The notes below the pieces were generated by a model. That model was not told where the DNA came from. It saw nothing but the letters and a program-made list of their open reading frames with translations, and ran no database searches. Source: an uncultured Alphaproteobacteria bacterium (lineage in GTDB: Bacteria > Pseudomonadota > Alphaproteobacteria > CAAHEQ01 > UBA3637). From it: DNA of 64,000 nucleotides. Below, piece by piece: positions 1 through 64,000 of this stretch. Where the stretch lies: the NCBI GenBank assembly GCA_944391565.1, contig CALXUB010000019.1, forward strand, positions 6,919 through 70,918, written 5' to 3'. The position numbers and the translations under genes are program-made. Position 1 is the stretch's first letter; each line of letters starts with the position of its first letter.

Positions 1-622
1 TGATTTCCGTTTTACGGCTACCCGGCAGAACCGTTAAAATCACATCTTTTTCACTAAGCTTGTGGGCTTTTAAAAAACGTTTGGCATCTCCTTGATCCGC
101 TCCACCTTCAATAACCGGATGCCCGACATAAGTCATGGCCATGCCGTAAGGCGCAAAATATTTTTCCTCAAACGGCAACAGCAACAGCAGATGATCCACC
201 CACTTTTTAATTTGCCGAGCCCGTTTTTCCTTCCAAGCCCACACTTGCGGCGCCACGTAATGAATGTGCGGAATGCGAATCCCCTTTTTTTGAAGACGTA
301 AATGTACTTGTTTTGAAAAACTCCAACTGTCAACCGTTATCACAATATCCGGTTTTTCCCGTTCAACAGCTGCCACAGTTTCCCGAATACGACGCAAAAT
401 ACGAGGAATACTGGGCAGAACCTCCCAAAACCCCATTACAGACAAATCCGAAATCGGGAATAAAGACGCCATGCCTTCCGCTCGCATGGCTTCTCCGCCG
501 ACCCCTGAAAAAGAAACAGCTCCTTTGGTTTGTTTTTTCAAGGCTCGCATTAAACGGGCCGCCAATAAGTCTCCGGAAGGTTCACCGGCTGCCAGAAAAA
601 CCTTTATTTTTCTTTCAGACAT
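1..622 (-). CDS. lpxB: lipid-A-disaccharide synthase LpxB, N-terminal ~207 codons (gene runs off window start)
   Basis: Minus-strand frame open from ATG at 620-622 to the window edge. Translation begins MSERKIKVFLAAGEPSGD..., typical of the LpxB N-terminus. Lies directly downstream of lpxI in the conserved lpx cluster. Not in the ORF track because there is no in-window stop. Confidence 0.65.
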   Translation of the reverse strand, partial: MSERKIKVFLAAGEPSGDLLAARLMRALKKQTKGAVSFSGVGGEAMRAEGMASLFPISDLSVMGFWEVLPSIPRILRRIRETVAAVEREKPDIVITVDSWSFSKQVHLRLQKKGIRIPHIHYVAPQVWAWKEKRARQIKKWVDHLLLLLPFEEKYFAPYGMAMTYVGHPVIEGGADQGDAKRFLKAHKLSEKDVILTVLPGSRKTEI

Positions 623-1437
623 GATGCATCCACTCCCATCACAAACAATCCCAACCGATCCGCCAATTCCACGACAGCTTTCATATCCACGACGAACGTG
701 CTGTCTTTTTCGACAGCGATTCCTTTTAATCCAACAGCCGCTGCGTTTTCAATGGTTCGGGTACCGATTGTCGGCAAGTCCGCCCGTTGTTCCTGAGCCG
801 GTTTTTTTACTTTAACCAAAACACCGTGTGTTTGCGGCCGATGCAAATCCTTTGATCGCAAAATCAATGCATCCGTGCCTTCGATTGCTTCAACCGCCAA
901 CACCAAACCGTCCGCCACAATAACCGACTGACCGACATCGACTTTTCCCAATGCCTTCGCCACCGAAAAACCGCGAGCAATGTCTTTGCGCGCTTGCGTA
1001 TCCGGCTGCACACGGCCATAGACGCCTAATGGAGCCAAACAGTCCGTCAAAACCGTATCAGCACCCACGACATGGAATCCTTCTTTCTCAATTTCTTTAA
1101 TCACGGCACGCAGCAGACCGTCATCGCCCAAAGACTTTAAGCCGGCCTTGGCTAAAAATTTCATACCCTGCCAATCCGGCCGGATTTCTGAAAAACCGGG
1201 TCGCTTAACCGAACCGATGAGCATAATGTCCCGACACTTTTCACGCCGCGCAATAGCAAAGCCTTTTCCAACATCTCCCAAACGAATCCAACTGACCGGC
1301 CAAGACAAAGGATAATCAGTCGGAACAGCTTGCCCTTTCAAAGCAAAAACATGAAAGGGGCGGCCTTGTTGTTGACACGCCTCGATTACCATCAAAGGAA
1401 GTTTGCCGCCACCCGCGACAATGCCGAGTTTGTTCAT
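604..1437 (-). CDS. lpxI: UDP-2,3-diacylglucosamine hydrolase LpxI (DUF1009 family)
   Basis: Track ORF 604..1488. The MNKLGIVAGGGKLP start sits 1 nt after the lpxA stop, which favours the 1437 start. Positioned between lpxA and lpxB as in alphaproteobacteria. Confidence 0.7.
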   Translation of the reverse strand: MNKLGIVAGGGKLPLMVIEACQQQGRPFHVFALKGQAVPTDYPLSWPVSWIRLGDVGKGFAIARREKCRDIMLIGSVKRPGFSEIRPDWQGMKFLAKAGLKSLGDDGLLRAVIKEIEKEGFHVVGADTVLTDCLAPLGVYGRVQPDTQARKDIARGFSVAKALGKVDVGQSVIVADGLVLAVEAIEGTDALILRSKDLHRPQTHGVLVKVKKPAQEQRADLPTIGTRTIENAAAVGLKGIAVEKDSTFVVDMKAVVELADRLGLFVMGVDASCLKEK

Positions 1438-1438
1438 C

Positions 1439-2245
1439 CTACCCCTGCGCCGGTTGTAAAATACTGTACTTAGACGGGTTTTTGACAAAAGTCAAAACAT
1501 CCTGCACCAGCGGGTTATCTTTATATTCCGGATTGTTTTGCAAATCCTCGACCCGCTCCGTCCAGCTTTTTTCTTTATTAAAGAACAAATCCTGATAAGC
1601 TTTTTGCAGATTAAAAATCAGTTTGGCTTCCACACCTGCACGACGCAAACCGACCAAATTCAAACCGTCCAAACCGGAACGCACGCCCCCCATCACAATG
1701 CCATAGGGAATAACGTCCTGACCAATACCGCACATACCGCCGATCATGGCTCCCTTACCGATACGGACAAACTGAAGCACGGCAGACAAACCGCCGATGA
1801 TTGCCCGATCCTCGACATGAACATGGCCGGCCAATGTGGCATTATTGCTCATAATAATGTCGTTGCCCAACACGCAGTCATGCGCGATATGAGAAGCCAC
1901 CAAAAATAAATTATGATTACCGATAATGGTGATTTTCTGGTCCACATCGGAACCGACATGAGCCGTCACATGTTCACGGAAAGTATTATCATCACCGATA
2001 ATCAGTTTGGCATCAGGAGCATGACTTCTGGCATGTTGCGCCAACGTTCCGATGGCCGCGAACGGATAAACCGTATTGCGTTCGCCCATCTCCGTGCATC
2101 CCGTCACCACGGCATGGGAAATAAGACGTGTTCCTTTGCCGATTGTCACGTTCGGACCGACCGTGCAATAGGGACCGATTTCGACATCGTCGGCTATGCA
2201 GGCTTTGGCATCAACGATGGCTGTGGGATGGATGTTTGTCATCAC
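1439..2245 (-). CDS. lpxA: acyl-ACP--UDP-GlcNAc O-acyltransferase LpxA
   Basis: 268 aa with a hexapeptide-repeat left-handed beta-helix sequence and the HPTAIVD start motif. Lies within the fabZ-lpxA cluster. Confidence 0.85.
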   Translation of the reverse strand: MMTNIHPTAIVDAKACIADDVEIGPYCTVGPNVTIGKGTRLISHAVVTGCTEMGERNTVYPFAAIGTLAQHARSHAPDAKLIIGDDNTFREHVTAHVGSDVDQKITIIGNHNLFLVASHIAHDCVLGNDIIMSNNATLAGHVHVEDRAIIGGLSAVLQFVRIGKGAMIGGMCGIGQDVIPYGIVMGGVRSGLDGLNLVGLRRAGVEAKLIFNLQKAYQDLFFNKEKSWTERVEDLQNNPEYKDNPLVQDVLTFVKNPSKYSILQPAQG

Positions 2246-2253
2246 GTTCTCCT

Positions 2254-2724
2254 TTATTCTTTGTTCATAATCATGGCGCTGAAAACCGCTTCAGACACCA
2301 GCGTTCCGTCAACATAAGCTTCGCCGCTGAACTTAAAAACATTTCGAAGGGCGCGTTCTTTTTTGACATGAAACTCCAGACGATCCCCGGGAACAATCGG
2401 TTTTCTGAACTTCACATTATCAATTGTCATAAATAAAACACCTTTTCCCCCGCGTTCAGCTTCAGGCAGCTCGGATAAAACGATAATACCGGAAGTCTGA
2501 GCCATCGCTTCAACTTGCAACACACCGGGCATCACAGGATTGTCGGGGAAATGCCCCTGAAAAAACGGTTCATTTATCGTCACGTTTTTTATCCCTGTTC
2601 CGGATTGACCGGGAACAATGTCGACAACTTTATCCACCAGCAAAAACGGATAGCGGTGAGGAAGCATCTTCATAATTTCATAAATATTGATTTCTTTAAT
2701 CATTTCTTTCGTATCTTCAGACAT
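2254..2724 (-). CDS. fabZ: 3-hydroxyacyl-ACP dehydratase FabZ
   Basis: 156 aa with the [11 protein letters not shown] motif characteristic of FabZ. Lies between lpxD and lpxA. Confidence 0.85.
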
Positions 2725-2725
2725 C

Positions 2726-3751
2726 TCAGTTTCCTTTTTTTGTTTCTTTAATCAACTTTTGCTGCAACACATTCAAGCGCATCCAATCCACATGCGGCAT
2801 CGCCGGACTGCCGATAACGGTTGCGCCGGCAGGAACATCCTTCATCATACCGGACTGCGCGCCGATTTGAGCACCCGTCCCGATTTTTAAATGCCCGGCA
2901 AAACCGGCCTGACCGGCAGCAACGACAAAATCACCGAACTCACAGCTACCGGCAATCCCGACTTGAGAAACCATAACGCAGCATCGACCCAGTTTCACAT
3001 TGTGCGCCACCTGAACCAGGTTATCAATGCGCGTTCCGGATCCGATCTCGGTATCGCCCATAGCCCCACGGTCTACCGTTGTGTTGGCGCCGATTTCAAC
3101 ATCGTCTCCGATAAGAACACGGCCCAACTGAGGCACCTTAACGGGTCCTTTGACTGACATTGCAAAACCAAAGCCGTCCTGACCGATGCGGGCACCGGGA
3201 TAAATGTAAACCTTATTCCCGGCCAAACAATGACTCACGGAAGCATTTGCTCCAACAATACAGCCGTCTCCCAATTTCACACCGGCACCGACAACGGCAT
3301 TGGCATCTATGCGACAGCCTTTACCAAGCTCGGCATGCGGTCCGATGAATGCGCCCGCTTCAATGCGGCAACCTTCACCGATCACGGCCGTCTCATCAAT
3401 ATAAGCCCGCGGCGAAATAAACGCCTCCACACTTTCCGGATAAAACAGTTGTGCGGCCAACCCGTAAGAGCGATGCGGATCTTTTGATAAAAGAACAGCC
3501 ATGTTTTCGGGTACATATTCTACAAATTTCTCGGAAGTGATACAAGCACCTGCACCAGATTTCTTCAAACTGTCACGAACCGAAGGAATGAATGCCCATG
3601 TTAAATCCCGAGAACCGGCTTCATCCAAACCTTTAACATCCTCCAGCACCAAATCGGGATCCGCACCGCTACCCAGTTCACATTCGCAACGCTCCGCCAA
3701 CTCTTTTAACGTAAAAGGCCCCGCCTTTTTAAAAAATCTTGAATCTGCCAT
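2726..3751 (-). CDS. lpxD: UDP-3-O-acylglucosamine N-acyltransferase LpxD
   Basis: 341 aa with hexapeptide repeats. Conserved position downstream of bamA. Confidence 0.85.
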
Positions 3752-3813
3752 TTTTTCTCCTCTGTTTATGCGGGCCTGAAGAGCCCCTGATTTATTTTGA
3801 ACAAAAACACGTG

Positions 3814-6078
3814 TTAGAAGCCTGTTCCGAAGTTCAAACGAAAGACCTCTTTTTCATCAAATTTCTCTTTGACAACCGGGAAACCCAAATCAATGTTAAT
3901 GGGCCCCATGGGTGACTGCCACAAAAGACCGGTACCGATTGAAACGCGCGGTGTGTTCTTATAATCAACCTGGTTCCAATCGTATGTACCGTCCGGTTTG
4001 CCGATCATACCGGCATCCACGAACAGTTTGCCTCGGATTCCGAATTCAGAAGGCAAACCTAACGGAAACATCAACTGCGTCGATGCCGTCAAACGCCAAT
4101 CACCGCCCAGGCTGTCTCCCGACGCTTTATCCCGCGCACCGACACCGCCGATTTCAAAACCGCGCAATGTCGAACCACCCAAATAATAACGGTTGTTAAT
4201 CCGAACATCTTCTCCACCAATACCGACAATATATCCAGCCGTGCCGCCGACAGACAAGACCCACTTTTCCGTCAGTTCAAAATATTGCGTCGCGTTCCAG
4301 TTTACCCGCACAAACTTATTGTCACCACCCAATCCGGCAAAATCAAATCCTAACGATGTATAAAAACCTTCCGTCGGGTTATAAACGCTGTCCCGCGTGT
4401 CATAGCTCATCACTTCGCCAATCATGGACAAAGAACTTTTCCCTTCCTGTTCTTTCACATAAATAGAAGCATCTGCTTCAATATCCGTCACATCATCCGA
4501 CTGTAATGTATATTTCACCGTTTGACGGAAACGTTCCGTATAATCCCACCCGAAACGCACGGAAGCACCGGTTGTTTTCCATTTATATGAGCTGTCGTCC
4601 GTGTAATCACGCGTAAAATGGAAAATGTCAACGCCGGCGGACAAGGGCATATCCATGAAATACGGATCCGTATAGCTTAAATCAACCTGCGTTTCCCGAC
4701 CGGAGGTGGAAGCCACCACCCCCACAATATTACCGGTCCCCAAAAAGTTGCGTTCCTGAACGCCGACTTCGAACAACAATCCGTCATACGTTGACCAACC
4801 GACCCCGACATTAAACGCTCCTGTTGATTTTTCGGAAACCGTGACCGCAATATCGGTTTTATCCGGTGCATTGGCAACCGGCACTGTTTTCAAATCCACT
4901 TTATCGAAATAACCCAGGTTCTCAATGCGCTGGCGTGACCGACGGATTTTATCCGTATTAAACGGATCACCTTCATTTAACCGAAATTCACGACGAACAA
5001 CTTTATCTAATGTGCGGCTGTTGCCTTTAATATCAATCCGATTGATAAATACCCGAGCGCCTTCTTTAACCCGAAATATAATCGACACGACATGAGTTTT
5101 AGGATCCTTTTCGAATTCGGGCAGCACCTCCACAAACGCATATCCGAGCCGCCCCAATTCATCCGTTATGTTTTGGATCGTTTCTTCAATTAAATCAGCA
5201 TTGTAAAAAGCACCAGCCTTAAACGCGATTTGTTTTTGCAGCTTGGCGGCATCCACGTCCGGCAGCGTCACTTTAACGGAAGACGAGCCGAAACGATATC
5301 TCGCGCCTTCATTCAAATCAAAGGTGATGATAAAGTTGCCGGTCTTATCATCTTTTTTAACAATCATATCCTTAATGTCAAAGTCAACGTAGCCCTTGCG
5401 CAGATAAAAACGGCGCAACAGCTCTTTATCGTAATTCAGCCGATCCGGATCATAGGTATCCGTGCTGGACAAAAAACGGTACCAGCGTTTTTCTTTGCTC
5501 ATCAAAACCTCCCGCAAATCACCGGAGGAAAAATGCGTGTTGCCTTTAAAATAAATGTCTTGAATATAATTTTTCGGGCCTTCATCAATTTTAAAAATGA
5601 CTTCTACCCGATTTTGGCTTTTGTTTTCAACCTGAGAAGTAATCTTTGCCGAAAACAATCCCATTCGCCGATAAATGGTTTCCAATCGAGCAACATCAGC
5701 GCGAATTTTAGTCGGCGTATATACATCCCGAACTTTTGTCTGAACTTCGCCGGCCAATACATCTTCATCGATTTTATCGTTTCCCTCAAAACCGATATAA
5801 CTGATAATAGGCCGTTCTTTCACATGAATTGTCAGCTCATCGCCGTTTTCTTTCATCTCGACATCATCAAAAAAGCCGGTTTTATAAAGATCTTTCAAAG
5901 CCTTGTTCAGATCCACCGACGTAATGGTTTCGCCTTCTTCAAAAGGCAGATAAGATAAAACCGTTGCGGGTTCCAAACGCTGATTACCGGTCACGCGAAT
6001 AGACCGTACCGTCATATCGGCTCGCGCTGTCCAGGCAATCATCAAGAAACAAACAAGAACCCCCAGCTTTTTCATCAC
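3814..6078 (-). CDS. bamA: outer membrane protein assembly factor BamA
   Basis: 754 aa with a signal peptide (MMKKLGVLVCFLMIAWTARA), POTRA-like repeats and a C-terminal beta-barrel ending in F. Flanked by rseP and lpxD. Confidence 0.9.
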   Translation of the reverse strand: MMKKLGVLVCFLMIAWTARADMTVRSIRVTGNQRLEPATVLSYLPFEEGETITSVDLNKALKDLYKTGFFDDVEMKENGDELTIHVKERPIISYIGFEGNDKIDEDVLAGEVQTKVRDVYTPTKIRADVARLETIYRRMGLFSAKITSQVENKSQNRVEVIFKIDEGPKNYIQDIYFKGNTHFSSGDLREVLMSKEKRWYRFLSSTDTYDPDRLNYDKELLRRFYLRKGYVDFDIKDMIVKKDDKTGNFIITFDLNEGARYRFGSSSVKVTLPDVDAAKLQKQIAFKAGAFYNADLIEETIQNITDELGRLGYAFVEVLPEFEKDPKTHVVSIIFRVKEGARVFINRIDIKGNSRTLDKVVRREFRLNEGDPFNTDKIRRSRQRIENLGYFDKVDLKTVPVANAPDKTDIAVTVSEKSTGAFNVGVGWSTYDGLLFEVGVQERNFLGTGNIVGVVASTSGRETQVDLSYTDPYFMDMPLSAGVDIFHFTRDYTDDSSYKWKTTGASVRFGWDYTERFRQTVKYTLQSDDVTDIEADASIYVKEQEGKSSLSMIGEVMSYDTRDSVYNPTEGFYTSLGFDFAGLGGDNKFVRVNWNATQYFELTEKWVLSVGGTAGYIVGIGGEDVRINNRYYLGGSTLRGFEIGGVGARDKASGDSLGGDWRLTASTQLMFPLGLPSEFGIRGKLFVDAGMIGKPDGTYDWNQVDYKNTPRVSIGTGLLWQSPMGPINIDLGFPVVKEKFDEKEVFRLNFGTGF

Positions 6079-7181
6079 AGCCCCAACATCCTTTGTGCCA
6101 CGCGCGGCACATCTTTAAATAAAGTGAAGGCAAACAAGAAAAGCAACAAAACAACGCCCACTTTCAGCAACGCATTTTGAAGCGCTTCACTCATGGGCCG
6201 ACGCACAACCGCCTCATAAGCATACATGGCCAAATGTCCCCCATCCAGCAACGGAATAGGCAGTAAATTGACAAATCCGATCCCGACCGAAACCTGAATT
6301 AAAAACAAAAACATCGCCAACATACCGGCCTTTGCCGCATCACCGGAAGCCTCCGCGATGCCAACCGGACCGCGCATATCATCAGCCGAACGCTGCCCCG
6401 TAATGACCTGCCACAAATAAACCGTTGTATCAATCGTCATAACATAAACCGTTTCCACCGCCTTACCCACGGCCACAACAGGATTATAGCGTTCTTTTTT
6501 CATTTCCGCAAAAGGCCGTGTGCGAACGCCCAGCAAAGGGACGCCGTTTTCCTCACCTTCGACCGGTTTTGGCAAAATATGAAACGACACGCGCTCGGTA
6601 CCGCGTTCGGCCACCACCGTCAACACTTCCCCGAAATTGGAAATAACCACCTTCCGTTTTAAATCCGAAAAATCTTCAACTTTCTGACCATTGATTTCAA
6701 CAATGACATCACCCGGCAGTATACCGGCCTCTTCCGCCATTGATCCGGGAATAACCTCACCGACTTCCGTCGTCAGGTGCATTTGCCCGATCGTCATGTA
6801 AACCAAAGCCAACCCGACAATCGCAAATAAATAGTTCATAAACGGCCCGGCAAAAATAATCAACGCCCGCTTGTATAAAGGCTGAGCCATAAAGGTGTAC
6901 TTTTTTTCTTCCTCGCTGAGCCCAGAATCGGATTTTTTCATGCTGGCCGCATCTTCATCGCCCAGCATTTGCACATACCCTCCTAAAGGCAGAGCACACA
7001 AACGCCATTCAGTTCCTTTTTTATCCATACGGCTCCATAATTTTTTACCGAACCCGACAGAAAAAACCGTCACTTTAACGCCACACAAACGCGCCATGAC
7101 AAAATGACCGCCTTCATGCACGATCACGACAATCGACAAAACAAAAATAAATGCAAGCAAATAAATAATCATTGTCATCAA
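6075..7181 (-). CDS. rseP: RIP metalloprotease RseP (site-2 protease)
   Basis: 368 aa with the HEGGH zinc motif near the N-terminus (VHEGGHFVMA), a PDZ region, and multiple transmembrane segments. Confidence 0.85.
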   Translation of the reverse strand: MMTMIIYLLAFIFVLSIVVIVHEGGHFVMARLCGVKVTVFSVGFGKKLWSRMDKKGTEWRLCALPLGGYVQMLGDEDAASMKKSDSGLSEEEKKYTFMAQPLYKRALIIFAGPFMNYLFAIVGLALVYMTIGQMHLTTEVGEVIPGSMAEEAGILPGDVIVEINGQKVEDFSDLKRKVVISNFGEVLTVVAERGTERVSFHILPKPVEGEENGVPLLGVRTRPFAEMKKERYNPVVAVGKAVETVYVMTIDTTVYLWQVITGQRSADDMRGPVGIAEASGDAAKAGMLAMFLFLIQVSVGIGFVNLLPIPLLDGGHLAMYAYEAVVRRPMSEALQNALLKVGVVLLLFLFAFTLFKDVPRVAQRMLGL

Positions 7182-7187
7182 AGCACC

Positions 7188-7967
7188 TCAGTTGCTGAAA
7201 AGCAGGAACAAAGCAACGACCGGCGCGGCGAACAGCAAACCGTCGACACGATCAAAAATACCGCCGTGCCCCGGGATTAAATTGCTGGAATCTTTAATGT
7301 TCAAATAACGTTTAATCCGAGATTCAAATAAATCTCCCATTTGCGAGATAACCGCCAAAACGGCGCTCGAGCCGACGAAAAACGGCATGGAAAGATAAAC
7401 TTCAAAGTGTCTCATAGCCAATACGAAAAAATAAGAAACAACACAGGCAAACAACATGCCCCCCAACAGACCCGACCATGTTTTCTTGGGACTGATTTTA
7501 GGCAAAAGCTTTGGACCGCCCAAACTTTTACCAAACACATAACCGCCGATATCTGTTGCCCACACCACAAACATCAACCATAACACCATTTCAAAAGAAT
7601 ACTCCATATTGGTGTAGCCGATATAAATCAAGCTCATCATCGGAATGCCGATATAAAAAACACCAAAGGAAAGCAACAACTTTTTACCGGATTTAACGTA
7701 AACCAGCAAAGCGGCAACCGCGATAATCGCCAAAGCCAACGGCGGCACCGTCGCACCGACAAACGCAATCATTGTCGCCGTCGAAGCCATAATAACCGCA
7801 ACGGCCGAGATTTTCCCAGTTATCATATGTTCCCATTCCCACGCCATTGCACTGCCCATCACGGCAATCAACAAATTATAGGCGGGATCCCCGAAAAAAA
7901 TGGCTCCCAAAACAAGCGGCGCCAAGATTAATGCAGAAATAATCCGTAAAGCCAAATTACTTTTCAT
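7188..7967 (-). CDS. cdsA: phosphatidate cytidylyltransferase CdsA
   Basis: 259 aa polytopic membrane protein. The C-terminal region matches the CdsA signature (…SRIKRYLNIKDSSNLIPGHGGIFDRVD…). Lies between uppS and rseP. Confidence 0.8.
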   Translation of the reverse strand: MKSNLALRIISALILAPLVLGAIFFGDPAYNLLIAVMGSAMAWEWEHMITGKISAVAVIMASTATMIAFVGATVPPLALAIIAVAALLVYVKSGKKLLLSFGVFYIGIPMMSLIYIGYTNMEYSFEMVLWLMFVVWATDIGGYVFGKSLGGPKLLPKISPKKTWSGLLGGMLFACVVSYFFVLAMRHFEVYLSMPFFVGSSAVLAVISQMGDLFESRIKRYLNIKDSSNLIPGHGGIFDRVDGLLFAAPVVALFLLFSN

Positions 7968-8082
7968 GATTCTCTCTTTTAATTGTTAAAGTCCGCAAAA
8001 AGTATAAAGAACTCTCCTTCCTTTGTAAAGCGTTTCTTTCTAAATCAAAGCATCTAACCGCAAAATCATGTCAAATCGACGG

Positions 8083-8105
8083 GCTCTCGAACAACGAGAG
8101 CCCAG
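8083..8105. terminator. GC hairpin (gggctctcg-aacaa-cgagagccc) between the RHH gene and cdsA
   Basis: Perfect 9-bp stem seen in the sequence. The flanking T-run is weak. Confidence 0.35.
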
Positions 8106-8111
8106 TCTTCT

Positions 8112-8405
8112 TTATCCCTCGTGAATCGTGCTTAGAATTTGCGAGACTCGTGCGCTGGGCGCAGCCGTATCTGCCGGTGGCACCTGCTCATACTTCGCCA
8201 GCATCCGACGATAGTAAACCAATGCAAATAACCGAACCAACGCTGAAAGACTCGACTCTCCTTTTTGATCATCAATCAACGAACACAGCCTTCCTAAAGA
8301 CATTTTTTCTTTGCGACAGATGTCTGATAAAGCGGAACATGTTTCTTTATCTAAACGCATGCTTGTTCGACGACCATTCACAAATACATTTTTACATAAT
8401 TGCAT
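8112..8405 (-). CDS. ribbon-helix-helix domain protein (COG4321-like), copy 1
   Basis: 97 aa with NGRRTSMRLDKETCSALSDICRKEKMSL, the conserved RHH signature. A paralog lies at 45116..45412. AT-rich flanks. Inserted between uppS and cdsA. Confidence 0.5.
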   Translation of the reverse strand: MQLCKNVFVNGRRTSMRLDKETCSALSDICRKEKMSLGRLCSLIDDQKGESSLSALVRLFALVYYRRMLAKYEQVPPADTAAPSARVSQILSTIHEG

Positions 8406-8570
8406 TTCTTTTTTCCTTTATTAAATTAACACCAAAAACGAATCCGTTTACACCTGTATTATACGAGTGATAAAATAATATTACAATCTTTTGTTTGTGT
8501 TTTTTAGTATAAAAAATGATTTTTTTATTAACCAATACAACCAAAAGGAGTAATTTTTTTAAAAAACAGT

Positions 8571-9308
8571 TTAGGAAACGGTTGTTTCGGTTTTAAAAGG
8601 GGATTCTGTGACGGTACCGAAGCGTCGTTCGCGTTTTTGAAACGAATCGATTGCCGCATCCAAATCCGATTCGGAAAAGTCCGGCCACAAAACAGGCGTA
8701 AAGTACAATTCGGCATAAGCCATTTGCCATAATAAGAAATTACTGAGGCGTTGCTCCCCGCTGGTTCGCACAATCAAATCGGGATCAGGCAGCCCGGCCG
8801 TATCCAAATAAGAAGCCGCCGCCTCTTCGGTTAAATCGTCAGGGTTTCGCAGACCGCTTTGCACATCTTTTCCAAAGCGGCGCATGGCACGGACCAGTTC
8901 ATCCCGTCCGCTGTAGCTGAGTGCCAAAATTAAATGATAAGTTTCATCGCCGCGGGTCGCTTCCTCAATCCGTTTCATTTGTCGCTGAATTTCTGCAGTA
9001 AAACGCGTTCGATCGCCGATAAAATGAATACGAATGTCTTTTTTTTGCAGTTCAGCCACATCTTTATCCAAATAAGACTTAAACAAATCCATCAACACGG
9101 CAACTTCTGCGGCAGGTCGTTTCCAGTTTTCAGTCGAAAAAGCATACAGCGTCACATAATGAATCCCGCGTTTTTGACAAGCCTCCAACACACGCGTCAC
9201 CGTTTTGGCGCCGGCTTTATGTCCTTCTGTCCGAGACAAACCGCGAGCCGTCGCCCACCGCCCGTTGCCATCCATAATAATTCCGAGATGGTTCAGCTTT
9301 TTATGCAT
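8571..9308 (-). CDS. uppS: undecaprenyl diphosphate synthase UppS
   Basis: 245 aa with the GIIMDGNGRWA motif typical of cis-prenyltransferases. Confidence 0.85.
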   Translation of the reverse strand: MHKKLNHLGIIMDGNGRWATARGLSRTEGHKAGAKTVTRVLEACQKRGIHYVTLYAFSTENWKRPAAEVAVLMDLFKSYLDKDVAELQKKDIRIHFIGDRTRFTAEIQRQMKRIEEATRGDETYHLILALSYSGRDELVRAMRRFGKDVQSGLRNPDDLTEEAAASYLDTAGLPDPDLIVRTSGEQRLSNFLLWQMAYAELYFTPVLWPDFSESDLDAAIDSFQKRERRFGTVTESPFKTETTVS

Positions 9309-9309
9309 C

Positions 9310-9870
9310 TTATACCTGTTTAATTTCGCCTTCTTTGATTTTCAACAGTTCGTCCATTTCATCAATAGCCTGATCGGTCATTTTTTGGACATCTTCTTCA
9401 TAGCGTTTTTGATCGTCTTCGGAAATATCGCCGTCATTTTTCATTTTTTTGATTTTATCCAAAATATCACGACGGATGTTGCGCACGGCCACACGCGCTT
9501 CTTCGGTATATTTACCGGCAATTTTAGTCAATTCCACACGTCGTTCTTCGGACAACGGCGGCAAAGGAATACGAATCTGCACGCCGTCATTCATGGGATT
9601 AAGTCCCAAAGAAGATTCGCGAATCGCTTTTTCGACATGTTTCAACAGATTTTTATCCCACACGTTCACAGACAACATGCGCGCTTCGGGCACACTGATG
9701 TTGCCGACTTGGTTGATGGGCACCATAGAACCATAGGCATCAACCAAAATGCTGTCCAAAAGCCCCGTCGACGCACGCCCGGTCCGTAAACCGGAAAAAT
9801 CTTTTTTCAAAGACTCAATCGACTTTTGAACACGCGTTTGCATATCTTGTTTTAACTCATTATATGTCAT
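9310..9870 (-). CDS. frr: ribosome recycling factor
   Basis: 186 aa with RRF-like sequence. Lies between pyrH and uppS. Confidence 0.9.
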   Translation of the reverse strand: MTYNELKQDMQTRVQKSIESLKKDFSGLRTGRASTGLLDSILVDAYGSMVPINQVGNISVPEARMLSVNVWDKNLLKHVEKAIRESSLGLNPMNDGVQIRIPLPPLSEERRVELTKIAGKYTEEARVAVRNIRRDILDKIKKMKNDGDISEDDQKRYEEDVQKMTDQAIDEMDELLKIKEGEIKQV

Positions 9871-9885
9871 AAATCCCTCTCTTTT

Positions 9886-10335
9886 TTATTCGAAATAAAC
9901 ACTATACTCGACCGTTTCAAACGGCGAAGTGGCATAATCTATCAGATAACCTGTTAAAGCCAATACAATCGGCAACAACAGAAAATAAGCAAAATATCTG
10001 GCCCGAATGACAAAAGGCTGAAGACACAAGGCCACAATCCATAATACGCTAACAGGCAAAAGCAGAAAGCCTATAACAACAAAGAAAACAGTTTTAAAAA
10101 TCATAACAGTTTCCAAACTGCCCCCCATTGCCACTGCAATGAAAACCAGAACGATCCCCCACATCGCCCACATAAAAATCGTTTCAGGCAAGTTGCGTTT
10201 TGTCCGCGGCATCCACGCCGATGATTTTTCAGGAATAGCCAGCAACTGCTGTTTTTGTTCTTCAAACTCCGCCGTTGTAATAATCTTTTTTTTATGCAGA
10301 TTCGCCAATTTTTCCAATTCATCAAATCTGTTCAT
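9886..10335 (-). CDS. membrane protein with N-terminal SHOCT-like motif
   Basis: Track ORF 9886..10374. The start at 10335 makes an ATGA overlap with the pyrH stop. The motif KKKIITTAEFEEQKQQLL is followed by 3-4 transmembrane helices. Confidence 0.5.
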   Translation of the reverse strand: MNRFDELEKLANLHKKKIITTAEFEEQKQQLLAIPEKSSAWMPRTKRNLPETIFMWAMWGIVLVFIAVAMGGSLETVMIFKTVFFVVIGFLLLPVSVLWIVALCLQPFVIRARYFAYFLLLPIVLALTGYLIDYATSPFETVEYSVYFE

Positions 10336-11051
10336 GACATGTCCTCCATCACGGTAAATGTTCCTCGACCGCAAACAATTTCTTTCAAAGCACCGGAACC
10401 TTGTTTAAACACAACGACGGGCAAATGATTACTTTCGGCCAAACTCATCGCCGTTAAATCCATAACACCCAATTTTTGGGCCAGTGCCTCTTCATAAGAA
10501 ACCTTTTCATAGCGCTTTGCATCGGCATATTTCCGTGGATCCTTATCATAAATACCGTCAACCTGTGTTGATTTAAAGAAAGCATCGCACTTCATTTCGC
10601 TGGCCCTTAAAGCCGCGCAGGTATCGGTTGTAAAAAACGGACTGCCCGTTCCTGCCGCAAAAATCACCACGGCACCCTTCGACAAGGCTGCCAAAGCCCG
10701 CGGACGGTTAAAAACTTCTCCGACGCCTTCAATTGCCAGCGCCGTAAAAATCCGAGTCGGCACCCCGATTTCTTCCAATGTTTCGGCCAAAGCCAATGCA
10801 TTCATCACCGTCGCCAGCATGCCGATATAATCACCTGTCACCCGATCGAATCCCTTGAGCGCGCCTTGCGCACCGCGAAAGAAATTACCGCCGCCAACCA
10901 CCAAACATAGCTCGACCCCCAAGGCTCGAACGACTTTGATTTCATTGGCAAGACGGCGGAGCTTTTCCCGATCCAATGCTTCTGTATCGGTCATCAGCCC
11001 CTCGCCGGATATTTTCAACAAAATACGTCGATACTGGGGGTCGTCTGTCAT
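10332..11051 (-). CDS. pyrH: UMP kinase PyrH
   Basis: 239 aa with YRRILLKISGE, typical of UMP kinase. Confidence 0.9.
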   Translation of the reverse strand: MTDDPQYRRILLKISGEGLMTDTEALDREKLRRLANEIKVVRALGVELCLVVGGGNFFRGAQGALKGFDRVTGDYIGMLATVMNALALAETLEEIGVPTRIFTALAIEGVGEVFNRPRALAALSKGAVVIFAAGTGSPFFTTDTCAALRASEMKCDAFFKSTQVDGIYDKDPRKYADAKRYEKVSYEEALAQKLGVMDLTAMSLAESNHLPVVVFKQGSGALKEIVCGRGTFTVMEDMS

Positions 11052-11076
11052 GGTTTCAGTCCTTCTGTTCAGAAGA

Positions 11077-11964
11077 CTATTTATTCAGCTGGGCATTCAC
11101 CTCTGCAGCAAAGTCTTCGTTCTTTTTTTCAATGCCTTCACCTAAAGCATAGCGGACATATCCTGTTAATTCAACAGGTGTTCCTAAATTTTTTGACGCA
11201 TCAGCCAAAATATCCTTAACTTTCTTGTCCGGATCCATGATATAGGCTTGTTCCATCAGCACCACTTCTTCATAGTACTTACGAATGCGGCCTTCGACCA
11301 TCTTTTCAATAATGGCTTCAGGCTTACCGGAGGCTTTAGCTTGTTCAGAATAAATTGCTTTTTCATGAGCAACTGCATCGGGATCCACGGAGGCGACATC
11401 TAAAAACTTCGGTGCACTGGCCGCAATGTGCATGGCAACTTGTTTTGCCACTTCGGCCAGTTTGTCTGCCGGTGCAGCCGACTCCAAAGCGACCAAAACA
11501 CCGATTTTACCCAAACCGGGAGCTTGTTGACTGTGCATGTAGGAAGCCACAACGCCGTTATTCACAGACAAAGCCTGCGTCCGACGCAAAGACATATTCT
11601 CGCCGATTTTGGCAATCAAGTTTGTCAATGCGGCTTTTTCGGCTTCCAAATCGCCATCGGTTAAAACCGTATCCACAACATGGTTTAAGAAATCCTGAAA
11701 CTCCGTATTTTTAGCAACAAAGTCGGTTTCTGAATTCAATTCCACAATCGCGCCTTTTTTACCATCAGCTTTGACGCCGACCAACCCCTGAGCCGCCACG
11801 CGTCCGGCTTTTTTGGCCGCGACGGACAACCCTTTTTTACGCAGCCAGTCAATGGCCGCTTCCAAATCACCGTTGGTTTCATTCAGCGCTTTTTTGCATT
11901 CCATCATGCCGGCGCCGGTTTTTTCACGAAGCTCTTTTACGAGTGCTGCTGTAATTTCTGCCAT
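11077..11964 (-). CDS. tsf: elongation factor Ts
   Basis: 295 aa with the N-terminal [30 protein letters not shown]-like EF-Ts signature. Confidence 0.9.
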
Positions 11965-12048
11965 TTTTTCATCCTTTTGTTATACGTTTAATTAAATAAA
12001 GGGCAGCGACTGTGTGCCGCCGCCCTCGCATTTATGGAAAGACCTGCC

Positions 12049-12834
12049 TTATTGAGCAGCTTTTTCCTCTGTTTCTTCGACGGCAACCACGGCTTCGACA
12101 GGCGCTTCTTCAGACGCACCCAAGTCAACACCGGCAGCGGCTAATTCTTCCTGCATGCCGTCCAAAATCGCACCGGAAACCAAATCACAATACAGTTGAA
12201 TGGCGCGAATCGCATCATCATTCCCCGGAACGACATAATCAATATTGTCCGGATTGGAATTGCTGTCGCAAATTGCCACGACGGGAATGCCCAATCGATT
12301 TGCTTCTTTAATCGCCAGTTGTTCTTTCAATGTATCAATGACGAACATGATATCCGGCCGACCGTTCATGTCCTGAATACCACCCAAAGAAGCGAACAAT
12401 TTTTCACGTTCGCGTGTCAGGTTCAGCCGTTCTTTTTTCGTCAACCCTTCCAGTTCGCCTTTTTCTTCCTTAGCTTCGATTTCTTTCAAACGTTTAATGG
12501 AACCCGATACGGTTTTCCAGTTAGTCAGCATACCGCCCAACCAACGATGGTTCACATAATAAGCCCCCGAACGGGAAGCAGCTTCTTTCACGATATCGGC
12601 TGCCTGATTTTTCGTTCCGACGAACAAAACTTTGCCGCCTTTGGCTGCCACATCGCGAATTGCTTCCAACGCGCGGTTCAATGCCGGAACGGTTTGAGAC
12701 AAATCCAAAATATGTACGCCGTCTCTGGCGCCGAAAATATAGGGTCCCATTTTTGGGTTCCAACGACGCGTGTGGTGACCATAGTGCACGCCGGCTTCCA
12801 TCAGCTGACGCATTGTAAATGTGGGAATAGACAT
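12049..12834 (-). CDS. rpsB: 30S ribosomal protein S2
   Basis: Track ORF 12049..12900. The likely start is [20 protein letters not shown] at 12834, with an AAGGAT ribosome-binding site (RBS) upstream. Classic S2 N-terminus. Confidence 0.9.
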
Positions 12835-13190
12835 TTTAAAAATCCTTTCTTTTCCAGTTATTCCTCCGCAGAAGAGTAATTTGAAAACCCTTTCAAACAC
12901 CGGAGCGCTTCAGACGGAACACCCGCCCTTGCGGACTTCTGCGTGCGTTATGCGAAAGTTTTTATACACGATTCCTTTTTAAATTGCAAGCATTTTATGC
13001 AACAAGTATCAAAAAGACTTCATTAACCTGACAACCCTTCCGAATAGAATGACAAATGACATCAAATAACTGAGTGCCTCACAGATTTTTTACACCAGAT
13101 GATTTTGTCAAGTTGTTTTTACATTTTTTTTGACTTTTTTCCTTTTTTCTGTTAAAATAATAGGAGAGTTTAACGGAAGGAGAAACGCTC

Positions 13191-14084
13191 ATGGTTAAGA
13201 TTTTGGAAGAAACAAAAGGCTTAAAAAAAGTTCAAAATGACGACGGTACCGTTGAGCAGTTTTCTTATGAAGTGAAAAACGGCGTGCGTGAATTGACACA
13301 ACACAACTCCTACGGACGCGACGGAGGAATCACGACAGAAAGGGTTTTCAAAAACGGACGGCAGGTTTCTCAGGCCAATTACGGTCGAACAACCGATGGA
13401 ACACCTGTTTTACGTTCAACAACGCTTTACGACGCCAAAGGCAACTCGCGGACGGTAATGAATCCGAATTACGCCGCGGCAACAACGGAAAAATCAACGC
13501 CCCTTGTCGAGGCTGAAGTCTCCCCCAAGGCACATCCTGTCCGCACCGTCCATACTGATAAATTCGGCCGCAAAGAAAGCACGGATCATTTTGATGCGGA
13601 CGGCAAGTTGCTTTACACGGACTTTTTTAAATATAATCTGGATGAATCGCATCCTTATGAAATGTTGCGCATCATGCCGGAAAAAGATGGTAAAAAAGTC
13701 GTCGAGACCTATGCCGCTGACGATAAAGCATTTTATCGTGTCAAAGCCCAAACGTTTGTGAACGGTGAAAAAATCCATTCTACTCACTACGATCCCAAGA
13801 CACAGGCACGAACTAAAGAGCATCTGTTTGCCCGACTGCCTAATCCGGATCATCCGACTGAACAAGGGTTTCAACTGATGACGGAACGGCTTTTTGACAA
13901 AACCGGCTCCAAGGTAATCGGCACACGCAAATTGGTTAACATCAGCGGTCATTTCACCGAAAGAACGCCGCAAATCGATAAAGCGTTAAAGCTGCCCTCC
14001 GGACTGCGAGAAACGCTGATGCAGAGTCAACGGATGCAGTTTATTAAAGGCTTGATTTCAAAAGTATTTGGAAAAACGGCTTAG
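13191..14084 (+). CDS. hypothetical protein (297 aa, no signal peptide)
   Basis: Long ORF with a GGAAGGAG RBS 7 nt upstream. Antisense-oriented relative to its neighbours. I recognised no family. Confidence 0.5.
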   Translation: MVKILEETKGLKKVQNDDGTVEQFSYEVKNGVRELTQHNSYGRDGGITTERVFKNGRQVSQANYGRTTDGTPVLRSTTLYDAKGNSRTVMNPNYAAATTEKSTPLVEAEVSPKAHPVRTVHTDKFGRKESTDHFDADGKLLYTDFFKYNLDESHPYEMLRIMPEKDGKKVVETYAADDKAFYRVKAQTFVNGEKIHSTHYDPKTQARTKEHLFARLPNPDHPTEQGFQLMTERLFDKTGSKVIGTRKLVNISGHFTERTPQIDKALKLPSGLRETLMQSQRMQFIKGLISKVFGKTA

Positions 14085-17000
14085 ACTTGTTTGATTTCGG
14101 TAATTCCCGGCAATGCCCGCAAAGCGGCAACCGTTGAAGGCGAAAGTTGATATCCTTCCTCCAGCAACACTTCGACATCCCATTCGTTCACTCGCGGAAT
14201 TAAAAACACTCGGCCGCGACCTTTTGTATCTTTGGCCAAAACTTCTTTAATTCCTTTCAAACACAACGGCGTGTCAAAATAAATCATAATTTGATCACTG
14301 ACTTTGGCAATCGCATCGCTGAGCGGTTCAACGCCCTGCACAATCATACGGATTTCTTCTTCCTTTTTTTCCGCCATAACAGAAAAAATCAACGGTTGCT
14401 CTGATTTTAACAAATCCCTGTTTTGAGCCAACGTTTCCGAAAAACACATCATTTCAAACGTGCCGGAAGGATCCGACGCCGTGATAAAGGCAAACTTATT
14501 GCCGGATTTTTGACTGATTCGCTCCCGCATTTCATTAACGATTCCGGCCAACCGCACGCGCGCGGAACCTGCCCGATTAACGGTTGCCGTCACATCCGGC
14601 GAAGATTGAATACGCAGTCGTTCAAAACTGCTTTCGAACGCATCCAACGGATGGGCCGACAAATAAAATCCGATGGCCTGAGCTTCGGTTTCCAGCTTTT
14701 CCATCGGCGGAAAGTCCGGCACCTCCTCCAACTTAATTTCTTCAAAAGCGTCATCACCGCCGAACAAAGAAATCTGTGCACTGCGTTTTTGTTGCGCAAT
14801 GCTGACGGAATGTTGACTGAGCCGTTCCAAATTATGGAAAATTTTACCGCGGTTTTTCTCCAGACAATCCAACGCACCTGATTTAATCAGATTTTCAAAA
14901 CAGCGTTTGTTCATAACCTGTCCGTCGCTTCGGGCAACAAAGTCCTGTAAAGAGCGATACGGGCCATTCCGATGTCGTTCTTCCACCAGCGCTTCCATAG
15001 CACCTTCCCCCACGTTTTTAATAGCTGACAGAGCATACCGAATCGCACCGTTTTCAACCGAAAAGTTGACTTCGGAGTGATTCACGTCCGGCGGCAGAAT
15101 AGAAATGCCCATTTTGGTAATTTCCCTTTTGAAAAAACCTAATTTGTCCGTATCAATTTTATCCAAAGTCATGGTAGCCGCCATGAACTCCACCGGATAA
15201 TGCGCCTTCAGATAAGCTGTTTGATAGGACACAAACGCATAAGCAGCCGCATGCGATTTATTAAAACCATAGCTTGCGAACTTTTCCATCAAATCGAATA
15301 TTTCTGTTGCTTTTTGTTCGGGGACGCCTTTCTCCTTTGCACCGTCGATAAAGACTTTTTTCTGCTGTTGCATAACCTCGAACTTCTTTTTCCCCATCGC
15401 ACGACGCAGCAAATCAGCGGACCCCAGACTGAAACCGGCCAAAACCTGTGCAATCTGCATCACCTGTTCCTGATAAATCATAATGCCGTAGGTTTCTTTT
15501 AAAATATCTTCCAACAGCGGATGCAGATAATCGGGCTGCTCCAATCCGTGTTTACGGGCGATGTAGGACGGAATGTTGCCCATCGGGCCCGGACGATACA
15601 AAGCCACAATAGCAACGATGTCTTCGATTTTATCCGGTGCCAAGTCTTTTAAAATCTTGCGCATGCCGGCACTTTCAAGTTGGAATACACCGGAAGTATC
15701 CGCCTCGCACAACAGCTTAAACGTCTCTTTATCATCCAACGGAATGGCCGATAAATCAAAAGAAATGCCCCTGGCTTTTAACAACTCCATCGTTTTGGCT
15801 AAAACCGTCAGCGTCTTCAATCCCAAAAAGTCGAATTTTATCAAACTCGCATCTTCGACAAATTTCATGTTATATTGTGTGACAGGCATATCTGATGAAG
15901 GATCTTTGTAAACCGGCAAAATCTCATCCAAAGGATAACGTCCGATAACCACACCAGCCGCATGTGTCGATGTATTGCGATACAGCCCTTCCAACTGCAA
16001 CGCTATTTCCAACAGAAGTTTCACCTGCGGTTCCCGTTCAGCCTCCACCTGAAAAGCCGGTTCAATTTCCAACGTTTGCTTCAAAGAATACGGATGCCCT
16101 TTTTCATCCAAACCGGAGGGAACCAGTTTGCACAGGCGATCAACGACCGGATAAGGCACTTGCAGCACACGACCGACATCTCGCATCACCGCTTTGGTTT
16201 GCAACTGACCAAACGTAATAATTTGCGCAACATGGTCAAAACCGTATTTTTCCTGCACATAGCGAATACTTTCTCCGCGACGTTCCTGACAAAAGTCAAC
16301 GTCAAAGTCAGGCATATTAACACGCTCGGGATTTAAAAAACGTTCAAACAGTAAATTAAACTTCAACGGATCAATATCGGTAATCGTCAACGCCCAAGCC
16401 ACAACGGAGCCGGCCCCGGAACCACGCCCCGGTCCGACCGGAATATCATGTGCTTTGGACCATTGAATAAAATCGGACACGATTAAAAAATAACCCGGAA
16501 ATTTCATTTGACAAATAACATCCAATTCGTATTGAAGACGGGCATTGTATTTGTCAAATTCGTCCGGCCGATTTTTCATGCGCATGGCCAAACCTTCTTC
16601 AGACTTTTTGCGCAACAGTTCGTCTTCCGTCATGCCGCCGCAGTCATACATCGGAAAGACCGGTTTTTGTTTGGTCACCATAAATCCGCAGCGTTGTGCA
16701 ATCTGAACCGTGTTTTGAACAGCCTCCGGCAAATCGGAAAACAGCAGCTTCATTTCCTCGGCCGATTTAAAGTAATGCTCGGGTGTCACTTTGCGACGAT
16801 CGGTCTGATCCACATATGTTTTTGTCCCGATGCACAGCAAAGCGTCATGCGCCTCATACATGTCGGGCGTCGCGAAAAAAACCTCGTTAGTCGCCACCAA
16901 AGGAATGTTTTGAGCATATGCCATCTCAACCATAGCATCTTCCGTCTGCTGCTCGGCCGGTAAACCATGCCGTTGAATTTCAATATATAAATGATTGTGA

Positions 17001-17512
17001 TAAATCTCGTCCAACCGCCGAAGAACATCCTCTGCCTTGTTTCGTTTGTTTTCCAAGATCAGCCGACCCAACGGACCTTCGACGCCGCCGGTCAAGCAAA
17101 TCAAACCCGGGGCATGCTGCGCCAATTCCTCCAGCGTAATGTGAGGCACATCTTTTCTGGGTGCGAGATAATATGTGTTAAACAACTTCAGCAGATTTTT
17201 ATATCCTTGCTCATTTTGCACCAGCAAAACGATTTTATCCATCGGTGGATTTAATTCTTCCTTGGCTGTCAAAAGATGAGAAGCTTCCTGCTCTAATTTT
17301 AAAAAAAACTGTGTTCCCAAAATCGGCTGCACACCCGCACCGGCGCAGGCAAAAGAAAAATCCATCCCGCCAAACAAATTATTGGTATCTGTAATGGCAA
17401 CGGCCGGCATATTGTTTTTCACAGCCGCATCCACGACCTTGGGCACTTTCATGGCGCCTTCCAGCAGAGAATAAGCGGTATGCACGCGCAAATGGATAAA
17501 TTCCGGGTTCAT
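14081..17512 (-). CDS. dnaE: DNA polymerase III alpha subunit DnaE
   Basis: Track ORF 14081..17566. The likely start is MNPEFIHLRVHTAYSLLEGA (PHP domain). Roughly 1140 aa with polymerase core motifs. Confidence 0.9.
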   Translation of the reverse strand: MNPEFIHLRVHTAYSLLEGAMKVPKVVDAAVKNNMPAVAITDTNNLFGGMDFSFACAGAGVQPILGTQFFLKLEQEASHLLTAKEELNPPMDKIVLLVQNEQGYKNLLKLFNTYYLAPRKDVPHITLEELAQHAPGLICLTGGVEGPLGRLILENKRNKAEDVLRRLDEIYHNHLYIEIQRHGLPAEQQTEDAMVEMAYAQNIPLVATNEVFFATPDMYEAHDALLCIGTKTYVDQTDRRKVTPEHYFKSAEEMKLLFSDLPEAVQNTVQIAQRCGFMVTKQKPVFPMYDCGGMTEDELLRKKSEEGLAMRMKNRPDEFDKYNARLQYELDVICQMKFPGYFLIVSDFIQWSKAHDIPVGPGRGSGAGSVVAWALTITDIDPLKFNLLFERFLNPERVNMPDFDVDFCQERRGESIRYVQEKYGFDHVAQIITFGQLQTKAVMRDVGRVLQVPYPVVDRLCKLVPSGLDEKGHPYSLKQTLEIEPAFQVEAEREPQVKLLLEIALQLEGLYRNTSTHAAGVVIGRYPLDEILPVYKDPSSDMPVTQYNMKFVEDASLIKFDFLGLKTLTVLAKTMELLKARGISFDLSAIPLDDKETFKLLCEADTSGVFQLESAGMRKILKDLAPDKIEDIVAIVALYRPGPMGNIPSYIARKHGLEQPDYLHPLLEDILKETYGIMIYQEQVMQIAQVLAGFSLGSADLLRRAMGKKKFEVMQQQKKVFIDGAKEKGVPEQKATEIFDLMEKFASYGFNKSHAAAYAFVSYQTAYLKAHYPVEFMAATMTLDKIDTDKLGFFKREITKMGISILPPDVNHSEVNFSVENGAIRYALSAIKNVGEGAMEALVEERHRNGPYRSLQDFVARSDGQVMNKRCFENLIKSGALDCLEKNRGKIFHNLERLSQHSVSIAQQKRSAQISLFGGDDAFEEIKLEEVPDFPPMEKLETEAQAIGFYLSAHPLDAFESSFERLRIQSSPDVTATVNRAGSARVRLAGIVNEMRERISQKSGNKFAFITASDPSGTFEMMCFSETLAQNRDLLKSEQPLIFSVMAEKKEEEIRMIVQGVEPLSDAIAKVSDQIMIYFDTPLCLKGIKEVLAKDTKGRGRVFLIPRVNEWDVEVLLEEGYQLSPSTVAALRALPGITEIKQV

Positions 17513-17573
17513 TTTTTCCTTCTGTTTTCGGAACGGCATTATAGCGGATTTCTCCGCCGATAGCAAGGCCGAT

Positions 17574-18299
17574 TTATTTTTTCATTTGACAATAGCCCGT
17601 TCCGTCCCGACGCACGCACAAGCGACAAGCATTGGGTTCTTCCGGCACCTCTCCCGCAAAGCACATATTGCACTCTTCGGAAATATTCTGTGTCATCAAA
17701 GTCGTCGGACAAACACCCCGGCAGACGCCGTTTTCCCAGCGGGTCATATAAGAGCAGGCTTGACATTCGTCTTTCGTAAAGCTTTGAAAGTTATCTGAAG
17801 CTCCTTCACACGGGACACAATCCATATATTTGCTGCGCACGGGCATATCTTCGGGACAATCTTTTAAAACACAGACAGCTTTTTTCTCACCGGCTTGATT
17901 TTCATATTCGGCCATTTTACGATTCGGACACCGAGCGCATTCTTCGGGCGTACTGAAAGCAGCTGCCTCCGTTTCGCAGGCCGTGCACACTCCGAAATCA
18001 GACAAAGGCGTTTCCGACGGACAGTCTTTTAAACCGCAAAACCCTTTACCGTTGATATTCCCACGCAAAACGCGATTGGGACATTTGGCACATTCTTCGG
18101 CTGTCGTCACATAAACCATCGGCGTATCACACGCGACACAGGTATTTAACGGACAATTTCCGGACGTCACAAAATACAGCTTTCCTTCGTATCCGCACAA
18201 GCGAGAGACTTTCATCGGCCGATCTGCCGAACACACCGGTTCTTTTGCACCGGCGCCCACAGCTAAAAACAAAAATAAAAGAACCCAAATTTTCTTCAT
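17574..18299 (-). CDS. secreted cysteine-rich repeat protein (CxxC...ECAKCPNR repeats), paralog A
   Basis: 241 aa with the signal peptide MKKIWVLLFLFLAVGAGA. Carries about 30 Cys in repeated CxxC-x(11-13)-C(A/T)(K/R)CPNR units. The start overlaps the lolD stop (ATGA). Confidence 0.6.
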   Translation of the reverse strand: MKKIWVLLFLFLAVGAGAKEPVCSADRPMKVSRLCGYEGKLYFVTSGNCPLNTCVACDTPMVYVTTAEECAKCPNRVLRGNINGKGFCGLKDCPSETPLSDFGVCTACETEAAAFSTPEECARCPNRKMAEYENQAGEKKAVCVLKDCPEDMPVRSKYMDCVPCEGASDNFQSFTKDECQACSYMTRWENGVCRGVCPTTLMTQNISEECNMCFAGEVPEEPNACRLCVRRDGTGYCQMKK

Positions 18300-18979
18300 G
18301 CTTCCTCCACTAACACGCCGTTTTGCAAACTGACACGACGATCCATTTGAGCGGCCAGGTCCGGATTATGTGTCGCAATCAAGGCAGATAATCCCGTTTC
18401 CCGCACCATGTTTAACAACGCCATAAACACTTTTTCGGACGTTTTGGGATCCAAATTGCCGGTCGGTTCATCCGCCAACAGCAACTGCGGTTCATTTACC
18501 AGTGCACGCGCAATGGCAACCCGTTGTTGTTCCCCGCCGGACAATTCTCCGGGCCGATGCTTTGCCCGCGATTTCAATCCCATTTTATCCAACAACTGCA
18601 GCGCTTTTTCTTTTGCTCGAGCAGGACGAGTTCCACCAATCAGCTGAGGCATCATGACGTTTTCAAGAGCGGAAAAATCCGGCAAAAGCAAATGACTTTG
18701 ATACACAAAGCCCAAATATTGACGACGCATCAGGGTGCGTTCTTTTTCTTTCATAGACGCACATGAACGTCCGGCCAGGAACAAAGAACCGCTGCTCGGT
18801 TGATCCAGCAGTCCCGTCACATACAACAGAGTAGATTTACCCGAACCGGACGGCCCTACCAGGGCGACAATCTCGCCTTTATGAATTTCCAAATCCACGC
18901 CTTTAAGGACATGAAGCCGCTTATCCCCGTCACCGAACCAGCGTTTAATCTGTTGTAGTTTTAATACCGTTTCCGTCAT
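18296..18979 (-). CDS. lolD: lipoprotein-releasing system ATP-binding protein LolD
   Basis: Track ORF 18296..19003. The start at 18979 makes an ATGA overlap with the upstream Cys-rich gene. Walker A (GPSGSGKST), the ABC signature (LSGGEQQRVAIARAL), and the partner lolC/E upstream. Confidence 0.8.
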   Translation of the reverse strand: MTETVLKLQQIKRWFGDGDKRLHVLKGVDLEIHKGEIVALVGPSGSGKSTLLYVTGLLDQPSSGSLFLAGRSCASMKEKERTLMRRQYLGFVYQSHLLLPDFSALENVMMPQLIGGTRPARAKEKALQLLDKMGLKSRAKHRPGELSGGEQQRVAIARALVNEPQLLLADEPTGNLDPKTSEKVFMALLNMVRETGLSALIATHNPDLAAQMDRRVSLQNGVLVEEA

Positions 18980-19488
18980 TCTTGCTTTTCCTTTAAAAGA
19001 CAAACCCCATTTTCAAAATACCGGTTGGGACATGTCGCACATGCAACAGCCGTCACCTCCACATGTGTTAAATCCTCGCCGATACAGGGATAACAATAGC
19101 CATATATGCTTTGCAGCGGTTTTGTTTCGGGACAGACTTTCAAAGCGCACATAGCGTGTTTCATTTCTCGGTTCGGACATTTCGCGCATTCCTCGGCAGA
19201 AGCTTCAATCGGAAAATCTCGTCCGCAGCCATAGCAAAAACCGCTTCTATCCTGCATCGGTTGATCTACGGGACAAGATTTAACGGCACATCGACCGAAT
19301 GCATTGATTTCACGATTCGGACACTTGGCACATTCCATGAATGTTGTGTCGAACGCATAAGGATTATCGCACGCATAGCACCATCCGCTTTTATCTTGCA
19401 GCGGTTTTTCCGGTGGGCAAGCTTTTCGATCCAAATCCGCCCAAGCCGGTAATGCGATAAGGCACAGTAAAATCACGATTTTTTTCAT
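18976..19488 (-). CDS. secreted cysteine-rich repeat protein, paralog B
   Basis: 170 aa with the signal peptide MKKIVILLCLIALPAWA. The same ECAKCPNR / CxxC repeat architecture as 17574..18299. Confidence 0.6.
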   Translation of the reverse strand: MKKIVILLCLIALPAWADLDRKACPPEKPLQDKSGWCYACDNPYAFDTTFMECAKCPNREINAFGRCAVKSCPVDQPMQDRSGFCYGCGRDFPIEASAEECAKCPNREMKHAMCALKVCPETKPLQSIYGYCYPCIGEDLTHVEVTAVACATCPNRYFENGVCLLKEKQE

Positions 19489-19497
19489 CAGAGATTC

Positions 19498-20736
19498 CTA
19501 TTCATACCTAAGCGCTTCCACGGGATCGGTTTTGGAGGCTTTATAAGACGGATACAGCGTGGCCAAAAAAGACAATCCCAAAGCCATTCCTGTCACGGCC
19601 AAAACCTCCATCGGATCTGTTTTACTTGGTAATTGAGATAAGAAATAAATCTCTGCCGAAAACAAATCTTGTCCTGCCAGTCGTCCCAAAAACTGCCGAA
19701 TGGATTCAATATTCAAACAAATTAACAATCCAACACCCAACCCAGCCAGAGTTCCGACAACCCCAACGAATAAACCATCAATTAGAAAAATACCCATAAT
19801 AGAACGTCGACTGGCACCCATTGTTCTTAAAATAGCAATATCTTTACTCTTGTCTTTTACCAGCATAATCAAACCAGAAATAATATTAAATGCTGCCACA
19901 ATAATAATCAGCGTTAAAATTAAAAACATCACATTGCGTTCCACCTCTATCGCGTTAAAAAAAGCAGAGTTTGCGTGTTTCCAATCCACCAAGGTCAGTG
20001 ACGGAGGCAGTTTTTCCTGAACATCCTGCATGATATAAGGCAGCTGATCTATTTGATTGACGAACAACTCGATTTGAGAGATTTTACCGTCGTTCATCAA
20101 ATATTTTTGCGCTTCGGTCATGGGCATAAAAATAAAGTTCGCATCATACTCATACATACCGGTGTCAAAGGTTCCGACAATTTTATAAGACTTCATACGC
20201 GGCATGGTTCCAAAAGCGGTCACATTTCCATTCGGAGAAATCAGATTCAGCTTGTCCCCGGGCAGAACGCCCATTTTCATGGCCAAGCGATAACCGACAA
20301 TAATAGAGGCCTCTTTGAAGTCGTCTAAACGACCTTCGAACCGATCAGTCAGCAATGCCCTGTTTTTAAAATCCTCAGGCCGAATACCGCGCAACAAAGC
20401 CCCTTGTGCATGCGCTTCGCTGGCAACCATGACTTGACCTTCCAAAACCGGCATAACGGCCGTCATACCTTGAACTTTCTGAAGACGATCCAACATCTCG
20501 GAATCCATCGCCAAAGTCGGCCCCCAGGCAGGATAAACGGCCATATGTCCGTTGATACCCAAGATACGCCCCATCAGCTCGTCCCGAAAGCCGTTCATAA
20601 CGCTCATGACAACAATCAGCGTGGCAACCCCCAGCATAATGCCCAAAAAAGAAAAACCGGCAATAACGGAAACAAATCCCGTACGCTTACGGCTTCTCAG
20701 ATACCTTAACCCGATTTTGCGTTCAAATAAAGCCAT
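19498..20736 (-). CDS. lolC: lipoprotein-releasing system permease LolC/LolE family
   Basis: 412 aa with the FtsX-like permease topology and MacB-like periplasmic domain. Lies 9 nt upstream of the Cys-rich paralog B and lolD. Confidence 0.75.
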   Translation of the reverse strand: MALFERKIGLRYLRSRKRTGFVSVIAGFSFLGIMLGVATLIVVMSVMNGFRDELMGRILGINGHMAVYPAWGPTLAMDSEMLDRLQKVQGMTAVMPVLEGQVMVASEAHAQGALLRGIRPEDFKNRALLTDRFEGRLDDFKEASIIVGYRLAMKMGVLPGDKLNLISPNGNVTAFGTMPRMKSYKIVGTFDTGMYEYDANFIFMPMTEAQKYLMNDGKISQIELFVNQIDQLPYIMQDVQEKLPPSLTLVDWKHANSAFFNAIEVERNVMFLILTLIIIVAAFNIISGLIMLVKDKSKDIAILRTMGASRRSIMGIFLIDGLFVGVVGTLAGLGVGLLICLNIESIRQFLGRLAGQDLFSAEIYFLSQLPSKTDPMEVLAVTGMALGLSFLATLYPSYKASKTDPVEALRYE

Positions 20737-20887
20737 ATGTGATACTTTCGTTCTGTTTTTCCTGTTTTCAATCTATGCGTTTTTTCTGTAAATGACAAGA
20801 ATAAAATAAAGAAAAAGCATCATAGTTTGATGTTTGTTTAATCAAATTTTATTACTGACAAAAAGAAATGAACAATAATCTCTTGCT

Positions 20888-21673
20888 TTACCATTTACCG
20901 GAGGCACCGCCGCCGCCGAAGTTTCCACCTCCGCCATGGAAACCTCCACCACCAAAGCTTCCACCGCCGTGAGAACCATGATTATTCCAGAAATCATCAT
21001 CTTTAAACCGATTACGTCGAGATTTTTTTTCTGAAGAATCTGTTTTAGACGGGTTAATTTTATTAGCATAGTAAATTAAAATACCCATCACGATAAAAAA
21101 GCCAAAAAACAAAAAAGGCTCAAAAGGACTTTCTTCTATTTTTAAGTTATTTATAAGACCAGAAGCCGAAGAAACCACTTTTCCGTTTTTTAAAGAAATT
21201 GACTTTTTACTGTTTAATACAGATAAAATTCCGTCAACTCCTTTTAAAATACCGGCATTCATATCTCCTTTTTTAAACTCAGGAATAATCATATTCTGAA
21301 TAATCATTGATGAAAAAGCATCTGTTAAAATGGACTCTCGACCATATCCCACCTCAATACGAACCAATCGTTCATTCGGTGCGACTAACAATAGGACACC
21401 ATCGTCTTTATCTTTATCTCCGATTCCCCAATAACGTCCTAATTGATATCCATATTCCTCTATCGACAACCCCTCCAAAGAAGGAACTGTCACAACAACA
21501 ATTTGTTCAGATGCCGGCAAAATCTGATGTATCTGATTAACCGTCTCAGGCGTTAAAATATGTGCAGCATCAACAACTTGTCCTGTTAATTTCGGAAAAC
21601 TCACGGCATATGAGGCTGTCCCGAAAAAGAGCGTCGCCACAAAAGCAAGACAGAAACAAAACTTTTTTATCAT
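20888..21673 (-). CDS. TPM-domain (YgcG/TLP18.3-like) protein with Gly-rich C-terminal tail
   Basis: 261 aa with a signal peptide. TPM phosphatase-like domain (…VVVTVPSLEGLSIEEY…). C-terminal GGGSFGGGGFHGGGGNFGGGG tail. Coupled to LemA upstream. Confidence 0.65.
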   Translation of the reverse strand: MIKKFCFCLAFVATLFFGTASYAVSFPKLTGQVVDAAHILTPETVNQIHQILPASEQIVVVTVPSLEGLSIEEYGYQLGRYWGIGDKDKDDGVLLLVAPNERLVRIEVGYGRESILTDAFSSMIIQNMIIPEFKKGDMNAGILKGVDGILSVLNSKKSISLKNGKVVSSASGLINNLKIEESPFEPFLFFGFFIVMGILIYYANKINPSKTDSSEKKSRRNRFKDDDFWNNHGSHGGGSFGGGGFHGGGGNFGGGGASGKW

Positions 21674-22269
21674 TTAGCAAAGTCAACAACAGGAACTTGT
21701 TGAGCCTCTTCTGAAATCATAAAGTTCTCTTTAGGTCCCAAATGACTAAACATTCTCAAAATCCAATTATTGGGAATTGTCCGATAGAAAACATTAAAAG
21801 ATTGAACAGATTCAATAAAATCTTTACGAGCAACCGCAATCCTATTTTCAGTTCCTTCTAACTGAGATTGAAGCGATAAAAAATTCTCGTTCGCTTTTAA
21901 ATCCGGATAACGCTCTGACACAGCCATCAAACGAGCCAAAGCGCTGCCCAATTCCGTCTGAGCACTGTTAAAAGCCTGCATTGCAGACGGATTATTCAAT
22001 AAATCAGAATCGACCGTTACCTGTGTTGCTCGTGCTCGCGCCGCAATAACAGCTTCCAATGTTTCACTTTCATGTTCTGCATATCCTTTGACCGTTGCAA
22101 CCAAGTTTGGAATTAAATCCGAACGACGTTGATAATTGTTTAATACCTGTGACCATGAAGCATTAACACTTTCATCCATTTGAACACCGGTATTTAAAAC
22201 AGAAATAACTTTTGAAACGGCCCAACCGATCAGCACGACGAAGACGAGCAAAATAATCCATTTTTTCAT
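21670..22269 (-). CDS. LemA family protein
   Basis: Track ORF 21670..22317. Start MKKWIILLV at 22269, with an AGGAGA RBS. LemA architecture with an N-terminal transmembrane segment. The LemA-TPM pair is conserved. Confidence 0.75.
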   Translation of the reverse strand: MKKWIILLVFVVLIGWAVSKVISVLNTGVQMDESVNASWSQVLNNYQRRSDLIPNLVATVKGYAEHESETLEAVIAARARATQVTVDSDLLNNPSAMQAFNSAQTELGSALARLMAVSERYPDLKANENFLSLQSQLEGTENRIAVARKDFIESVQSFNVFYRTIPNNWILRMFSHLGPKENFMISEEAQQVPVVDFAK

Positions 22270-22329
22270 TTGTTTCTCCTTCTGATTTAAATATTTTTTA
22301 CAATAAACAATAAACAAAAAAAACGCAAG

Positions 22330-24603
22330 TTAAACTTCGCTCACGAAACGGGCTAAAATTTTTTTACGCCCCAAACGATCAAAGCTGACCTCTAATTTTT
22401 CACCCTCTTCAGCTAAAACGGTTCCATAGCCGAATTTTTCGTGAAAAACACGCTTGCCTATTCTTTTTTTAGAACTTGTTTGTCCCCACACAAAGCTGGG
22501 AGGAATTTCAGAACTTTCCTCTTCTTGCCATGAAGAATTCGAACGTCCCCATTCATAGGTTTCTTCTCGCCAAGATTGATATGTGGGTTTGGTGGACCAT
22601 GTGCTTCGTTTCAAACCCCTTTCCGAGGCCATCTGAATATGCTCCGGCGGAAGCTCATCAATAAATCGTGAAGGAAGAGAATTTTGCCATTGACCATACA
22701 CCCGACGATTAGAAGCAAAAGAAATAAAAGCTTTTTTACGCGCCCGCGTCATCCCGACATAAGCCAGTCGACGTTCTTCTTCCAAAGCTTCTTTGCCGCC
22801 TTCATCCAAAGACCGGGCATGAGGAAACAAACCTTCCTCCCATCCGGGCAAAAAGACAACGTTAAACTCCAGTCCCTTTGACGCATGCAGTGTCATCACG
22901 GTCAGCAAATCCTGTTCCACTTCTTTATCCGTATCCATCACTAAACTGGCATGCTCGATAAATGCGTCCAAAGTTTGATAATCGCCGTTCATCACATTCA
23001 GCAATTCCTTCAAGTTTTCCAGTCGACCTTCGGCCTCCAAAGATTTATCCGTCCGCCACATTTGATAATAGCCGGATTCTTCCAAAACCATGGAGGTCAC
23101 TTTGGACAACGGCAATGTTTGCAGTGCTTCTTTCCATCGCAAAACATTGTCCTTAAACAACACCAAAGTTGATTTAGCCTGCCCCTTTAAAGGCGCCGTA
23201 TCTATGGCTTGGAACAAAGAAATATGCAAAGCATTCGCTTCGTTTTGCAGCGCTTCAAGAGCAGCGGCACCCACCCCGCGGCGCGGCTTGTTCACAATTC
23301 GTTGAAACGCCAAATCATCGCTTTGGTTTGCCAAAAGACGCAGATAAGCGACAGCATCCTTAATTTCCTCACGTTCATAGAACTTAAAGTCACCGATAAC
23401 CTGATACGGTACACCGGCCCGAATCAATGCTTCTTCAAACTCACGGGTTTGAAAGCCGGCTCGCACCAAAACCGCAATTTCGTTCAAAGGTTCTTTCCCG
23501 CGCATTTCGTCTTCGATACAAGCGACAATCTGTTCAGCCTCATCTTTACCGTTCCAATATCCCTTGACCTGAACTTTTTGGCCCGATCCGTCTCGCCCCG
23601 GCGCAACACGCAAGGTTTTCCCCAATCGTTCCTGATTGTTAGCAATCAATGCTGATGCAGCCCCTAAAATATGCGCCGTCGAACGATAATTGCTTTCCAA
23701 ACGAATAACCTTTGCGTCCGGGAAATCCTTTGTAAAACGAAGGATATTTTCCACTTCGGCCCCACGCCAGGAATAAATTGACTGATCATCATCGCCGACG
23801 CAGCAAATATTATTAGACCCCATTGCCAACAAACGCAGCCACAAATACTGAGCCACGTTCGTATCCTGATATTCATCCACCAAAATATACTTAAACTGTT
23901 TTTGATAAAAACCGGCAATGTCAGGGCGAAGCTTAAAAATCTCCAACGGCAACAACAGCAGATCCCCAAAATCCACAGCGTTTAATTCTTTTAACCGATC
24001 CTGATACATTTTGTAAAACCCAAGAGCGCGTCCATACAAAAATCCCGTATCTTCTTTGGGTGTCACCATTTGCGGAGATAATCCTCGATCTTTCCAGCGC
24101 TGAATGACGCCCAACAGACCGGCAGGCGTCCATTGTTTGATATCCACGTCGTTTGCCAACATCAGCTGTTTCAGCAAACGTTCCTGATCATCAGCACCCA
24201 AGATGATAAAATCTTTTTCCAGACCGGCAACCGAAAAATGCTGACGCAGTATCCGAAGACCCAACCGGTGGAAAGTACCCAGCCATACCGAAGCCGCATC
24301 CGAACCGATCATACTTTCCAATCGTGCCTGCATTTCCCGCGCGGCTTTGTTTGTAAAGGTGACTGCCAAACATTGCCATGGTTTTGCCAGCCCTTCATCA
24401 ATAATATGAGCCAACCGTGTCGTCAGCACCCGTGTTTTCCCCGTTCCGGCGCCCGATAAGACCAGCACGGGTCCTTCGGTTGTCAAAACAGCTTCTTTTT
24501 GTTCAGGATTTAATGAAGTGATATATGGCGCCTCAGCCGACGGTTTCGGCTCTGTTGGTGCATCAACCAAAAATGCGTCAGCCAAATCAAACGGGTTTGT
24601 CAT
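22330..24603 (-). CDS. uvrD: UvrD/Rep/PcrA-family ATP-dependent DNA helicase
   Basis: 757 aa with Walker A (GAGTGKTRVLTTR) and SF1 helicase motifs. Confidence 0.8.
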   Translation of the reverse strand: MTNPFDLADAFLVDAPTEPKPSAEAPYITSLNPEQKEAVLTTEGPVLVLSGAGTGKTRVLTTRLAHIIDEGLAKPWQCLAVTFTNKAAREMQARLESMIGSDAASVWLGTFHRLGLRILRQHFSVAGLEKDFIILGADDQERLLKQLMLANDVDIKQWTPAGLLGVIQRWKDRGLSPQMVTPKEDTGFLYGRALGFYKMYQDRLKELNAVDFGDLLLLPLEIFKLRPDIAGFYQKQFKYILVDEYQDTNVAQYLWLRLLAMGSNNICCVGDDDQSIYSWRGAEVENILRFTKDFPDAKVIRLESNYRSTAHILGAASALIANNQERLGKTLRVAPGRDGSGQKVQVKGYWNGKDEAEQIVACIEDEMRGKEPLNEIAVLVRAGFQTREFEEALIRAGVPYQVIGDFKFYEREEIKDAVAYLRLLANQSDDLAFQRIVNKPRRGVGAAALEALQNEANALHISLFQAIDTAPLKGQAKSTLVLFKDNVLRWKEALQTLPLSKVTSMVLEESGYYQMWRTDKSLEAEGRLENLKELLNVMNGDYQTLDAFIEHASLVMDTDKEVEQDLLTVMTLHASKGLEFNVVFLPGWEEGLFPHARSLDEGGKEALEEERRLAYVGMTRARKKAFISFASNRRVYGQWQNSLPSRFIDELPPEHIQMASERGLKRSTWSTKPTYQSWREETYEWGRSNSSWQEEESSEIPPSFVWGQTSSKKRIGKRVFHEKFGYGTVLAEEGEKLEVSFDRLGRKKILARFVSEV

Positions 24604-24670
24604 CTTGTTTCCTTTTTGTTCTTTGGAAGCAGTCTACTCGCTTCATTTAAAATGTCAAGGAATAAGTTTG

Positions 24671-25360
24671 TCAGAGTTTCAGCAAACGCCGAACCGTTTC
24701 ATGGGCCAGCAACAATCCGAAGGTGCCCGTCACCGTCACCAAGCTGCCCATCTCACGACCCGGTGCCACGGCATCAGCAGCCGGTTCTTCGGAATAGACG
24801 CAGGGAAAATCCAATGGGATGCCTTTAGCCCTTAATTTTTTACGCAGCCGTGCCGCCAACGGACAACCGCTTGTTTGATCCATCCGACCGACGTTAATTT
24901 TGCTCAAATCCATCCGCCGCGCCGCCCCCATCGATGAGATAAACGAAAGACCTTGAGCTTTACAATACGCAATCAAAGCCGTCTTCCCTTCAACGTCATC
25001 AATGGCATCTATCACGAAATCCGTTTCACTTAACAGACGGGCCGCATTCTCTGCGGTTAGTTTTTCATCAAAAGCATCTACTAAAATATCGGCGGAAATA
25101 TCTTTGATCCGTGCCGATGCCACATCCGTTTTTTTGCGTCCCAAAGTAGAAGTTAATGCAAACAGCTGGCGATTGATATTACTCAGTGCAATTTGATCAA
25201 AATCAATGATTTTTAAATGACCGATACCGGCCCGAGCCAAAGCTTCAATCGCAAAGCTCCCTACTGCGCCGCAACCGACCACCGTCACGCGCGACCGACG
25301 AAGCCGCGCCACATTTTCATCCCCGAGCAACTGACGAGTTCGCATCAATCTATCTTCCAT
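24671..25360 (-). CDS. tcdA: ThiF/MoeB-family E1-like protein, TcdA/CsdL-like (tRNA t6A dehydratase)
   Basis: About 230 aa. Nucleotide-binding GCGAVGS followed by ...IIDFDQIALSNINRQ, resembling TcdA. The start is uncertain: the track gives 25384, which overlaps tatD. Confidence 0.6.
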   Translation of the reverse strand: MEDRLMRTRQLLGDENVARLRRSRVTVVGCGAVGSFAIEALARAGIGHLKIIDFDQIALSNINRQLFALTSTLGRKKTDVASARIKDISADILVDAFDEKLTAENAARLLSETDFVIDAIDDVEGKTALIAYCKAQGLSFISSMGAARRMDLSKINVGRMDQTSGCPLAARLRKKLRAKGIPLDFPCVYSEEPAADAVAPGREMGSLVTVTGTFGLLLAHETVRRLLKL

Positions 25361-26102
25361 GGCTAATCCTTTGCGCGTTTTCATATAAAGCGTGAGCTAA
25401 AACAGCCTCGTCCTGCTCCCGCACAACCGCCATTTTTTTGACAAGCTCCGGAATGGCGGACGGTTCCGGCGCCAAATCCGGACAATCGCTTTCAACCAAC
25501 AACCGATCCAACGGCGTTGCTTTTAAACAAGCCTGTACCTTTTGTCTGTTCGACGGCACAAAAATGGCGGAATAACTTAAATATGCACCCATGTCTATCA
25601 ACTGAGGCACCCAAGTCGCATTGCCGTGATGTGAATGCGAAACAAAAAAATCAGGCCGTTTGTTTCTTTTCAAAATATGCAAAATCCGGTCCCATGCTCG
25701 CACACAATGCATATGAAAGGGCCGATTATACCGAGCAGCCAAATCCATCTGAACACGCATAACCCGTTCCTGATGATCCAACGATGAAACAGTGGGATCC
25801 GCGTCTGCCTTGATTTTATCCAATCCGATTTCCCCCACCAAAAGAGACGGATGGGCTTTTAAAAGCGTTTCCATACGAGTTTCCCAGCCTTTTTCCAACG
25901 TTGCCAAAAACCAAGGATGCACGCCGATCCCCGCACGGACGTTCGGATGAGTCTTTGCTATATCCAAGACTTTTTGCCAATCCCCTTCGTGTGTCGCCAA
26001 ACACATAAAATCCGTCACACCGGCCGCTTGAGCACGTTTTAAAATCGCTGACAGATCAGTCATATTTTGCAAATGTGTATGCGCATCGAAATAAAGAAGC
26101 AT
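25350..26102 (-). CDS. TatD-family metal-dependent hydrolase
   Basis: 250 aa with the N-terminal DAHTHL histidine motif typical of TatD DNases. Confidence 0.75.
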   Translation of the reverse strand: MLLYFDAHTHLQNMTDLSAILKRAQAAGVTDFMCLATHEGDWQKVLDIAKTHPNVRAGIGVHPWFLATLEKGWETRMETLLKAHPSLLVGEIGLDKIKADADPTVSSLDHQERVMRVQMDLAARYNRPFHMHCVRAWDRILHILKRNKRPDFFVSHSHHGNATWVPQLIDMGAYLSYSAIFVPSNRQKVQACLKATPLDRLLVESDCPDLAPEPSAIPELVKKMAVVREQDEAVLAHALYENAQRISHGR

Positions 26103-26189
26103 TTTCCTTTCCTTTTTCCATTTATTTTATACTTTTCGATTGCTTTTTTCAAGCCATAAAAATAAACTAAACAAAAAGGATGAAAAGCC

Positions 26190-27656
26190 ATGCGACAACG
26201 GTTGATTTTTTTTACATGCTGTATGATGACCTTGATTTTCGGGGCATTGATGCTTATTCCCGGTTTTGTTGATTTGCAAACAGACAACGAAATTTCGGCG
26301 CAATGCTTTTTTATTTGCGGCACGTTTACGATTTTAATCGGAGCGCTGGGTGCATTGCTTTCTTATCAACCGTTTGAAGAAAAACCGCGCGTCAAAGAAA
26401 TGTTTGCTTTAACTTCGCTGATTTGGATGACGATGTCTTTTATCGGTGCTTTACCGCTTTATTTTTCAGGCTTTTCCATTTCATTCACGGATGCGTTTTT
26501 TGAAAGCGTTTCGGGTTTTACCTCCACCGGTGCAACAATTTTGACGAATTTGGAAAGCTATCCTAAAGGACTTTTGTTGTGGCGCGCCATGACGCAGTGG
26601 GTGGGCGGACTGGGGATTATTATTTTAGCGATTGCTATTTTACCTATGCTTCAAATCGGCGGCATGCAGCTGTTCGCAACGGAGAATTCCGACACTTCCG
26701 GCAAAAATGCGCCCTTCATCGCCACACAAATGAAAAATATTATCTTACTTTACCTGGCCCTGTCCTTCGTCTGTGCTTTCTGTTTATACATAGCCGGCAT
26801 GAGCCCCTTCGACGCCGCAGCCCATATGATGGCCGCCGTTTCAACGGGAGGTTTTTCCACATATGACACCTCCATCGGACATTTTTCGGGAAATCAAGCC
26901 ATTTTATGGATTTTAACTTTTTTTATGACCATCAGCTCTCTGCCGCTTGTTTTCACGCTGGCTCTTTTGAGCGGTCATTGGGAAAAAGTGAAAAACGATA
27001 CACAGGTTAAATTTTTTTTGGGTTTGCTGATCGTTCTGATTATTCCGATTGCCATCGGAATGCAATGGCTGTTGCCGGCTTTTCAAAACCTTGGACAAAC
27101 CCTCGGTATCTTTGCTTTTCAAACTGTTTCCATTATTTCCACAACCGGCTTTGTATACGAAGATTATACTGCCTGGGGACCGTTCTTTGTGACTTTCTTT
27201 TTATTTTTAACGGCAATCGGCGGATGCACGGGGTCAACGGCCGGCGGAATTAAAATCTTTCGTTTTGCCATTCTATTCAAAATGCTGCGCCGACATTTAC
27301 AGCTGATGTTAACACCGCATGCCGTTATTATTCCGCGCTATAATGACAAACCCGTCACGGAAAATATCATAATCGGCGTGACGGCTTTTTTAACGCTTTT
27401 TTTAACTGTTGCCGTTTTTTCCACATTGATTTTATCATTGACGGGATTGGATTTCATCACGTCTTTTTCGGCTTCCTTGACTTGTTTGTCCAACGTCGGT
27501 CCGGGGATCGGTTCTTTGATCGGTCCGGATCAAACTTTTGCTGTTTTGCCGGATACGGCGAAATGGGTCTTGTCAGCCGTCATGATTTTAGGTCGTTTGG
27601 AAATGATGACCATTATTGTTTTGTTTTTACCCGCTTTATGGAAAAGGAGGAGCTAA
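26190..27656 (+). CDS. trkH: Trk-type potassium uptake protein TrkH
   Basis: 488 aa polytopic protein with repeated selectivity-filter-like GFSTTGA/GGCTGSTAGG motifs, characteristic of the TrkH/KtrB family. Confidence 0.8.
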   Translation: MRQRLIFFTCCMMTLIFGALMLIPGFVDLQTDNEISAQCFFICGTFTILIGALGALLSYQPFEEKPRVKEMFALTSLIWMTMSFIGALPLYFSGFSISFTDAFFESVSGFTSTGATILTNLESYPKGLLLWRAMTQWVGGLGIIILAIAILPMLQIGGMQLFATENSDTSGKNAPFIATQMKNIILLYLALSFVCAFCLYIAGMSPFDAAAHMMAAVSTGGFSTYDTSIGHFSGNQAILWILTFFMTISSLPLVFTLALLSGHWEKVKNDTQVKFFLGLLIVLIIPIAIGMQWLLPAFQNLGQTLGIFAFQTVSIISTTGFVYEDYTAWGPFFVTFFLFLTAIGGCTGSTAGGIKIFRFAILFKMLRRHLQLMLTPHAVIIPRYNDKPVTENIIIGVTAFLTLFLTVAVFSTLILSLTGLDFITSFSASLTCLSNVGPGIGSLIGPDQTFAVLPDTAKWVLSAVMILGRLEMMTIIVLFLPALWKRRS

Positions 27657-27895
27657 TGGGATTTTTGGAAGATGCACAAAAGTTTATGCAGACACATCAG
27701 CCGCAAGCGCCGAAAACAAGAACGCTTCGAACGTCCGCCGATTGCGAAGTGTTGATAAAGGAATTAAAAAGTCTGTATGAAAACGCGACAAATGCAGAAA
27801 TTGAACGTGCTGTCGAAGCAGCCCGAACGCGTTTCGGAGATGAGCCCGAAGAAAAAGAACTGATGACTTTTTTGCGCGTTAAACTGGAAGATTAA
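27656..27895 (+). CDS. small hypothetical protein (79 aa)
   Basis: ATG overlaps the trkH stop (TAATGG) behind an AAGGAGGAG RBS. The track ORF 27482..27895 is an in-frame 5' extension into trkH, which I rejected. Confidence 0.45.
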   Translation: MGFLEDAQKFMQTHQPQAPKTRTLRTSADCEVLIKELKSLYENATNAEIERAVEAARTRFGDEPEEKELMTFLRVKLED

Positions 27896-27970
27896 CAAAA
27901 GCCGTTTACGAAATGTTAAACATCCTCTTTTATCATCAAAATGATATATCATATTGAAAAGGAGCCTTTC

Positions 27971-30900
27971 ATGAAAAAGTTGCTTATATTTATCCTTATT
28001 CTTTTTGGTTTGGCGGCGGGCGGTTTGTTTGCCGTTTACATGACTTTGGACGAAGAAAGTTATAAGGTTCAGATCATTGAAGCAACAAAAGAACTGACCG
28101 GCCGCGATATGACCGTCAACGGCACGGTTTCCATTAACTTGTTTCCAACCCCGACCATCACAATGTCGGACGTGGTCGTCAAAAACAAACCCGGCTTGGA
28201 TGCGCCGAACTTATTGACGATTAAACAAGTCGATGCTTCCGTCAAATGGGGCTCTTTGTTTGAAAACCCGCTGATTATTGAAAAAGTGACGCTGCACGAA
28301 CCGGAAATTTTTGTCGGTCGCGACAAAAACGGTATTCCGAACTGGGATTTCCCTTTTTTAATGGAGCGCGCCAAAGAAGGACAATCGGACGACCTGATCG
28401 GCCAGTCTATTTTGGATTTACCGCCGCAATTCAAAAATCTGGTGATTGAAAAAGGAACCTTGCATTATGCCAGCGCCGTTTCCGGTTTTACCTTAACGCT
28501 CCCGCAAGTAAACGGCCGACTGGAAAGCCAATCTATCAGCGGCCCCTTTAACTTCAAAGGAACATTCAACTGGAACAATTCTCCTGTTCAGGCAGTTTTA
28601 ACATCCGGAAAGATCTCCGGCAATCTGACAACGGATATTAAACTGACGTTGACGGATTCCAGCAAAGCTGTTTTAGGATTAACCGGAAAAATTGAAAACT
28701 TGGTTCGCAGTGCCGATATGACAGGCGGTTTTTCCTTTAATATTCCGCAGTTATCGCATTTTTTAACCAACGCCGTCGGTTATAAAGATTTACCGCCCAG
28801 TTTGGAAAAACCCATTGTCGGAACATCTACTTTTGTTTTTTCAAAAGATAAAGCCGAATTTAAAGATATTGCTTTGCGCTATGGAACAGAAGAGTTAGAA
28901 AACTCCTCTACGGGTACGGTCACCTTTACTTATCCGAATTTGCAAAACAAACTGACACGCGTTTATGTATCTTTACTTTTAAGCAAACTGGATGTAGACG
29001 CTTTCCGACCGCTCATTCCGTCTTCGGAAGAAATACAAACACGTATTTTAGGATGGAGCCGTAGCTTCAAGCATGAGTTGGATCTCACTTTAAAAGCCAA
29101 AGACTTGTCTTTCGGTGGTGACGTGTTGAAAGAAAGCAGCTTGCAGTTATTATTCCAGAATGGCGGATTGGAAGTCAAAGAGTTCAAAACAACGCTGCCC
29201 GGCGGCACGAACATTGTTGCGTCCGGATTGGTGGCGGTACAAGATAACAAACCGGTCGCCAAAATCACTTTCGGTGTTTCGGCTCCGGATCCCAAAAAAG
29301 CCGTCGAATGGTTCAAACTGCCGACCGATTCTTTTGTCACGTTGACTGGATTGGATAATGTAAAGCTTCAAGGTTCGATGGTTCTTCGGCCGACGGATAT
29401 CGCCTTTAACAACATCGAAGCTTCCTTGAACGACGGCAGCATTAAAGGAGCGGTAGCATTTTCCCTGACGGAACAAAAACCGACCGGCGTAGCAGAATTA
29501 ACACTCAAAAATATTAACCTTGACACTTACATTCCTTATACGGCACCGACAGAAAACAGAACTTTCGTAGCTCTGCTGACAGAGATGCGAGATGCTTTGC
29601 TGAACAGTGATATTTTGTCCAAGTTCGATTTTAAATTAAAATTAACCGGCAGCGATGTCACCTTCCGCAATATTCCGATCCGCAGTCTGATGTATGACGG
29701 TTTTGTCCGTTCCGGGGAATGGGTGACCTCCAAAATGACACTGTCGCAGGCAGCGACCGCCGATGTGGATTTAAGCGCTCGGATTCAACAGCTGCCGAAC
29801 CGTTCCATTTACGTGCAAAACCTGACTTATGATATTTCCATACCGAAAGCATCCGTTTTCCTGGATCGTGCCAAAATTACACCGCCGATACAAGGCGCAT
29901 TGAACCGCGTTTCGTTAAAAGGAACCGTATCCGGAACGTTGGACAGTTTAAAAGTCAATCTGGAAAATACTTTTTCTCAAGCACAGGTCAATGTCAACGG
30001 TACAATTGAAAACCTGACAAAAGAGCCTACTTATGCTTTGGCATTGGATTTAGCACATCCGAACTTCCAACAGTTCGTTAAACTCTTTAATCCGAATTTT
30101 AACCACCTGCGATCTTTAACGGGCGCCTTTACGTTCAAGTCTAATTTAAAAGGAACGGCCGAGGCTTTTTCGTTAATGCAAACTGAAACCATGATTGGTA
30201 ATCAGCGCTTGAAAGGAGACATGACCGTATCTTACCCGGACAACCGACCGACACTGAAAGGCAACGTGTCCACAAGCCTGTTGTATTTGGAAAAATTTAT
30301 CCCGCAAAAAAGTTTATTTCGTGGGGTTAATCCGCAAAATCGGAAAGCACAATTTTCAAATGATTTGTTGGATTTAAAAGATTTGGACAACCTGGATTTA
30401 GACATCAGCCTCACAACCGACAAACTGTTATTCGGCAATGTGGACATGGATTTAGTTTCCGCGCATTACACGTTAAAAGAAAACGTGCTGGCGATTGACA
30501 GCTTCAAAGGAACCCTCAACGGCGGCGCATTTAACATGACGGCACATTTGAACGCCAGCACGGCCGTTCCGATGCTGCGTGCGTCATTACAGGCGGAAGA
30601 CATGGCGTTGAGACCGGATGTTTTACGCTTGGGCTTATTCCGTTTAAAATCCGGATCGGCCAGTTTTTCTGCGGACTTGACAACACGCGGCAATTCCATT
30701 GAAGATATGGTGAAAGCCTTGTCCGCCACGGGCCGCTACTCCATTAAAAACGGTATCTTGTCCAGCTTAAATCTTAACACCTTTGAAAGAAGTGTCCAAG
30801 TGGTCGTCGCAAAAGGGACCGATACGGATGGCTTGGCCAATCGATTGAAAAAAGAAATAACAACCGGAGAAACGGCCTTTGAATCTCTGACCGGCAGCTA

Positions 30901-31816
30901 TGCCGTCACAAACGGTGTGGCCAGAACATCAGACACATTACTCCGTGCCGGTGATGCCAACGCTATTATTCAACTGAGTTTTGACATGCCGAACTGGACG
31001 ATTTTATCCTCTATGGGTTTGACAATGCAACCGTTTGCCGGCTTCCCACCTGTATCGATTGTGGTAAAAGGGTTAGCGAACGCCCCCGAAACGGAAATTG
31101 ATTTGGAACCCTTCATCAAATACATTTCGACAGCAGCAGCCGATGCGCAAAACGAGGCATTGCAGCAGGCTCGCGAAGCCGAACGGCAACAGGCGGAATT
31201 GGATGAAAAACAACGTCAGGAACGCGTAAAAGCGATTGCTGCCGAAACAGTAGCCGTTGTTGAAAAAGCTGAACGGATTATACAGTTGGCTCCTTCGCCC
31301 GAAGCCGAACATGAAATGATCCGTGCCAAAGACGCTTTGGCCGTTTTGCAGGAGCTGAGTTTAAAAGAAAATATCTCCGTTGCTGATTTACAAAAAATTG
31401 AAGAGCAAGGAGCATTGGCTGTTTCCCGCGCAACGGAAGCGCAAAAAGAAGCTGCTGAAAAAGCCACTACTGCCATGCGTCAACAAATGGCTGGTTTAGA
31501 AACGACGGCGCAAAGCCGCATGCATGCCATCAATCGCATTCACCAACGACTGCAGGGCGTGGATATGATCGAACAAGCCTATAAAAAAGGATTTTCGACA
31601 ATGACACTGATTCAACAGTTGAAAGCTTATGTAGATGAAGGCGGTGATTTGGCGCAAATGCAACAGGCAATGGCTCAAGCGGTTGATGCGGCCGAGATTA
31701 TGGAACTGACTTATGAAAGTGTTGCAAAATTCGACATGGAAGGCACAGCACCGGTCTCAAGCGGCACGACTTCAGGTTCCATCGTCCGCGGAACCATTAC
31801 CCGCCGCGGTATGTAA
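27971..31816 (+). CDS. AsmA-family outer-membrane biogenesis protein with Gln/Ala-rich coiled-coil C-terminus
   Basis: Track ORF 27941..31816. Probable start MKKLLIFILILFGLAAGGLFAVYM at 27971 (N-terminal transmembrane anchor). Roughly 1280 aa and AsmA-like. Confidence 0.7.
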   Translation: MKKLLIFILILFGLAAGGLFAVYMTLDEESYKVQIIEATKELTGRDMTVNGTVSINLFPTPTITMSDVVVKNKPGLDAPNLLTIKQVDASVKWGSLFENPLIIEKVTLHEPEIFVGRDKNGIPNWDFPFLMERAKEGQSDDLIGQSILDLPPQFKNLVIEKGTLHYASAVSGFTLTLPQVNGRLESQSISGPFNFKGTFNWNNSPVQAVLTSGKISGNLTTDIKLTLTDSSKAVLGLTGKIENLVRSADMTGGFSFNIPQLSHFLTNAVGYKDLPPSLEKPIVGTSTFVFSKDKAEFKDIALRYGTEELENSSTGTVTFTYPNLQNKLTRVYVSLLLSKLDVDAFRPLIPSSEEIQTRILGWSRSFKHELDLTLKAKDLSFGGDVLKESSLQLLFQNGGLEVKEFKTTLPGGTNIVASGLVAVQDNKPVAKITFGVSAPDPKKAVEWFKLPTDSFVTLTGLDNVKLQGSMVLRPTDIAFNNIEASLNDGSIKGAVAFSLTEQKPTGVAELTLKNINLDTYIPYTAPTENRTFVALLTEMRDALLNSDILSKFDFKLKLTGSDVTFRNIPIRSLMYDGFVRSGEWVTSKMTLSQAATADVDLSARIQQLPNRSIYVQNLTYDISIPKASVFLDRAKITPPIQGALNRVSLKGTVSGTLDSLKVNLENTFSQAQVNVNGTIENLTKEPTYALALDLAHPNFQQFVKLFNPNFNHLRSLTGAFTFKSNLKGTAEAFSLMQTETMIGNQRLKGDMTVSYPDNRPTLKGNVSTSLLYLEKFIPQKSLFRGVNPQNRKAQFSNDLLDLKDLDNLDLDISLTTDKLLFGNVDMDLVSAHYTLKENVLAIDSFKGTLNGGAFNMTAHLNASTAVPMLRASLQAEDMALRPDVLRLGLFRLKSGSASFSADLTTRGNSIEDMVKALSATGRYSIKNGILSSLNLNTFERSVQVVVAKGTDTDGLANRLKKEITTGETAFESLTGSYAVTNGVARTSDTLLRAGDANAIIQLSFDMPNWTILSSMGLTMQPFAGFPPVSIVVKGLANAPETEIDLEPFIKYISTAAADAQNEALQQAREAERQQAELDEKQRQERVKAIAAETVAVVEKAERIIQLAPSPEAEHEMIRAKDALAVLQELSLKENISVADLQKIEEQGALAVSRATEAQKEAAEKATTAMRQQMAGLETTAQSRMHAINRIHQRLQGVDMIEQAYKKGFSTMTLIQQLKAYVDEGGDLAQMQQAMAQAVDAAEIMELTYESVAKFDMEGTAPVSSGTTSGSIVRGTITRRGM

Positions 31817-31872
31817 AGTCCCAGTCACAAAAACCGGTACCGCGCGCTGCTGGTTTTTTATGATGGTATAAG

Positions 31873-31900
31873 AAAAAGCCCCTCAAATGAGGGGCTTTTA
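31873..31900. terminator. bidirectional rho-independent terminator between convergent asmA-like and PPIase genes
   Basis: The stem gcccctc-aaat-gaggggc is flanked by an A-run and a T-run (aaaagcccctcaaatgaggggctttt). Confidence 0.7.
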
Positions 31901-31916
31901 TCAAAAAAGACAAGCG

Positions 31917-32981
31917 TTATTGTGCATTCGCATCGGCAGCTTTTTCATCCGCATCAGCCTGAGCCTTTGCCGTATCGGCGGCCACAGCCGGAATTTCGTC
32001 TTCAATGACTTCAGCTTCCTCAACCGTTTCAGCCGGAACGACCGGAGCATCGGCCGGACCCGTCAACGCTGGTTGTTTTTGACCAAAGGCATTCGGGAAA
32101 ATTTGCACATTAGCTTTTTGACGTTCTTGAGCAATAATTTGCGGCACAGCCAATTCGACAAAACGCGCTTTAATGGCTTCTTCCACTTCCGCGAAAGACG
32201 GTGCCGGCGCCATTCGTTTATCTTCCACCAAAATCACATGCCATCCGAAAGCCGTTTTAACGGGTTTCTGGGAGAACGCTCCTTTTTTCAAATCGAAAGC
32301 CGCGTTAGCGAATTCCGGGATCATTTCTCCTTTCGTAAAGTATCCCAAATCACCGCCGTTCAGCCGATTCGGATCTTTATCCAAAGAATGTTTGTCGGCT
32401 AATTCCTTGAAATCAACACCGGCTTTTAATTGAACAATGATGTCTTTGGCTTCTTTTTCCGAGTTAACCAAAATATGCCGTGCGTGAACTTGTTCCTGCG
32501 GCTGATAGTTTTTCAGCTCTTCCTGATACAAAGCCTGCAGTTGATCCGGTGTCATGCGTTCCTGCAGTTTTTCAGACAAATAAGCTTGGAACAAAATCTG
32601 GTCTTCAGCATCTTTCAACAGCTTTTTGACTTCCGGTTTGTTTTGCAATCCTTCATTTTTGGCTTCATCCAAAATAATTTTGTTGTTGATGTAAGCCTCC
32701 AACAGTTGATTGTAAACGACCTCCATGGGGATGTCTTTAAGCTGCGGAATAGAGGCTTTGACTTTTTCAAGCTCAGACAATTTAACGTTATCGCCCCCCA
32801 CTTTGGCAACGATGACCCCTTGGTCAACGACAGGCAAAGTAAACGGCTGACCGCCATCCTGGCAGCAATACATGGAGACACCGGCGATCAAAGCTGCCGC
32901 CGCAACCAGCGTTCCGACGATGTAAACCGGCCGTTTATAGACGGGTCGGACGGCCGTTTCTTTTTTTGTTTCTTTTTTCAT
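31917..32981 (-). CDS. parvulin-type peptidyl-prolyl isomerase (SurA/PpiD-like) with Ala/Asp-rich C-terminal tail
   Basis: 354 aa with an N-terminal membrane anchor, a rotamase motif (FGWHVILVEDKR), and an acidic Ala-rich tail. Confidence 0.7.
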   Translation of the reverse strand: MKKETKKETAVRPVYKRPVYIVGTLVAAAALIAGVSMYCCQDGGQPFTLPVVDQGVIVAKVGGDNVKLSELEKVKASIPQLKDIPMEVVYNQLLEAYINNKIILDEAKNEGLQNKPEVKKLLKDAEDQILFQAYLSEKLQERMTPDQLQALYQEELKNYQPQEQVHARHILVNSEKEAKDIIVQLKAGVDFKELADKHSLDKDPNRLNGGDLGYFTKGEMIPEFANAAFDLKKGAFSQKPVKTAFGWHVILVEDKRMAPAPSFAEVEEAIKARFVELAVPQIIAQERQKANVQIFPNAFGQKQPALTGPADAPVVPAETVEEAEVIEDEIPAVAADTAKAQADADEKAADANAQ

Positions 32982-33011
32982 TTCTTTTTCCCTTTCCTAT
33001 TTTAATACGAC

Positions 33012-33437
33012 TCAGATGTGCCTATTATCTATTACTTTCAAACGAGAGACAAGCACTTTTATAATTCCTTTTGCAATGCTGGGGTGAAGTGTCATGATTT
33101 CATACAGATTTTCCGAAGAAATCCGAAGCGCAATGGTTTCTTCTTCGGCTACGACACTGACATCAACCGAAGCCGGATCCAAGGCCGTCAACTCACCGAA
33201 GACCTGATGCGTCTCTGCCTCGCTCAGAACCGTTTCCCCGTCTTTGACCGCAACCCGACCATACAGCAAAATATAAAGGTAGTGATTACGGCTGCCTTTT
33301 GCAACAATTTCATGTCCGGCGGGATATGCGACCTCTTCGGAAGCATAAATCAAATCACTCAATGCCGACTCGGACGCTTCGGCAAAAGCGGCAATATTTT
33401 TTAAAACCAGCACTTTTTCCAATGTTAAACGCATCAT
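33012..33437 (-). CDS. stand-alone cyclic-nucleotide-binding domain protein
   Basis: 141 aa with cNMP-binding signatures (FGELTAL…). Confidence 0.55.
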   Translation of the reverse strand: MMRLTLEKVLVLKNIAAFAEASESALSDLIYASEEVAYPAGHEIVAKGSRNHYLYILLYGRVAVKDGETVLSEAETHQVFGELTALDPASVDVSVVAEEETIALRISSENLYEIMTLHPSIAKGIIKVLVSRLKVIDNRHI

Positions 33438-33443
33438 CTTCTC

Positions 33444-36239
33444 CTATTCTTCCAAAACAGCTTGAACCGTCAAGCGCACGGCCGAAACCGGATCGTCTTT
33501 CAACGGCATCAGCAGACGAAGCAGCTCTTGCTCCTCGGGCACCAGCCGACCCAAGGCCCATACGGCGCCCTCTCGAATCAAGGGATGCGTATCCGTCAGC
33601 ATCTCCGTCACAGTCGAAGTTAAAGACACTGCCCCTATTTTTCGAATGGCCAACAAAGCGCATGCCTTTGTCCAAGGCAATCGGTATGACTTGTTTTTCA
33701 AAAGGATGGCCAACGCCTCATTCATGGATAATTCATCTTTTTGAGACGTCGGATAAAACGCCTTTTCATCCGCAGCTGTTTCTTGTGCCGTTTTTAAAAT
33801 CACTTTCAACCGACGTTGTTTGCGAGGCAGCTGATCTTCAATCAATTCCAAAGCCATGCGGCGCTGTTCCGCCGAAGAAGTCCGACTCAGCAGACAGTCA
33901 ACGGCTTTGCGAAACAAGGCGGCCGGATACAGCAACGCCAACTCCATTAAAAGACTGTGGCGCACTTTTTGAAGTTCCCGATCCAAGGCTTTTTGCAAAA
34001 GCTCGAAAGCTTCCTGCGCTTCATGCACCGGCGCGATTTTTAAAGCTTTTTTCAAAGATTTCAAAATCAATCCTTGCCCTTCGTCCGCTTGGATCAACGG
34101 CAGCAGCATCTTACGGCGGCGGCGAGTGCCGGTTTGAAAAGAGCTCTCTTTCAAATGGCGCAAAATGTCAAAACGCAAAGCAAAAGGCGTGCGTTTTAAG
34201 GCTTTGAACAAAATTTTTTGTGCCTCGGTATCTTCATTGATCCACAGGAAAGAAACCAGCGTTTTTTTACACATCCAGGTCCGTTCGGGGCTGAGCAGAG
34301 CCTCGCTGATGGCGGGATAAGCTTTCGGTCCGAACTCTTTAATGGCCTGCAGCGCCTTGTCACGCAGCTCCAACGAATTCAGCGAACGAAACAAAATCGG
34401 CAAAAAAGACGGATGTTTCATGCGGCCGGCAGCTAAAACCGCTTTTTCCCGCACATGCAGATCTTCATCGTTCATCAATTTCAACACAAGTCTGAAAAAC
34501 CCTTTAATCCCGGTTTCTTCCAAAATCTCGGCGGCTTCCAGTCGATGTTTCGCACTTTTGGATGCTGCCAGCCGGTTCACGCCTTCCGAGGCAATTAAAA
34601 TTCCCTCGCCCCCGCTTTTCAACAACCCGATCAAAGCTCCTTGACGCAAATCAGGATGATCCAGATATAATACGGCTTTTTCCTCGGCATATTTTTCACC
34701 GATGGTGCATAAAACGCGAAGAACAGCACTGCGCACGGCCGGTGATTCATCATGTGTCAGCAAATCAGCCAACACTTTTTTGAACATACGATAGCGACCC
34801 TTTTCCACTCGTGTCAAAGCAAAACAACGCACGCGTTCATCCGGATGTTTCAACGCGCGACGCAGATAAGATTTATAACAATCCGCTTGCGCCTCTTCCA
34901 AAACACGCAGAAAATAAATTGCCTCGTCAGGGTCATAGCTTAACGCTTTTTGTGTCACATAAGACAACACCTTGCGATTGGTGATAATCAACCGACCGCC
35001 GCGCCAGCGAAAACTTTTAAAAGCGGACAATAAAACCTTGGCATATTCAGCCTGCGTACCGATGATAACACCGCTCAGCAATATTGCCGTGCCAAGGGCC
35101 GCCGGCCACACAAAATCCGAAAAAGGGAAGAAATAAAAACCCAATGCGGCAGCCATAAAACCAAGCGGGCGAAATAAAACAAAACGCATGGCTTTCAATC
35201 GATATGACTTACCGTGCGACAACGGACGAGGCAGCATTCTGAAATAATATGCGACACAACAATAGGCCAGAACGACAAATAAAATATCCGCTAAAAAAAC
35301 AATAGCTGTTTGACCGGACGACAATCCGACCGCCGCCAACAACGGCAGCAACGCAATGATCAATAATCCGTGTATCAAATGAAAACGATGTCGCAGCCGA
35401 TACAAAATCAAAGTGCCCGCAAATGCCGTCGAACCGGCAAAAGCCGTTATCTGTCCCATCAGGGTCATGGCGGCCGTTTTGTTTTCACCGACCGTTTCCA
35501 GCACCGCCAACAGGTAAATATAGTCAACTTGACACAAAGCAAACGCAATTAAAAAAGCGGCACTGTAAATCAAATAAACCAGTTTCATCTGAGACGGTTC
35601 CTGAACTCCGCCGTTGCGCGTCGGCCGAACTTCCGGTGTCTCTTTCTGAAAAGACAGGATCCAACCGGACAACAAAAACATGCCGAAAACCGTCATGATT
35701 AAAATCAGCCAAAATAAATCAAAGCCACCGATGAAAGCAATCGAACCGGCCGAAAAACCTCCGAAAATTCGACCGATTAAGTCCAATAAAACAATCCCTA
35801 AAAAACGTTTAGAATCCAGTGTTAAAGTCATAAAACGAGATGCCAAAGCCCAAAAACCGCCCAACAACAGCACCTGCAGCGCAAATTTCAGACCGAAAAA
35901 CACATCAATCGGCCAAGCCATCCCCTGATAAAAACCAGCCAACAACCCGGCCAGCCCCAAAAATAATCCGCCTAAAAACCACGGATAACCTTCACCGAAT
36001 CGATGCTCGGTTTTCAACAACAGCAAACCGGCCGGCATCAATAAAAAGCCGCCCCAAACAAACTCAAAGGCCAGATCAATGCGGCCATATGTGCCTAAAT
36101 AAAGCCCAGAAGCCAGCACATCCGCCCATGTCCCCGCCATGCCCTGTAAAAAAGCCAAAACGCCCAAAAGCGTCAGCAACAACAGTTCCTCGGATGAAAA
36201 AGTCAATATTTTCTCAAGCGTTCGACGAATCCGTCCCAT
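33444..36239 (-). CDS. fusion protein: N-terminal polytopic transporter-like domain (TLC/MFS-like) + C-terminal HEAT/PBS-lyase repeat domain
   Basis: Track ORF 33444..36281, with an uncertain start that overlaps ftsY. About 440 aa carry ~11 transmembrane helices, followed by ~480 aa of HEAT-like repeats (…ERVRCFALTRV…, …SPAVRSAVLRVL…). Confidence 0.55.
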   Translation of the reverse strand: MGRIRRTLEKILTFSSEELLLLTLLGVLAFLQGMAGTWADVLASGLYLGTYGRIDLAFEFVWGGFLLMPAGLLLLKTEHRFGEGYPWFLGGLFLGLAGLLAGFYQGMAWPIDVFFGLKFALQVLLLGGFWALASRFMTLTLDSKRFLGIVLLDLIGRIFGGFSAGSIAFIGGFDLFWLILIMTVFGMFLLSGWILSFQKETPEVRPTRNGGVQEPSQMKLVYLIYSAAFLIAFALCQVDYIYLLAVLETVGENKTAAMTLMGQITAFAGSTAFAGTLILYRLRHRFHLIHGLLIIALLPLLAAVGLSSGQTAIVFLADILFVVLAYCCVAYYFRMLPRPLSHGKSYRLKAMRFVLFRPLGFMAAALGFYFFPFSDFVWPAALGTAILLSGVIIGTQAEYAKVLLSAFKSFRWRGGRLIITNRKVLSYVTQKALSYDPDEAIYFLRVLEEAQADCYKSYLRRALKHPDERVRCFALTRVEKGRYRMFKKVLADLLTHDESPAVRSAVLRVLCTIGEKYAEEKAVLYLDHPDLRQGALIGLLKSGGEGILIASEGVNRLAASKSAKHRLEAAEILEETGIKGFFRLVLKLMNDEDLHVREKAVLAAGRMKHPSFLPILFRSLNSLELRDKALQAIKEFGPKAYPAISEALLSPERTWMCKKTLVSFLWINEDTEAQKILFKALKRTPFALRFDILRHLKESSFQTGTRRRRKMLLPLIQADEGQGLILKSLKKALKIAPVHEAQEAFELLQKALDRELQKVRHSLLMELALLYPAALFRKAVDCLLSRTSSAEQRRMALELIEDQLPRKQRRLKVILKTAQETAADEKAFYPTSQKDELSMNEALAILLKNKSYRLPWTKACALLAIRKIGAVSLTSTVTEMLTDTHPLIREGAVWALGRLVPEEQELLRLLMPLKDDPVSAVRLTVQAVLEE

Positions 36240-37128
36240 GACTTCCTCCCAACAAACCGTCCGCAAAAGCGGCCGCATCAAACGGCTGCAAATCCTCGGC
36301 CGTTTCCCCGACTCCGATATAATAAACCGGTAAATGATATGTCTGTGTCAAAGCAGCCAAAATACCGCCTTTCGCCGTTCCGTCCAACTTTGTAATCAAC
36401 AAGCCCGTCACATCCGCCATTTCCTTGAACGCCGCAACCTGAGACAAAGCATTTTGTCCCACCGTGGCATCCAACGTTAACAAAACCGCATGCGGCGCGG
36501 CGGGATTGATTTTGCGTATCACGCGGATGATTTTCTGTACTTCCTGCATCAGTTGTGCTTTATTTTGAAGCCGGCCCGCCGTATCCAAAAACAAAACATC
36601 ATCTTTGTTTTTAATGGCCGCCTGATAAGCATCATAAGCGCTGCCCGCCGGATCGGCCCCCATCTCTTTGGCATAGAAATGAGCTCCCGTTCGGTCAGCC
36701 CACACTTTCAGTTGTTCAATCGCCGCCATGCGAAATGTATCTACAGCGCCGAAGCCGACTTGAAGCCCCTGCGCTTTCATTTTCTGAGCCATTTTAGCAA
36801 TCGTTGTTGTTTTGCCGGCCCCATTGACACCCACCATTAAAATCACAAAAGGCTGAGCCGAACGCACATCCAAAACACCTTCAGCCGGCTGAAGCAAAGC
36901 CGTCAACCGTTCTTTTAAAAAAGCTTTGGCTTCTTCAGGGGATTGAGGCTTCGCGGCTGCCAGTTCCCGTATCAAAACCTGCGCTGTTGAAACCCCCATG
37001 TCGGACATAATCAAGGCATCTTCGATTTCCTCCAACGCAGCGGCATCCAATTTCGTAAATCGAAAAGCCGTTTCCAACCGATCCGATGTTTTTTTTAATC
37101 CTTCTTTAAGTCTCTGCCACCAACTCAT
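36214..37128 (-). CDS. ftsY: signal recognition particle receptor FtsY (short form)
   Basis: 304 aa. NG domain with GVNGAGKTTTIAK and the DTAGR motif. Confidence 0.85.
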   Translation of the reverse strand: MSWWQRLKEGLKKTSDRLETAFRFTKLDAAALEEIEDALIMSDMGVSTAQVLIRELAAAKPQSPEEAKAFLKERLTALLQPAEGVLDVRSAQPFVILMVGVNGAGKTTTIAKMAQKMKAQGLQVGFGAVDTFRMAAIEQLKVWADRTGAHFYAKEMGADPAGSAYDAYQAAIKNKDDVLFLDTAGRLQNKAQLMQEVQKIIRVIRKINPAAPHAVLLTLDATVGQNALSQVAAFKEMADVTGLLITKLDGTAKGGILAALTQTYHLPVYYIGVGETAEDLQPFDAAAFADGLLGGSHGTDSSNA

Positions 37129-38305
37129 CGCCTTCTGTTCCTTTATTGCGCACGCGCACGATTGTTCCCGGCGCGGCGGTAGTTGTCAATTTTGTTTTAA
37201 TGTAATGGGTATTAAAACCCTGTCCGTCTTCTTCGATTAAAACCGTATCCGTTTGTCCGACCTGTTCTTTCAGATAGGTCGCAAGTCGAGCTTTGCCAAG
37301 AGCCCTGAGCTGTTCGGCGCGTTTTTTTCTGTCCGCGACAGGAACCATCGGCATTTTGGCGGACGGTGTGCCGGGACGCACCGAAAACGGAAATACGTGT
37401 AAAAGCGTCAATTCCGCTTCACGCACCAAAGCCATTGTTTGTTCAAATTGCTCGGGTGTTTCCGTCGGGAAGCCCGCGATTAAGTCAGCCCCGAAAACCA
37501 TATCCGGTCGAACGGTGCGCAGCTTTTGAACCAAAGCCAACACATCTTCCCGCGTATGTCGCCGTCCCATGCGTTTAAGAATCAGGTTGTCTCCCGCCTG
37601 CACCGACAAATGCATATGCCCCAACAGCGCGGGATAGCGGCCGAACAAATCAATTAAATGATCATCCACCCCTTTGGGATCCAAAGACCCCAGCCTCAGC
37701 CGTCTAATATCGGGTAGTTCCGTTAAAATACATTCAATAAGTGCCGAAAAACCATCAGGATAACTGGTGACGTCAATCCCCGTGACGACAAACTCTTGAT
37801 ATCCTTTTGTCATCAGCGTGCGCATCTGACACAACACTTGTTCCACAGGCACGCCCTTGTTATGCCCCCGAACGGCATGCACAACACAAAATGTACACGC
37901 ATGGTCGCAGCCTTGCTGCACTTGAATAAATGCACGCGTCCGCCCGTCAAAATCCGTGACCACGGGAATGGAAAAAGGTGTGTGCTCGATATCCCCGACC
38001 ATCATCGGATCAGCCGCCAGCAATGAAGCTTTATCCAATTTTTCACGATTGCCCAAAACCCGGTCTACCTCCGGCATGGCGGCGTACACCTCAGGATGCA
38101 GCTGAGCCGCACAACCGGTGACAATAATCCGATGAGACGGATTTTCTTTTTTCAAACGACGGATGGTTTGTCGGCATTGACGTTCAGCTTCGGCCGTCAC
38201 GGCACAGGTATTCACAATGATCAACCCGGGCATTTCTCCCAGTGTTTGCTGAATCAAAGCCGATTCGTATGTATTGATCCGACATCCAAAAGTGACAATT
38301 TTCAT
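37106..38305 (-). CDS. MiaB-like radical-SAM tRNA methylthiotransferase (MtaB/RimO-like)
   Basis: 399 aa. N-terminal MTTase domain (MKIVTFGCRINTYES), a radical SAM motif CDHACTFC, and a TRAM-like C-terminus. Confidence 0.7.
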   Translation of the reverse strand: MKIVTFGCRINTYESALIQQTLGEMPGLIIVNTCAVTAEAERQCRQTIRRLKKENPSHRIIVTGCAAQLHPEVYAAMPEVDRVLGNREKLDKASLLAADPMMVGDIEHTPFSIPVVTDFDGRTRAFIQVQQGCDHACTFCVVHAVRGHNKGVPVEQVLCQMRTLMTKGYQEFVVTGIDVTSYPDGFSALIECILTELPDIRRLRLGSLDPKGVDDHLIDLFGRYPALLGHMHLSVQAGDNLILKRMGRRHTREDVLALVQKLRTVRPDMVFGADLIAGFPTETPEQFEQTMALVREAELTLLHVFPFSVRPGTPSAKMPMVPVADRKKRAEQLRALGKARLATYLKEQVGQTDTVLIEEDGQGFNTHYIKTKLTTTAAPGTIVRVRNKGTEGDELVAET

Positions 38306-38393
38306 ATCTTTTATTTACATTTTTTTTTATCTCTTGTCTAGCTTTTAATCAAAAAGCCGATATAATAAAGAAAAATAAAAAAAAGAGGAAGAA

Positions 38394-39506
38394 ATGGATA
38401 GGACACTACATCCCTTACAGGCAATCGGTTTGCGCAGCGATACGGCGGCGACAGGCGTTGAAGCCGCTTTGATTAAAACGGACGGCATTGATCTTTTTGA
38501 AACGGGACCGTTTGTTTCACGACCTTACAGTGCTGAATTGAAAGCCGAAATTCAAAGCGTCCTGGGCGAAAAAGGCCAGCTGGATGTCCTGCATTTGCAA
38601 GAAGTTGATGCGCATGTCACTCAGCATCATATTGAAGCGGTGGAAGCATTGCTGGCGCTGGCGGATAAAAATCCCATGAACATTGACGTCATCGGTTTTC
38701 CGGGACATACCGTCTTGCACAGGCCGTCTCAAAAACTCAGCCGGCAAATCGGCAATGCCGAAACCATGCTGCATCGATTCGGCATTCCGGTCGTCACGCG
38801 TTTTTCCGGCGGTGATCTAGCAGCCGGTGGACAAGGTTCGCCTCTTTTTCCGTCTTTTTATGAAGCGATGACACACGATATGGAAAAACCTTTGGCTGTT
38901 TTAACCATCGGCGGTTTATCTTCCTTAACGGCTGTGGGCGTCAACGGCGAACTGATCGCTTTTGATGTCGGCCCCGGCAATATTTTAATCGATACCTGGA
39001 TGCAGGAACGGATGGGAGCGGAAATGGATTTTGACGGCTTATGGGCGGCCAAAGGAACCGTAGACGAACGATTGTTAAAAAAATTAATGGCGCATCCCTT
39101 TTTGGCAAAGAAACCGCCTAAATCGATGGATCGGGACGAGTTTAATAACTTAATGGCCGACGTGGAAGGTTCAACCATTGCCGACGGCGCTGCGACGTTA
39201 ACCGCGTTTACGGCCGAAGCTTTGCGAGCGGCTGCGGAACAGCTGCCTTTTTCTCCCGAACTTTTTATTGTGACGGGCGGCGGCGCACAAAACCCCTCCA
39301 TTATGAAAAATCTGAAGCAGCGATTGACCGGCCGCCTTTTGACGGCGCAGGAAGCCGGATGGAATGCCGAAGCTTTGGAAGCGCAGGGATTTGCTTTTTT
39401 AGCTGCTCGTTCTTATTTTGAACTGCCGATTTCGTTTCCTTCAACAACGGGTGTGCCCGAGTCTGCCCCCGGCGGAACACTGCTTTTGCCGGATACTGCC
39501 CGTTGA
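38394..39506 (+). CDS. anmK: anhydro-N-acetylmuramic acid kinase
   Basis: 370 aa, the typical AnmK length. The C-terminal VTGGGAQNPSIM motif matches the AnmK signature. Confidence 0.7.
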   Translation: MDRTLHPLQAIGLRSDTAATGVEAALIKTDGIDLFETGPFVSRPYSAELKAEIQSVLGEKGQLDVLHLQEVDAHVTQHHIEAVEALLALADKNPMNIDVIGFPGHTVLHRPSQKLSRQIGNAETMLHRFGIPVVTRFSGGDLAAGGQGSPLFPSFYEAMTHDMEKPLAVLTIGGLSSLTAVGVNGELIAFDVGPGNILIDTWMQERMGAEMDFDGLWAAKGTVDERLLKKLMAHPFLAKKPPKSMDRDEFNNLMADVEGSTIADGAATLTAFTAEALRAAAEQLPFSPELFIVTGGGAQNPSIMKNLKQRLTGRLLTAQEAGWNAEALEAQGFAFLAARSYFELPISFPSTTGVPESAPGGTLLLPDTAR

Positions 39507-39689
39507 AATCATCAAAACAAAAATTTTTTTATCTTAAAAAAAACTGACTTTTCCTGACATTTCAAAGGCTAAAACATGAAATAGATTTCCTATGAAATAT
39601 TTTTATTACAAAAAACTTGTATTATTAGTTCAATTTTGGTAATAATGAAATAACAAAAGCTCAATTTGGAGTCTTTTGACATGAACATT

Positions 39690-39865
39690 GCTTCATGGGG
39701 GAATTGCTATTTCCTGATAGACCAGTCAAAGAGTAAAGACTGTCAAAAATAACTCCTCGCCCGTTTGGGAAGGAGTTGAAGTGAATATTCAATAGCTTCA
39801 GCCTAAGTCTATCAGGATAGCAGCTCCTTCCCGCCTTGACGGATCAAGGCGGGTTTGAACGGGAG
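39690..39865. other. highly structured non-coding element of nested inverted repeats, upstream of the XRE-like gene
   Basis: Outer inverted repeat: ggaattgctatttcctgatagac (39701-39723) pairs with gtctatcaggatagcagctcc (39807-39827). Inner hairpins: cagtc…gactg, aactcct…aggagtt, and ccgccttga-cgga-tcaaggcgg (39831-39852). Confidence 0.3.
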
Positions 39866-39870
39866 GACGC

Positions 39871-40188
39871 ATGTCTATAGATGAAAACTGGTATACTTAT
39901 CCGTTTTTTCAAACAACCTATCAGGAAGCGATGCGAACCATTCGCCAAGAAATCTCCGTGCAACTTCGCCGACTGAAAGAAAACGGAAAATGGACCGATG
40001 CCGATATTTCGGTCGAAACCGGACTTACTTTGGATCATTTATATATTCTGGAAAACGGATATTATTCCGATATCCCGTTAGATTTACTGATACCTCTGGC
40101 ACAGTTTTACGATAAAACAGTGCATGTTGTTCTAACAGATCCATCAGTGGACACTTTGCAAAAAATTACTTTGCTTGAAGAACTTTAA
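39871..40188 (+). CDS. XRE-family helix-turn-helix protein (105 aa)
   Basis: HTH-like segment ISVQLRRLKENGKWTDADISVETGLTLDHLYILENG. Confidence 0.5.
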   Translation: MSIDENWYTYPFFQTTYQEAMRTIRQEISVQLRRLKENGKWTDADISVETGLTLDHLYILENGYYSDIPLDLLIPLAQFYDKTVHVVLTDPSVDTLQKITLLEEL

Positions 40189-40546
40189 GCCACATTTCCA
40201 AAACAACGGCACTGTTCTGCCAAATCATCAAGACGGACAAAACCGCGTTCGCCGTCCACACAATGACAGCCACACGTGCCGCAAAAGCCCAAAATGTTCG
40301 ACCACGGGATTCAGAACGAGCAGAAGCCCGATAAACACCGACCGCCTGCCAAACCGACACAAAAATATGGAACAGCTGATAATTCAATAAAACACGAAGA
40401 AAAAGATTGCCCTCACCGGCCTGAAGCAGCCCGATAAAAAGAAAGGAAAACGGTAAAGACAATATAAAATTCACCAATACCGTATTCACCCAAAAACTGA
40501 CCGCCAATGAATACTGCCCCTGCCAATGCTTCAAAAGCCAGTTCAT
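40166..40546 (-). CDS. small integral membrane protein (126 aa, 4 predicted transmembrane segments)
   Basis: Hydrophobic segments are evident. Last gene of the traG-orf204-orf154-orf126 co-directional string. Its start overlaps the stop of 40543..41007. Confidence 0.45.
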   Translation of the reverse strand: MNWLLKHWQGQYSLAVSFWVNTVLVNFILSLPFSFLFIGLLQAGEGNLFLRVLLNYQLFHIFVSVWQAVGVYRASARSESRGRTFWAFAARVAVIVWTANAVLSVLMIWQNSAVVLEMWLKVLQAK

Positions 40547-41007
40547 CGCAGCTCCTTGACACTATCGGACTTCACCAAATCTTCGGTGAATAAATACAAA
40601 ACATCAAAAAAACGCGGCAGCGCCAAATCCGCCATTAAATCCATCCGATCCATCAATTGATAATTTTTTTCCCGTGCGTTATAGACAATATAATCTTCGT
40701 CTTTTTCACCCACCAGCAACAATCCTTGAGACCGCTGCCGCTCGGCAAAATCGGTATTGACCTCCAACAAAGAAGGAAATGCATAATTCTGCTCAGTTCG
40801 CTCATGAGACGCAACACCGTAAAAACGAAGCCCGTTCCAAATCAAACCGTCCGTCAAAGCCAAAAAAGTCATGTAATCCGATGGCAGCGGCGGCAGTTTG
40901 TTGCGCGCAAGCGTCATCCGAAGCAAACGGATCTCTTCTTCTTTGGCCGGTGGAAAAACCTGTGCCCGCGCCCGATACATCTTATCCAACAGCTTTTCCA
41001 ACAGCAT
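40543..41007 (-). CDS. SUKH (SMI1/KNR4)-like putative immunity protein (154 aa)
   Basis: The motif LPPLPSDYMTFLALTDGLIWNGLRFYGV matches the SUKH-1 LP.dY..FL…nG…g pattern. The size is typical for the family, and the gene lies directly downstream of a candidate toxin gene. Confidence 0.45.
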   Translation of the reverse strand: MLLEKLLDKMYRARAQVFPPAKEEEIRLLRMTLARNKLPPLPSDYMTFLALTDGLIWNGLRFYGVASHERTEQNYAFPSLLEVNTDFAERQRSQGLLLVGEKDEDYIVYNAREKNYQLMDRMDLMADLALPRFFDVLYLFTEDLVKSDSVKELR

Positions 41008-41009
41008 TT

Positions 41010-41624
41010 TTATCTCCCCGGCATGCTTTTTTGAGCCAAGCTTTTAAATGCGCTTTCGCTATACCCCGCAAACACGCTTCGATCATGTTTGCCTTTACCG
41101 CCCGACCCTGTATACATTGTCAAAGGAATGTAAACCTTGCCCGTCGGAACCGGAATATACAGCTTGCGCGGACGAACATTCGGCGCCATGCCTTCCATCT
41201 GCATATCCATAAAACGATGAATATCTTCATGATAAGGGATATTCTGAATTAAGCACAGATTCGAAAAGTCGACTTCCCCCGTGTAGTCAAACGGGATTTT
41301 AACATGAACATTAAAGTTTTCGGGAATGATGCCTTTTTTAAAATAAAAAATACTGTCTTCATCCAATCCCGCATTGCGCAGATCATTCACATAGTTATAA
41401 GAAACATAGCGTAAAAAATCGCGTTTCACCCGGGCATATTGTTTTTTTCGGTTGATTTTTTCCAACAGTGTCAACGGATAGACCGTTGCTTCGACCAAAT
41501 CCATGCCCGGAAAGTTCATTTTTTGAAACTTGGCTTCCCAATAGGCCAAATCAAACAGCATGTCATCCGTCACTTGGGTGACAATCTTTTTGTGTTGGGC
41601 AGGAAAAAGAACTTCGGCGGGCAT
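41010..41624 (-). CDS. hypothetical protein (204 aa), candidate effector/toxin paired with downstream SUKH-like gene
   Basis: No signal peptide. Lies 6 nt downstream of the T4 coupling protein gene and 2 nt upstream of the SUKH-like gene. I recognised no catalytic family. Confidence 0.4.
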   Translation of the reverse strand: MPAEVLFPAQHKKIVTQVTDDMLFDLAYWEAKFQKMNFPGMDLVEATVYPLTLLEKINRKKQYARVKRDFLRYVSYNYVNDLRNAGLDEDSIFYFKKGIIPENFNVHVKIPFDYTGEVDFSNLCLIQNIPYHEDIHRFMDMQMEGMAPNVRPRKLYIPVPTGKVYIPLTMYTGSGGKGKHDRSVFAGYSESAFKSLAQKSMPGR

Positions 41625-41630
41625 AAAAGA

Positions 41631-43793
41631 TTATTCCTCCAGCTCGTAAATTTCTTCCTGAAGCGAGTTTGCCAAACTGTCCAAATCCGTATTTTCACGT
41701 TGTGCCACAATCCAATAAGGCACAAACGGCGCTCGCGGCAATGAACATTTTTTGCGCATTCCTTTATCTAAATACCAACGCGGCGCATCCGCCAAAATCG
41801 GACGATTCAAAAAGCCCTGCATAATCACATACTGCTTCAGCATATCCAAGCTCATCATTTCGGAAGCACCCACCACTTGTGTGGCCTGAAGCTGTTTGGA
41901 TACGTTAGCGGACAACTTCGGATTAAACCCAAAAGATTCCTGTTGCGACACACTGGCCGTTTGAATGGTTTTGGTACCGATCATTTTCGAAAAACGTTCG
42001 GCCGTTTGTTCATTGTTCTGCGCCAAAATCACTTTCGCCGCCGTTGTTGTAATAATCGTTTCCAAATCATCCTTACCATATTGACCGGAAATCTGTCCCA
42101 AATCCTGCCCGATCAACAAGTAAGACACTTTTTGTCCGCGTCCCACGGCCGGACCGTCTTTCACTGCGGCCAGCTTCGGCATCTGCGGGAATTCGTCCAA
42201 CACGAATAAAACAGGATAAGGTCCCGATTTAACCCCATCCGTTCCGACAAAGTTTGGCGGATTGGCAATCAAAAAAGAGCTCATCAATTCAACGAACATA
42301 CCGGTAATCACCGACAAAGCCCGCGCATCTACCTGATTTACGGACAAATACACGGAAATTGGTTTCATCTCACCCGTTATAGGATCCTTCATACCGCGCA
42401 AATCACGGAACGTAAAATCCGAAAAGCGCGTACGAGCCCGAACGGCCGAGTTTTTAAAGACACCGATCCCCGTTAAAGCCGTTGATAAAATAGAGCCGCG
42501 TTCCTTATCCGGCGTGCTGGCCAGCTGGTTCATTTCCAACATCGCGCGTTGAGAATAGTGAAACCGGGAACACTCGTTCACGGCGAAATCCAACACATCC
42601 CGCATAGGATCTGCCAACGCTGCCATTTGATCACCCGCATCGGCACGGCGTTTAATATCTGCCGCGATTTTCATTTGTGTGTCATTTAACCAATCCAAAA
42701 TCATGGCAATACACGGCTCGGCCCCATGCCAATACTCGGGCAATCCCTCCCAAGTGCCGATCGGAGCATAGCTGTCATACGTCAGGGTTCCCTGCTGCAA
42801 AGCATCCAACGCCGTCCGTGCGCTCATATCGGGCATATCGGCATAATAAGTAGCCAAAACCTTAGCATCCTCGGCATCAAAGCTGCCATCCATCAAACGA
42901 GCCACAAAGTAGTCGTTGGCGCGGGCACGTTCACACTTACTGGCAATAAAATGCAAAAAACCGGACATGGCGTTTCGACCGGTCTTGGACCAGTGCGGAT
43001 CCGCGCCGCCCTTTGGTTCTTCGACAATCACGGCCACCATGCTGTCGATATACATGTCGCGCGCCGGACCGGCAGGCGGCAGACAGCTGGGTGACAACGG
43101 GTTCCAAGACGGATAAAACTCCCCTTTTTCAGGGTTATCTTCCGCACCCCAGTTAATAATAAACACAGGCCCCTGCGTCGCACGATAACCGGAGGTGTTA
43201 AAGCACAATTCCGGCTTGGGGTCATTGACGATAATACTCATACCGGGTGATTCCAAAATTGTCGGTATCACAACCCCCACCGTTTTACCGGTTCCGGGAG
43301 GTGCCACCACCAAAGCTGACAATGTTTCCGGCATCTTTAAAAGCTTGCCCTTAAACCGACCGAGAACAATAACAAAGCCATTAAATAACTTCATCTTTTT
43401 AATATCGGCATAGGTGGCAAGTCGCCCGCCGCCGAAGGTTTTTAACATAAAGTCATTCGGATTTAAAATAGCAGCAATCGCAAAAATCCCCGCCCCGATG
43501 ATCCACGGCAGAATTAAAATGAACACACGGGCAAATTGTCCGACCCGCAGACTTTTGGCAAGACCCAGGTTATACTGAGAAAATAAAAACTTCGGATTTT
43601 TAACCGACTCGACGAAAAAGTTAATGGAAGTCGCCAAAGACTGTCGACTGAGGCCGTTTTCAATAATATGATTGATCGGAATAATCAAGAAAAATAAAAC
43701 AACCGCCGTCACCAGACCGATAAAAGCCCATACGACTAAAAACGATACCGCCTTATCGCGATCAGCATATTCCGCAGCACGTTGAAAAACCAT
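41631..43793 (-). CDS. type IV secretion system coupling protein (VirD4/TraG family)
   Basis: 720 aa with N-terminal transmembrane helices, Walker A (VVAPPGTGKTVGVVIPT), and T4CP-like length and architecture. No other T4SS genes are in the window. Confidence 0.75.
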   Translation of the reverse strand: MVFQRAAEYADRDKAVSFLVVWAFIGLVTAVVLFFLIIPINHIIENGLSRQSLATSINFFVESVKNPKFLFSQYNLGLAKSLRVGQFARVFILILPWIIGAGIFAIAAILNPNDFMLKTFGGGRLATYADIKKMKLFNGFVIVLGRFKGKLLKMPETLSALVVAPPGTGKTVGVVIPTILESPGMSIIVNDPKPELCFNTSGYRATQGPVFIINWGAEDNPEKGEFYPSWNPLSPSCLPPAGPARDMYIDSMVAVIVEEPKGGADPHWSKTGRNAMSGFLHFIASKCERARANDYFVARLMDGSFDAEDAKVLATYYADMPDMSARTALDALQQGTLTYDSYAPIGTWEGLPEYWHGAEPCIAMILDWLNDTQMKIAADIKRRADAGDQMAALADPMRDVLDFAVNECSRFHYSQRAMLEMNQLASTPDKERGSILSTALTGIGVFKNSAVRARTRFSDFTFRDLRGMKDPITGEMKPISVYLSVNQVDARALSVITGMFVELMSSFLIANPPNFVGTDGVKSGPYPVLFVLDEFPQMPKLAAVKDGPAVGRGQKVSYLLIGQDLGQISGQYGKDDLETIITTTAAKVILAQNNEQTAERFSKMIGTKTIQTASVSQQESFGFNPKLSANVSKQLQATQVVGASEMMSLDMLKQYVIMQGFLNRPILADAPRWYLDKGMRKKCSLPRAPFVPYWIVAQRENTDLDSLANSLQEEIYELEE

Positions 43794-43797
43794 CCCC

Positions 43798-44907
43798 CTA
43801 CTCCTCTTTTTCTAAAGCTGTTTCCACCGAAGCGAAGACATCATCGGCCATCGGTTCGATACTGGTCGGAAAAGCGTCCGTGAAAGAAGGCAATTCTTCG
43901 GGCATTCCCAGATCCGTACGCGCAACCGTCACATCCATTTCTTTCCAAATATCTTTCATGTCTTCGGCATTGATAATATTGCCTTTTGTTTTAACAAGCA
44001 GCACATGCGGCGTCAAGGTAATCCCGGCGCTGCCCAAAGTCGCTCCCAGCCGTTCGGCCGCCCGCCGCAATACCGTCAAAGGTGAAATGCGGTGCGCGCT
44101 TTCCGAAAACCACAACGGATCTTCATCATTAAAGCGTTCTTCATCTGCCAACCAATCGCCCGGTTCATTATCCAACAAGACCAAATAAGCATCTTTTTGC
44201 CCGAAAGCGACATAATCCATACGATCCTCGCCCAAACGCACATTCTTTTGAATACGTGCACCGGCATTTTCCATAATGGCGTTTAAATCCTCACGCAGCG
44301 GTTCGACAGGTGTCTCGCTCATTGTCAAAGCATCGCTTTGCGGCAGAGTCCCGGCAGCGGCAAACGGCGAAGAAGACGCCAAATCATCCGGCAATTCCCG
44401 ATGTGAAAAATGCGGTGTTTCATCAGACGGACGACGAGGCGCAGCATCCATCAAAAACCCGGGTTCCTGTTCGGCCGCAGGAGGCATGGGCGCCTGAGCT
44501 GCGCTCATCACGGCCGTCAAAGGCTTTGGTCGAATTTCTTTGTAAGAACGTTTTTTACGTACGCGAATTTTCTTGTTTTGCTGCTGCACCTTTTTGGTTT
44601 TGTTTTGGTAAATCCAATCCCAGAACAGCTTTTCCATCAGGCTTGTATAATTGACGGAAGCCAAAAAGAAAAATCCCATCAGCCAAACGGGAATGGCGAA
44701 AAACAAACTTAACACGAAAATCCAGTAATAGCTGCCTTGAATCACCCAGCCGCCATACCACCATTGTTGGAAAATATATTGCCAATGATAACCCAAGAAA
44801 ATATCAAAATCCCAGTTTGTCAGCAGGAACCAATGAAACCACAAAAAGAACAAAAACGTCCAAAGGGTAAAAATAAATGTGTCGCGCAGCAGATTTTTAA
44901 AGTTCAT
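43798..44907 (-). CDS. membrane-anchored hypothetical protein (369 aa)
   Basis: Aromatic-rich N-terminal transmembrane region (…FIFTLWTFLFFLWFHWFLL…) followed by a hydrophilic acidic C-terminus. Sits immediately upstream of the T4CP gene, with a 4 nt gap. Confidence 0.5.
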   Translation of the reverse strand: MNFKNLLRDTFIFTLWTFLFFLWFHWFLLTNWDFDIFLGYHWQYIFQQWWYGGWVIQGSYYWIFVLSLFFAIPVWLMGFFFLASVNYTSLMEKLFWDWIYQNKTKKVQQQNKKIRVRKKRSYKEIRPKPLTAVMSAAQAPMPPAAEQEPGFLMDAAPRRPSDETPHFSHRELPDDLASSSPFAAAGTLPQSDALTMSETPVEPLREDLNAIMENAGARIQKNVRLGEDRMDYVAFGQKDAYLVLLDNEPGDWLADEERFNDEDPLWFSESAHRISPLTVLRRAAERLGATLGSAGITLTPHVLLVKTKGNIINAEDMKDIWKEMDVTVARTDLGMPEELPSFTDAFPTSIEPMADDVFASVETALEKEE

Positions 44908-45068
44908 TCCAAAAACCTTTCTTTTTTATTTTTTGTCATTATACATAAATTGAGAACATTTTGCCAGCACAAAATGAAAAATTATTCATTTTTTCAAAAA
45001 TGATGACAAAAAAACGTTAAAAAAGAGACTTATGTTTATTTGAAAAGGCGAAAAAATGCGTTTTTCAA

Positions 45069-45100
45069 GAAAAAATCCCGGGCGCGCGAACGGCCCGGGA
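45069..45100 (-). terminator. rho-independent terminator downstream of RHH paralog 2
   Basis: The stem cccgggc-gcgcgaacg-gcccggg is followed by a U-run on the minus strand (plus-strand aaaaaatcccgggc…). Confidence 0.55.
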
Positions 45101-45115
45101 AGTCCGGCGGATTAA

Positions 45116-45412
45116 TTATTGAGCCCGAACGGCATTTAAAACTTGTTCCACCCGAAAACTCGGCGCCGCCTCAACCACAGGCTTTATGTTGACTTCATAC
45201 TTCGCCAAAGACCGACGATAATATGTCAACACAAACAAACGCGTCGCCGACGATAAACCTGATGAGCCTTTGGAACTGTCAATCAACGAACACAATTTAT
45301 AAAGTGAAATATTCTCGCGTTTGCAGATATCCGATAACGCCGCCCACGTTTCTTTATCCAAACGCATACTGGTTCTACGGCCGTTCACAACAACATTTTT
45401 ACATAAAAGCAT
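45116..45412 (-). CDS. ribbon-helix-helix domain protein (COG4321-like), copy 2
   Basis: Track ORF 45116..45448. Start MLLCKNVVVNGRRTSMRLDKETWAALSDICKRENISL aligns with copy 1 at 8112..8405. Confidence 0.5.
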   Translation of the reverse strand: MLLCKNVVVNGRRTSMRLDKETWAALSDICKRENISLYKLCSLIDSSKGSSGLSSATRLFVLTYYRRSLAKYEVNIKPVVEAAPSFRVEQVLNAVRAQ

Positions 45413-45550
45413 TGTTTTTTCCCCTTCTTTGTTATATTTTATAAACATACGATTTCGTGACGAATCGACAACGCACTTATTATAAGAATATTATATTAAA
45501 TATGCAACTTTTATTTGTAATATTCTCGTTAAAATTTGGAAAAATGATAA

Positions 45551-46099
45551 ATGGACTTCGGTAAAAAAGGAGCAACTCCTTCAAAACAAAGAATTTGTGA
45601 CCATCCGAACTGCGATAAGGAAGGGCTGTATCGTGCACCCAAAGACCGCACGCTTCGCGAGCATTACTGGTTTTGCCTGGAGCATGTCCAACAATACAAC
45701 AAGAACTGGAATTATTACGAAGGGTTGGGACCCGAACAGATTGAAGAAGAAATCCGGCGCGATATCGTAGGACATCGGCCGACTTGGAAAGTCAACGATC
45801 TATATGCCAACAGATTGAAAGACCCGTTTGATATTTTAGGATTGGGGCGTCGCCGTCCGCGTCCGACGTCTTTTAGCGAACAGCAAAAAGAACGGCCTTC
45901 GTTGGTGACCATCGAACATTTGGAAGCAATTAAAACTTTGAAATTAACGCCGCCCATTACATTGGACAGTGTCAAAAAAAATTATAAAACACTCGCCAAG
46001 AAATATCATCCGGACAAAAACAATGGCGATAAAAAAGCGGAAGAAACCTTTAAGTCCATTACCTGTGCCTATCGGCTGCTGTTAAAAGCTTTGAAATAA
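45551..46099 (+). CDS. J-domain protein with N-terminal Cys/His zinc-finger-like region
   Basis: 182 aa with a C-terminal J domain (YKTLAKKYHPDKNNGD with the HPD motif). N-terminal CDHPNC…HYWFCLEH. Confidence 0.65.
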   Translation: MDFGKKGATPSKQRICDHPNCDKEGLYRAPKDRTLREHYWFCLEHVQQYNKNWNYYEGLGPEQIEEEIRRDIVGHRPTWKVNDLYANRLKDPFDILGLGRRRPRPTSFSEQQKERPSLVTIEHLEAIKTLKLTPPITLDSVKKNYKTLAKKYHPDKNNGDKKAEETFKSITCAYRLLLKALK

Positions 46100-46135
46100 A
46101 GGGCCGCCGAGGCAGCCCTTTTCATAAAATATGTC

Positions 46136-47143
46136 CTAATCGCGCCCTGAACGGTTAATTCCGATTTTGGAACGAATGATTTGAATACCCTCTTGCGCGA
46201 TGGGCCGAACTTTTTTCTGTCCTTCGGCCAAAATATCAAAAACCGTGTCGGGATGCGCTTTCAAATCCTCATAAATGGCACGAGGACCCGAGAAGTATTC
46301 AATAAACTTTTCATACAGTTTTTGTTTAGCCTCGCCATACGAAATTCCCGAACGAAAAGCCTCGGCAAAAGCTGCTGTTTCTTCGGCAGACGCCAATTCT
46401 TTATAAATCAAATAAATTAAATTGCCATCCGTTTCTTTAGGCTCGTTGGCGCCTTTGCAGTCGGTTTTAATGCTGTTAATAATTTTTTTGATTTTGTTGT
46501 CGGGTTCGAACAAAGGGATGGTGTTGCCATAGCTTTTACTCATTTTACGACCGTCTAATCCCGGTAAAACAGCCACCTCATCTTTAACCAATGCTTCGGG
46601 GATTTTAAAAGTTTTCCCGAAAACATGGTTAAACTTAATAGCCAAATCGCGCGTATACTCCAAATGCTGCACCTGATCCTGACCCACCGGCACATAATCG
46701 GCGTTAAACATTAAAATATCTGCCGCCATCAACACCGGATAGTTAAACAGCCCCATATTAACCCCGTCATCTTCATCACGCCCTTCAGCTTTGTTTTTAT
46801 CTACCACCGCTTTGTAGGCATGCGCCCGATTCATAAAGCCTTTGGGACAAACGCATTGCAAAATCAAAGCCAGCTCAAAAATCTCGGGAATATCGGATTG
46901 GCGGTAAAAATACGTCTGAGCCGGATCCAACCCCAGTGCCAGATATGTCAGCGCCACTTCCAAAACCAACTCGCGCATCAGTTTTTGATCCTGCACAAAA
47001 TTTAAAGCGTGATAATCGGCGATAAATAAAAAAGAGTGATAATCGCTGTGAGAGGCCAATTCAAGCCCCGGCTTTAACATTCCCAGATAATTGCCTAAAT
47101 GTGGTCTTCCCGTCGGTTTAATGCCTGATAAAAGTGTTTTCAT
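46136..47143 (-). CDS. trpS: tryptophanyl-tRNA synthetase
   Basis: Track ORF 46136..47164. Start MKTLLSGIKPTGRPHLGNYLG (HIGH-like region) and a KMSKS motif (KMSKSYGN). Confidence 0.85.
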   Translation of the reverse strand: MKTLLSGIKPTGRPHLGNYLGMLKPGLELASHSDYHSFLFIADYHALNFVQDQKLMRELVLEVALTYLALGLDPAQTYFYRQSDIPEIFELALILQCVCPKGFMNRAHAYKAVVDKNKAEGRDEDDGVNMGLFNYPVLMAADILMFNADYVPVGQDQVQHLEYTRDLAIKFNHVFGKTFKIPEALVKDEVAVLPGLDGRKMSKSYGNTIPLFEPDNKIKKIINSIKTDCKGANEPKETDGNLIYLIYKELASAEETAAFAEAFRSGISYGEAKQKLYEKFIEYFSGPRAIYEDLKAHPDTVFDILAEGQKKVRPIAQEGIQIIRSKIGINRSGRD

Positions 47144-47473
47144 TTTTTTCTCCTGTTTTTTCATTAAATTTTTATCGTCCGGAGAAAGATATAAAAAAAG
47201 CCGCCCTTTTCCGGACGACCTGTTTGTTCATACCAAAAAGCTCGTCCTATATCGACAAGCGCCACCAGTTTTTTTGAGCTTTTTGAAATAAAAACATTTT
47301 CTTTCCTTTCGAGGCAAAGTTTACCAAAAAGCATCAACACTTGTCAACTCTTTTTTTGATGCATGCGGGCAGCATTCCCAAAAAAAAAGGTGTTTTGTCG
47401 TTGATTTTACTATTGACAAAAAAATTGACAAGATGTATGATGAATTTTTCTTATCATAATAAAGGAGCAAAAA

Positions 47474-48214
47474 ATGAGCCGAGATTACGAATTGATACAA
47501 GCTGTTAAAGAAAACGACACGGCAGGAGCATTAACCTTAATGAGCCATTCATTCGATCCGATGATACGGGACAACGAAAAAGATGAAACGCTGATGATTA
47601 TGGCTGCCCGCCACTTGAATTTGACACTGATGTACAAACTTTACGATGCCGCCAAAGCAAAAGGCGTTGAAGAACTGCTTATCAAATCTCGGACCTTAAC
47701 CGGTATGACGCCGCTGATGATCGCGGCCCGCGGTAAAACGTCTTCCTTCGAACAAGCCGAAGAAGAAATGAAAGGCACTGTTCATGCTGATAAAACAATT
47801 GAAGACGGTATCTTCAGCGACGCTTACATTCAAAATGTCGTTCATGTTATGAATATTCATATGGAAAATCTTCGCGCCAGCGCAGCCTGCGCACACTTTT
47901 TACTGCAAGCCGGTGCCGATATTTCTGCACAAGACATCAATGGCGACACCCCTCTGCATCATGCTGCCCGCGCCGGAAATGTTTATCGGGATCAAAACGG
48001 TATCCTCCAAGGCGCATTGCCGGTCTTACTGTCCCATCCGACTGTTGATTTTTTCAAAACCAACAAAGAAGGCGAAACACCCTTCTACACAGCTCTGCAT
48101 GAACGGAATTGCTTGGCACTGCACGTCATCGGCAAAGCCATGAAACAGGCTCGGCAAAACATCGTGCAACAAGCATATACCCTTTTAAAAAATGCTGAAC
48201 GAACACGCGAATAA
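47474..48214 (+). CDS. ankyrin-repeat protein (246 aa)
   Basis: At least three ANK-like repeats (…GMTPLMIAARGK…, …GDTPLHHAARAGN…, …GETPFYTALHERN…). Confidence 0.7.
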   Translation: MSRDYELIQAVKENDTAGALTLMSHSFDPMIRDNEKDETLMIMAARHLNLTLMYKLYDAAKAKGVEELLIKSRTLTGMTPLMIAARGKTSSFEQAEEEMKGTVHADKTIEDGIFSDAYIQNVVHVMNIHMENLRASAACAHFLLQAGADISAQDINGDTPLHHAARAGNVYRDQNGILQGALPVLLSHPTVDFFKTNKEGETPFYTALHERNCLALHVIGKAMKQARQNIVQQAYTLLKNAERTRE

Positions 48215-48265
48215 ACATCGATTAAAAGATTAACATTCTGAAAAACAAAAGACATCTTTAAAAGC

Positions 48266-48291
48266 CGACCCTCTTGGAAACAAGGGGGTCG
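48266..48291 (+). terminator. hairpin downstream of ankyrin gene (cgaccctcttg-gaaa-caagggggtcg)
   Basis: An 11-bp stem with one mismatch, but no clear T-run. Confidence 0.3.
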
Positions 48292-48403
48292 CTGACAAAA
48301 AACAAGCGCGAAGATAAAAAGGGCCTTTTTGCCGCCCCTAAACCCAATTCAAAAAGGCCCTTTTTCGCTATGAATTTGACTATTATTAAATAGAGCAGCA
48401 AAC

Positions 48404-48615
48404 AGGCCGCCCGTGGAAATCTTCGCGCGGCGCGGACAGCTTATCAATCAAAAGCGCGCTTCCTGGTTCTCAGGGGGGCCCAGGGGCGGGCTGATTGTCT
48501 AAAAAAACTTTTTTACTGATTTATTTTAAAACAAGCGCACTTGTTTAAATAAAGGAACGCTTAAATATGAAGGAAGGCCGCCCGCGCGCCGCGAAGAATT
48601 CGCGGGCGGCCTTTC
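48404..48615. repeat. pair of related ~35-nt GC-rich elements in inverted orientation (48404-48435 and 48576-48611); the second forms a perfect 11-bp hairpin + T-run
   Basis: aggccgcccgtggaaatcttcgcgcggcgcgg versus ggccgcccgcgcgccgcgaagaattcgcgggcggcc-tttc. These are GC islands in an AT-rich intergenic region. Confidence 0.4.
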
Positions 48616-48730
48616 ATTCAAAAACAACACACACACTTCAATACAAATTCCTTTTTCAATAAAATAATCATAGACAAAAAAACTACAAATCTGCTATCAT
48701 ACTCTCAGAACACATGAAAGGAGCTTAACC

Positions 48731-49491
48731 ATGTTCACTTTAACCAAAATTACCCCCCCCACCCCCCTGTTCTCCTCGTTAACCTAACTATCTGCTTCTG
48801 TTTTTCTCTTCCTGCTCACGCTAAAATCATTCAAAGAAAAATGCACATGGTCTGTCAAGAACATGAGTCTGCTTATTGGGACGGATCTAAAGGTGTCTGC
48901 TGTGACGGAAGCGTCTATCAACCAGACATTGAAGACACTTCTTATGCCTGTTGCCCAACTGGAAAAGAAGTCTCTACCGTTATGGGAAAAGAAAACCTCA
49001 ACTAGTGTTGCTCAGAAGGACAAAAGGCTTATTGGAACGGATCTTCTGCCCAGTGCTGTGCGACCGCAACGCATCAAATCGTCACTAACTACATCAACGG
49101 CGTCGAAGATGCAGGATATGCCTGCTGCGAAGTTAAAGAAGATTATTCAAAAACATACTATGATGGAGATATTACCGAGACTGATTATTACTCCGGATAT
49201 TCCATTGCGGGGGCTGTTAACGGCAAATGCTGCGGCGGATATGCCAGTATTACTTATGCTGATTATGGTCAATCAACAAACAGTCATGCTGTCCGCCAAA
49301 ACGGCGGTGTTTACTATTGTGCTTCAAACTACAATAGAGTAGACTTATATACAGGAGATGAAACGCGGACATATGTCAGCAATAGCCAAGTTTGTTATGG
49401 TATCGGCCATGGGTACGAATATTGCTACTGCACAACGACAGGAGACCCAGACAAAGGAAACATATGCTGTTTTTATCCTGACTGTCCTTAG
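48731..49491 (+). pseudogene. phase-variable / disrupted secreted cysteine-rich protein gene (ATG 48731 out of frame by +1 with downstream frame; in-frame TAG at 49003-49005)
   Basis: The ATG-led frame MFTLTKITPPTPLFSSLT* stops at 48785-48787. The frame open from 48730 encodes …VLLVNLTICFCFSLPAHA (signal-peptide-like), then Cys-rich CQEHESAYWDGSKGVCCDG…, a TAG, then CCSEGQKAYWNGSSAQCC… through to the stop at 49489-49491. A +1 C insertion would fuse the ATG to this frame. Confidence 0.5.
48753..48767 (+). repeat. homopolymeric C tracts (C8-A-C6) inside the 5' end of a coding frame – candidate slipped-strand phase-variation site
   Basis: Counted directly: tacccccccc acccccc. Lies between an ATG (48731) and an out-of-frame signal-peptide/Cys-rich reading frame. 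Confidence 0.6.
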
Positions 49492-49501
49492 TCTTTCAGC
49501 T

Positions 49502-51175
49502 TTAACGCGTTAACGGTTTGTATTTAATGCGATGCGGGCCGGCGGCTTCGACGCCCAAGCGCCGTTTTTTGTCGGCTTCATATTCCTCGTAATTACCTTC
49601 GAACCAAACGACCCGGCTATCGCCTTCAAAAGCCAAAATATGTGTCGCCAACCGATCCAAAAACCATCTGTCGTGAGACGTAATCACGGCACAGCCGGCA
49701 AAATCCAGCAAGGCTTCTTCAAGCGCACGCAAAGTATCTACGTCTAAATCATTGGTCGGTTCGTCCAACAAAATCACATTTGCTCCTTGTTTGAGCATTT
49801 TTGCCAAATGCACGCGATTGCGCTCACCGCCGGACAGCTGCCCGACCTTTTTTTGTTGATCGCCGCCTTTAAAGTTAAACTGCGCCACATATGACCGAGA
49901 CGGCACCTCGCGTTTGCCCAGCGTTAAGAGGTCTTTGCCGTCTGAAATCTCCTGCCACACGGTTTTGTTCGGATCCAGCTCATCACGTGTCTGATCGACA
50001 TAGCCCAGATGAACGGTTTCTCCGACGCGAAATGTGCCGGCATCAGGTTTTTCCTGTCCGGTAATGATTTTCATCAAAGTTGTTTTGCCGGCGCCGTTCG
50101 GACCGATGACACCGACAATACCGCCGGGCGGCAAGCTGAAAGTCAGATTTTCAAACAACAATTTATCGCCGAAACCTTTTTTCAAATCCTTTGCTTCCAA
50201 CACCAGATCCCCCAACCGCTCAGCCGTCGGAATGATAATCCGTGCTGTCGCGGGTGCTTTATCCGAAGCTTTTTTCACCAACTCCTCAAAAGCCGCAATT
50301 CGTGCTTTGGATTTTGCCTGACGTGCCTTGGGAGACTGCCGTATCCATTCCAGTTCCTCTTTCATCGTACGCTGACGCGCAGTTTCCTCGCGCTCTTCCT
50401 GAGCCAATCGTTTTTCCTTTTGTTCCAACCAGGAAGAATAATTCCCCTCGTAAGGAATGCCCTCTCCGCGATCCAGTTCCAAAATCCAGCCTGTCACGTT
50501 ATCCAAAAAATACCGGTCATGTGTCACCATCACGATTGTTCCCGGATAGTCTTTTAAGTGTGTCTGAAGCCATTCCACCGATTCGGCATCCAAATGATTG
50601 GTCGGTTCGTCCAAAAGCAGCAAGTCGGGTTTACTGAGCAGCAAACGACACAACGCGACGCGACGACGTTCACCTCCCGACAGCTTGGTCACATCCGCCT
50701 CCCCGGGCGGACAACGCAAAGCATCCATGGCAATATCAATCATGCGTTCCAGCTCCCACCCGTTGCAGGCGTCGATTTTTTCCTGAAGCTCAGCCTGTTC
50801 AGCCAACAGAGCATCCATATCGGCATCCGGATCGGCAAACTTCATGTTGACGTCTTCAAACTTTTTCAACAAGTCACGGATTTCACCCACACCGTCCATG
50901 ATGTTTTCCATAACATTTTTGGCGGGATCCAGCTGTGGTTCCTGTTCCAAATATCCGATACGAACCCCCTCGGCCGCCCATGCTTCCCCTCTGAAGTCCG
51001 TATCCAAGCCGGCCATGATTTTCAACAAAGTCGATTTACCGGCGCCGTTCGGTCCCAAAACACCGATTTTCGCTCCCGGATAAAAAGACAACCAAATATG
51101 CTTTAACACTTCTTTGCCGCCCGGCCAGGTTTTGCATAAATCTTTCATTACATAAATATATTGATACGCCGCCAT
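49502..51175 (-). CDS. ettA: ABC-F family ATPase EttA-like (energy-dependent translational throttle)
   Basis: Track ORF 49502..51235. Probable start [13 protein letters not shown], giving ~557 aa. Two ABC cassettes with Walker A motifs (GPNGAGKST and GPNGAGKTT). The C-terminus is typical of EttA. Confidence 0.8.
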
Positions 51176-51343
51176 GTTGTTTTCCTTTCTTGTTTCAATG
51201 GATGTGTTTGTAGCATGATCTTTTCTTTTTTTCAACCTTTTTAAAAACCGTAAAAAAGAGGTTGATTTTTATCCTTTTTTCATATATAATTCGATGTATT
51301 CATTTATCCGATTTTATGTTATTTTAAACAAGGGGACACAAGC

Positions 51344-51904
51344 ATGCAGGCTTATCACCAGGGAACAGTTGATTTCTTTTGTGCTGTGTATGCCATTATC
51401 AATGCGTCGCGGCTGTTGTTAAACGATGTCAATATCCGGTTCAGTTATGAACGCGGTTGTCATTTTTATCAGCATTTGATGACATATCTTCACGACAACG
51501 AGTATTTTATCCGGGTTTTAAAAAGCGGCACGGATTATAAATTGATGGATGAGTTGCTACAGGAAGCTTGTCGCTATTTGGAAAAGCAATTCAAAGGCTA
51601 TCGCATCACCTTTTCATATCCTTTTCGCAAGAAACGCGTGAAAATCCAAAATTTGCTGCAGCATGTCGAAGACTTTTTTAATCATCCCAAACAAACGTGC
51701 ATTATGCGCTACCACAACTTTGTGGAGGGCGATCATTGGAACGTGCCGAGGATTATTACAAAAAACACACATATTCTGAAATTTTGGGATCGCATTGAAA
51801 CAACGTTTGCCGTTGATGAATTAACCCTCAAACCTTACAAACGCGACGACCTGACGCATATAGCCAAAGACGGCGTAATTTATTTAACTTTGACAGAAAA
51901 ATAA
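51344..51904 (+). CDS. hypothetical protein (186 aa), possible Cys-His hydrolase fold
   Basis: An N-terminal Cys in a hydrophobic context (FFCAVYAIINA) and a later His (GDHWNV). I recognised no family. Confidence 0.45.
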   Translation: MQAYHQGTVDFFCAVYAIINASRLLLNDVNIRFSYERGCHFYQHLMTYLHDNEYFIRVLKSGTDYKLMDELLQEACRYLEKQFKGYRITFSYPFRKKRVKIQNLLQHVEDFFNHPKQTCIMRYHNFVEGDHWNVPRIITKNTHILKFWDRIETTFAVDELTLKPYKRDDLTHIAKDGVIYLTLTEK

Positions 51905-51967
51905 ACAAAATATCTTGCTCTTTGGGGTGAATCGTGCTATTCTTGAAAAAGATAGAGGAGAGGTTTC

Positions 51968-53326
51968 ATGAATATACAACAATTTTTGGATAAACTGGAG
52001 CTGCTGCGAGCCAAAGGCCGACAAAAGCCGACCCTGACCGAAGACCAAAAGTCCGAGCTGAAAAAACATCCCAAAGCCGCACGAACGGCATTGAAAAAAA
52101 AGTATTTGGAAGAAGCTCAAAAAGAAGTTGAAAATTGGATTTTCGGTATGCTTCAGGAAATGGAAGCCGATATTAAAGCCTCCGGTCTGCCGCCCGAGGC
52201 CGTCCAAGCTTTGTTGAACGCTTTGTCAAATGTCAAAGATGCCCGTTTCGTAGTGTCGCCGCAGGTCCTTGATAAAGTGGAAGACTTGAAACGCGAAGCC
52301 GAAAAACTGCAACAGGAACAAAAAAATCAATCAACGGCACAAAATGACCTTTCCCCGTTGCCGACGGCGGCTGCCGCTATAACCCTCACGTGGGGAGTCA
52401 TTGCTTTTGAAACCAAAAACAAAAAATACTACAAAGAAAAATTGATCCATCAACTGGCCGAAAGCACCCCCGACGCCGATTTGGTAAACCTGCCGGCGGA
52501 AGAATCGGGGTTTGTCCACAACCTGCCGCCTCGTCCGGCACGAGGCGTCGGTCGCAAACAACGCCGGGCTGCCTGGAAATTATGGCGTTCGGGCGCCCAC
52601 CGGGAAAGCGAACAACCGCCACCGCCGCCGGCTGCCTCCGGAAACGCTTACAGCCAACTGCATTATGATACGTTGCAAAGCCAGGCGCAGGATCTTAATG
52701 CTTATTTGCTCAAAGATGTTCAAGCCAAACGAAAAACCGACGGAAAACCGCACGTTGCCGACAATGTGATTTTGGCAAACCTGGCCGCGGCTTATCCGGC
52801 GCAACAGCGCTTGGCACAGAAAGCCGTTTATCAGGTTCATCCTGACTTAAAGGAAAAACACCAGGCCCAAACATTGGAAGCGGACAGCATGGATTTACTG
52901 AAAGGCGTAATCCGTCAGGAACGCGCCGTTCGCCAGGCAAAAGCCAAAATTCTGGAAAAGAAACTGAAACACATACTGCAAGCACACAAAGAAGCGCTCC
53001 GACAAACGCCGGATATCAAAGTGCCGCATTTAATCACTATTCAAACGGAATTGAATACACATCGACAAGTGCTGGCTCATTTGGGATTGGTGATGGACAA
53101 CTTTGACAAAGTGTTGGCCCAAAACAACCTGACAGCGACCGCGTTGATGAAAGACAGAGCCCGGATAATGTCTCAAGTGATGGCTTTGAATGTGACCGAC
53201 CTTCGAACCCGCAGCCCGTTAAAGCAGCGTTTGGGCACATTGGAACAAGAAACCACTCGTTTGCCGATGAAACGCATGCCGGGGCTGGCACACGTCAAAC
53301 GGCGCAACGGTCGACAAATTGCCTAA
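51968..53326 (+). CDS. hypothetical coiled-coil / low-complexity protein (452 aa)
   Basis: Rich in K, E, Q and A, with a PPPPPAASG stretch. No signal peptide. Confidence 0.5.
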   Translation: MNIQQFLDKLELLRAKGRQKPTLTEDQKSELKKHPKAARTALKKKYLEEAQKEVENWIFGMLQEMEADIKASGLPPEAVQALLNALSNVKDARFVVSPQVLDKVEDLKREAEKLQQEQKNQSTAQNDLSPLPTAAAAITLTWGVIAFETKNKKYYKEKLIHQLAESTPDADLVNLPAEESGFVHNLPPRPARGVGRKQRRAAWKLWRSGAHRESEQPPPPPAASGNAYSQLHYDTLQSQAQDLNAYLLKDVQAKRKTDGKPHVADNVILANLAAAYPAQQRLAQKAVYQVHPDLKEKHQAQTLEADSMDLLKGVIRQERAVRQAKAKILEKKLKHILQAHKEALRQTPDIKVPHLITIQTELNTHRQVLAHLGLVMDNFDKVLAQNNLTATALMKDRARIMSQVMALNVTDLRTRSPLKQRLGTLEQETTRLPMKRMPGLAHVKRRNGRQIA

Positions 53327-53341
53327 GAACATTTCGGACAC

Positions 53342-53929
53342 TTAAAACTGATTTTGAATATATCGATGCAACGTCACCCAACGACAGTTCATCAAACGGG
53401 CAATTTCGGCTTTGGAAACGTTTTGAGCCAGGAGTTTTTTTATTCTTTCGTGATTTTCCAAAAGATGTTGGTAGGAAAAACCAAACGGGCGCCCCAGATG
53501 TTTTCCTTCTTCTTTTAACCGCTGCAACGAGTTTTTGGTTCGTTGAGAAATAAGCTGCCGTTCGATTTCTCCGGCCAGACAAAACGCAAAAGCCAAGACT
53601 TTGGATTGGATGTCTCCGCCCAAGCGATAATGCTCTTTTAAAGTCCAAATCCGGCAGTCTTTTTCCAAACACTGCTGTAAAATACTCATGACCTCCAACA
53701 AATTGCGTCCCAAACGAGAAAGCTCGGTTGCAATCAGAACATCTCCTTTTTTCAGCTGTTTAAGCAGTTTGCCCAGTTTTCGGTTGTTTAATGTTTTTCG
53801 GGAAGAAATAATTTCTTCGATCCATTTATCGATTTTCATATTTTCTTTTTTGGCAAAAGCTAAAATTTCATGTTTTTAATTTTCAACATGCTGATGGTCG
53901 GTGCTGACCCGAATATATGCGTAATACAT
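53342..53929 (-). pseudogene. serine recombinase (DNA invertase/resolvase family) gene disrupted by in-frame TAA
   Basis: ATG at 53927-53929 encodes MYYAYIRVSTDHQHVEN and then a TAA stop (53876-53878). Translation resumes in-frame with ...KIDKWIEE… (track ORF 53342..53839). It aligns codon-for-codon with the intact paralog at 62451..63050, where a Q occupies the stop position. Confidence 0.7.
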
Positions 53930-54012
53930 TGTTTTTCCCTTATAAATAAGTTGCTCACATTGATAAGAACTAACAATAAGGATTAAAGATTGTCTTAAAA
54001 AACACTGTCTTT

Positions 54013-54141
54013 ATAAACCAGCGTTTATTGATATATGCATTTATATGTAAGATATGAAATATTATTTAAATTTTTATTAATAAAATAGTATTTTTACAAC
54101 TTTTTTGTTTTTTTTTATTTTATTCATAAACGCTGGTTTAT
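54013..54141. promoter_or_regulatory. candidate invertible promoter switch: perfect 16-bp inverted repeats (54013-54028 ataaaccagcgtttat; 54126-54141 ataaacgctggtttat) flanking a 97-bp AT-rich segment
   Basis: Inverted repeats read directly from the sequence. Each repeat is itself a near-palindrome (ataaac-NNNN-gtttat). The segment carries TTGTAA-N17-TAAAAA on the minus strand. It lies between the recombinase pseudogene and the ATG of the giant surface protein at 54172. Confidence 0.5.
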
Positions 54142-54171
54142 GCACAGGGCCCATAACAGTGATGAGACAAA

Positions 54172-57100
54172 ATGATTAAAAAAATACTTTTCAGTTTAGT
54201 GACCTTTGGATTGATTTTCAGCAATTCAAATGTTTCCGCACAAGTAAGACCGATGAACATTGCGCAAGCGAATCCCCGAACAATGATATATCATTATGCA
54301 CAAACCGGGAATCTTCAAAATCTGCTTTTATTAAAAAGACAAGGCTATGCCATCGACCTTGTTGATGAAAAAGGCAACAGTGCGTTATGTGAAGCCACCT
54401 GGCGACAGAACCAAACAGCCGTCGATACACTCATTCAAGCCGGCGCGGATACAAACAGCACCTGCATGCAAGAAATCCCGCAATCATATAAAGACGCCGT
54501 CAACATTACTTATATGGACGAACCCATCAACACACTTCGCAAACCCTCTAAGGCCGGCACAATTTGCTCGATCAGCAACAACGGTACACGAACTTGCACG
54601 CCTGTTTTGCAAGACGGCACTGTTGTTGCCGGAACCGACAAAGCCTCTGATCGTGCAGCAGCTGCCTATGTCATCGATCACAGCATCGGAACAACAGCTG
54701 CCGGAACCAATGAAGGCCTCAGCACCGGCGTTAAAATCGGTATCGGCATCGGTGCAATCGCCCTGATCGGCGGCGGTATCGCATTAGCCGTCGGTGGTGG
54801 TGGCGGCGGCGGCGGAAAAGGGAACGGTTCAACACCTACCGACCCCACTCATCCTGATAATCCGGACAACCCGGACAATCCCGGCCCCGATAATCCGGAT
54901 AACCCGGACAACCCCGATAACCCGGATAACCCCGATCCTGATAATCCGGATAACCCCGATCCTGATAATCCGGACAAGCCCGACCCTGACAATCCGGACA
55001 AGCCTGATCCTGACAATCCGGATAACCCCGACCCTGACAATCCGGACAAGCCTGATCCTGACAATCCGGATAACCCCGATCCTGATAATCCGGACAAGCC
55101 TGATCCTGATAATCCGGATGAACCAACCAAAATATGCAACGCCGGTGAATTCCTGACTGAAGCGGAAACATGCGAAAAGTGCGGACTGGGATATTACGCC
55201 AAACACGGATCGAACATCTGTACACCGTGCGCAGTCGGCAGCTATGCCAACCAATTAGGTTCCATTGTTTGCACGGCTTGTCCCATCGGTCGAAGCACTT
55301 CCGGGATTGCTTCCACTTCTTGCGACGTTTGCGCGACCGGCTACAAACAACAAGGAGAGTCGTGTCTGCCGTCATGCCGAGCCGGAGAATACTGGGACGG
55401 CAGCATGTGCGCGGCTTGTCCGCAAGGCACCTTCTCTATCGCCGGTGCAACAACTTGCTCGAAATGTCCCGATGGATATACAACGGCAGAAGAAGGCAGT
55501 TCTTACTGCGATGCCTGTCAAGAAGGGTATGTCTGGCTGGACGGATTTTGTGAGCAACAATATGAATTAGATCCCCAAGCTGTTTGTCAGCCCGGGTATC
55601 GACCGAACGATAACGGCGGATGTTCTCCCTGTCCGATTGATTCCTATGGCAGCGACGGCACCAATTGCTATCGTTGCCAAACCGGCTATACGACAAACAA
55701 AACAGGTTCCACCAGTTGCGATATTTGCGAGGAAGGATACTATTCCGACAATGGTGTTTGCCGGCCCCATTGTCAAGCCGGATATTATTGGGATGGCAGC
55801 AACTGTCAAATATGCGCGCCCGGTTCTTACTCCTCTAAAGGCAGTTTAAGTTGTACCGCGTGTTCCAGAAACACTTACCAACCATCAGCCGGTCAATCAA
55901 CATGTATTTCTTGTCCCGTCGGTTCATTGACCGAATCTGCCGGTGCGACAGCCATTGAACAATGCAACACTTGCTATGGCGGTTATATTTTAAAAGATGG
56001 TTCTTGTCAAACCTGTCCGGCCGGATCTTATGCGGACAGCTCATCCAACACCTGTGTTCAATGCCCGATCGGACAATACAGTCCATCTGAGGGACGAAGC
56101 GCTTGTTCTACATGTCCGGAAGGACAGACAACAACCGCCCTCGGATCGACAAGTTGCAGCTGTGACACAGCCAACGGTTATATTGCCGTCGGTGATGAAT
56201 GCCGCCTGAAACAATATTCCTGCGAAGCCGGCAATTATTGGGACGAGACAGAAGGCAGCTGTCAAACTTGTGAAGCTGGAACGTTTTCGGCTTCCGGTGC
56301 GAACTACTGTACCGCCTGCCCATATGGTTATTTCAATGCTTCAGCCGGTGCCGCCGTCTGCCAGGCATGTCCTCAAGGATGGACAACGTCATCCAACGGC
56401 ATGACAAAATGTGATATTTGTGCCGATGGGTGGACCATGGAAAACGGACAATGCGTCACAACCTGCCCGGCCGGACAAGTTTACAACGGTTCGGCGTGTG
56501 AAGCCTGTCCCATCGGCAGCTTTGCACTCAAAGGGGCTTCTTCATGTACCCTCTGTCCGCAAGGCTGGACAACATCCGCGGCCGGCGCCCTCACCTGTGA
56601 CCTCTGTGCGGACGGTTATCAACTGAATTCATCCACCGGCAATTGTGTTCATCAGGATGAAGGCGTTTGTGACGCCGGATGGGCTTGGAACGGGACTGAA
56701 TGTCAACCCTGCCCGGCCGGTGAATATTCCGAAGGAGAAAACTCCCTGTGCCACAAGTGTGCCATCGGGTATTATTCTACACAGGAAGGCAGCACCAGCT
56801 GCACCCGCTGTCCGGTTGGATCTACGACACAGGAAGAAGGTTCTACCAGTGCCTTGCAATGCAACATCTGCGGCATCGGATATTCTTGGTCCGCAAGTGA
56901 AGGAAAATGCGTCACGGAATGTAAGAACGGTATGTTTTGGAACGGATCGACCTGTGAACTTTGCCCGGCCGGAACCTATACCAGAGGCTTAGAAAATAAT
57001 GGCGCTATTCCAACTTCGTGCCAACCTTGTTCCGCCGGCACTTATTCTGCAATAGAAGGCGCCACATGGTGTTCATATTGCCCAAGTCACTCAACCTCTG

Positions 57101-60100
57101 TTGAGGGAGCAACCGACATATCCTTTTGCACTTGCGAAGACGGCTATTATAACACAGATAAAGTAACCGTTAATTGTGTGCCGCATTGTCAAGCCGGTCA
57201 AAGATGGACCGGAACCGAGTGTGTTGACTGTGCGGCAGGGACTTATTCATCCTCCAGCGGGGCAACTGAATGCTACCGATGCTTTTACGGTTCGATTTCC
57301 GAAGCCGGCGCAACCAGCTGTACATCTTGTCCCGAAGGTTTTTCGACTTCTGCCTTAGGATCAGACACTTGCGATATTTGCGCTGCGGGATATGAGGGAG
57401 ACGGCACAACTTGTACAATCTGTTCTGCCGGCACCTATTCGAATGCTTTGACGAATCGCACATGTATGCCTTGCGCGATCGGAACGTATATCAGTACTGA
57501 CGGCGGATCTTCCTGCACGGCTTGTCCGACCGGTTATACAACCGAAACAACAGGCTCCTCCGACGTCGAAGCTTGTCGTATCTGTTCGGAAGGCTACATC
57601 ATGAAAAACGGTAAATGCGTCGCCAACAACAAATCATGTGCCGCCGGTGAATATTGGGCAGGTGATTCCTGTGCTTCCTGCGCTGCGGGAACGTATTCCG
57701 TGGAAGGTTCCATTGCCTGCTTACAGTGCCCGAAAGGTACATATACTTTGGAAAGCGGAAGTCAAAGCTGCACATCCTGTCCCGAAGGATTTACGACCAT
57801 GGGTTTCGGATCCACAACGGCAGACGCTTGCTCAATCTGCGCGGAAGGATATAAGTCCGACGGCGCGGGCGGATGCGTCTTGGCACGGGAAACATGTCCC
57901 AGCGGAGAATACTACAACGGCTTTCAGTGTGTCTCGCTTCCTGAAAACGCCCAAACCGATGCAGATGACATCCGAGGATGGACCTGTGTCAGCGGTTATA
58001 CCCGCGTAGGGGATAACTGTATCTTGACGACAGATTTAAACATTACGACCAATCCGCAAGACACAACATTAACATCAACCATGACGGCAACCCTTTCGAA
58101 TGCCGGATCGGTGCTGGCTGTCAATGACGGCACGATTGAGATTTCCGAAACTGAAGGCAGCTCCAACAGTCTGGTCGGCATGAAAACAACGGGGTTTGGA
58201 TGGGGAAGTTATGAGGCCTATATCGTCAACAACGGCACCATTCAAATGACATCAGAGCAGGCTTCATTGACCGGTATTGACGCCGCTAGCCATTTTGCCG
58301 ATAACAACGGCACCATCCGGTTATCGTCCAACTCGGGCAGTTTAAATGGTATAGTAGCCAAAAAAGGATATAATTACGGCCAAATTGAGTTGACCGGCAG
58401 CAAATCTATTAACGGGATGAGCAGCAACTCTTATAACTCTGAGTTAAAAAATTACGGCTCTATTTTGTTAAACGGAACAAACAGCAATTATCTTTGTGGT
58501 ATCTCTTATAACGATACGAGCGATGTAATGGAGAACTACGGAACCATCCAAATCAATTCTTTTGAAGGAAGTAGTATGAGCGGTATGTCCGGAGACTTAT
58601 CCGTCAACTATGGCACCATTCGTATTCAAGATTACCAAAACATTTCCACGTCTTCAAGCTACCTGACAACAGGAATGAACGGCGGGAAAAACTATGGAAA
58701 TCTGTTCATAGATGTGCAAAACAGTGAAAAAGAGTATATTGTCAGCGGCATTCATTCCGGACAAAACTACGGAATGATTGACATCTATGCTCGAAATCTG
58801 GAGAAAAACACCCAATTATCCGGAGCGAATGCTTCAACTAATTTCGGAACCATTTCGATTGTCGCGGATCATGTTAAAAGCATCACCGGCATACTAAACG
58901 GCAACAATTATGGAACGATTCGGATGAACACTTCCGACACATCGACGGTCACCGGATTGAATATACAAAACAACGGAATGATAGAAATAATTGCATCCGG
59001 CGCGACAAATGTCTACGGTGTCTATAGTCCCTCTTTTTATGATACTCATAATAACGGCATGATCAAGGTGACATCCATTGGAAAAGAGACAAACACCACT
59101 GCCGGTTTGTACAACACAAAAAACTACGGTGACGTTTATGTCAGCGGATCCGGACAATATTTGTATGGTTCCAAGGGAATATCTGCTTCCAATTACGGAA
59201 ACATCACACTGACCGGCTCTGCCGATTATGTTTACGGAATGGATGGCTATTATAACAGCGGCACGATCCGTATCGATGCCTCCAAAACATCTTATGTTGT
59301 CGGCATGAAGCCAAGCACTATTTCCACGAATGAAGGAAAAATCAGCATCATCAACAGAGGAAATAACGCTGTTTACGGCATCTTGAATTATATTTCGACA
59401 ACAAATGCCGCCGGAGCGGAAATCAATATCGAAAACACCGGAAATGGAACGGCTCACGGCATTTCGGGCGGCTATTCCGTCTATAACGACGGAACAATCC
59501 GAATTACCAATACCGGCAACGGAACAGTCTATGGTATCGACAATGCGACTTCAGTGACGAACAGAGGTCTGATTGAAATTACCAATACCGGCACGGGGCA
59601 AGCCTATGGCATTTATCTGAATGGAGCCGACAAATTCGTTTCCAATGAAGGAACTATCTCCATCAACGGCACTTCCTACACAGGCAACGCACCGTCCGGC
59701 AATTTCATTGTTCTGGAAAACAACGCCAGCTTGGCAACCAGCGGAACATTATCAAGCTCGGGTGCACTGGATTTGAACGCTTTTTCACCGGACGGAACAG
59801 GGCGCATTGCATTGATGCCCAACGGCCGTGTAGAGGGCGAATCTATCTCGGGAGATTTACACATCGACGCATCCAACGTGACGAACGGATTTAAAACCGC
59901 TTACACACTGTCGGATGCCGTCAAGGCCAAAGAAACAAGCAATTTAAACTTAATTTCCGACTCGGCTTTATTTAATGCCGATTTGGCCGACAACGGCGAA
60001 GATGTCATTATGCAAATGAAATCTTTTGACCAAGTGACTGCCAACAAAAGCCTGGCTGATTTTTTGACGGCAAATTATGCGGCTGCCAACAACGAAACAC

Positions 60101-61029
60101 TCTTTAACGAGTTAAAATCAATTGAAACGCAGAAAGCTTTAAGCTCCGCCGTTAAATCCATAACGGGCGCCGAAATCATGACACGGTTCGCCAACGAAGA
60201 TTTAACCGCTATTCGTGATGTCAACCAAACCATGAACAGCCTGATGTTTGCCAATAACGACAAACCGATGTTCGAAGCAACCGGCGCTTTAGACACCTTC
60301 AGCTTTAAAAACAACGATCAATCCTCGGCGCAATATGCGTTAGCCAACAAACGGATCACGCCGCGCCTTAAAATCGGCTATGCCATGAGCAACACGAACA
60401 TGAGCACGGACGATGATCACGACACCACACGGCGAAACAATATCTTCCAAGTTTTCACGCCCGTCAACTATGACCGCTTTGGCTGGCAGTTCATCTCAAC
60501 GCCGCAAATCGGATATGCTCGCGCGCATTATACGCGTCAAGGATGGAACTCCATGTCCTATGACGGTATTTTGGAAAAAAGAATCTTTGCTTTGATGAAC
60601 GAAGCGCGCTACCCCATCGATTTAGGAAAATGGGACGTGTCGCCGACAGTCGAATTGAATGCAATCATCTATAACCAAAGAGGACATGAAGATAAAAAAG
60701 CATTTGCCCTCAGAATACCGTCAGATAACAGTGTCTCCCTGGAAGCCGGTTTGGGTTTCTATCTGCAGCGAAAGTTAGGTGATTTGAATGTTTCCATGGG
60801 GCTGATGCTTTATCGAGAATTTGCCGACCCCTACACCATGAAGGCCGGCATGCAAGAGATGAACGGAACATTTGACTTGTATGATGAAAAATATTCTCCT
60901 TACCGTGGAACAGCCTCTTTCCTTTTCGGCTACGACCTCGGCAGCTTTAATCTGTATGGTTCCCTGAAACACTTTATTGAAAATGACACGCATACCCATT
61001 TGAAAGCAGGTGTGAAATATGCCTTCTGA
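54172..61029 (+). CDS. giant autotransporter-like surface protein with tandem ephrin-receptor-like (GCC2/GCC3-type) cysteine-rich repeats
   Basis: 2285 aa. The layout runs: signal peptide (MIKKILFSLVTFGLIFSNSNVSAQV); an ankyrin-like repeat (GNSALCEATWRQNQTAVDTLIQAGADTN); a Gly-rich hydrophobic stretch; a (PDNPD)n linker; ~900 aa of repeats C-x2-C-x2-G-x-Y-(S/T)-x4-6-C-x2-C; a passenger-like region with NYG repeats; and a ~290-aa C-terminal beta-barrel-like domain ending …LKAGVKYAF. Confidence 0.75.
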   Translation: MIKKILFSLVTFGLIFSNSNVSAQVRPMNIAQANPRTMIYHYAQTGNLQNLLLLKRQGYAIDLVDEKGNSALCEATWRQNQTAVDTLIQAGADTNSTCMQEIPQSYKDAVNITYMDEPINTLRKPSKAGTICSISNNGTRTCTPVLQDGTVVAGTDKASDRAAAAYVIDHSIGTTAAGTNEGLSTGVKIGIGIGAIALIGGGIALAVGGGGGGGGKGNGSTPTDPTHPDNPDNPDNPGPDNPDNPDNPDNPDNPDPDNPDNPDPDNPDKPDPDNPDKPDPDNPDNPDPDNPDKPDPDNPDNPDPDNPDKPDPDNPDEPTKICNAGEFLTEAETCEKCGLGYYAKHGSNICTPCAVGSYANQLGSIVCTACPIGRSTSGIASTSCDVCATGYKQQGESCLPSCRAGEYWDGSMCAACPQGTFSIAGATTCSKCPDGYTTAEEGSSYCDACQEGYVWLDGFCEQQYELDPQAVCQPGYRPNDNGGCSPCPIDSYGSDGTNCYRCQTGYTTNKTGSTSCDICEEGYYSDNGVCRPHCQAGYYWDGSNCQICAPGSYSSKGSLSCTACSRNTYQPSAGQSTCISCPVGSLTESAGATAIEQCNTCYGGYILKDGSCQTCPAGSYADSSSNTCVQCPIGQYSPSEGRSACSTCPEGQTTTALGSTSCSCDTANGYIAVGDECRLKQYSCEAGNYWDETEGSCQTCEAGTFSASGANYCTACPYGYFNASAGAAVCQACPQGWTTSSNGMTKCDICADGWTMENGQCVTTCPAGQVYNGSACEACPIGSFALKGASSCTLCPQGWTTSAAGALTCDLCADGYQLNSSTGNCVHQDEGVCDAGWAWNGTECQPCPAGEYSEGENSLCHKCAIGYYSTQEGSTSCTRCPVGSTTQEEGSTSALQCNICGIGYSWSASEGKCVTECKNGMFWNGSTCELCPAGTYTRGLENNGAIPTSCQPCSAGTYSAIEGATWCSYCPSHSTSVEGATDISFCTCEDGYYNTDKVTVNCVPHCQAGQRWTGTECVDCAAGTYSSSSGATECYRCFYGSISEAGATSCTSCPEGFSTSALGSDTCDICAAGYEGDGTTCTICSAGTYSNALTNRTCMPCAIGTYISTDGGSSCTACPTGYTTETTGSSDVEACRICSEGYIMKNGKCVANNKSCAAGEYWAGDSCASCAAGTYSVEGSIACLQCPKGTYTLESGSQSCTSCPEGFTTMGFGSTTADACSICAEGYKSDGAGGCVLARETCPSGEYYNGFQCVSLPENAQTDADDIRGWTCVSGYTRVGDNCILTTDLNITTNPQDTTLTSTMTATLSNAGSVLAVNDGTIEISETEGSSNSLVGMKTTGFGWGSYEAYIVNNGTIQMTSEQASLTGIDAASHFADNNGTIRLSSNSGSLNGIVAKKGYNYGQIELTGSKSINGMSSNSYNSELKNYGSILLNGTNSNYLCGISYNDTSDVMENYGTIQINSFEGSSMSGMSGDLSVNYGTIRIQDYQNISTSSSYLTTGMNGGKNYGNLFIDVQNSEKEYIVSGIHSGQNYGMIDIYARNLEKNTQLSGANASTNFGTISIVADHVKSITGILNGNNYGTIRMNTSDTSTVTGLNIQNNGMIEIIASGATNVYGVYSPSFYDTHNNGMIKVTSIGKETNTTAGLYNTKNYGDVYVSGSGQYLYGSKGISASNYGNITLTGSADYVYGMDGYYNSGTIRIDASKTSYVVGMKPSTISTNEGKISIINRGNNAVYGILNYISTTNAAGAEINIENTGNGTAHGISGGYSVYNDGTIRITNTGNGTVYGIDNATSVTNRGLIEITNTGTGQAYGIYLNGADKFVSNEGTISINGTSYTGNAPSGNFIVLENNASLATSGTLSSSGALDLNAFSPDGTGRIALMPNGRVEGESISGDLHIDASNVTNGFKTAYTLSDAVKAKETSNLNLISDSALFNADLADNGEDVIMQMKSFDQVTANKSLADFLTANYAAANNETLFNELKSIETQKALSSAVKSITGAEIMTRFANEDLTAIRDVNQTMNSLMFANNDKPMFEATGALDTFSFKNNDQSSAQYALANKRITPRLKIGYAMSNTNMSTDDDHDTTRRNNIFQVFTPVNYDRFGWQFISTPQIGYARAHYTRQGWNSMSYDGILEKRIFALMNEARYPIDLGKWDVSPTVELNAIIYNQRGHEDKKAFALRIPSDNSVSLEAGLGFYLQRKLGDLNVSMGLMLYREFADPYTMKAGMQEMNGTFDLYDEKYSPYRGTASFLFGYDLGSFNLYGSLKHFIENDTHTHLKAGVKYAF
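54837..55125 (+). repeat. tandem ~15-nt DNA repeat (cc(t/c)ga(t/c)aatccggacaa(g/c)) encoding (PDNPD/PDKPD)n linker inside the autotransporter gene
   Basis: About 19 consecutive near-identical units are visible. All three frames remain open across the tract, which produces the overlapping repeat ORFs listed in the track. Confidence 0.8.
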
Positions 61030-61030
61030 G

Positions 61031-61060
61031 AAAAGCAGGCCTGATCCGGGCCTGCTTTTA
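61031..61060 (+). terminator. rho-independent terminator after the autotransporter gene
   Basis: aaaagcaggcc-tgatccg-ggcctgctttt: an 8-bp GC stem followed by a T-run, immediately after the TGA. Confidence 0.7.
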
Positions 61061-61104
61061 CAAGCATTTCAAAAACAGGCGGATAAAACTCTTTCAATAT
61101 ACTG

Positions 61105-61257
61105 TTATTTTCTTCGAAGACGAATGAAAAAACCCGACCGATAATAAATCAGGTCAATCATTGCAGCAACCAGCGCAATCACGACAACCGTTTTTCCAAA
61201 CCAACCGAGGGATGTGAACAAATACCATAGCTCTTCCAGCGTTGCAAGAAAATTCAT
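61105..61257 (-). CDS. small hydrophobic ORF (50 aa; MNFLATLEELWYLFTSLGWFGKTVVVIALVAAMIDLIYYRSGFFIRLRRK)
   Basis: Below the track's length threshold. Found by reading the minus strand. One predicted transmembrane helix and a basic C-terminus. Confidence 0.25.
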   Translation of the reverse strand: MNFLATLEELWYLFTSLGWFGKTVVVIALVAAMIDLIYYRSGFFIRLRRK

Positions 61258-61380
61258 GTCATACCTCTTATGTTTGAACTCGTTTTTTAAAAATTACCAC
61301 ATCAGATGTATTTTGACAAGGTTTTCTCATTCTATTGTTAAAAAGCGTTAAAAGGAGAAGCGGGAGCATTTCGGATTATT

Positions 61381-61586
61381 AAACCCGTCCGTTGGACAGA
61401 TTCTCCTCAATGCGAAAAAAGCCGGAATGTAAAACGGCTGACGCTCGTTTTATCCCTTCGGGACCGTCCCAAGGACGTCGTTCCCGCGGGCAAAATATCG
61501 CCCGCGCTTACCGAACCTCCGGTTCGCTTCAACGCCTGTCGGCGATTATAAAATAAAAACCCGTCCGTTGGACAGGTTTTTATTTT
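61381..61586. repeat. 19-bp direct repeat aaacccgtccgttggacag (61381-61399 and 61568-61586) bracketing a GC-rich structured ~170-bp segment; second copy embedded in a 12-bp IR (aaaataaaaacc…ggtttttatttt)
   Basis: Exact repeat seen directly in the sequence. The intervening segment contains the hairpins cgcgggc-aaaatat-cgcccgcg and agccg…cggct. Confidence 0.4.
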
Positions 61587-61905
61587 ATGGTGCGGAAAGC
61601 CGGATTCAATCCATTTTATAAATAAGCCTTGATTTTTCTTGCTTTTTCAATTTGTTGCATTCCAAAATTACACAGTTTGCATCACAATCAAATCACATGT
61701 TTATTATATATCAAAAAAGTATGGATGTAAGCCTTTTTTTGTCATCCCGATAAAAAAACAGGCAAGGTTTGGAGCCGATGGCAGTATGAATATCCACCTT
61801 TTTGCAATCATTCGCTTAAAAATTGGCTTTAAATTGTTAAATTTTATCGGGAGAGGAACAAAATCTATCCATAATTAAAAAAGAAGTCTGTTTTGTTTGA
61901 TTTTT

Positions 61906-62388
61906 CTATTCATCCTCATCGTCATCAGTCATTGGATCCATTGATTTAATAAAATTGCCGGTTTCTTTGTCTTTAATTTCAACAACAGTCCATTGAATGT
62001 CATCTCGGTTGAATTTAACTTCAATATTTTCGGATGCTTCAAAAACAGCAGCACCAATAAAACAATCCGTTTGATATGTATTTTGCAAGTGTTCTTCAAG
62101 GTGAGGTGTTAATCTGCAAACGCAAACCATACCAGAATCAGCAAAAAATTCAGGTTGTGTGACATTTTCACCATAAAGTCTGTTTGTCCAGTCGCCAAAA
62201 CCTGTTTCGCAAACATAGGCAGGATAACCGGTTCGCATATATAGGCATTTTTCAACCAATTCATTAAATTTTGCCCAATCTCTGACGTGTTTACAGCATT
62301 TTGACCAAAGTTCATCATTTAATAAATAACAAGGGTCTGTCACAACGTATTTAACCATATTAAAACTCCTTTTCGCTTGATGTTTCAT
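61906..62388 (-). CDS. hypothetical protein (160 aa, acidic C-terminus DDDEDE)
   Basis: ORF in an AT-rich segment between the autotransporter and the intact recombinase. I recognised no family. Confidence 0.45.
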   Translation of the reverse strand: MKHQAKRSFNMVKYVVTDPCYLLNDELWSKCCKHVRDWAKFNELVEKCLYMRTGYPAYVCETGFGDWTNRLYGENVTQPEFFADSGMVCVCRLTPHLEEHLQNTYQTDCFIGAAVFEASENIEVKFNRDDIQWTVVEIKDKETGNFIKSMDPMTDDDEDE

Positions 62389-62450
62389 ATACTTATTATG
62401 TCGTAAGTGCCTTAAAAAGTACGCAAAAAAACACTGGGATTGGAAAGAAT

Positions 62451-63050
62451 TTAATGTGGAAAAATGTTTTCAGACCTGATGTACCTATGAAGCGTAATCC
62501 AAGAACAGTCCATCAGTCTGGCTATTTCAGCTTTTGATACATTTTTATTTAATAGTTCTTTGATTTTTTTATCTTTCTTTTTTAATTTTTGATATGAAAA
62601 GCCATAAGGACGTCCTAAGTGTTTGCCTTCATCTTTTAAGCGTTTTAATGAATTTTTTGTTCTTTCGGAAATAAGCTGTCGTTCAATTTCGCTGGCAATT
62701 GAAAAAACAACGGCCAGCAATTTACTTTGAATATCAGCACCTAAGTGATAATTTTCTTTCAAAGTCCAGACTTGACAGCCTTTTTCAAGACAATTTTGTA
62801 AAATACTCATAACTTCCAATAAGTTGCGTCCCAGTCTGGATAATTCGGTTGCAATCAGAATATCGCCTTTTTTAAGACGCTTTAATAATTTGCCTAACTT
62901 CCGTTCATTTAAATGCTTTCGAGAGGATATTTGTTCTTCAACCCATTTATTGATCTGGATATTGTTTTCATTTGCAAAAGTTAAAAGTTCATGCTGTTGG
63001 TTGGCTGTATTTTGTTTGTCTGTACTGACCCTGATATATGCGTAAATCAT
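62451..63050 (-). CDS. serine recombinase, DNA invertase/resolvase family (Hin/Gin/Pin-like), intact
   Basis: Track ORF 62451..63083. The likely start is MIYAYIRVSTDKQ (catalytic-serine motif YIRVSTxxQ). A C-terminal HTH (SKAEIARLMDCSWITLHRYI). About 200 aa, typical of small serine invertases. Confidence 0.8.
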   Translation of the reverse strand: MIYAYIRVSTDKQNTANQQHELLTFANENNIQINKWVEEQISSRKHLNERKLGKLLKRLKKGDILIATELSRLGRNLLEVMSILQNCLEKGCQVWTLKENYHLGADIQSKLLAVVFSIASEIERQLISERTKNSLKRLKDEGKHLGRPYGFSYQKLKKKDKKIKELLNKNVSKAEIARLMDCSWITLHRYIRSENIFPH

Positions 63051-63234
63051 CGTAAAATCCTTATAAAAGTTGTTAAACACCATTATAAGAACTACTAAAA
63101 ATTGTTAAAAAATCACTGCTAAAAATAGACGCTATACATATATCACCGTCTATTTGATACATTGAAACAACACAAAAAATGGTTTCCCTAATTTTACTCT
63201 TTCGGTCATTATATTTAATTAAATTAAGGAATGC

Positions 63235-63282
63235 AAGCTTTTCCATCTAAACCACCGAAAAAACCTACAAAATCGGTGGTTT
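63235..63282. promoter_or_regulatory. 11-bp inverted repeat (aaaccaccga…tcggtggttt) abutting the start codon of the methyltransferase-like gene
   Basis: taaaccaccg-aaaaaacctacaaaa-tcggtggttt-ATG. This is either a stem-loop or an operator overlapping the RBS region. Confidence 0.35.
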
Positions 63283-63966
63283 ATGAATAGAATATCAGAC
63301 CAAATTGTATCAAAAAAACGGGTTGCAGATCATGGAGAGGTTTTTACCAATCCACGTGAAGTAAATGCGATGTTAGACCTTGTAAAACAAGAGACAGAGC
63401 GTATTGAAAGCCGTTTTTTAGAGCCTGCTTGTGGCAAAGGTGCTTTTTTGGCAGAAGTTTTACGTCGAAAATTAGCTGTTGTAAAAAGCAGGTATGCTAA
63501 AAGTCCTTTAGAATACGAACGTTATGCCATTTTAGCCATCAGCAGTATTTATGGAATCGATATTTTGGAAGATAATGTTGCCGATTGTCAAAATGAAATG
63601 CTGTCAATTTTTAAATCGGAATATAAAGCCGCTTTAAAACAAGAGTGTTCAGATGAATGCTTAAATTCAGCTCAATTCATCCTTCAAAAAAACATTGTTT
63701 GGGGTGATGCATTGACTTTAAAACGTGTTGATCATCCGGATCAGCCTATCGTTTTTTCGGAATGGTCGGCTGTTAATGGTAAAATGATGAAACGACGTGA
63801 TTATTCATTTAGCCAAATGGTTAACTGTTCAACTGAAGGCTTGCCCTTGTTTAATGTGAATGACAAGGGGGAGGATGTTTGGGCTCCAAGGCCGGTAAAA
63901 GAATTTCCATTAACACATTATTTGAAATTAGCAGAGGCAGAAAGAGAAGTTAATGATGCGGCCTAA
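63283..63966 (+). CDS. N6-adenine DNA methyltransferase-like protein (gamma-class motifs X and I present; catalytic NPPY/F motif not found)
   Basis: 227 aa. GEVFTNPREVNAML resembles motif X and EPACGKGAFL resembles motif I (FxGxG). Where motif IV is expected, the sequence reads IVWGDALT. Confidence 0.4.
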   Translation: MNRISDQIVSKKRVADHGEVFTNPREVNAMLDLVKQETERIESRFLEPACGKGAFLAEVLRRKLAVVKSRYAKSPLEYERYAILAISSIYGIDILEDNVADCQNEMLSIFKSEYKAALKQECSDECLNSAQFILQKNIVWGDALTLKRVDHPDQPIVFSEWSAVNGKMMKRRDYSFSQMVNCSTEGLPLFNVNDKGEDVWAPRPVKEFPLTHYLKLAEAEREVNDAA

Positions 63967-64000
63967 TCTTTATAATCCTGATGTACTGACTTGTTTAGCC

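Follow-up and report, generated by a model that had tools for sequence, protein, structure and literature searches.

Two genes for cysteine-rich repeat proteins, here called A and B, lie at the junctions of the lolCE-lolD-dnaE operon in a window of 64,000 nucleotides from an uncultured alphaproteobacterium. Their products are probably disulfide-rich envelope or surface proteins whose genes were inserted at operon junctions, are co-expressed with the Lol genes and act independently of lipoprotein release. A and B are most likely lineage-specific insertions and not parts of the Lol machine. The evidence comprises the anatomy of the two genes, their paralogy and conservation, the size and architectures of their family, the paired loss of cysteines, and the patchiness of the inserts among relatives. 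Against this reading stand the persistence of B down to 78% LolCE identity and the recurrence of repeat genes in a second lineage, both of which exceed the prediction for a pure hitch-hiker.

In the proposed mechanism, A and B would be Sec-exported, disulfide-knotted proteins built from a module of about 46 amino acids. Each module would be locked by the disulfides C1-C2, C3-C5, and C4-C6, and joined to the next by a short C6-x-L-K-x-C1 linker. B would have entered the compact lolCE-lolD-dnaE junctions before A, which would have followed in a sub-clade. Both would be co-expressed with LolDF, yet function at the surface or within the envelope. Their frame-tight coupling would have been kept because anything between lolCE and lolD must preserve essential downstream expression.

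Operon layout and the two inserted genes

All five genes are on the minus strand in the order lolCE, B, lolD, A, dnaE. The lolCE gene (19498-20736) encodes a lipoprotein-release ABC permease of the lolCE/lolF type with 412 amino acids, which scores 473.8 bits against NCBIfam TIGR02212 (E 4.4e-142), above the cut-off of 362.45, and has the Pfam domains MacB_PCD and FtsX. Gene B (18976-19488) is an ORF of 170 amino acids with a signal peptide and three six-cysteine repeats. The lolD ABC ATPase (18296-18979) has 227 amino acids counted from the ATG at 18979, which is the start that fits the homologs; the listed TTG at 19003 represents an upstream extension. It has the Pfam domain ABC_tran, and its best NCBIfam match is TIGR02211 LolD (E 6.3e-82) at 274.4 bits, below the cut-off of 307.75; its position adjoining lolCE supports the assignment. 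Gene A (17574-18299) is an ORF of 241 amino acids with a signal peptide and 26 cysteines. It is followed by the ORF of dnaE (14081 to about 17512), DNA polymerase III alpha, whose orthologs have PHP and DNA_pol3_alpha domains. Like known LolCDE and LolDF systems, the operon pairs a LolD-like ATPase with a genuine lolCE-type permease. Since lolCE is its only permease gene, a LolF-type homodimer may be formed, as described for other Alphaproteobacteria.

The gene order agrees with the first-pass annotation, which had also described the genes as joined by ATGA-type and 9-nt overlaps. ATGA overlaps occur between B and lolD (B stop TGA at 18976-18978, lolD ATG at 18977-18979) and between lolD and A (lolD stop at 18296-18298, A ATG at 18297-18299). 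The supposed 9-nt overlap of lolCE and B is instead a 9-nt spacer (19489-19497, minus strand) that separates the lolCE stop (TAG) from the start of B. An AGGA is found at the lolCE stop just 5′ of the B start, and A has a GGAGG Shine-Dalgarno sequence 5-6 nt 5′ of its ATG. A and B are probably co-transcribed with the lol genes. A promoter-like site, TTGCTA-17-TATAAT (17538-17566, minus strand, 10/12 match), is present in the spacer of about 61 nt between A and dnaE; the count of such sites across the region equals chance expectation, so it is a lead only. The promoter and terminator scan of the region gave no excess over shuffled sequence and is uninformative on co-transcription, and Rfam detected no RNA element within the window.

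The signal peptide of B covers residues 1-17 (MKKIVILLCLIALPAWA before DL, cleavage between AWA and DL) and that of A residues 1-18 (MKKIWVLLFLFLAVGAGA before KE, cleavage between GAGA and KE), both read by eye from the sequence. The lipobox [LVI][ASTVI][GAS]C is absent from the end of both signal peptides: B has ILLC, in which leucine precedes the sole N-terminal cysteine, and A has no cysteine there. Both proteins are accordingly predicted to be exported. Mature B contains 18 cysteines in three complete six-cysteine repeats, each with C-x2-C-P-N-R and each found by regular expression and by the repeat HMM. These are repeat 1 (19276-19419, residues 24-71, CPPEKPLQDKSGWCYAC…ECAKCPNR…CAVK), repeat 2 (19135-19275, residues 72-118, CPVDQPMQDRSGFCYGC…ECAKCPNR…CALK), and repeat 3 (18991-19134, residues 119-166, CPETKPLQSIYGYCYPC…CATCPNR…CLLK), all on the minus strand. 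The 26 cysteines of A are distributed over a partial N-terminal unit (residues 23-48), two repeats with CPNR (49-92 and 93-147), and two degenerate C-terminal repeats that retain their cysteines (148-196 and 197-241). A and B share 36% identity over 195 residues (E about 4e-25). The first-pass description of two paralogous proteins with Sec-type signal peptides, no lipobox, and a CxxC/CPNR repeat build is borne out in all these points, for the signal peptides as judged by eye.

Every cysteine is invariant in the orthologs of B (54-99% identity) and of A (65-98% identity). A and B are real conserved paralogs and not chance reading frames, given these invariant cysteines, a pN far below pS, and a family of 540 representatives. 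The low pN relative to pS indicates purifying selection; dS is saturated between species, so that dN/dS is qualitative only, and the dnaE value of L016, which came from a mis-framed extract, was left out. The evolutionary rate of both inserts is 2-6 times that of LolCE, LolD, and DnaE, with a dN of 0.17 for A and 0.22 for B against 0.04-0.09 for the neighbours, and identities of 75% and 66% against 88-94%. AF2 modelled B with confidence (pLDDT 87.9, pTM 0.71); its model of A is poor and unusable (pLDDT 48.5).

The lol junctions in related genomes

A comparison of lolCDE synteny, which the first-pass annotation had proposed, gives the compact, insert-free operon as the common state in relatives. 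Both B and A are present at 91-100% LolCE identity, and B without A at 85% and 78%. No insert is found at 75%, 72%, 71%, and 68%, and other inserts occur at 70% and 62%. The operon is bare and overlapping in L020, L032, and L033, and the inserts are also absent from L018 and L021, so that they do not co-occur with lolCE-lolD across the lineage that has the Lol system. Gene A is confined to the nearest clade; in relatives without it, lolD and dnaE are separated by 1-2 nt or overlap by 4 nt. The ancestral operon is a compact lolCE-lolD-dnaE, and its conserved order marks dnaE as the ancestral partner downstream of lolD. Elsewhere the same junctions are filled by unrelated genes, including membrane proteins and Band_7.

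The first-pass annotation had suggested that A and B could be Lol-associated periplasmic factors. In its explicit form, B and perhaps A would be a lineage-specific periplasmic partner of LolDF, such as an adaptor, a regulator or a dedicated cargo, whose place in the operon reflects stoichiometric co-production. The close coupling of B to both of its neighbours, and that of A, fits such a partner, as does the B-containing lolCE-lolD junction in every lineage sampled at 78-100% LolCE identity. The independent lineage L019, which has repeat-bearing genes at both junctions, also speaks for the earlier idea. The ortholog P0003, which alone has a lipobox-like MLGSC, would be a Lol substrate by virtue of its LGSC. 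However, L018 (75% LolCE identity) lacks B though its closest sampled relatives carry it and though it has a post-lolD membrane-protein gene in common with the B-bearing L004 group. This natural B-less state already suggests normal sorting of outer-membrane lipoproteins without B. The insert-free operons of close relatives, the restriction of A to the nearest clade, and the unrelated genes at the same junctions are likewise contrary to a Lol partner, and so is the faster evolution of A and B compared to the Lol proteins and DnaE. Other sampled family members are found elsewhere, P0004 adjoining dut/ygjV and P0005 near dsbA, and none of ten independent metagenome loci with ECAKCPNR has lol neighbours, on short contigs of 1-8 kb. 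The titles and abstracts found in a search of the Lol literature mention neither such a partner nor any cysteine-rich periplasmic component. A partner of LolDF is thus improbable, and a Lol accessory role for A and B is unlikely. A bolder version makes B, with A in the closest clade, a periplasmic LolDF component (a LolF adaptor or gatekeeper, or a co-made cargo) from a new TNFR-like disulfide-repeat family that was re-recruited in L019; this is very improbable.

At the opposite extreme, A and B would have little function of their own and would be remnants of mobile or duplicated repeat cassettes tolerated at permissive junctions, kept mainly for translational coupling to lolD. The junctions do behave as insertion hot spots with passengers that differ by lineage, the post-lolD gene of L019 has at its end a diverged duplicate of the LolD C-terminus, which resembles an insertion scar, the C-terminus of A is degenerate, and the inserts evolve fast. 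Remnants would hardly be expected to keep all 18 and 26 cysteines invariant down to 54% and 65% identity, a pN far below pS, signal peptides that are intact by eye, and the confident AF2 model of B, which leaves this account improbable. The junctions of lolCE-lolD-dnaE, an essential and tightly coupled operon, can repeatedly accept foreign genes for exported proteins with the coupling kept. The observation bears on operon evolution and on the annotation of Lol systems, which are antibiotic targets now, and it cautions that operon position alone is a poor guide to function.

The repeat family

The repeat unit has about 46 amino acids and six cysteines, with the pattern C-P-x-D-K-P-L…C-x2-C…C-x-K-C-P-N-R…C-x-L-K. 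The profile search proposed in the first-pass annotation yielded 540 cluster representatives (50% identity) at E<=1e-3, of which 82 are at <=1e-30, and the family bears no curated name. A word-indexed homolog search gave only 5 and 3 relatives, and the full HMM scan was needed for the wider family. The 157 proteins collected comprise A and B of the window, the 8 homologs from the word search, and another 147 profile matches. All named profile matches are from uncultured Alphaproteobacteria, for which there is no cultured model, and the habitat stated in one record is a gut metagenome. A and B match no curated Pfam or NCBIfam family. PDB sequence searches, run with profiles of the full length and of single repeats, yielded matches at chance level only (cardiovirus leader, eL37, cytochrome c), and a literature search on the repeat motifs and on cysteine-rich repeats in gut Alphaproteobacteria found nothing relevant. 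No experimental or structural homolog that anchors a function for A or B came out of these searches. Wide occurrence together with an unrelated, well-established function had been named at the outset as evidence against the annotation; the family proved to be widespread and for the most part not linked to lol, but an established function was not found.

Family proteins contain up to 16 repeats. One has VIT and DUF2135 with 14 repeats, another has teneurin-type EGF domains with repeats, and L019 encodes repeats fused to a membrane anchor and to a MORN/LIC20035-adhesin-like region. Of the 157 proteins in the collected set, 37 have the motif GRSMVEMLGVLAIIGVLS at the N-terminus. Modular type IV pilins consist of a pilin N-terminus and a grafted functional module, as in PilB and PilC of Streptococcus sanguinis. 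The 37 proteins resemble them in their hydrophobic N-terminus (G-R-S-M-V-E…, with Glu at +5), which is followed by a globular part and 5-16 repeats. The pilin reading is based on this motif and on a weak alignment of the P0009 N-terminus to residues 3-107 of the gonococcal type IV pilin PilE (E 0.26), and the pilin models of NCBIfam and Pfam gave no match in the family proteins tested. In contrast, A and B have ordinary Sec signal peptides and lack pilin N-termini. The occurrence of the module in long arrays on pilin-like, VIT, EGF, and MORN/adhesin-like proteins suggests a stalk or binding module of the surface or envelope, with a presumed role in adhesion or as a scaffold. The family is large and unannotated and, from its architectures, appears to be of a surface or extracytoplasmic type, with A and B as its smallest members. 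It is apparently undescribed, and seems to be a main constituent of surface proteins, including modular pilin-like ones, in these uncultured Alphaproteobacteria.

A six-frame motif scan and an HMM search of a giant protein of 2285 amino acids found no further family members in the window. This autotransporter-like protein has more than 8 Ephrin_rec_like/TNFR-like cysteine repeats, which implies that the organism exports disulfide-rich proteins. Ephrin_rec_like (PF07699) units resemble the A/B module as CxxC-rich extracellular repeats of about 48 amino acids in bacterial surface proteins. Kinship was rejected on an hhalign probability of 21% over 25 columns against the repeats of the 2285-amino-acid protein, and PF07699 does not match A or B in Pfam.

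Pairing of the cysteines

The first-pass annotation had left open whether the modules are zinc-ribbon-like or disulfide-bonded. In a set of 994 repeats, the loss of cysteines is pairwise: C4 goes with C6, C1 with C2, and C3 with C5. Among 35 junctions without C4, 32 lack one cysteine after C5, compared to 8 of 626 with C4 (Fisher p 1.6e-43, from 23 proteins partly related to each other), and C1′ is the one that remains in 30 of the 32. Where C2 is absent, C1 is lost in 7 of 8 cases, and C3 and C5 are lost jointly three times. The paired losses, with statistics from partly related proteins, point to three disulfides per module, C1-C2, C3-C5, and C4-C6. The resulting disulfide map comes from sequence data alone and is testable.

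If the repeats were instead periplasmic zinc-ribbon, metal-binding or thiol-redox buffering modules that serve metal or redox stress, zinc would be chelated by two CxxC knuckles 12 residues apart. Their C-x2-C…C-x2-C spacing is indeed zinc-ribbon-like, as in I-TevI_ZnF (PF22635) and eL37. B has a match to PF22635 of 25.3 bits (E 1.5e-5), under the gathering score of 27, A has none, and the profile match to the eL37 zinc ribbon is weak (E 0.28). A gut habitat, taken from some record names, might also limit oxidative folding. The four ligand cysteines, however, are not conserved or lost as a unit; losses pair with C6 and C1, while the other three CxxC cysteines are kept in 45 repeats without C4 and in 17 without C2. 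An obligatory C2-C3-C4-C5 site is not compatible with such losses, which speak against a Cys4 zinc ribbon. Each unit has six cysteines, two conserved ones more than a ribbon needs, and their number is always even. The proteins are predicted to be exported, and EGF modules are found alongside the repeats. The nearest folds in Foldseek, all non-significant (best E 0.38, TM <= 0.32), are also disulfide-rich extracellular rods, namely meckelin, the insulin-receptor cysteine-rich region, CD40, and 4-1BB. A metal or redox function is therefore very unlikely, and of the two readings only the disulfide one is favoured.

The putative disulfide modules resemble the TNFR cysteine-rich domain (A1+B2) and the furin-like/insulin-receptor rods, which are also tandem extracytoplasmic arrays of units of about 40-48 amino acids with six cysteines. 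The canonical TNFR disulfide pattern is 1-2, 3-5, 4-6, the connectivity deduced here from cysteine co-loss, and TNFR and insulin-receptor chains are among the non-significant top Foldseek neighbours. The spacing in the A/B family, C-x12-C-x2-C-x12-C-x2-C-x9-C, differs from that of TNFR, in which C4 directly follows C3 and is far from C5. A and B are bacterial and have no TNFR-type Pfam match. The only DsbA-like gene encountered lies next to a distant member of the family in L005.

Cysteine-rich proteins A and B in the lol operon

The lol region is encoded on the minus strand of the window, which has 45.6% G+C. Open reading frames and sequence give lolCE (19498-20736, 412 aa), B (18976-19488, 170 aa), lolD (18296-18979, 227 aa, start taken as the ATG at 18979), A (17574-18299, 241 aa), and dnaE (14081 to about 17512). 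LolCE exceeds the NCBIfam equivalog cut-off of TIGR02212 (473.8 bits vs 362), and the top NCBIfam match of LolD is TIGR02211 (E 6e-82; 274 bits, below the curated cut-off of 307.75). As read by the first-pass annotation, an ATGA is common to the B stop and lolD start (18976-18979), and another to the lolD stop and A start (18296-18299). The supposed 9-nt overlap of lolCE and B is actually a 9-nt spacer (19489-19497), the sole detail in which that annotation was wrong. A GGAGG Shine-Dalgarno sequence is present upstream of A. The 61-nt A-dnaE spacer has one promoter-like match, and across the whole scan such sites are no more numerous than in shuffled sequence.

Judged by eye, both proteins have n-h-c signal sequences with small-x-small sites, putatively cleaved between LPAWA and DL in B and between VGAGA and KE in A, and no lipobox, in agreement with the earlier claim. 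Mature B contains 18 cysteines in three complete units, C1-P-x3-P-(L/M)-Q-x4-C2-x2-C3-x12/14-C4-x2-C5-P-N-R-x9/10-C6-x-(L/V)-K, where C1-C6 are the six cysteines of one unit. A contains 26 cysteines and comprises an N-terminal partial unit, two CPNR units, and two C-terminal units that keep the cysteines and have lost PNR. Identity of 36% over 195 residues (E about 4e-25) indicates that the two are paralogs, as proposed. Neither matches a family in Pfam or NCBIfam.

Every cysteine is retained in the orthologs of B (54-99% identity) and A (65-98%), and synonymous differences are far commoner than non-synonymous ones; A and B are thus real genes. They evolve faster than the neighbouring genes: identity to the related locus L015 is 75% for B and 66% for A, compared with 91% for LolCE, 88% for LolD, and 94% for DnaE, and dN is 0.17 and 0.22 against 0.04-0.09. 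That they are near-neutral passengers of the operon is improbable.

The repeat family and its proposed cysteine pairing

A word-indexed search returned only a handful of relatives. The profile search suggested in the first-pass annotation proved productive: a B-group profile scanned against 1.84 billion cluster representatives matches 540 proteins at E<=1e-3. Of these, 82 reach E<=1e-30, and many of the 540 are 500-1767 aa long. A single-repeat HMM made from the top-scoring family matches finds 994 repeats in 157 proteins, up to 16 per protein, with the consensus C-P-x-D-K-P-L-x-D-x2-G-x-C-Y-S-C-D-x12-C-x-K-C-P-N-R-x6-C-x-L-K and the Arg in 92% of units. The repeat is unrecognised by Pfam in the multi-domain family proteins examined, and a literature search on its motifs, over 8 million papers, found nothing. 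Judged from sequence, the family is large and unannotated. Named matches are all uncultured "Alphaproteobacteria bacterium" MAGs, and one record name explicitly states gut metagenome.

In 32 of the 35 unit-to-unit junctions that lack C4, the stretch from C5 to the next C2 is short of exactly one further cysteine, whereas with C4 present such a single loss occurs in only 8 of 626 (23 different proteins; Fisher p 1.6e-43). In 30 of the 32, the cysteine that survives there is the CP-type C1 of the following unit, so the lost residue is C6. C1 is missing in 7 of 8 units without C2. C3 and C5 are jointly absent three times; among 937 units, single losses number three. In a short variant, seen at 25 junctions, C6 is fused with the next C2 and C1 is dropped. 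This co-loss among natural variants, which carries the most weight here, is the signature expected of disulfide pairs C1-C2, C3-C5, and C4-C6. Of the two module types first proposed, the disulfide one is favoured and the zinc-ribbon-like one is not, since a C2-C3-C4-C5 zinc site predicts the opposite pattern. B matches the I-TevI zinc finger only below threshold, and a periplasmic zinc or redox protein is very unlikely.

AlphaFold2 gives a confident model of B (pLDDT 87.9, pTM 0.71), with short hairpins and one-turn helices three times over. Foldseek finds no significant neighbour in the PDB; the top non-significant ones are the disulfide-rich extracellular rods of meckelin, the insulin-receptor Cys-rich region, CD40, and 4-1BB. 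The connectivity C1-C2, C3-C5, C4-C6 defines the TNF-receptor cysteine-rich domain (A1+B2 modules), and the pairing proposed here is the same. However, loop lengths differ and sequence and fold matches are below significance, so the family repeat would be TNFR-like in topology only. The family would belong among bacterial disulfide-rich extracellular repeats.

The modules joined to the repeats are all extracytoplasmic. One family protein has VIT, DUF2135, and 14 repeats, another has teneurin-type EGF domains, and one has transmembrane helices and a MORN/LIC20035-adhesin-like part. A conserved N-terminal motif, G-R-S-M-V-E-M-L-G-V-L-A-I-I-G-V-L-S, with Glu five residues past Gly followed by a hydrophobic helix, occurs in 37 of the 157. 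It is represented by GRSMVEMLGVLAIIGVLS, ahead of 5-16 Cys repeats, and its carriers (P0009, P0013, P0033, P0042, P0050, P0100, and 31 others) all lie outside the window. The P0009 N-terminus aligns weakly with gonococcal type IV pilin residues 3-107 (E 0.26), and the pilin models of Pfam and NCBIfam do not match the motif-bearing relatives. These relatives reach 1767 aa and are perhaps modular type IV pilin-like proteins of giant size.

The lol junctions in relatives

The lolCE-lolD and lolD-dnaE junctions were surveyed in relatives ordered by LolCE identity to the window. B occupies the first and A the second in L006-L008 (99-100%) and in L009-L011, L014, and L015 (91%). In L012 and L013 (85%), B has a lipobox-like LGSC and the second junction is empty, the genes being 1 nt apart. 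L004, L016, and L017 (78%) have B and then a 111-aa membrane protein, and L018 (75%) has an empty first junction and a homologous 105-aa membrane protein in the second. Both are empty in L032 (72%), with overlapping genes, in L033 (71%), where lolCE and lolD overlap and lolD and dnaE abut, and in L020 (68%). L019 (70%) has a 409-aa membrane protein (about 2.5 repeats plus MORN) and a 197-aa one in the first, and a 195-aa membrane protein (one repeat) and a 123-aa one in the second. In L021 (62%) the first is empty and the second holds a 64-aa gene and a Band_7 gene. The proposed lolCDE synteny check finds B and A together in the closest loci and compact operons without inserts in L020, L032, and L033.

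We infer from gene order that the ancestral operon is a compact, overlapping lolCE-lolD-dnaE, that both junctions are insertion hot spots, and that A was added later, within one sub-clade. B looks dispensable, because L018 is without it though its nearest sampled relatives have it. Family members from outside the clade have other locations: P0004 follows dut, P0005 is close to a dsbA-like gene, and none of ten metagenome loci with the ECAKCPNR motif, on short contigs, has a lol neighbour. The suggestion of a Lol-associated factor fares poorly against the absence of B from L018, the often empty junctions, and these ten loci. The recurrence of repeat genes at the L019 junctions is the sole observation favouring a functional tie, and a dedicated Lol partner is unlikely.

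A and B are probably exported envelope or surface proteins of a lineage-expanded family, with three disulfides locking each module. Their genes would have entered permissive junctions of the essential lol operon, and tight coupling would be retained because lolD, and formerly dnaE, is expressed through them. Their role is likely binding or scaffolding, not lipoprotein release. The insertion is a curiosity rather than a new mechanism. More valuable are the repeat family, which lacks annotation, the disulfide map derived from its sequences, and the way uncultured Alphaproteobacteria use the repeat on pilin-like and adhesin-like proteins.

The 195-aa gene past lolD in L019 (8756-9343) ends in PDPQLAAKTDGHTHLENGALVEEK, a duplicated and diverged version of the C-terminal LolD sequence HNPQLAAKMDRRIHLENGILVEEK, which looks like the scar of an insertion event. 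The 105-111-aa protein between lolD and dnaE (L004 9229-9564, L018 6942-7259) is multi-pass, unassigned to a family, and occupies the slot held by A in the window. P0003 (L012 2391-2939), the B ortholog of the 85% lineage, has a signal sequence ending in MMLGSC before APVC, a lipobox-like motif missing from the remaining B orthologs. P0003 may be lipid-anchored, and would then itself be a Lol substrate.

Other features of the window

A 2285-aa secreted protein (54172-61029, plus strand) has an Ank-like N-terminus and a long low-complexity tract of PDNPD, together with more than eight Ephrin_rec_like plus ELAPOR1/TNFR-like Cys repeats and a long Gly/Asn-rich repetitive region, and ends in KAGVKYAF. 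It is read as autotransporter- or OMP-like, a Cys-rich surface protein of eukaryote-like type encoded by a gut alphaproteobacterium. Kinship of its Ephrin_rec_like repeats with the family repeat was rejected (hhalign probability 21%).

The L006 strain (98.5% nucleotide identity) is collinear with the window from lolCE downstream. Similarity vanishes exactly upstream of lolCE (window 20727-20900 vs L006 1-2720), where L006 has an ankyrin-repeat gene and the window has TPM-LemA-uvrD. About 680 bp of L006 (13101-13781) do not match the roughly 460 bp at the corresponding window site (9886-10346). A 297-aa ORF convergent with dnaE (13191-14084, plus strand) has no Pfam match and is kept but fast-evolving, with 99, 60, and 40% identity in relatives vs 99, 93, and 76% for DnaE.

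Follow-up and report, generated by a model that had tools for sequence, protein, structure and literature searches.

The window, by which we mean the whole stretch of 64,000 nucleotides that was analysed, carries on its minus strand a compact operon around a type IV coupling protein (T4CP), and the locus and its surroundings comprise the following features.

43798..44907, minus strand: TM-NERD gene, first gene of the operon, encoding a 369-aa membrane protein
41631..43793, minus strand: T4CP gene, encoding a 720-aa VirD4-type type IV coupling protein with intact ATPase motifs
41010..41624, minus strand: HNH-like gene, encoding a 204-aa HNH (His-Me finger) toxin-derived protein
40543..41007, minus strand: SUKH gene, encoding a 154-aa SUKH-fold protein of the YrhA family (an immunity-protein family)
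40166..40546, minus strand: gene for a small membrane protein of 126 aa, accessory, overlapping the SUKH gene by 4 nt
44908..45115, no strand: upstream intergenic region with candidate operon promoter and operator (consensus matches only)
45116-45448, minus strand: RHH_4 gene (PF13467, 3e-16)
45551-46099, plus strand: DnaJ-domain gene (PF00226, 2.3e-15)
39507..40188, plus strand: strain-specific insertion of ~660 bp with an XRE-like ORF and short inverted repeats
39871-40188, plus strand: XRE-like ORF (weak HTH_3 match, 7.6e-4)

According to the ORF list of the window, the T4CP, HNH-like, SUKH and 126-aa genes follow one another at a spacing of 2-6 nt or with a 4-nt overlap, and the sequence-only reading was right to describe the 720-, 204- and 154-aa genes and the small membrane gene as a tight co-directional array. 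What it overlooked is the 369-aa TM-NERD gene directly upstream, an obligatory member of the operon. Ahead of this first gene lie two sigma-70-like promoter sites on the minus strand (45009-44981 and 44967-44938, consensus matches only) and a 14-nt inverted repeat (44929-44942 / 45000-45013).

The assignment of the 720-aa product to the VirD4/TraG family, made earlier from the letters, with a Walker A motif noted, was borne out by its Pfam matches (PF02534 T4SS-DNA_transf, 2.5e-56; PF12696 TraG-D_C, 7e-23; and PF10412 TrwB_AAD_bind), together with a Walker A motif (residue 167, GTGKT), a Walker B-like one (residue 529, LFVLDEFP) and an N-terminal transmembrane anchor of two hydrophobic segments (20-38 and 92-110); the NCBIfam VirD4/TraG models matched as well, all below their cut-offs. 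Its closest plasmid homologs, at 32-36% identity, are the last genes of canonical virB2-virB11-virD4 operons. A known anti-phage defence system was also considered for the locus and rejected, PADLOC returning marginal matches only (mad8, 1.7e-4, on the TraG-D_C region; PDC-M40A, 2e-3). The gene for the 369-aa protein precedes the T4CP gene wherever a locus extends far enough. Its product has TM-like segments at 11-29 and 63-81, then a disordered linker rich in K/R, and a conserved domain on the cytoplasmic side that is putatively NERD-like (nuclease-related). The window copy itself matches neither Pfam nor any PDB sequence, and the NERD family PF08378 was matched by 12 of the 27 TM-NERD family members (best E 4.2e-5).

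The TM-NERD, T4CP, HNH-like and SUKH genes form a four-gene operon whose order is identical in all 77 of the 77 related gut alphaproteobacterial genomes found, counted at species level from records titled gut Alphaproteobacteria MAGs; the clade may be the one named RF32. Linkage and order are kept in all of them although the flanks have been rearranged. Across the clade the T4CP retains 59-98% identity with a dN/dS of 0.005-0.036, and the module genes co-diverge vertically under strong purifying selection, with dN/dS of 0.008-0.12 in the test for toxin/immunity variability. The same domain pair is present in every one of the 77 genomes, among which no swapping of toxin/immunity cassettes, cassette array, polymorphism or diversifying selection was seen. 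The 126-aa protein, which has TM-like segments, is an accessory member kept in part of the clade only, with homologs confined to L001, L007, L008, L010-L013, L017, L051 and L067.

This distribution does not agree with the bounded island that had been drawn here, with an XRE regulator and an IR-rich structured element as one border and an RHH gene as the other. The module is universal in the clade with vertical co-divergence, its GC content (0.44-0.50) shows no shift from the flanks, no tRNA gene was found and no integrase lies near the locus. The supposed first border is the ~660-bp strain-specific insertion, which the closest relatives L008 and L007 lack, their small membrane gene lying directly against AnmK; none of 86 loci holds an XRE homolog. 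What had been called a structured element comes down to a few inverted repeats of 10-12 nt within this insertion, to which no Rfam family corresponds, the Rfam scan of 39-46.2 kb giving chance-level matches only. As for the other border, the RHH and DnaJ genes are conserved operon neighbours in many lineages, not all; roughly one locus in two has them upstream of the module, with RHH proteins 54-95% identical.

That the 154-aa protein is a SUKH protein, as first recognized from a short motif, is now well founded. It passes the NCBIfam YrhA family model NF038335 (79.5 bits against a cut-off of 55; E 2.2e-22), and its AF2 model (pLDDT 89.9, pTM 0.84) has as top Foldseek matches YobK (2prv), BF1740 (3d5p) and Lin2918 (2icg), and also 2pag, at probability 1.0 and TM 0.56-0.70; Pfam SUKH-1/5/6 stayed below threshold (13-15.5 bits against 25-27). 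It aligns to E. coli YrhA (E 1e-6, 30% identity), and its gene always stands directly downstream of the HNH-like gene, an arrangement shared with yhhZ-yrhA.

The 204-aa protein had been termed unannotatable, which holds for direct searches: it has no Pfam, NCBIfam or PDB sequence match, and Pfam at E up to 10 assigned no family or domain to 29 HNH-like members. It does, however, belong to a toxin-type HNH domain family, visible only through exhaustive profile search and weak PF01844 matches in toxin relatives, its core (approximately residues 30-167) being homologous to the HNH nuclease domains at the C-termini of RHS, PT-HINT, PT-TG, MuF and Hcp (E. coli YhhZ) toxins. Beyond the core, residues 169-204 make up a Gly/Lys-rich, disordered and sequence-invariant tail, a basic extension that is missing in one subgroup of HNH-like proteins. 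The T4CP-linked orthologs are standalone, with low-complexity N-terminal extensions only and no trafficking or pre-toxin module. Charge complementarity between an acidic SUKH and a basic HNH protein was considered and dropped, the pI values varying widely among orthologs.

The HNH-like protein keeps the structural Asn and the three colicin-type metal-ligand histidines (H107 invariant; N122, H132 and H136 at least 90% conserved; all aligned to colicin His/Asn positions) and probably the fold, and its general-base His has become aliphatic. Val108 of the window protein occupies this position, the second His of the 'HH' at the end of strand β1, in a register confirmed by alignments to toxin relatives and to colicin. 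The residue is Leu, Ile, Val or Met in 51 of 51 close homologs fitting the motif pattern and one of L/I/V/M/R/Q in 34 more representatives, so that every T4CP-linked homolog with a recognisable motif has replaced the His (rarely by Arg or Gln), whereas HH is kept in 64 toxin-type representatives. The corresponding residue of ColE7, His545, is the HNH general base, and equivalent ColE7 mutants are inactive (PMC1802626). As far as the sequences tell, the HNH-like protein is likely to be nuclease-dead or strongly attenuated and no longer a polymorphic killing toxin. The toxin-immunity pair proposed earlier thus stands as a matter of ancestry, an HNH toxin family next to a YrhA-family SUKH protein, while an active killing DNase is doubtful because the general base is gone from all T4CP-linked members whose motif can be recognised.

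The first rival explanation is that the 204-aa protein is an active DNase effector, sent by the T4SS through the adjacent VirD4 into competitors, with the 154-aa SUKH protein protecting the producer. We regard this as unlikely. Substitution of a His that the toxin relatives keep, the inactivity of the equivalent ColE7 mutants, and the want of any polymorphism, cassette array or diversifying selection and of a recognisable trafficking domain all speak against it, even though the domain is of toxin-family ancestry, has an ever-adjacent SUKH/YrhA partner and retains its metal-ligand His residues and Asn. Residual toxicity would most simply explain why an immunity-type gene is kept, the clade has T4SS genes, and X-Tfe/X-Tfi and VbhT/VbhA (PMC5675462) offer precedents; the disordered, basic C-terminal tail resembles T4SS signals, but it is the very part that one subgroup lacks.

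Pfam scans of the 38 larger window ORFs (a few smaller ORFs left out) found no VirB or relaxase domains, and tblastn with the VirB2-B11 proteins of two plasmids found no VirB genes in the 64-kb window, in line with what had been noted before. The lack of a relaxase domain among the window ORFs that were scanned points to an effector-type system and away from a conjugative one, with the proviso that a relaxase could lie elsewhere. The description of the T4CP as an orphan applies within the window; functionally it is probably not orphan, because relatives carry channel genes beside the operon. L021 has virB10 and virB11 in a canonical virB10-virB11-(module) arrangement, in which the RHH and DnaJ genes separate virB11 from the module, L057 has virB8 and a virB6-like gene, and L084/L085 have three virB6-like genes, the virB6/virB8 neighbours occurring in deep-branching lineages. 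Most loci have no virB genes nearby, and we infer that such genes are present elsewhere in the host genome. A metagenome scan with VirB6-like proteins for further T4SS loci of the lineage gave one 1.2-kb contig.

The general scarcity of nearby virB genes could also be taken as a sign of a T4SS-independent membrane machine for DNA processing, in which a VirD4-like hexamer moves DNA that is bound or cut by the NERD-like and HNH-like proteins, with SUKH as their regulator, in the service of defence against DNA from outside, DNA uptake or export, or chromosome maintenance. Such a machine would fit a tight operon, conserved like core genes, that combines a DNA-translocase ATPase with an inhibitor-type protein and two nuclease-related domains. 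We nonetheless hold it to be quite unlikely, given the virB10-virB11 arrangement of L021, the virB6/virB8 neighbours in deep-branching lineages and the missing HNH general base; moreover, no PADLOC defence model matches, and this module lacks the patchy distribution and horizontal mobility that are usual for defence systems. A toxin-antitoxin-like addiction module, functionally unconnected with secretion, that hitch-hikes beside virD4 and makes the locus more stable appears improbable: pairs of HH-type HNH and YrhA-type SUKH genes do occur free-standing without any T4CP (L090), but the general-base substitution is specific to the T4CP-linked form, the pair has kept its order and its linkage to virD4 and TM-NERD in all 77 genomes despite rearranged flanks, and it would be unusual for a selfish module to be inherited vertically throughout a clade. 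A decaying remnant of an integrated conjugative element, which a lone VirD4 in a window without relaxase or channel genes might call to mind, is effectively refuted by the selection and synteny data, with ATPase motifs intact, the T4CP under the constraint given above, retention clade-wide and a locus devoid of integrase, tRNA gene or compositional shift.

The explanation that we prefer, at a probability of about one half, is that the locus represents the VirD4 coupling operon of a chromosomally scattered P-type (VirB/D4) T4SS, carrying a domesticated HNH-toxin/SUKH-immunity pair, clade-wide in animal-gut Alphaproteobacteria. A captured pair of the YhhZ/YrhA type would have joined TM-NERD and VirD4 in one operon; the SUKH protein would remain bound to the HNH-like protein as chaperone or partner, and this complex would dock on VirD4, which the TM-NERD protein may accompany in the inner membrane. 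The HNH-like protein could then be either a dedicated translocated substrate, by way of its disordered basic C-terminal tail and as in VirE2/VirE1, or a fixed adaptor subunit. Physical association of the HNH and SUKH products with VirD4, and secretion itself, are expected on this model. Tentatively, we go one step further and suggest that a DNase toxin/immunity pair may have become a permanent, catalytically dead part of a T4SS coupling complex, serving either as an adaptor of VirD4 or as an effector, accompanied by its own chaperone, that binds DNA without cleaving it and is exported by a widespread, uncultured clade of mammalian and avian gut Alphaproteobacteria, with TM-NERD as a new obligatory partner of VirD4.

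One of the closest known systems is E. coli YhhZ/YrhA, in which the C-terminal domain of YhhZ is 30% identical to the 204-aa protein (E 2e-13), YrhA is homologous to the 154-aa protein, and the gene order is likewise toxin then immunity. YhhZ is an Hcp fused to an HNH DNase with the motif NVHHK, whereas the window protein reads NVHVK, has no Hcp or other trafficking domain and bears an extra downstream His and the basic tail; the window pair is linked to VirD4 and TM-NERD and fixed in the clade, while YhhZ/YrhA is T6SS-linked and variable. The architecture of YhhZ suggests a place among the T6SS effectors of the tested Hcp-ET1 (Hcp-ET1/ETi1) class (review PMC6099711). With the RHS, PT-HINT, PT-TG and MuF toxins the window protein shares one domain family over ~130 residues (motif P..[WF][QN]VH.K.P...GG.N.F.N..L....P.H), but these have HH, end ~30 residues past the motif and sit on long delivery modules, in contrast to a standalone protein with H-V and a 36-residue tail. 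The colicin E7/E9 DNases, paired with Im proteins, have the general base (His545 in ColE7) where the window protein has Val, and their partner is a four-helix Im-type protein instead of SUKH.

The X-Tfe/X-Tfi pairs of Xanthomonas and Stenotrophomonas, from bacteria-killing T4SSs, are comparable in concept, with toxins that VirD4 recruits and that have their own immunity proteins. X-Tfes have an XVIPCD domain at the C-terminus, work mostly in the periplasm and form a diverse, scattered set, with lipoproteins as immunity partners; in the window module no XVIPCD was detected and the toxin domain looks inactivated. With the T4SS coupling protein and upstream membrane partner encoded together with small cytosolic partners, Legionella DotL-DotM-DotN-IcmSW-LvgA is a functional analogy only, any sequence or fold relation to the Dot/Icm subunits (DotL/DotM/DotN/IcmSW) having been looked for and not found; the same limit applies to Agrobacterium VirE2/VirE1, where a substrate is held by a small chaperone. 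In the rvh T4SS of Rickettsiales, virD4 directly follows virB11, and we know of no NERD, HNH or SUKH genes described with it. The tandem virB6-like genes that adjoin the module in L084, L085 and L057 recall rvh in layout. The rvh system itself has P-type genes scattered over the chromosome and multiple tandem VirB6-like paralogs (PMC2653234). Capture of the kind proposed here has a parallel in Bartonella VbhT/VbhA, a toxin-antitoxin module that a VirB/D4-type T4SS has taken over as a secreted substrate (PMC5675462), with the differences that VbhT is an enzymatically active FIC toxin with a BID secretion signal and that the domain families are not those of the window pair.

Our literature search yielded no description of the module, and the VirD4 of this clade is genetically locked to three partners, TM-NERD, HNH-like and SUKH, not described with T4CPs in the literature searched. 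Coupling proteins decide what a T4SS secretes, and to our knowledge little is known of their accessory proteins outside Legionella. The H-H to H-[LIVM] signature offers a simple annotation marker that divides the T4CP-linked subfamily from true toxins. Should the 204-aa protein still be toxic, it would depart from the Xanthomonas paradigm as a T4SS killing effector that is conserved rather than polymorphic, acts on a cytoplasmic target and is countered by a SUKH immunity protein. If domestication has made the pair an adaptor or a nuclease-dead substrate, this would be a clear example of exaptation, from conflict system to secretion machinery, and would open a concrete experimental entry into the biology of common, uncultured gut Alphaproteobacteria.

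Five genes, all on the minus strand and separated by gaps of 2-6 nt or joined by a 4-nt overlap (ORF calls), run in one direction at the coupling protein locus, and an XRE-like ORF lies at the end of the array:

43798-44907, minus: gene for the 369-aa membrane protein (ORF)
41631-43793, minus: gene for the 720-aa VirD4/TraG-type coupling protein, T4CP (ORF and Pfam)
41010-41624, minus: gene for the 204-aa HNH-like protein (ORF)
40543-41007, minus: gene for the 154-aa SUKH protein (ORF and NCBIfam YrhA family)
40166-40546, minus: gene for a 126-aa membrane protein (ORF)
39507-40188: insertion of ~660 bp that carries an XRE-like ORF and short inverted repeats, absent from the related loci L008 and L007

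The sequence-only reading had described the T4CP, 204-aa and 154-aa genes as an array lacking VirB components and a relaxase in the window; the genes are as it gave them, with the omission of the 369-aa gene upstream. Among the 38 larger ORFs of the window, Pfam revealed neither a VirB nor a relaxase gene, and tblastn with query proteins from two plasmids found no homolog of VirB2-B11 there. The remaining genes are those of an ordinary chromosome (Lpx genes, BamA, RseP, Tsf, RpsB, DnaE, Lol, UvrD, FtsY, AnmK, TrpRS and others). Two large proteins were also observed, namely a giant, eukaryote-like protein of 2285 aa (54172-61029, plus strand) with at least 8 ephrin-receptor-like/TNFR-type cysteine-rich repeats and an ankyrin match at its N-terminus, and a 945-aa protein (33444-36281, minus strand) whose N-terminal half is hydrophobic and apparently polytopic, as judged by eye from the translation, and is followed by HEAT repeats. 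The segment 61000-64000, where GC falls to 34-38% and a serine resolvase gene lies at 62451-63083, probably represents mobile or foreign DNA, unrelated to the T4CP operon.

Homologs of the 204-aa protein were found by homology search only in uncultured Alphaproteobacteria of animal guts. Scanning a single genome for each species with this family as query yielded 77 loci, in metagenome-assembled genomes from human, ruminant, rabbit and chicken gut, and in every locus long enough to show all four genes the order and orientation were constant (369-aa, T4CP, 204-aa, 154-aa).

Divergence of the four operon genes (identity to the window copy; dN/dS in close pairs)
T4CP: 59-98%; 0.005-0.036
HNH-like protein (204 aa): 30-97%; 0.008-0.06
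SUKH protein (154 aa): 27-82%; 0.02-0.12
Membrane protein (369 aa): 28-78%; 0.03-0.135

The housekeeping genes that flank the operon vary from lineage to lineage, and the pairwise distances of its four genes correlate (Spearman 0.77-0.87, 59 taxa). The constant order, the varying flanks, the dN/dS values and the correlated distances together make up the pattern expected of an ancient, vertically inherited and functionally integrated operon. A polymorphic toxin cassette, a defence island and a decaying ICE were each considered, and none fits this pattern of conservation and co-divergence. The island proposed earlier is likewise not borne out, with no tRNA gene in the window, no GC shift at the T4CP locus, and the same co-diverging operon throughout the clade. 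Its supposed borders dissolve as well: the RHH_4 gene is, together with a DnaJ-domain gene, a conserved upstream neighbour in about half of the loci, and the XRE gene with its inverted repeats belongs to an insertion missing even in the nearest relatives, which holds a perfect 10-bp hairpin (39830-39853) and has no match to an Rfam family. The 126-aa membrane gene is kept in part of the clade only. Three contigs carrying the alphaproteobacterial operon (L017, L037, L067) are filed in bins named Lactobacillales or Holdemanella biformis, probably because they were wrongly binned or labelled.

The 720-aa protein is a VirD4/TraG coupling protein, as had been proposed, matching PF02534 (2.5e-56), TraG-D_C and TrwB_AAD_bind and showing a Walker A (GTGKT), a Walker B-like motif (LFVLDEFP) and two N-terminal TM segments. 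Its nearest plasmid homologs (32-36% identity), on alphaproteobacterial megaplasmids, are the final gene of canonical virB2-virB11-virD4 operons. Locus L021 belongs to a gut-clade genome with a T4CP 70% identical to the window copy; there the order is virB10 - virB11 - DnaJ - RHH - TM-NERD - virD4 - HNH-like - SUKH, TM-NERD being the 369-aa protein; the VirB11 gene (L021:4309-5298) follows VirB10 directly upstream of the DnaJ/RHH/module block, and the VirB10 homolog (L021:7-4290) bears at its N-terminus a Gly/Val-rich repeat extension of more than 1000 residues, which we take to be reminiscent of DotG/IcmE. A VirB8 homolog and a TrbL/VirB6-like gene are present in L057, and three tandem VirB6-like paralogs, plus a duplicated TM-NERD-like gene, adjoin the operon in L084 and L085 (T4CP 63% identical). 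The T4CP is thus an orphan within the window, as first described, but not in its lineage. Scattered P-type T4SS genes and a multiplied VirB6 are also the pattern of the Rickettsiales rvh system (PMC2653234). VirB6-like queries run against metagenomes gave one short contig. In the deep-branching loci L084 (1-9868), L085 and L057 (same region), the operon is surrounded by the three TrbL/VirB6-like paralogs, the TM-NERD-like paralog, two DUF1189 genes and two conserved uncharacterised proteins of 356 and 371 aa, the latter Lys-rich; homologs of the 356-aa protein also lie upstream of the module in loci L068-L083.

In the 369-aa protein, two TM segments are accompanied by a disordered linker of basic character and by a conserved domain at the C-terminus. 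The Pfam NERD (nuclease-related) domain is matched by 12 of 27 family members (best E 4.2e-5), and we use the label "NERD-like" because the window copy itself has no match to it. With 79.5 bits, the 154-aa protein exceeds the NCBIfam YrhA-family cut-off of 55, and its matches to the Pfam SUKH models stay below threshold. Its confident AF2 model (pLDDT 89.9) retrieved solved SUKH/SMI1-KNR4 structures as top Foldseek matches (YobK 2prv, BF1740 3d5p, Lin2918 2icg, PSPTO_5518 2pag; TM 0.56-0.70, probability 1.0), so that the SUKH fold suspected from its sequence is upheld.

The 204-aa protein has no match in Pfam, NCBIfam or PDB sequences. An exhaustive profile search with its family proved decisive and recovered 542 cluster representatives (E up to 1e-3). 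In many of them the domain is the very C-terminal part of a long protein with RHS repeats, PT-HINT, PT-TG or phage MuF/portal modules at the N-terminus, the standard carriers of polymorphic toxins. In these long proteins the region weakly matches Pfam HNH, and the alignment to the 204-aa family spans the whole core. Furthermore, the C-terminal domain of E. coli K-12 YhhZ, a "putative endonuclease" with an N-terminal Hcp domain, aligns with the 204-aa protein (30% identity, E 2e-13), and YrhA, its downstream neighbour, with the 154-aa protein (E 1e-6); homology with an Hcp-fused toxin and its YrhA partner therefore extends to both members of the window pair. In architecture YhhZ/YrhA corresponds to the Hcp-ET1 class of HNH DNases, which according to a review degrades the DNA of target cells (PMC6099711). 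The orthologs span 143-467 aa owing to variable N-terminal extensions (L001, L029, L054, L057, L058, L060, L084), P/Q-rich in L084, the one inspected; in several lineages the extension comes after a conserved MW[D/E]WS start that is missing from the window protein.

The T4CP-linked family departs from its toxin relatives at one position. The β1 motif reads W-Q-V-H-H-K-x-P in the toxin type and N-V-H-[L/I/V/M]-K-x-P in the linked family. All 51 pattern-matching close homologs carry L/I/V/M at the second position (6 others failed to match the pattern and stand outside the 51), a further 34 representatives have L/I/V/M, one Arg or one Gln there, and the divergent L068-L083 subgroup shows the same substitution; 64 toxin-type representatives have His. 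Aligned to colicin DNase (…LHHEKP…N…HIDIH), the window protein (…VHVKIP…N…HEDIH) has retained the first His, the structural Asn and the two His of the helix, the His positions corresponding to the ColE7 metal ligands H544, H569 and H573, and has Val for the second His. In ColE7 this residue, His545, is the general base, with little activity left in H545Q and none in H545E (PMC1802626), and for this reason we infer, from sequence, that nuclease activity is lost or strongly attenuated in the T4CP-linked protein. At locus L090 (3581-4780), an HH-type HNH protein of 232 aa precedes a YrhA-type SUKH homolog (hhalign probability 96%), free-standing in a housekeeping context with no T4CP, and is a candidate active, unlinked form of the pair. 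Since such free-standing pairs keep both histidines, the substitution is specific to the VirD4-linked form.

At the domain level the families are known ones (VirD4, SUKH/YrhA and a toxin-type HNH fold lacking the catalytic residue that defines it), and no description of an operon combining VirD4, TM-NERD, HNH-like and SUKH genes was found in the searchable literature. In the best-supported reading, to which we give a probability of about 0.5, the locus is the VirD4 coupling operon belonging to a VirB/D4 T4SS with scattered genes, in which an HNH-toxin/SUKH-immunity pair was captured long ago and fixed once the toxin had lost its general base. An active, T4SS-delivered DNase with its immunity protein, the model first proposed, seems unlikely: the immunity gene and the metal ligands are still present, but the general base is missing and there is no polymorphism at all. 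From that model the toxin/immunity ancestry survives; the picture of an island on which an orphan T4CP is joined by a killing toxin does not. A DNA translocase/nuclease machine independent of the T4SS appears rather less likely still, an addiction module hitch-hiking beside virD4 is improbable, and an ICE remnant scarcely credible.

Under the coupling-operon reading, the HNH-like protein would act either as a dedicated substrate or as a fixed adaptor. Its invariant, basic tail (GSGGKxKxDRS…MPGR), predicted to be disordered, might serve as the signal of a substrate in the VirE2/VirE1 manner, a point weakened by the L068-L083 subgroup, where the protein stops right after the core, without the Gly/Lys-rich tail, and the SUKH ORF overlaps the end of its gene. 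The operon would work in the way of VbhT/VbhA, in which a T4SS has captured a toxin module, or of T4CP adaptor complexes, without being a member of either. The HNH-like protein would keep the SUKH protein as its tight partner or its chaperone, and their complex may work at VirD4, beside the membrane-anchored NERD-like protein.

Follow-up and report, generated by a model that had tools for sequence, protein, structure and literature searches.

In the 64,000-nt stretch of DNA that we analyzed (hereafter, the window), a self-contained expression cassette of 1.3 kb separates an ankyrin gene from an ABC-F gene. Judged by its ABC-F gene, the window belongs to uncultured Alphaproteobacteria, mostly of animal guts, that are represented by metagenome-assembled genomes. 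From upstream to downstream, the following features can be recognized in and next to the cassette:

48316..48615, no strand: clustered REP-like hairpins, rich in GC, 5' of the cassette (fold energies -31.8 kcal/mol, z -3.9, and -24 kcal/mol, z -3.8)
48671..48700, plus strand: sigma-70-like promoter, TAGACA, 18-nt spacer, TG-TATCAT (10 of 12 consensus positions)
48717..48723, plus strand: Shine-Dalgarno sequence AAAGGAG, invariant in alignment A1
48731..48787, plus strand: start codon and 18-codon product of the OFF frame, MFTLTKITPPTPLFSSLT by translation, ending at TAA 48785-48787
48753..48767, plus strand: poly-C tract C8-A-C6, 2 nt longer than the in-frame 13-nt tracts of the homologous loci L088 and L090
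48769..48822, plus strand: remainder of a Sec-type signal peptide, VLLVNLTICFCFSLPAHA by translation in the downstream frame, with predicted cleavage after AHA and before KIIQRK
48823..49002, plus strand: mature N-terminus and di-Cys module 1, C.E..AYW.GS...CC...YACC (column conservation 0.83-0.96 in two-module homologues)
49003..49005, plus strand: in-frame TAG, a C-to-T nonsense mutation of CAG (Gln), which is CAG in L081 and L090
49006..49143, plus strand: di-Cys module 2, conserved, the final portion of the gene for which paralogues show DNA similarity (blastn similarity to L082-L089 stops at 49093-49153)
49144..49491, plus strand: C-terminal half with framework islands and hypervariable stretches (block conservation, alignment A2), stop codon TAG 49489-49491

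The promoter is the only promoter-like match in the 1.5 kb that were scanned and is kept in 7 of 7 aligned loci. Reading the sequence directly, AAAGGAG precedes the ATG (48731-48733) with a 7-nt spacer, and the first six codons (ATG TTC AYT TTA ACC AAA; MFTLTK, then Ile, in the window) are kept in all loci. The strongest hairpin has a 15-bp stem (48572-48615) followed by TTTCATTC; together they probably insulate the gene from upstream transcription or terminate it. The same hairpin elements lie 5' of homologous loci and elsewhere in the contigs of the relatives. The hairpins at 48404-48445 and 48572-48615 have the form GGCCGCCCGCG-loop-CGCGGGCGGCC, and in columns 205-245 of alignment A1 their inner ~20 nt flips by locus (L083 and L089 versus L082, L084 and L087), as if the inner segment had been turned around via recombination between the stem arms. 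A search of Rfam over 48150-49600 returned no credible RNA family, and no further copy of the gene family or of its 5' cassette was found within the 64 kb.

The initial annotation had described an ATG at 48731 followed by C8-A-C6 at 48753-48767, a downstream frame with a signal-peptide-like segment and two tandem cysteine-rich modules, and an in-frame TAG at 49003-49005, exactly at the junction of the two modules. The coordinates were all correct, and translation confirmed the content of the frame, with both modules fitting the pattern given above, as well as the position of the TAG. The 15-nt tract consists of C8 (48753-48760), A (48761) and C6 (48762-48767). From the ATG, translation proceeds for 18 codons to the TAA; the long frame comprises 241 codons, from 48769 to the TAG at 49489-49491, with the in-frame TAG in between. 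This frame had been placed at +1 relative to the ATG, and here we correct the annotation: the offset is +2 (equivalent to -1), over 38 nt. The predicted consequence, that gain of one C fuses the ATG to the long frame, holds despite the different offset, because the distance between the ATG and the anchor is 92 nt and either one additional C (93 nt) or the loss of two (90 nt) joins the frames. None of the 161 sense codons 3' of the internal TAG is a start codon (ATG, GTG or TTG), and this part of the open frame therefore makes sense only as the continuation of the upstream protein. The poly-C tract is more than a chance occurrence: its C8 is the sole run of at least seven C or G in the 64 kb, C runs of at least six are depleted (6 observed and 13 expected), and its position is kept across homologous loci. 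C and G runs overall are scarcer than expected in the window.

We searched for relatives of the protein encoded by the repaired frame and found 45 homologues, none of which is named or carries a Pfam domain. Sequence searches of Pfam, NCBIfam and PDB with the repaired protein and its relatives gave no match, while a profile search against 1.84 billion representative proteins returned 80 clusters at E <= 0.001. JGI metagenomes, scanned for a 32-nt pattern of the cassette as well as for protein patterns, yielded no relatives. In-frame members begin with MF(T/I)LTK(I/L)(T/P)PPPP, followed by a hydrophobic core, VLL.NLTICLCFSLPAQA or ALNNLFNYLILFSIITLPAQA, and then by KIIQRKMHMVCQEHE; the leader of the in-frame homologues reads MFTLTK(I/L)TPPPPVLL.NLTICLCFSLPA(Q/H)A up to the predicted cleavage point, after which the protein continues with KIIQRK. 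The poly-C tract thus codes for the Pro-Pro-Pro-Pro run of the leader. In distant members the signal peptide is of the ordinary type, lacks the Pro run and ends at the corresponding position in A followed by K. The predicted cleavage site gains support from this, which also shows that the poly-C tract is a lineage-specific addition.

The mature protein has roughly 222 amino acids and is rich in cysteine. Its first roughly 100 residues are highly conserved (0.8-0.96), and in the C-terminal half the islands GAVNGxCCGG, QNGGVYYCA and CxC..GDP (0.6-0.8) alternate with hypervariable stretches (0.15-0.45). The number of cysteines is even in most members examined (12-22, or 6.5-12% of residues), and one sequence counted with its leader has 19. 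The protein was modelled with high confidence as an all-beta, disulfide-rich fold (pLDDT 90), for which a structural search returned no match; as modelled, the fold is a candidate new domain family. No lipobox, recognisable anchor or secretion signal other than the Sec leader was found. We rejected a lipoprotein reading on the leader sequences, as the A-type leader has no Cys and the LTIC of the V-type leader is a poor lipobox. Export, disulfide bonding and any surface location are putative.

Larger relatives (P0080-P0136) of 430-4676 amino acids carry the di-Cys module 3-29 times. One of them, P0085, matches the galaxin-like repeat PF24748 with 26.8 bits (E 5.5e-6), where the Pfam threshold is 28 bits. 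Like the family, galaxin-like repeats are tandem modules built around CC pairs. When PF24748 was compared with 32 family members, only 1 of 32 reached even E 0.08; the window protein had no match at E <= 0.1 and did not reach the gathering threshold. A galaxin-like di-cysteine repeat identity of the module is hence hinted at, as a lead rather than as membership.

To read the state of the tract in the relatives, we recovered the DNA of nine homologous loci, which gave ten loci together with the window. The counts of ON (in frame) and OFF (out of frame) alleles rest on these ten DNA loci and not on the lengths of gene calls; all comparison sequences are metagenome assemblies, in which long C runs are error-prone. 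Five loci were in frame and five out of frame:

Window: C8-A-C6, OFF
L083: C14, OFF
L087: C14, OFF
L085: C13, with A-type leader, OFF
L084: CC-T-C6, OFF
L088: C13, ON
L082: C7-T-C6, ON
L086: C7-T-C6, ON
L089: C7-T-C5, ON
L090: C7-T-C5 (A-C7-T-C5 when the preceding A is included), ON

From the ATG to the anchor, ON alleles measure 90 or 99 nt and OFF alleles 91, 92, 94 or 100 nt. Full-length tracts interrupted by T (C7-T-C5 and C7-T-C6) are all in frame, and three of the four uninterrupted ones are out of frame, which would fit a stabilization of the ON state by tract interruptions, in a small number of loci. We had also considered assigning ON and OFF states from the lengths of called proteins, since long and short calls occur together in 90% clusters. 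We downgraded this evidence because the L090 allele is in frame and yet called short: its protein, P0046, was called from an internal Met. A short gene call can hide an in-frame leader, and the classification was therefore made from DNA only.

The most compelling evidence is provided by three pairs of alleles from the same locus in conspecific strains of different samples; each pair differs by a single gap, always within the tract:

L088 and L087: 99.1% identity over 3277 nt, 1 gap (C13 and C14)
L086 and L085: 98.8% identity over 3362 nt, 1 gap (inside the tract)
Window and L090: 98.4% identity over 2449 nt, 1 gap of 2 nt (inside the tract)

The chance that the sole gap falls in the tract in 3 of 3 pairs is about 1e-7. 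Tract length therefore differs between near-identical alleles and moves the signal peptide and the mature protein in and out of the frame of the ATG. In the four OFF alleles other than the window, the mature frame stays open over 211-243 codons; the three same-locus pairs have pN/pS values of 0.16, 0.23 and 0.07. OFF copies are kept under purifying selection, as expected if they were regularly ON. In addition, an ON and an OFF paralogue (L082 and L087) lie together on one 208-kb contig (ERZ14206906 NODE_41).

Loci that occupy unrelated neighbourhoods (rpsT and NUDIX; transglutaminase and MFS; LolA and FtsK; EAL genes; PTS-EIIA; ABC-F) barely differ in their promoter, ribosome-binding site, ATG and first six codons. 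The family has the hallmarks of contingency loci: a homopolymer in the 5' coding region that is long enough to slip (C8-A-C6 in the window, C13-C14 in relatives), a repeat number that toggles between the full-length ORF and termination after 18 codons, and length polymorphism between close strains with collinear flanks (3 of 3 pairs). OFF alleles are otherwise intact in 4 of 4 relatives; the window allele is the exception, owing to the TAG at 49003. The slipped-strand ON/OFF design proposed in the initial annotation is in this way supported by comparative DNA.

The window allele itself is OFF and carries a nonsense codon. Its locus was recovered from conspecific strains as L081 and L090, with synteny that is continuous through ABC-F and that in L081 extends further, to a 186-aa ORF, a 452-aa ORF, a resolvase gene and a giant ORF. 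L090, from another sample, encodes an intact precursor of 253 amino acids. Compared to it, the window allele has two disabling lesions, a tract that is 2 nt longer and a change from CAG to TAG at 49003-49005. The initial annotation had treated the TAG as independent of the tract and had proposed checking whether homologues in related strains lack it. They do: the codon is CAG (Gln) in both L081 and L090, and codes for His or Tyr (CAC, TAC) in the other homologues. By this comparison the TAG is a private C-to-T nonsense mutation, which probably arose while the copy was in the OFF phase. Slippage alone would restore only the leader and module 1, because of the TAG. The tract is also less mutable than the C13-C14 of the relatives, since it is interrupted as C8-A-C6, and its longest perfect run, C8, is near the lower limit for efficient slippage. 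Most likely, the window allele is a dead or dying copy. Among the readings offered at the outset, namely that the locus is OFF, pseudogenised or read through, pseudogenisation fits best, and read-through found no support.

At 48977-48987, the window shows clustered substitutions (7 compared to L081 and 6 compared to L090; ACC GTT ATG GGA versus ATT GTC/GTT CAA GGT). The encoded STVM, in place of SIVQ, is shared with P0048 and partly with P0003 and P0013, and the patch looks in sequence like a short gene-conversion tract.

Exchange between paralogues is suggested also on a larger scale. Bodies that are more than 90% identical can follow a leader of either type and differ in their N-domain microvariants. 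Comparing the window with L090, we counted 34 substitutions in 953 nt of the cassette (pS 0.10) and about 3 in 1496 nt of ABC-F, an excess that points to recombination with paralogues. In L001, the closest different species (96% identity of the ABC-F protein), the 1.3-kb cassette is missing and the ankyrin and ABC-F genes are direct neighbours; none of 80 genome loci anchored on ABC-F has a copy of the family. The contigs of L081, L086 and L088 start or end inside the conserved cassette or just 5' of it. These breaks are likely caused by the repetition of roughly 500 nt of the cassette among paralogues, and as a consequence copies of the family and their tracts will be under-sampled in short-read assemblies.

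The surroundings of the cassette hold further candidates for variation. A serine recombinase gene (PF00239; 53342-53839, minus strand, region 53342-54191) adjoins an ORF of 2285 amino acids (region 54172-61029) with 8 ephrin-receptor-like repeats, TNFR-like Cys-rich repeats and one ankyrin repeat. Just 5' of the ATG of this giant ORF lie 21-nt inverted repeats (54013-54033 and 54121-54141), which are 90% complementary and 87 nt apart. The segment between the recombinase and the giant ORF looks like a candidate invertible promoter switch; its orientation in L081 is the same as in the window. A second full-length resolvase/invertase gene (62451-63083, minus strand, PF00239 E 2e-34) is found a few kb 3' of the giant ORF. 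Genes for eukaryote-like repeat proteins with ankyrin, Sel1/TPR, LRR and DnaJ domains are frequent nearby (47474-48214 and 45551-46099 in the window; L082, L083 and L089), which suggests a host- or protist-associated lifestyle.

We evaluated whether the frame differences could have other origins. Sequencing or assembly artefacts would imply that the frameshifts are homopolymer miscalls in genes whose frame is in fact always intact. Every sequencing platform does struggle with homopolymers of 13-14 C, and assemblies often break in the cassette (L081, L086 and L088 start within it or just before). We consider this explanation quite unlikely, as 5 of 10 independent assemblies, from different assemblers and samples, are out of frame and in both directions (+1, +2 and others). 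Moreover, alleles also differ by T or A substitutions within the tract, which length miscalls cannot make, and the TAG is a substitution rather than a homopolymer error. Plain decay is unlikely too. If the family were eroding, the tract indels would be ordinary inactivating changes at a mutational hotspot and no adaptive, reversible switching would take place; the 211-243 codons of the four other OFF alleles would hardly be free of a second lesion, nor would pN/pS (0.07-0.23) indicate purifying selection on the mature protein. Diverged subfamilies retain the tract as the code for Pro-Pro-Pro-Pro, which synonymous CCN codons could specify without a C run, and promoter, ribosome-binding site and ATG are nearly invariant. 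What decay does account for are the two independent lesions of the window copy, the absence of the cassette from the closest different species, and the small size and patchy distribution of the family.

In the case of recoding, stuttering of the RNA polymerase or slippage of tRNA-Pro on the C run would put part of the products back in frame and make OFF alleles leaky instead of switched, and the TAG would be read through or reassigned. It is known that tRNA-Pro can slip by +1 in CCC-C contexts, and C14 alleles need exactly +1. The window requires -1 or +2 instead, and the presence of in-frame alleles at the same loci confirms that the length of the DNA does vary. We rejected TAG as a sense codon or read-through site because homologues have Gln, His or Tyr at this position, because TAG is an ordinary stop that ends 8 of the 33 large ORFs in the window as well as the cysteine-rich gene itself, and because no tRNA gene, suppressor or other, lies within the 64 kb. 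Conserved use of TAG as sense codon, with the corresponding tRNA and machinery, was thus not found in the window, and recoding is very unlikely overall.

The reading that we favor, and that we hold to be likely, is that of a slipped-strand contingency family of dispersed paralogues, of which the window allele is an inactivated copy. Judging from consensus assemblies, tract length would change reversibly by slipped-strand mispairing at replication. Each paralogue would switch at random between ON, with an exported protein, and OFF, with an 18-aa peptide, and recombination among paralogues would join the conserved 5' part to changing, hypervariable 3' bodies. The product is likely a variable exported or surface-exposed protein with a binding or antigenic role, as suggested by the signal peptide, the even number of cysteines in most members, the pattern of framework and hypervariable segments, and phase variation.

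Several known systems can be compared with this family. In the nanH3 sialidase gene of Gardnerella, a poly-C tract, 8-14 C long, forms part of the 5' coding region beside the sequence for the signal peptide; its length decides between full-length and truncated protein, and out-of-frame alleles are annotated as leaderless (bioRxiv 10.1101/2020.09.16.300947). This tract is the closest documented counterpart, and the family shows the same annotation artefact of leaderless gene calls. Unlike the family, nanH3 is a single gene for a known enzyme of a Gram-positive bacterium, with the tract after the signal peptide. The tract analyzed here falls within the leader, where it separates the n-region from the hydrophobic core, and it belongs to a dispersed multigene family with an unannotated Cys-rich product.

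In Neisseria, Opa genes have CTCTT repeats in the region coding for the signal peptide, and pilC has poly-G in the leader. Opa genes are generally known as dispersed paralogues, each with its own leader repeat and independently ON or OFF, with a conserved framework, hypervariable segments and recombination between paralogues; in all of this the family is similar to them. The 8-stranded transmembrane beta-barrel and the C-terminal aromatic beta-signal of the Opa type were not found. Mycoplasma Vlp/Vsp genes combine a conserved 5' promoter and leader with divergent mature regions and switch ON and OFF through homopolymers, and the family paralogues likewise share a 5' promoter and leader joined to divergent mature parts. 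In contrast to the family, the Vlp homopolymer is a poly-A in the promoter with transcriptional control, and Vlp products are tandem-repeat lipoproteins; the poly-C tract acts on translation, no lipobox is present, and variability would fall in the loops of the modelled disulfide-rich beta fold. The family resembles opa, pilC and vlp in overall logic without belonging to those protein families. While the mechanism is a known one, the gene family, its apparent fold and the host lineage are new.

A broader interpretation, which we put forward tentatively and regard as possible rather than probable, is antigenic variation of the Opa or Vlp type on a fold with no known relative. The shared 5' cassette would act both as ON/OFF switch and as recombination handle that swaps disulfide-braced beta-sheet bodies, and the products would be exported toward a host or protist partner. 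The ankyrin, Sel1 and LRR context fits such a partner, as does the neighbouring 2285-aa ephrin-receptor-like, Cys-rich protein with its candidate invertase switch.

Most of what has been established about phase variation comes from cultured pathogens. In the present case, the signature of homopolymer contingency in a never-cultured gut lineage was read from metagenome assemblies that are public. About half of the database entries of the family lack the leader, owing either to an out-of-frame copy or to the choice of start codon (as in P0046), and this hides their secreted nature; furthermore, assemblies tend to break within the shared cassette. A contingency family of this kind implies that the surface of these bacteria is under fluctuating selection, exerted by immunity, by phage or by a eukaryotic partner.

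Follow-up and report, generated by a model that had tools for sequence, protein, structure and literature searches.

The described systems closest to the locus analysed here are the Hin/Gin/Cin/Pin invertases (that is, those of the Salmonella H segment and the phage Mu G segment), whose gix/hix sites read ..AAACC-GA-GGTTT.., and the invertase Mpi of Bacteroides fragilis. Shufflons depend on a tyrosine recombinase (Rci) and many sfx sites within coding segments. Mpi inverts 13 distant regions of the B. fragilis genome (PMC4747536), and inversion also controls phase-variable restriction–modification, as in the B. fragilis Type I system (PMC7641763) and the hsdS epigenetic invertons (PMC7672463).

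The 64,000-nt stretch of DNA analysed here (the window), from an uncultured alphaproteobacterium, very probably carries two independent modules of one family, each combining an invertase gene with a promoter switch: module A (copy A and switch A), which is chromosomal, and module B (copy B and switch B), which is the cargo of an island (Table 1). Each module comprises an Mpi-like serine invertase gene and, 84–90 bp upstream, an invertible promoter segment of ~130 bp ending in two inverted 16-bp hix/gix-like sites (ATAAACC-NN-CGTTTAT), whose central dinucleotide is non-palindromic; inversion would aim a sigma-70-type promoter at either the invertase gene or a divergent target. Module A is proposed to control a secreted surface protein of 2285 aa with Cys repeats, and module B a Type IIG-like restriction–modification operon, the latter on an island with a tyrosine integrase at the 3' end of tRNA-Leu(UAA).

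Like Mpi, the enzymes are serine-type invertases of ~200 aa from gut commensals; they would flip short promoter segments between inverted repeats, serve surface-structure targets (in relatives) and probably act in trans. Unlike Mpi, their hosts are uncultured gut Alphaproteobacteria rather than Bacteroidales, every inverton comes with an invertase gene next to it (that is, an expanded family without a single master copy), the predicted promoters are sigma-70-like (TTGCAA-17-TATAAT) rather than of the Bacteroides -7/-33 type, and one module lies on a mobile island and would control a restriction–modification operon. The site consensus of the present family, ATAAACC-AC-CGTTTAT, has the ARACG half in common with the Mpi repeat consensus (ARACGTWCGT). 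The logic of promoter or segment inversion is that of the Hin/Gin/Cin/Pin systems, and the sites, like gix/hix, are imperfectly palindromic, with two non-palindromic bases at the centre, whereas the invertase gene here lies outside the invertible segment, the segment spans only ~130 bp and holds a promoter only, and the match to Gin is weak in sequence (62 bits, with ~189 residues aligned). A recombinational enhancer of the Fis-dependent Hin/Gin kind was not recognisable in the DNA. Switch B would place a restriction–modification operon under invertase control, as in the inversion-controlled systems cited above, although by flipping a promoter before a Type IIG-like operon and not by specificity-gene shuffling.

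Table 1 Features of the two modules and their surroundings (window coordinates; L numbers denote contigs in which a feature was compared)
Feature	Position	Strand	Details
Copy A, Mpi-like serine invertase gene	53342..53929	-	Inactivated by Q18*; TAA at 53876-53878
Copy A fixed leader and own-promoter region (predicted)	53930..54012	-	Conserved motif
Switch A proximal recombination site	54013..54028	.	ATAAACC-AG-CGTTTAT; palindromic hix/gix-like core
Switch A invertible interior	54029..54125	.	Inverted in L099, L100, L106-L108, L115
Switch A distal recombination site	54126..54141	.	ATAAACG-CT-GGTTTAT; 31 nt before target ATG
Switch A target (predicted), 2285-aa secreted repeat protein	54172..61029	+	Signal peptide, repeats
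50-aa hydrophobic ORF	61105..61257	-	Core chromosome; 50-aa genes in L091, L095, L096
Hairpin then T-run	61548..61588	.	Directly downstream of tRNA-Leu in island-free strains
Island boundary	61588..61607	-	Duplicated tRNA-Leu(UAA) 3' end (...TCCGGCTTTCCGCACCA), the att core
Integrative island, left part	61608..64000	.	Low GC (34-38%); continues past window end
Acidic 160-aa ORF	61906..62388	-	Island ORF, always downstream of copy B
Copy B, Mpi-like serine invertase gene (intact, 199 aa)	62451..63050	-	Ser9 in YIRVSTD
Switch B proximal site	63138..63153	.	ATATATC-AC-CGTCTAT
Switch B invertible interior	63154..63268	.	Inverted in L017, L130, L131
Switch B distal site	63269..63284	.	AAAATCG-GT-GGTTTAT (reverse complement ATAAACC-AC-CGATTTT); overlaps ATG at 63283
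Switch B target (predicted), first genes of Type IIG-like restriction–modification operon	63283..64000	+	227-aa methyltransferase-like ORF

Both recombinase genes match Pfam Resolvase (PF00239; copy B at 1.8e-34 over profile positions 1–144, the 165-aa ORF of copy A at 7.3e-20 over positions 34–145), and both lie on the minus strand, in direct orientation, as a first-pass annotation of this DNA had described; their protein identity, which it had put at ~80%, is 73% (141/194). The alignment of the two loci at the DNA level that it had proposed gives 69% global identity between the genes, with exact identity over no more than 16 nt in a row. The homology that it had seen over the ~90 bp upstream exceeds 200 of 200 shuffles, yet is modest (60–66% over 50–130 nt, against ~49% in shuffles), and reflects a conserved leader together with the proximal recombination site; the leader motif GTTCTTAT..N..TTATAAGG is common to copy A, copy B and relatives. 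The nucleophilic Ser motif YIRVSTD, present in both frames, aligns with the N terminus of Gin, to which the closest solved structures belong (4m6f, 3uj3; E ~5e-16), and the alignment to Gin extends through residue 189; Tn3 and gamma-delta are also among the structure-database matches. HTH_38 reaches 18–19 bits, below the cut-off of 27, and some homologues carry a precomputed PF02796 domain. The top family match, and the best in NCBIfam, is NF009949 ('master DNA invertase Mpi family'), to which intact copy A scores 269.1 bits and copy B 260 bits, both at full length (profile positions 1–197 of 203). Because both scores lie just under the curated equivalog cut-off of 272 bits, we regard the enzymes as near misses and call them Mpi-like rather than Mpi.

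The same layout recurs in ten relatives from gut alphaproteobacterial MAGs (arms of 12–26 nt, a gap of 100–120 nt and the proximal arm 78–90 nt from the ATG); L011 and L012 differ in switch state, as do L016 and L018. The targets in relatives comprise polysaccharide and glycosyltransferase operons as well as lipoproteins and further surface structures. Each related genome holds several invertase paralogues; JAZSQL01, for instance, has three loci. The central dinucleotides among paralogous invertons are AG (switch A), AC (switch B), AA and CC.

Each of the two segments occurs in both orientations in independent assemblies, with exact junctions. Switch A is window-like in 16 of the 22 spanning sequences and exactly inverted between both cores in the other six; switch B is window-like in 24 assemblies and inverted in three (L017, L130 and L131), with the junctions at CACCG/CGGTG, and L132, which shares its invertase allele with L130 and L131, is window-like. 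We infer that the Mpi-like enzymes themselves catalyse the inversion of both segments and that crossover would fall at the central dinucleotide. The sequence ATAAACNNNNGTTTAT occurs exactly twice in the 64 kb of the window, against 0.12 occurrences expected.

Both putative promoters face the invertase gene in the window state: in switch B, TTGCAT (63236-63231), a 17-nt spacer and TATAAT (63213-63208); in switch A, TTGTAA (54099-54094), an 18-nt spacer and AAAAAT (54075-54070), preceded by an A-rich tract that reads T9 on the plus strand (54108-54116) and is 7–9 long in other strains. Because this family-conserved promoter, of which the TTGTAA of switch A is an element, is directed at the invertase gene in both modules, both targets are presumably OFF in this strain, an assignment based on homology of the TTGCAA/TTGTAA -35 element. 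For switch A, however, the window state could instead be ON for the giant target gene, given that the AAAAAT -10 is weak and that a rival hexamer pair facing that gene, TTTACA(54093)-17-TATTTT(54121), scores at least as well as the AAAAAT-containing promoter; shuffled sequence yields promoter-like matches at least as often as this AT-rich stretch does.

The giant protein has an Ank-like N terminus, PDNPD tandem repeats, ~10 Ephrin_rec_like Cys-rich repeats and a C-terminal ...VKYAF. A search for a C-terminal autotransporter beta-barrel (PF03797 or a barrel fold) returned no Pfam match at E up to 1 and no PDB sequence match, the AF2 model being unusable (pLDDT 29.7), and the signal peptide and a terminal beta-signal-like motif (...L-K-A-G-V-K-Y-A-F) are the only autotransporter-like features visible. 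Five other contigs have A6 in place of the A7 tract of the gene (54178-54184), which shifts the frame. In the operon downstream of switch B, an Eco57I-type methylase starts at 63956 and is followed, in L001 and L017, by an 839-aa T5orf172/ResIII protein. The acidic 160-aa ORF gave no family match in profile searches.

The copy B module recurs at 97–99% identity in several other species and contexts, in contigs whose flanks diverge at window position 61587; copy B itself is 99% identical across three different species-level MAGs and always travels with the island. In island-free strains the end of tRNA-Leu(UAA) is exactly the island border, and we read the adjacent hairpin and T-run as the tRNA-Leu terminator. 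The window shows the far border only (61588-61607); in L030 an integrase beside an intact tRNA and a far 3'-end repeat, as in tRNA-targeted islands, enclose an island of ~11 kb in the order tRNA-Leu (taa; 496-583), tyrosine integrase (a 475-aa Phage_integrase protein; 720-2147), cargo genes, inverton, copy B and att repeat (11446-11465). Copy A, switch A, the giant gene, the 50-aa ORF and the spacer to 61587 are chromosomal: L091, L095, L096 and L105, which are without copy B, are 99% colinear through all of them, L091 over window positions 49006-61607. The further items that the first-pass annotation had listed between the recombinase genes do exist, and they fall on both sides of the border: the 50-aa ORF, outside any recombinase unit, and both copies of the 19–22-bp direct repeat (the first at 61381-61402, the second inside the hairpin) are core chromosome, present in island-free strains, whereas the 160-aa ORF belongs to the island.

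The bracketing of 9.7 kb by two invertase genes is the result of island insertion alone, and is apparent only because the island landed ~560 bp past the end of the giant gene. The first-pass annotation had instead proposed a recombinase-driven cassette, shufflon-like or excisable, and had named membership of the two genes in unrelated units as grounds for abandoning it; the genes do indeed come from separate, unrelated units, and each unit has an inverted site pair of its own. Although the paralogous genes run in the same direction, both adjoin recombination sites of one common family, and a 16-nt inverted match of 94% connects 54116-54131 with 63279-63294, we give almost no credence to excision, inversion or shuffling of the interval as a unit. 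The whole interval is colinear in strains without copy B, the right-hand unit is a tRNA-inserted island with its own tyrosine integrase, and the sites of each unit are an inverted pair ~100 nt apart, both of which flip locally; no contig shows the interval in any other arrangement, the two local ~130-bp inversions being the only rearrangements found. Mismatched overlaps prevent productive exchange by serine recombinases. Given that A has AG and B has AC at the centre of the sites, and that the longest identical stretch between the genes, 16 bases, is too short for efficient RecA recombination, exchange between A and B is unlikely. An excisable cassette is at odds with the AG and AC sites, with island-free strains that keep the interval to 61607 and with the tRNA-Leu att border, and the sole integrative element here is the tyrosine-integrase-driven tRNA-Leu island. 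A shufflon, which the locus resembles in having recombinase genes near repeated sites, is ruled out by the serine-type enzymes and by the presence of only two sites per unit, both intergenic, with no exchange of coding segments. It is also most improbable that copy B is the mobility enzyme of the island (that is, a resolvase or integrase) rather than a promoter invertase. Small serine recombinases are often transposon resolvases, and the Tn3 and gamma-delta matches, together with the constant travel of a nearly invariant copy B with the island, would suit such a role; however, the island ends in a tRNA-Leu 3'-end duplication with a tyrosine integrase beside the tRNA (in L030), the stretch just upstream of copy B is found in either orientation, its junctions being exact, and the best family match is the Mpi invertase.

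In copy A, the frame reads MYYAYIRVSTDHQHVEN* and then stays open to its 195-codon end, the stop being a CAA-to-TAA change at codon 18, as first annotated. As CAA stands at this codon in all 25 other-sample contigs with an intact copy A gene, and an intact protein (P0001) is 100% identical to copy A apart from Q at position 18, the earlier view of copy A as a recent pseudogene is supported. The stop cuts YIRVSTD off from the remaining protein, and an internal ATG at 53839 opens the 165-aa ORF, which is without the catalytic Ser9. The TAA18 allele is also found in three other samples (L009, L115 and L116), and among 32 sequences the gene has been knocked out independently at least three times, by Q18*, R44* and a 1-nt deletion, the last (in L117) joined by a G-to-A change in the proximal core of switch A.

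The loss of invertase A might have phase-locked switch A in this strain and so fixed the expression state of the giant gene, a reading that we consider possible but somewhat doubtful. Ser9 lies upstream of the stop, five of the six spanning sequences with a broken copy A gene are window-like, and the three independent knock-outs together with the core change in L117 suggest that locking recurs. Against this, L115 and L116 have the same TAA18 and three further shared SNPs in the copy A gene, yet L115 is inverted at switch A, whereas L116, like the window and L009, is window-like. Moreover, the half-sites of switch A agree with the family consensus, each related genome has several invertase paralogues, and Mpi-type enzymes reach distant sites (PMC4747536). 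A paralogous invertase acting in trans probably keeps switch A flipping at some level. The first-pass proposal of action in trans on this switch is plausible for an intact paralogue, copy B being one candidate, and partly supported by TAA18 with both switch orientations and by the closeness of the enzymes to the Mpi family, although homologous exchange between co-resident strains could have produced the same combination.

In summary, this region is a further example of the known invertase-plus-inverton systems. A bolder extension, which we think unlikely, is that a horizontally acquired invertase carried by an island, be it copy B or a paralogue like it, has assumed the flipping of a chromosomal adhesin switch that repeatedly loses its own invertase. 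If this were true, mobile islands would rewire the phase-variation network of their hosts, and the differing central dinucleotides (AG, AC, AA and CC) would insulate the switches, keeping them from recombining with one another.

Copy A and copy B, the two paralogous invertase genes of this region, each have their own inverton, and the region is an already-known kind of system, that is, promoter invertons with Mpi/Hin-type serine invertases. For switch A (the invertible segment upstream of copy A), 64 kb contain no match besides the two cores, where 0.12 would be expected; 16 of the 22 sequences that span both cores have the window orientation, and in the other six (L099, L100, L106-L108 and L115) the interior is exactly reverse-complemented. 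Switch B (the segment upstream of copy B) is window-like in 24 of 27 spanning contigs and exactly inverted in three (L017, L130 and L131), with CACCG/CGGTG junctions; L132 shares its invertase allele with L130 and L131, yet its switch B is in the window orientation. Both interiors have a conserved putative promoter (AAAAAG(C)TTGCAA/T-N17-18-TATAAT-like) directed toward the invertase gene in the window: TTGCAT-17-TATAAT in switch B and, in switch A, a weaker TTGTAA-18-AAAAAT with an A-rich tract ahead. A consensus promoter scan of switch A did not tell the two candidate promoters, TTGTAA-18-AAAAAT and TTTACA-17-TATTTT, apart and gave no enrichment over shuffles. The layout recurs in ten more distant relatives (gut alphaproteobacterial MAGs), in which the arms are 12-26 nt long, the gap is 100-120 nt and the proximal arm lies 78-90 nt from the ATG, and opposite inverton states were found in the pairs L011/L012 and L016/L018.

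Positions of the recombination sites, invertase genes and neighbouring features in the window
Feature	Sequence	Position	Remark
Switch A proximal core	ATAAACCAGCGTTTAT	54013-54028	16-bp palindromic, between copy A and 2285-aa gene
Switch A distal core	ATAAACGCTGGTTTAT	54126-54141	16-bp palindromic
Switch B proximal site	ATATATC-AC-CGTCTAT	63138-63153	upstream of copy B
Switch B second site	ATAAACC-AC-CGATTTT	63269-63284	other strand
Third copy of switch A core 12-mer	AAACCAGCGTTT	34253-34264	within 945-aa gene (33444-36281, minus strand)
Copy A		53342-53929	minus strand
Copy B		62451-63050	intact, 199 aa
186-aa and 452-aa ORFs		51344-53326	between ABC-F (EttA-like) gene and copy A
T tract in switch A		54108-54116	length variable
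A7 tract in giant gene		54178-54184	codons 3-5
Tandem repeats in giant gene		54853-55131	9/15/24-nt units
Spacer	two copies of AAACCCGTCCGTTGGACAG(A/G)TT	61381-61604	50-aa ORF to island border
Acidic 160-aa ORF		61906-62388	always after copy B

A search for further recombination sites in the window turned up only a third perfect match to the switch A core 12-mer, rejected as a probable chance match because its flanks differ from the full site; JGI metagenome contigs scanned with the fixed-flank patterns of both switches gave no matches. The T tract within switch A is 7, 8 or 9 long depending on the contig, and the A7 tract of the giant gene (the switch A target) is a frameshifting A6 in five contigs (L106-L108, L115 and L117), four of which carry switch A inverted; these tracts may add a further level of slipped-strand phase variation, or may reflect assembly noise. 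In L090 (7852-9814) and L092 (1-183), which come from two further samples, switch A is interrupted at its homopolymer tract (window ~54110-54115) by an IS1595-family transposase gene and a SAM-methyltransferase gene, which physically part its two recombination sites.

Translated, the copy A reading frame gives MYYAYIRVSTDHQHVEN*KHEIL... and continues in frame over 195 codons. The premature stop reported in the first-pass annotation is a true CAA-to-TAA change: the sequence with Q18 restored matches a database protein (P0001) exactly, and codon 18 is CAA in all 25 intact-gene contigs fetched from other samples. The paralogy described there also holds, at a protein identity of 73% (141/194) rather than ~80%, and both proteins match Pfam Resolvase. 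At the DNA level, global alignment of the genes gives 69% identity, and no exact run common to them exceeds 16 nt. The upstream homology, put earlier at ~90 bp, is modest but real (60-66% identity over the 50-130 nt before both start codons, against ~49% in shuffles). The nearest solved structures are those of Gin. With 269.1 and 260 bits against the NCBIfam Mpi master-invertase cut-off of 272, the two proteins are classed by profile score as Mpi-like invertases outside the equivalog. Between the ABC-F gene and copy A, the 186-aa and 452-aa ORFs are kept in every strain of the window's species; Pfam, NCBIfam and PADLOC gave no credible family for either, and for the 452-aa protein (Gln/Pro/Lys-rich, low-complexity in appearance) the single Pfam hit, QRICH1, stays below the cut-off (19.3 bits against 30.8).

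Copy A has been knocked out independently three times among 32 sequences: by Q18* (the window, L009, L115 and L116), by R44* (L118 and L119) and, in L117, by a deletion of 1 nt that is accompanied by a G-to-A change in the proximal core. As L115 and L116 have in common TAA18 and three more SNPs in copy A, that is, the same dead allele, and hold switch A in opposite orientations, the sequences point to inversion after inactivation and thus to a trans-acting paralogue. The alternative is that strains exchanged this DNA by homologous recombination. For inversion by a trans-acting paralogue, copy B is one candidate enzyme. The sequences themselves show that the predicted recognition regions of copy A and copy B differ very little (VSKAEIARLMDCSWITLHRYI vs VSKAEIARLMNCRWVTLHRYI). 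Each related genome has several paralogues. The suggestion of inversion in trans at switch A is plausible, with indirect support from TAA18 in both orientations, and copy B is one candidate only.

As established for the family, serine recombinases require matching 2-bp overlaps, and the central dinucleotides are AG in switch A and AC in switch B (AC, AA or CC in the paralogous invertons of relatives); as identical runs between the two genes also reach 16 nt at most, deletion or inversion of the interval between copy A and copy B would be unlikely. A 16-nt inverted match (54116-54131 versus 63279-63294) reflects the common family of the two distal sites; it was rejected as a pairing partner, since the cores differ. 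The proposal of a shufflon-like or excisable cassette is wrong: no contig has a rearranged interval, strains that carry the copy A locus and lack copy B (L091, L095, L096 and L105) match window 49006-61607 colinearly at 99%, and copy B is borne on an island.

In these copy-B-less strains, tRNA-Leu(UAA) ends exactly at the limit of colinearity. The copy B module is 97-99% identical among contigs whose flanks diverge at window 61587, copy B itself is 99% identical across three different species-level MAGs, and the GC content of its region is 34-38% against ~46%. L030 contains the whole island, which runs from tRNA-Leu through a 475-aa tyrosine integrase, then the cargo genes, the inverton, copy B and the 160-aa ORF, to a tRNA 3'-end repeat. 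This layout and the colinearity to 61607 place the 50-aa ORF and the two short-repeat copies in the core chromosome, and the bracketing by copy A and copy B is a by-product of island integration. A hairpin directly downstream of tRNA-Leu, with one short-repeat copy, is read as the tRNA-Leu terminator. Rfam and tRNA scans of window 60900-64000 and 50000-64000 gave no matches; the tRNA itself sits beyond the window, at the opposite end of the island. The spacer that separates the 50-aa ORF from the island border has no Rfam match, but shows 71% similarity to island-proximal DNA of another species (L001 9691-9859).

The island is a mosaic (L029 versus L030, 3800-9666; L036 8090-8899; L130-L132 3596-4288) in which one inverton, copy B and the att module are combined with different cargo per genome. 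In L029 the cargo is a Type IIG-like operon; in L030 it consists of GIY-YIG, Fic and C5-methylase genes, and just ~100 nt of the methylase ORF is left there. In some versions a further ORF, of 230 aa, separates copy B from the acidic ORF. For the acidic 160-aa ORF, searches of Pfam, NCBIfam and PADLOC gave no credible family. Its place on a restriction-modification island suggests a possible anti-restriction or regulatory role; in L012, a homologue of 170 aa (11635-12147) adjoins a 549-aa large serine recombinase.

The target of switch A is a 2285-aa protein with a signal peptide, an Ank-like N-terminus, PDNPD tandem repeats, ~10 Ephrin_rec_like Cys-rich repeats and a beta-signal-like C-terminus; Pfam, NCBIfam, a PDB sequence search and single-sequence AlphaFold2 did not confirm an autotransporter barrel. 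Its tandem repeats encode a low-complexity PDNPD(N/K)PD stretch, and its length varies among strains (2055-2285 aa). Switch B faces a 227-aa methyltransferase-like ORF, followed in L001 and L017 by an Eco57I-type methylase and an 839-aa T5orf172/ResIII protein, and these ORFs jointly match a Type IIG enzyme profile. In relatives, inverton targets are glycosyltransferase and rhamnose-type polysaccharide operons and lipoproteins. The first gene of inverton-faced polysaccharide operons in L010 (9110-9733), L019 (4827-5462) and L020 (9130-9774) encodes a diverged Mpi-like protein of 207-214 aa (64-67 bits to NF009949) without the YxRxS serine motif; this protein may represent a recombinase that has lost catalysis and been co-opted for regulation.

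Uncultured human-gut Alphaproteobacteria thus use the strategy of Bacteroides, in which Mpi-like serine invertases flip small promoters before surface structures. Mpi of B. fragilis acts by inversion on 13 distant regions, of which seven are polysaccharide promoters (PMC4747536), and its deletion locks those promoters (PMC10403206). The gut alphaproteobacterial family is expanded, with one invertase per switch. For annotation, a ~200-aa 'resolvase' that has an inverted ATAAACC-NN-CGTTTAT pair ~85 bp upstream is a marker of phase-variable genes, and the region from copy A to copy B should not be labelled a composite mobile cassette. One switch-controlled restriction-modification operon moves between species on a tRNA-targeted island, and the recurrent natural loss of one invertase, together with the same dead allele in both switch states, provides a directly testable case of cross-talk between paralogous invertases.
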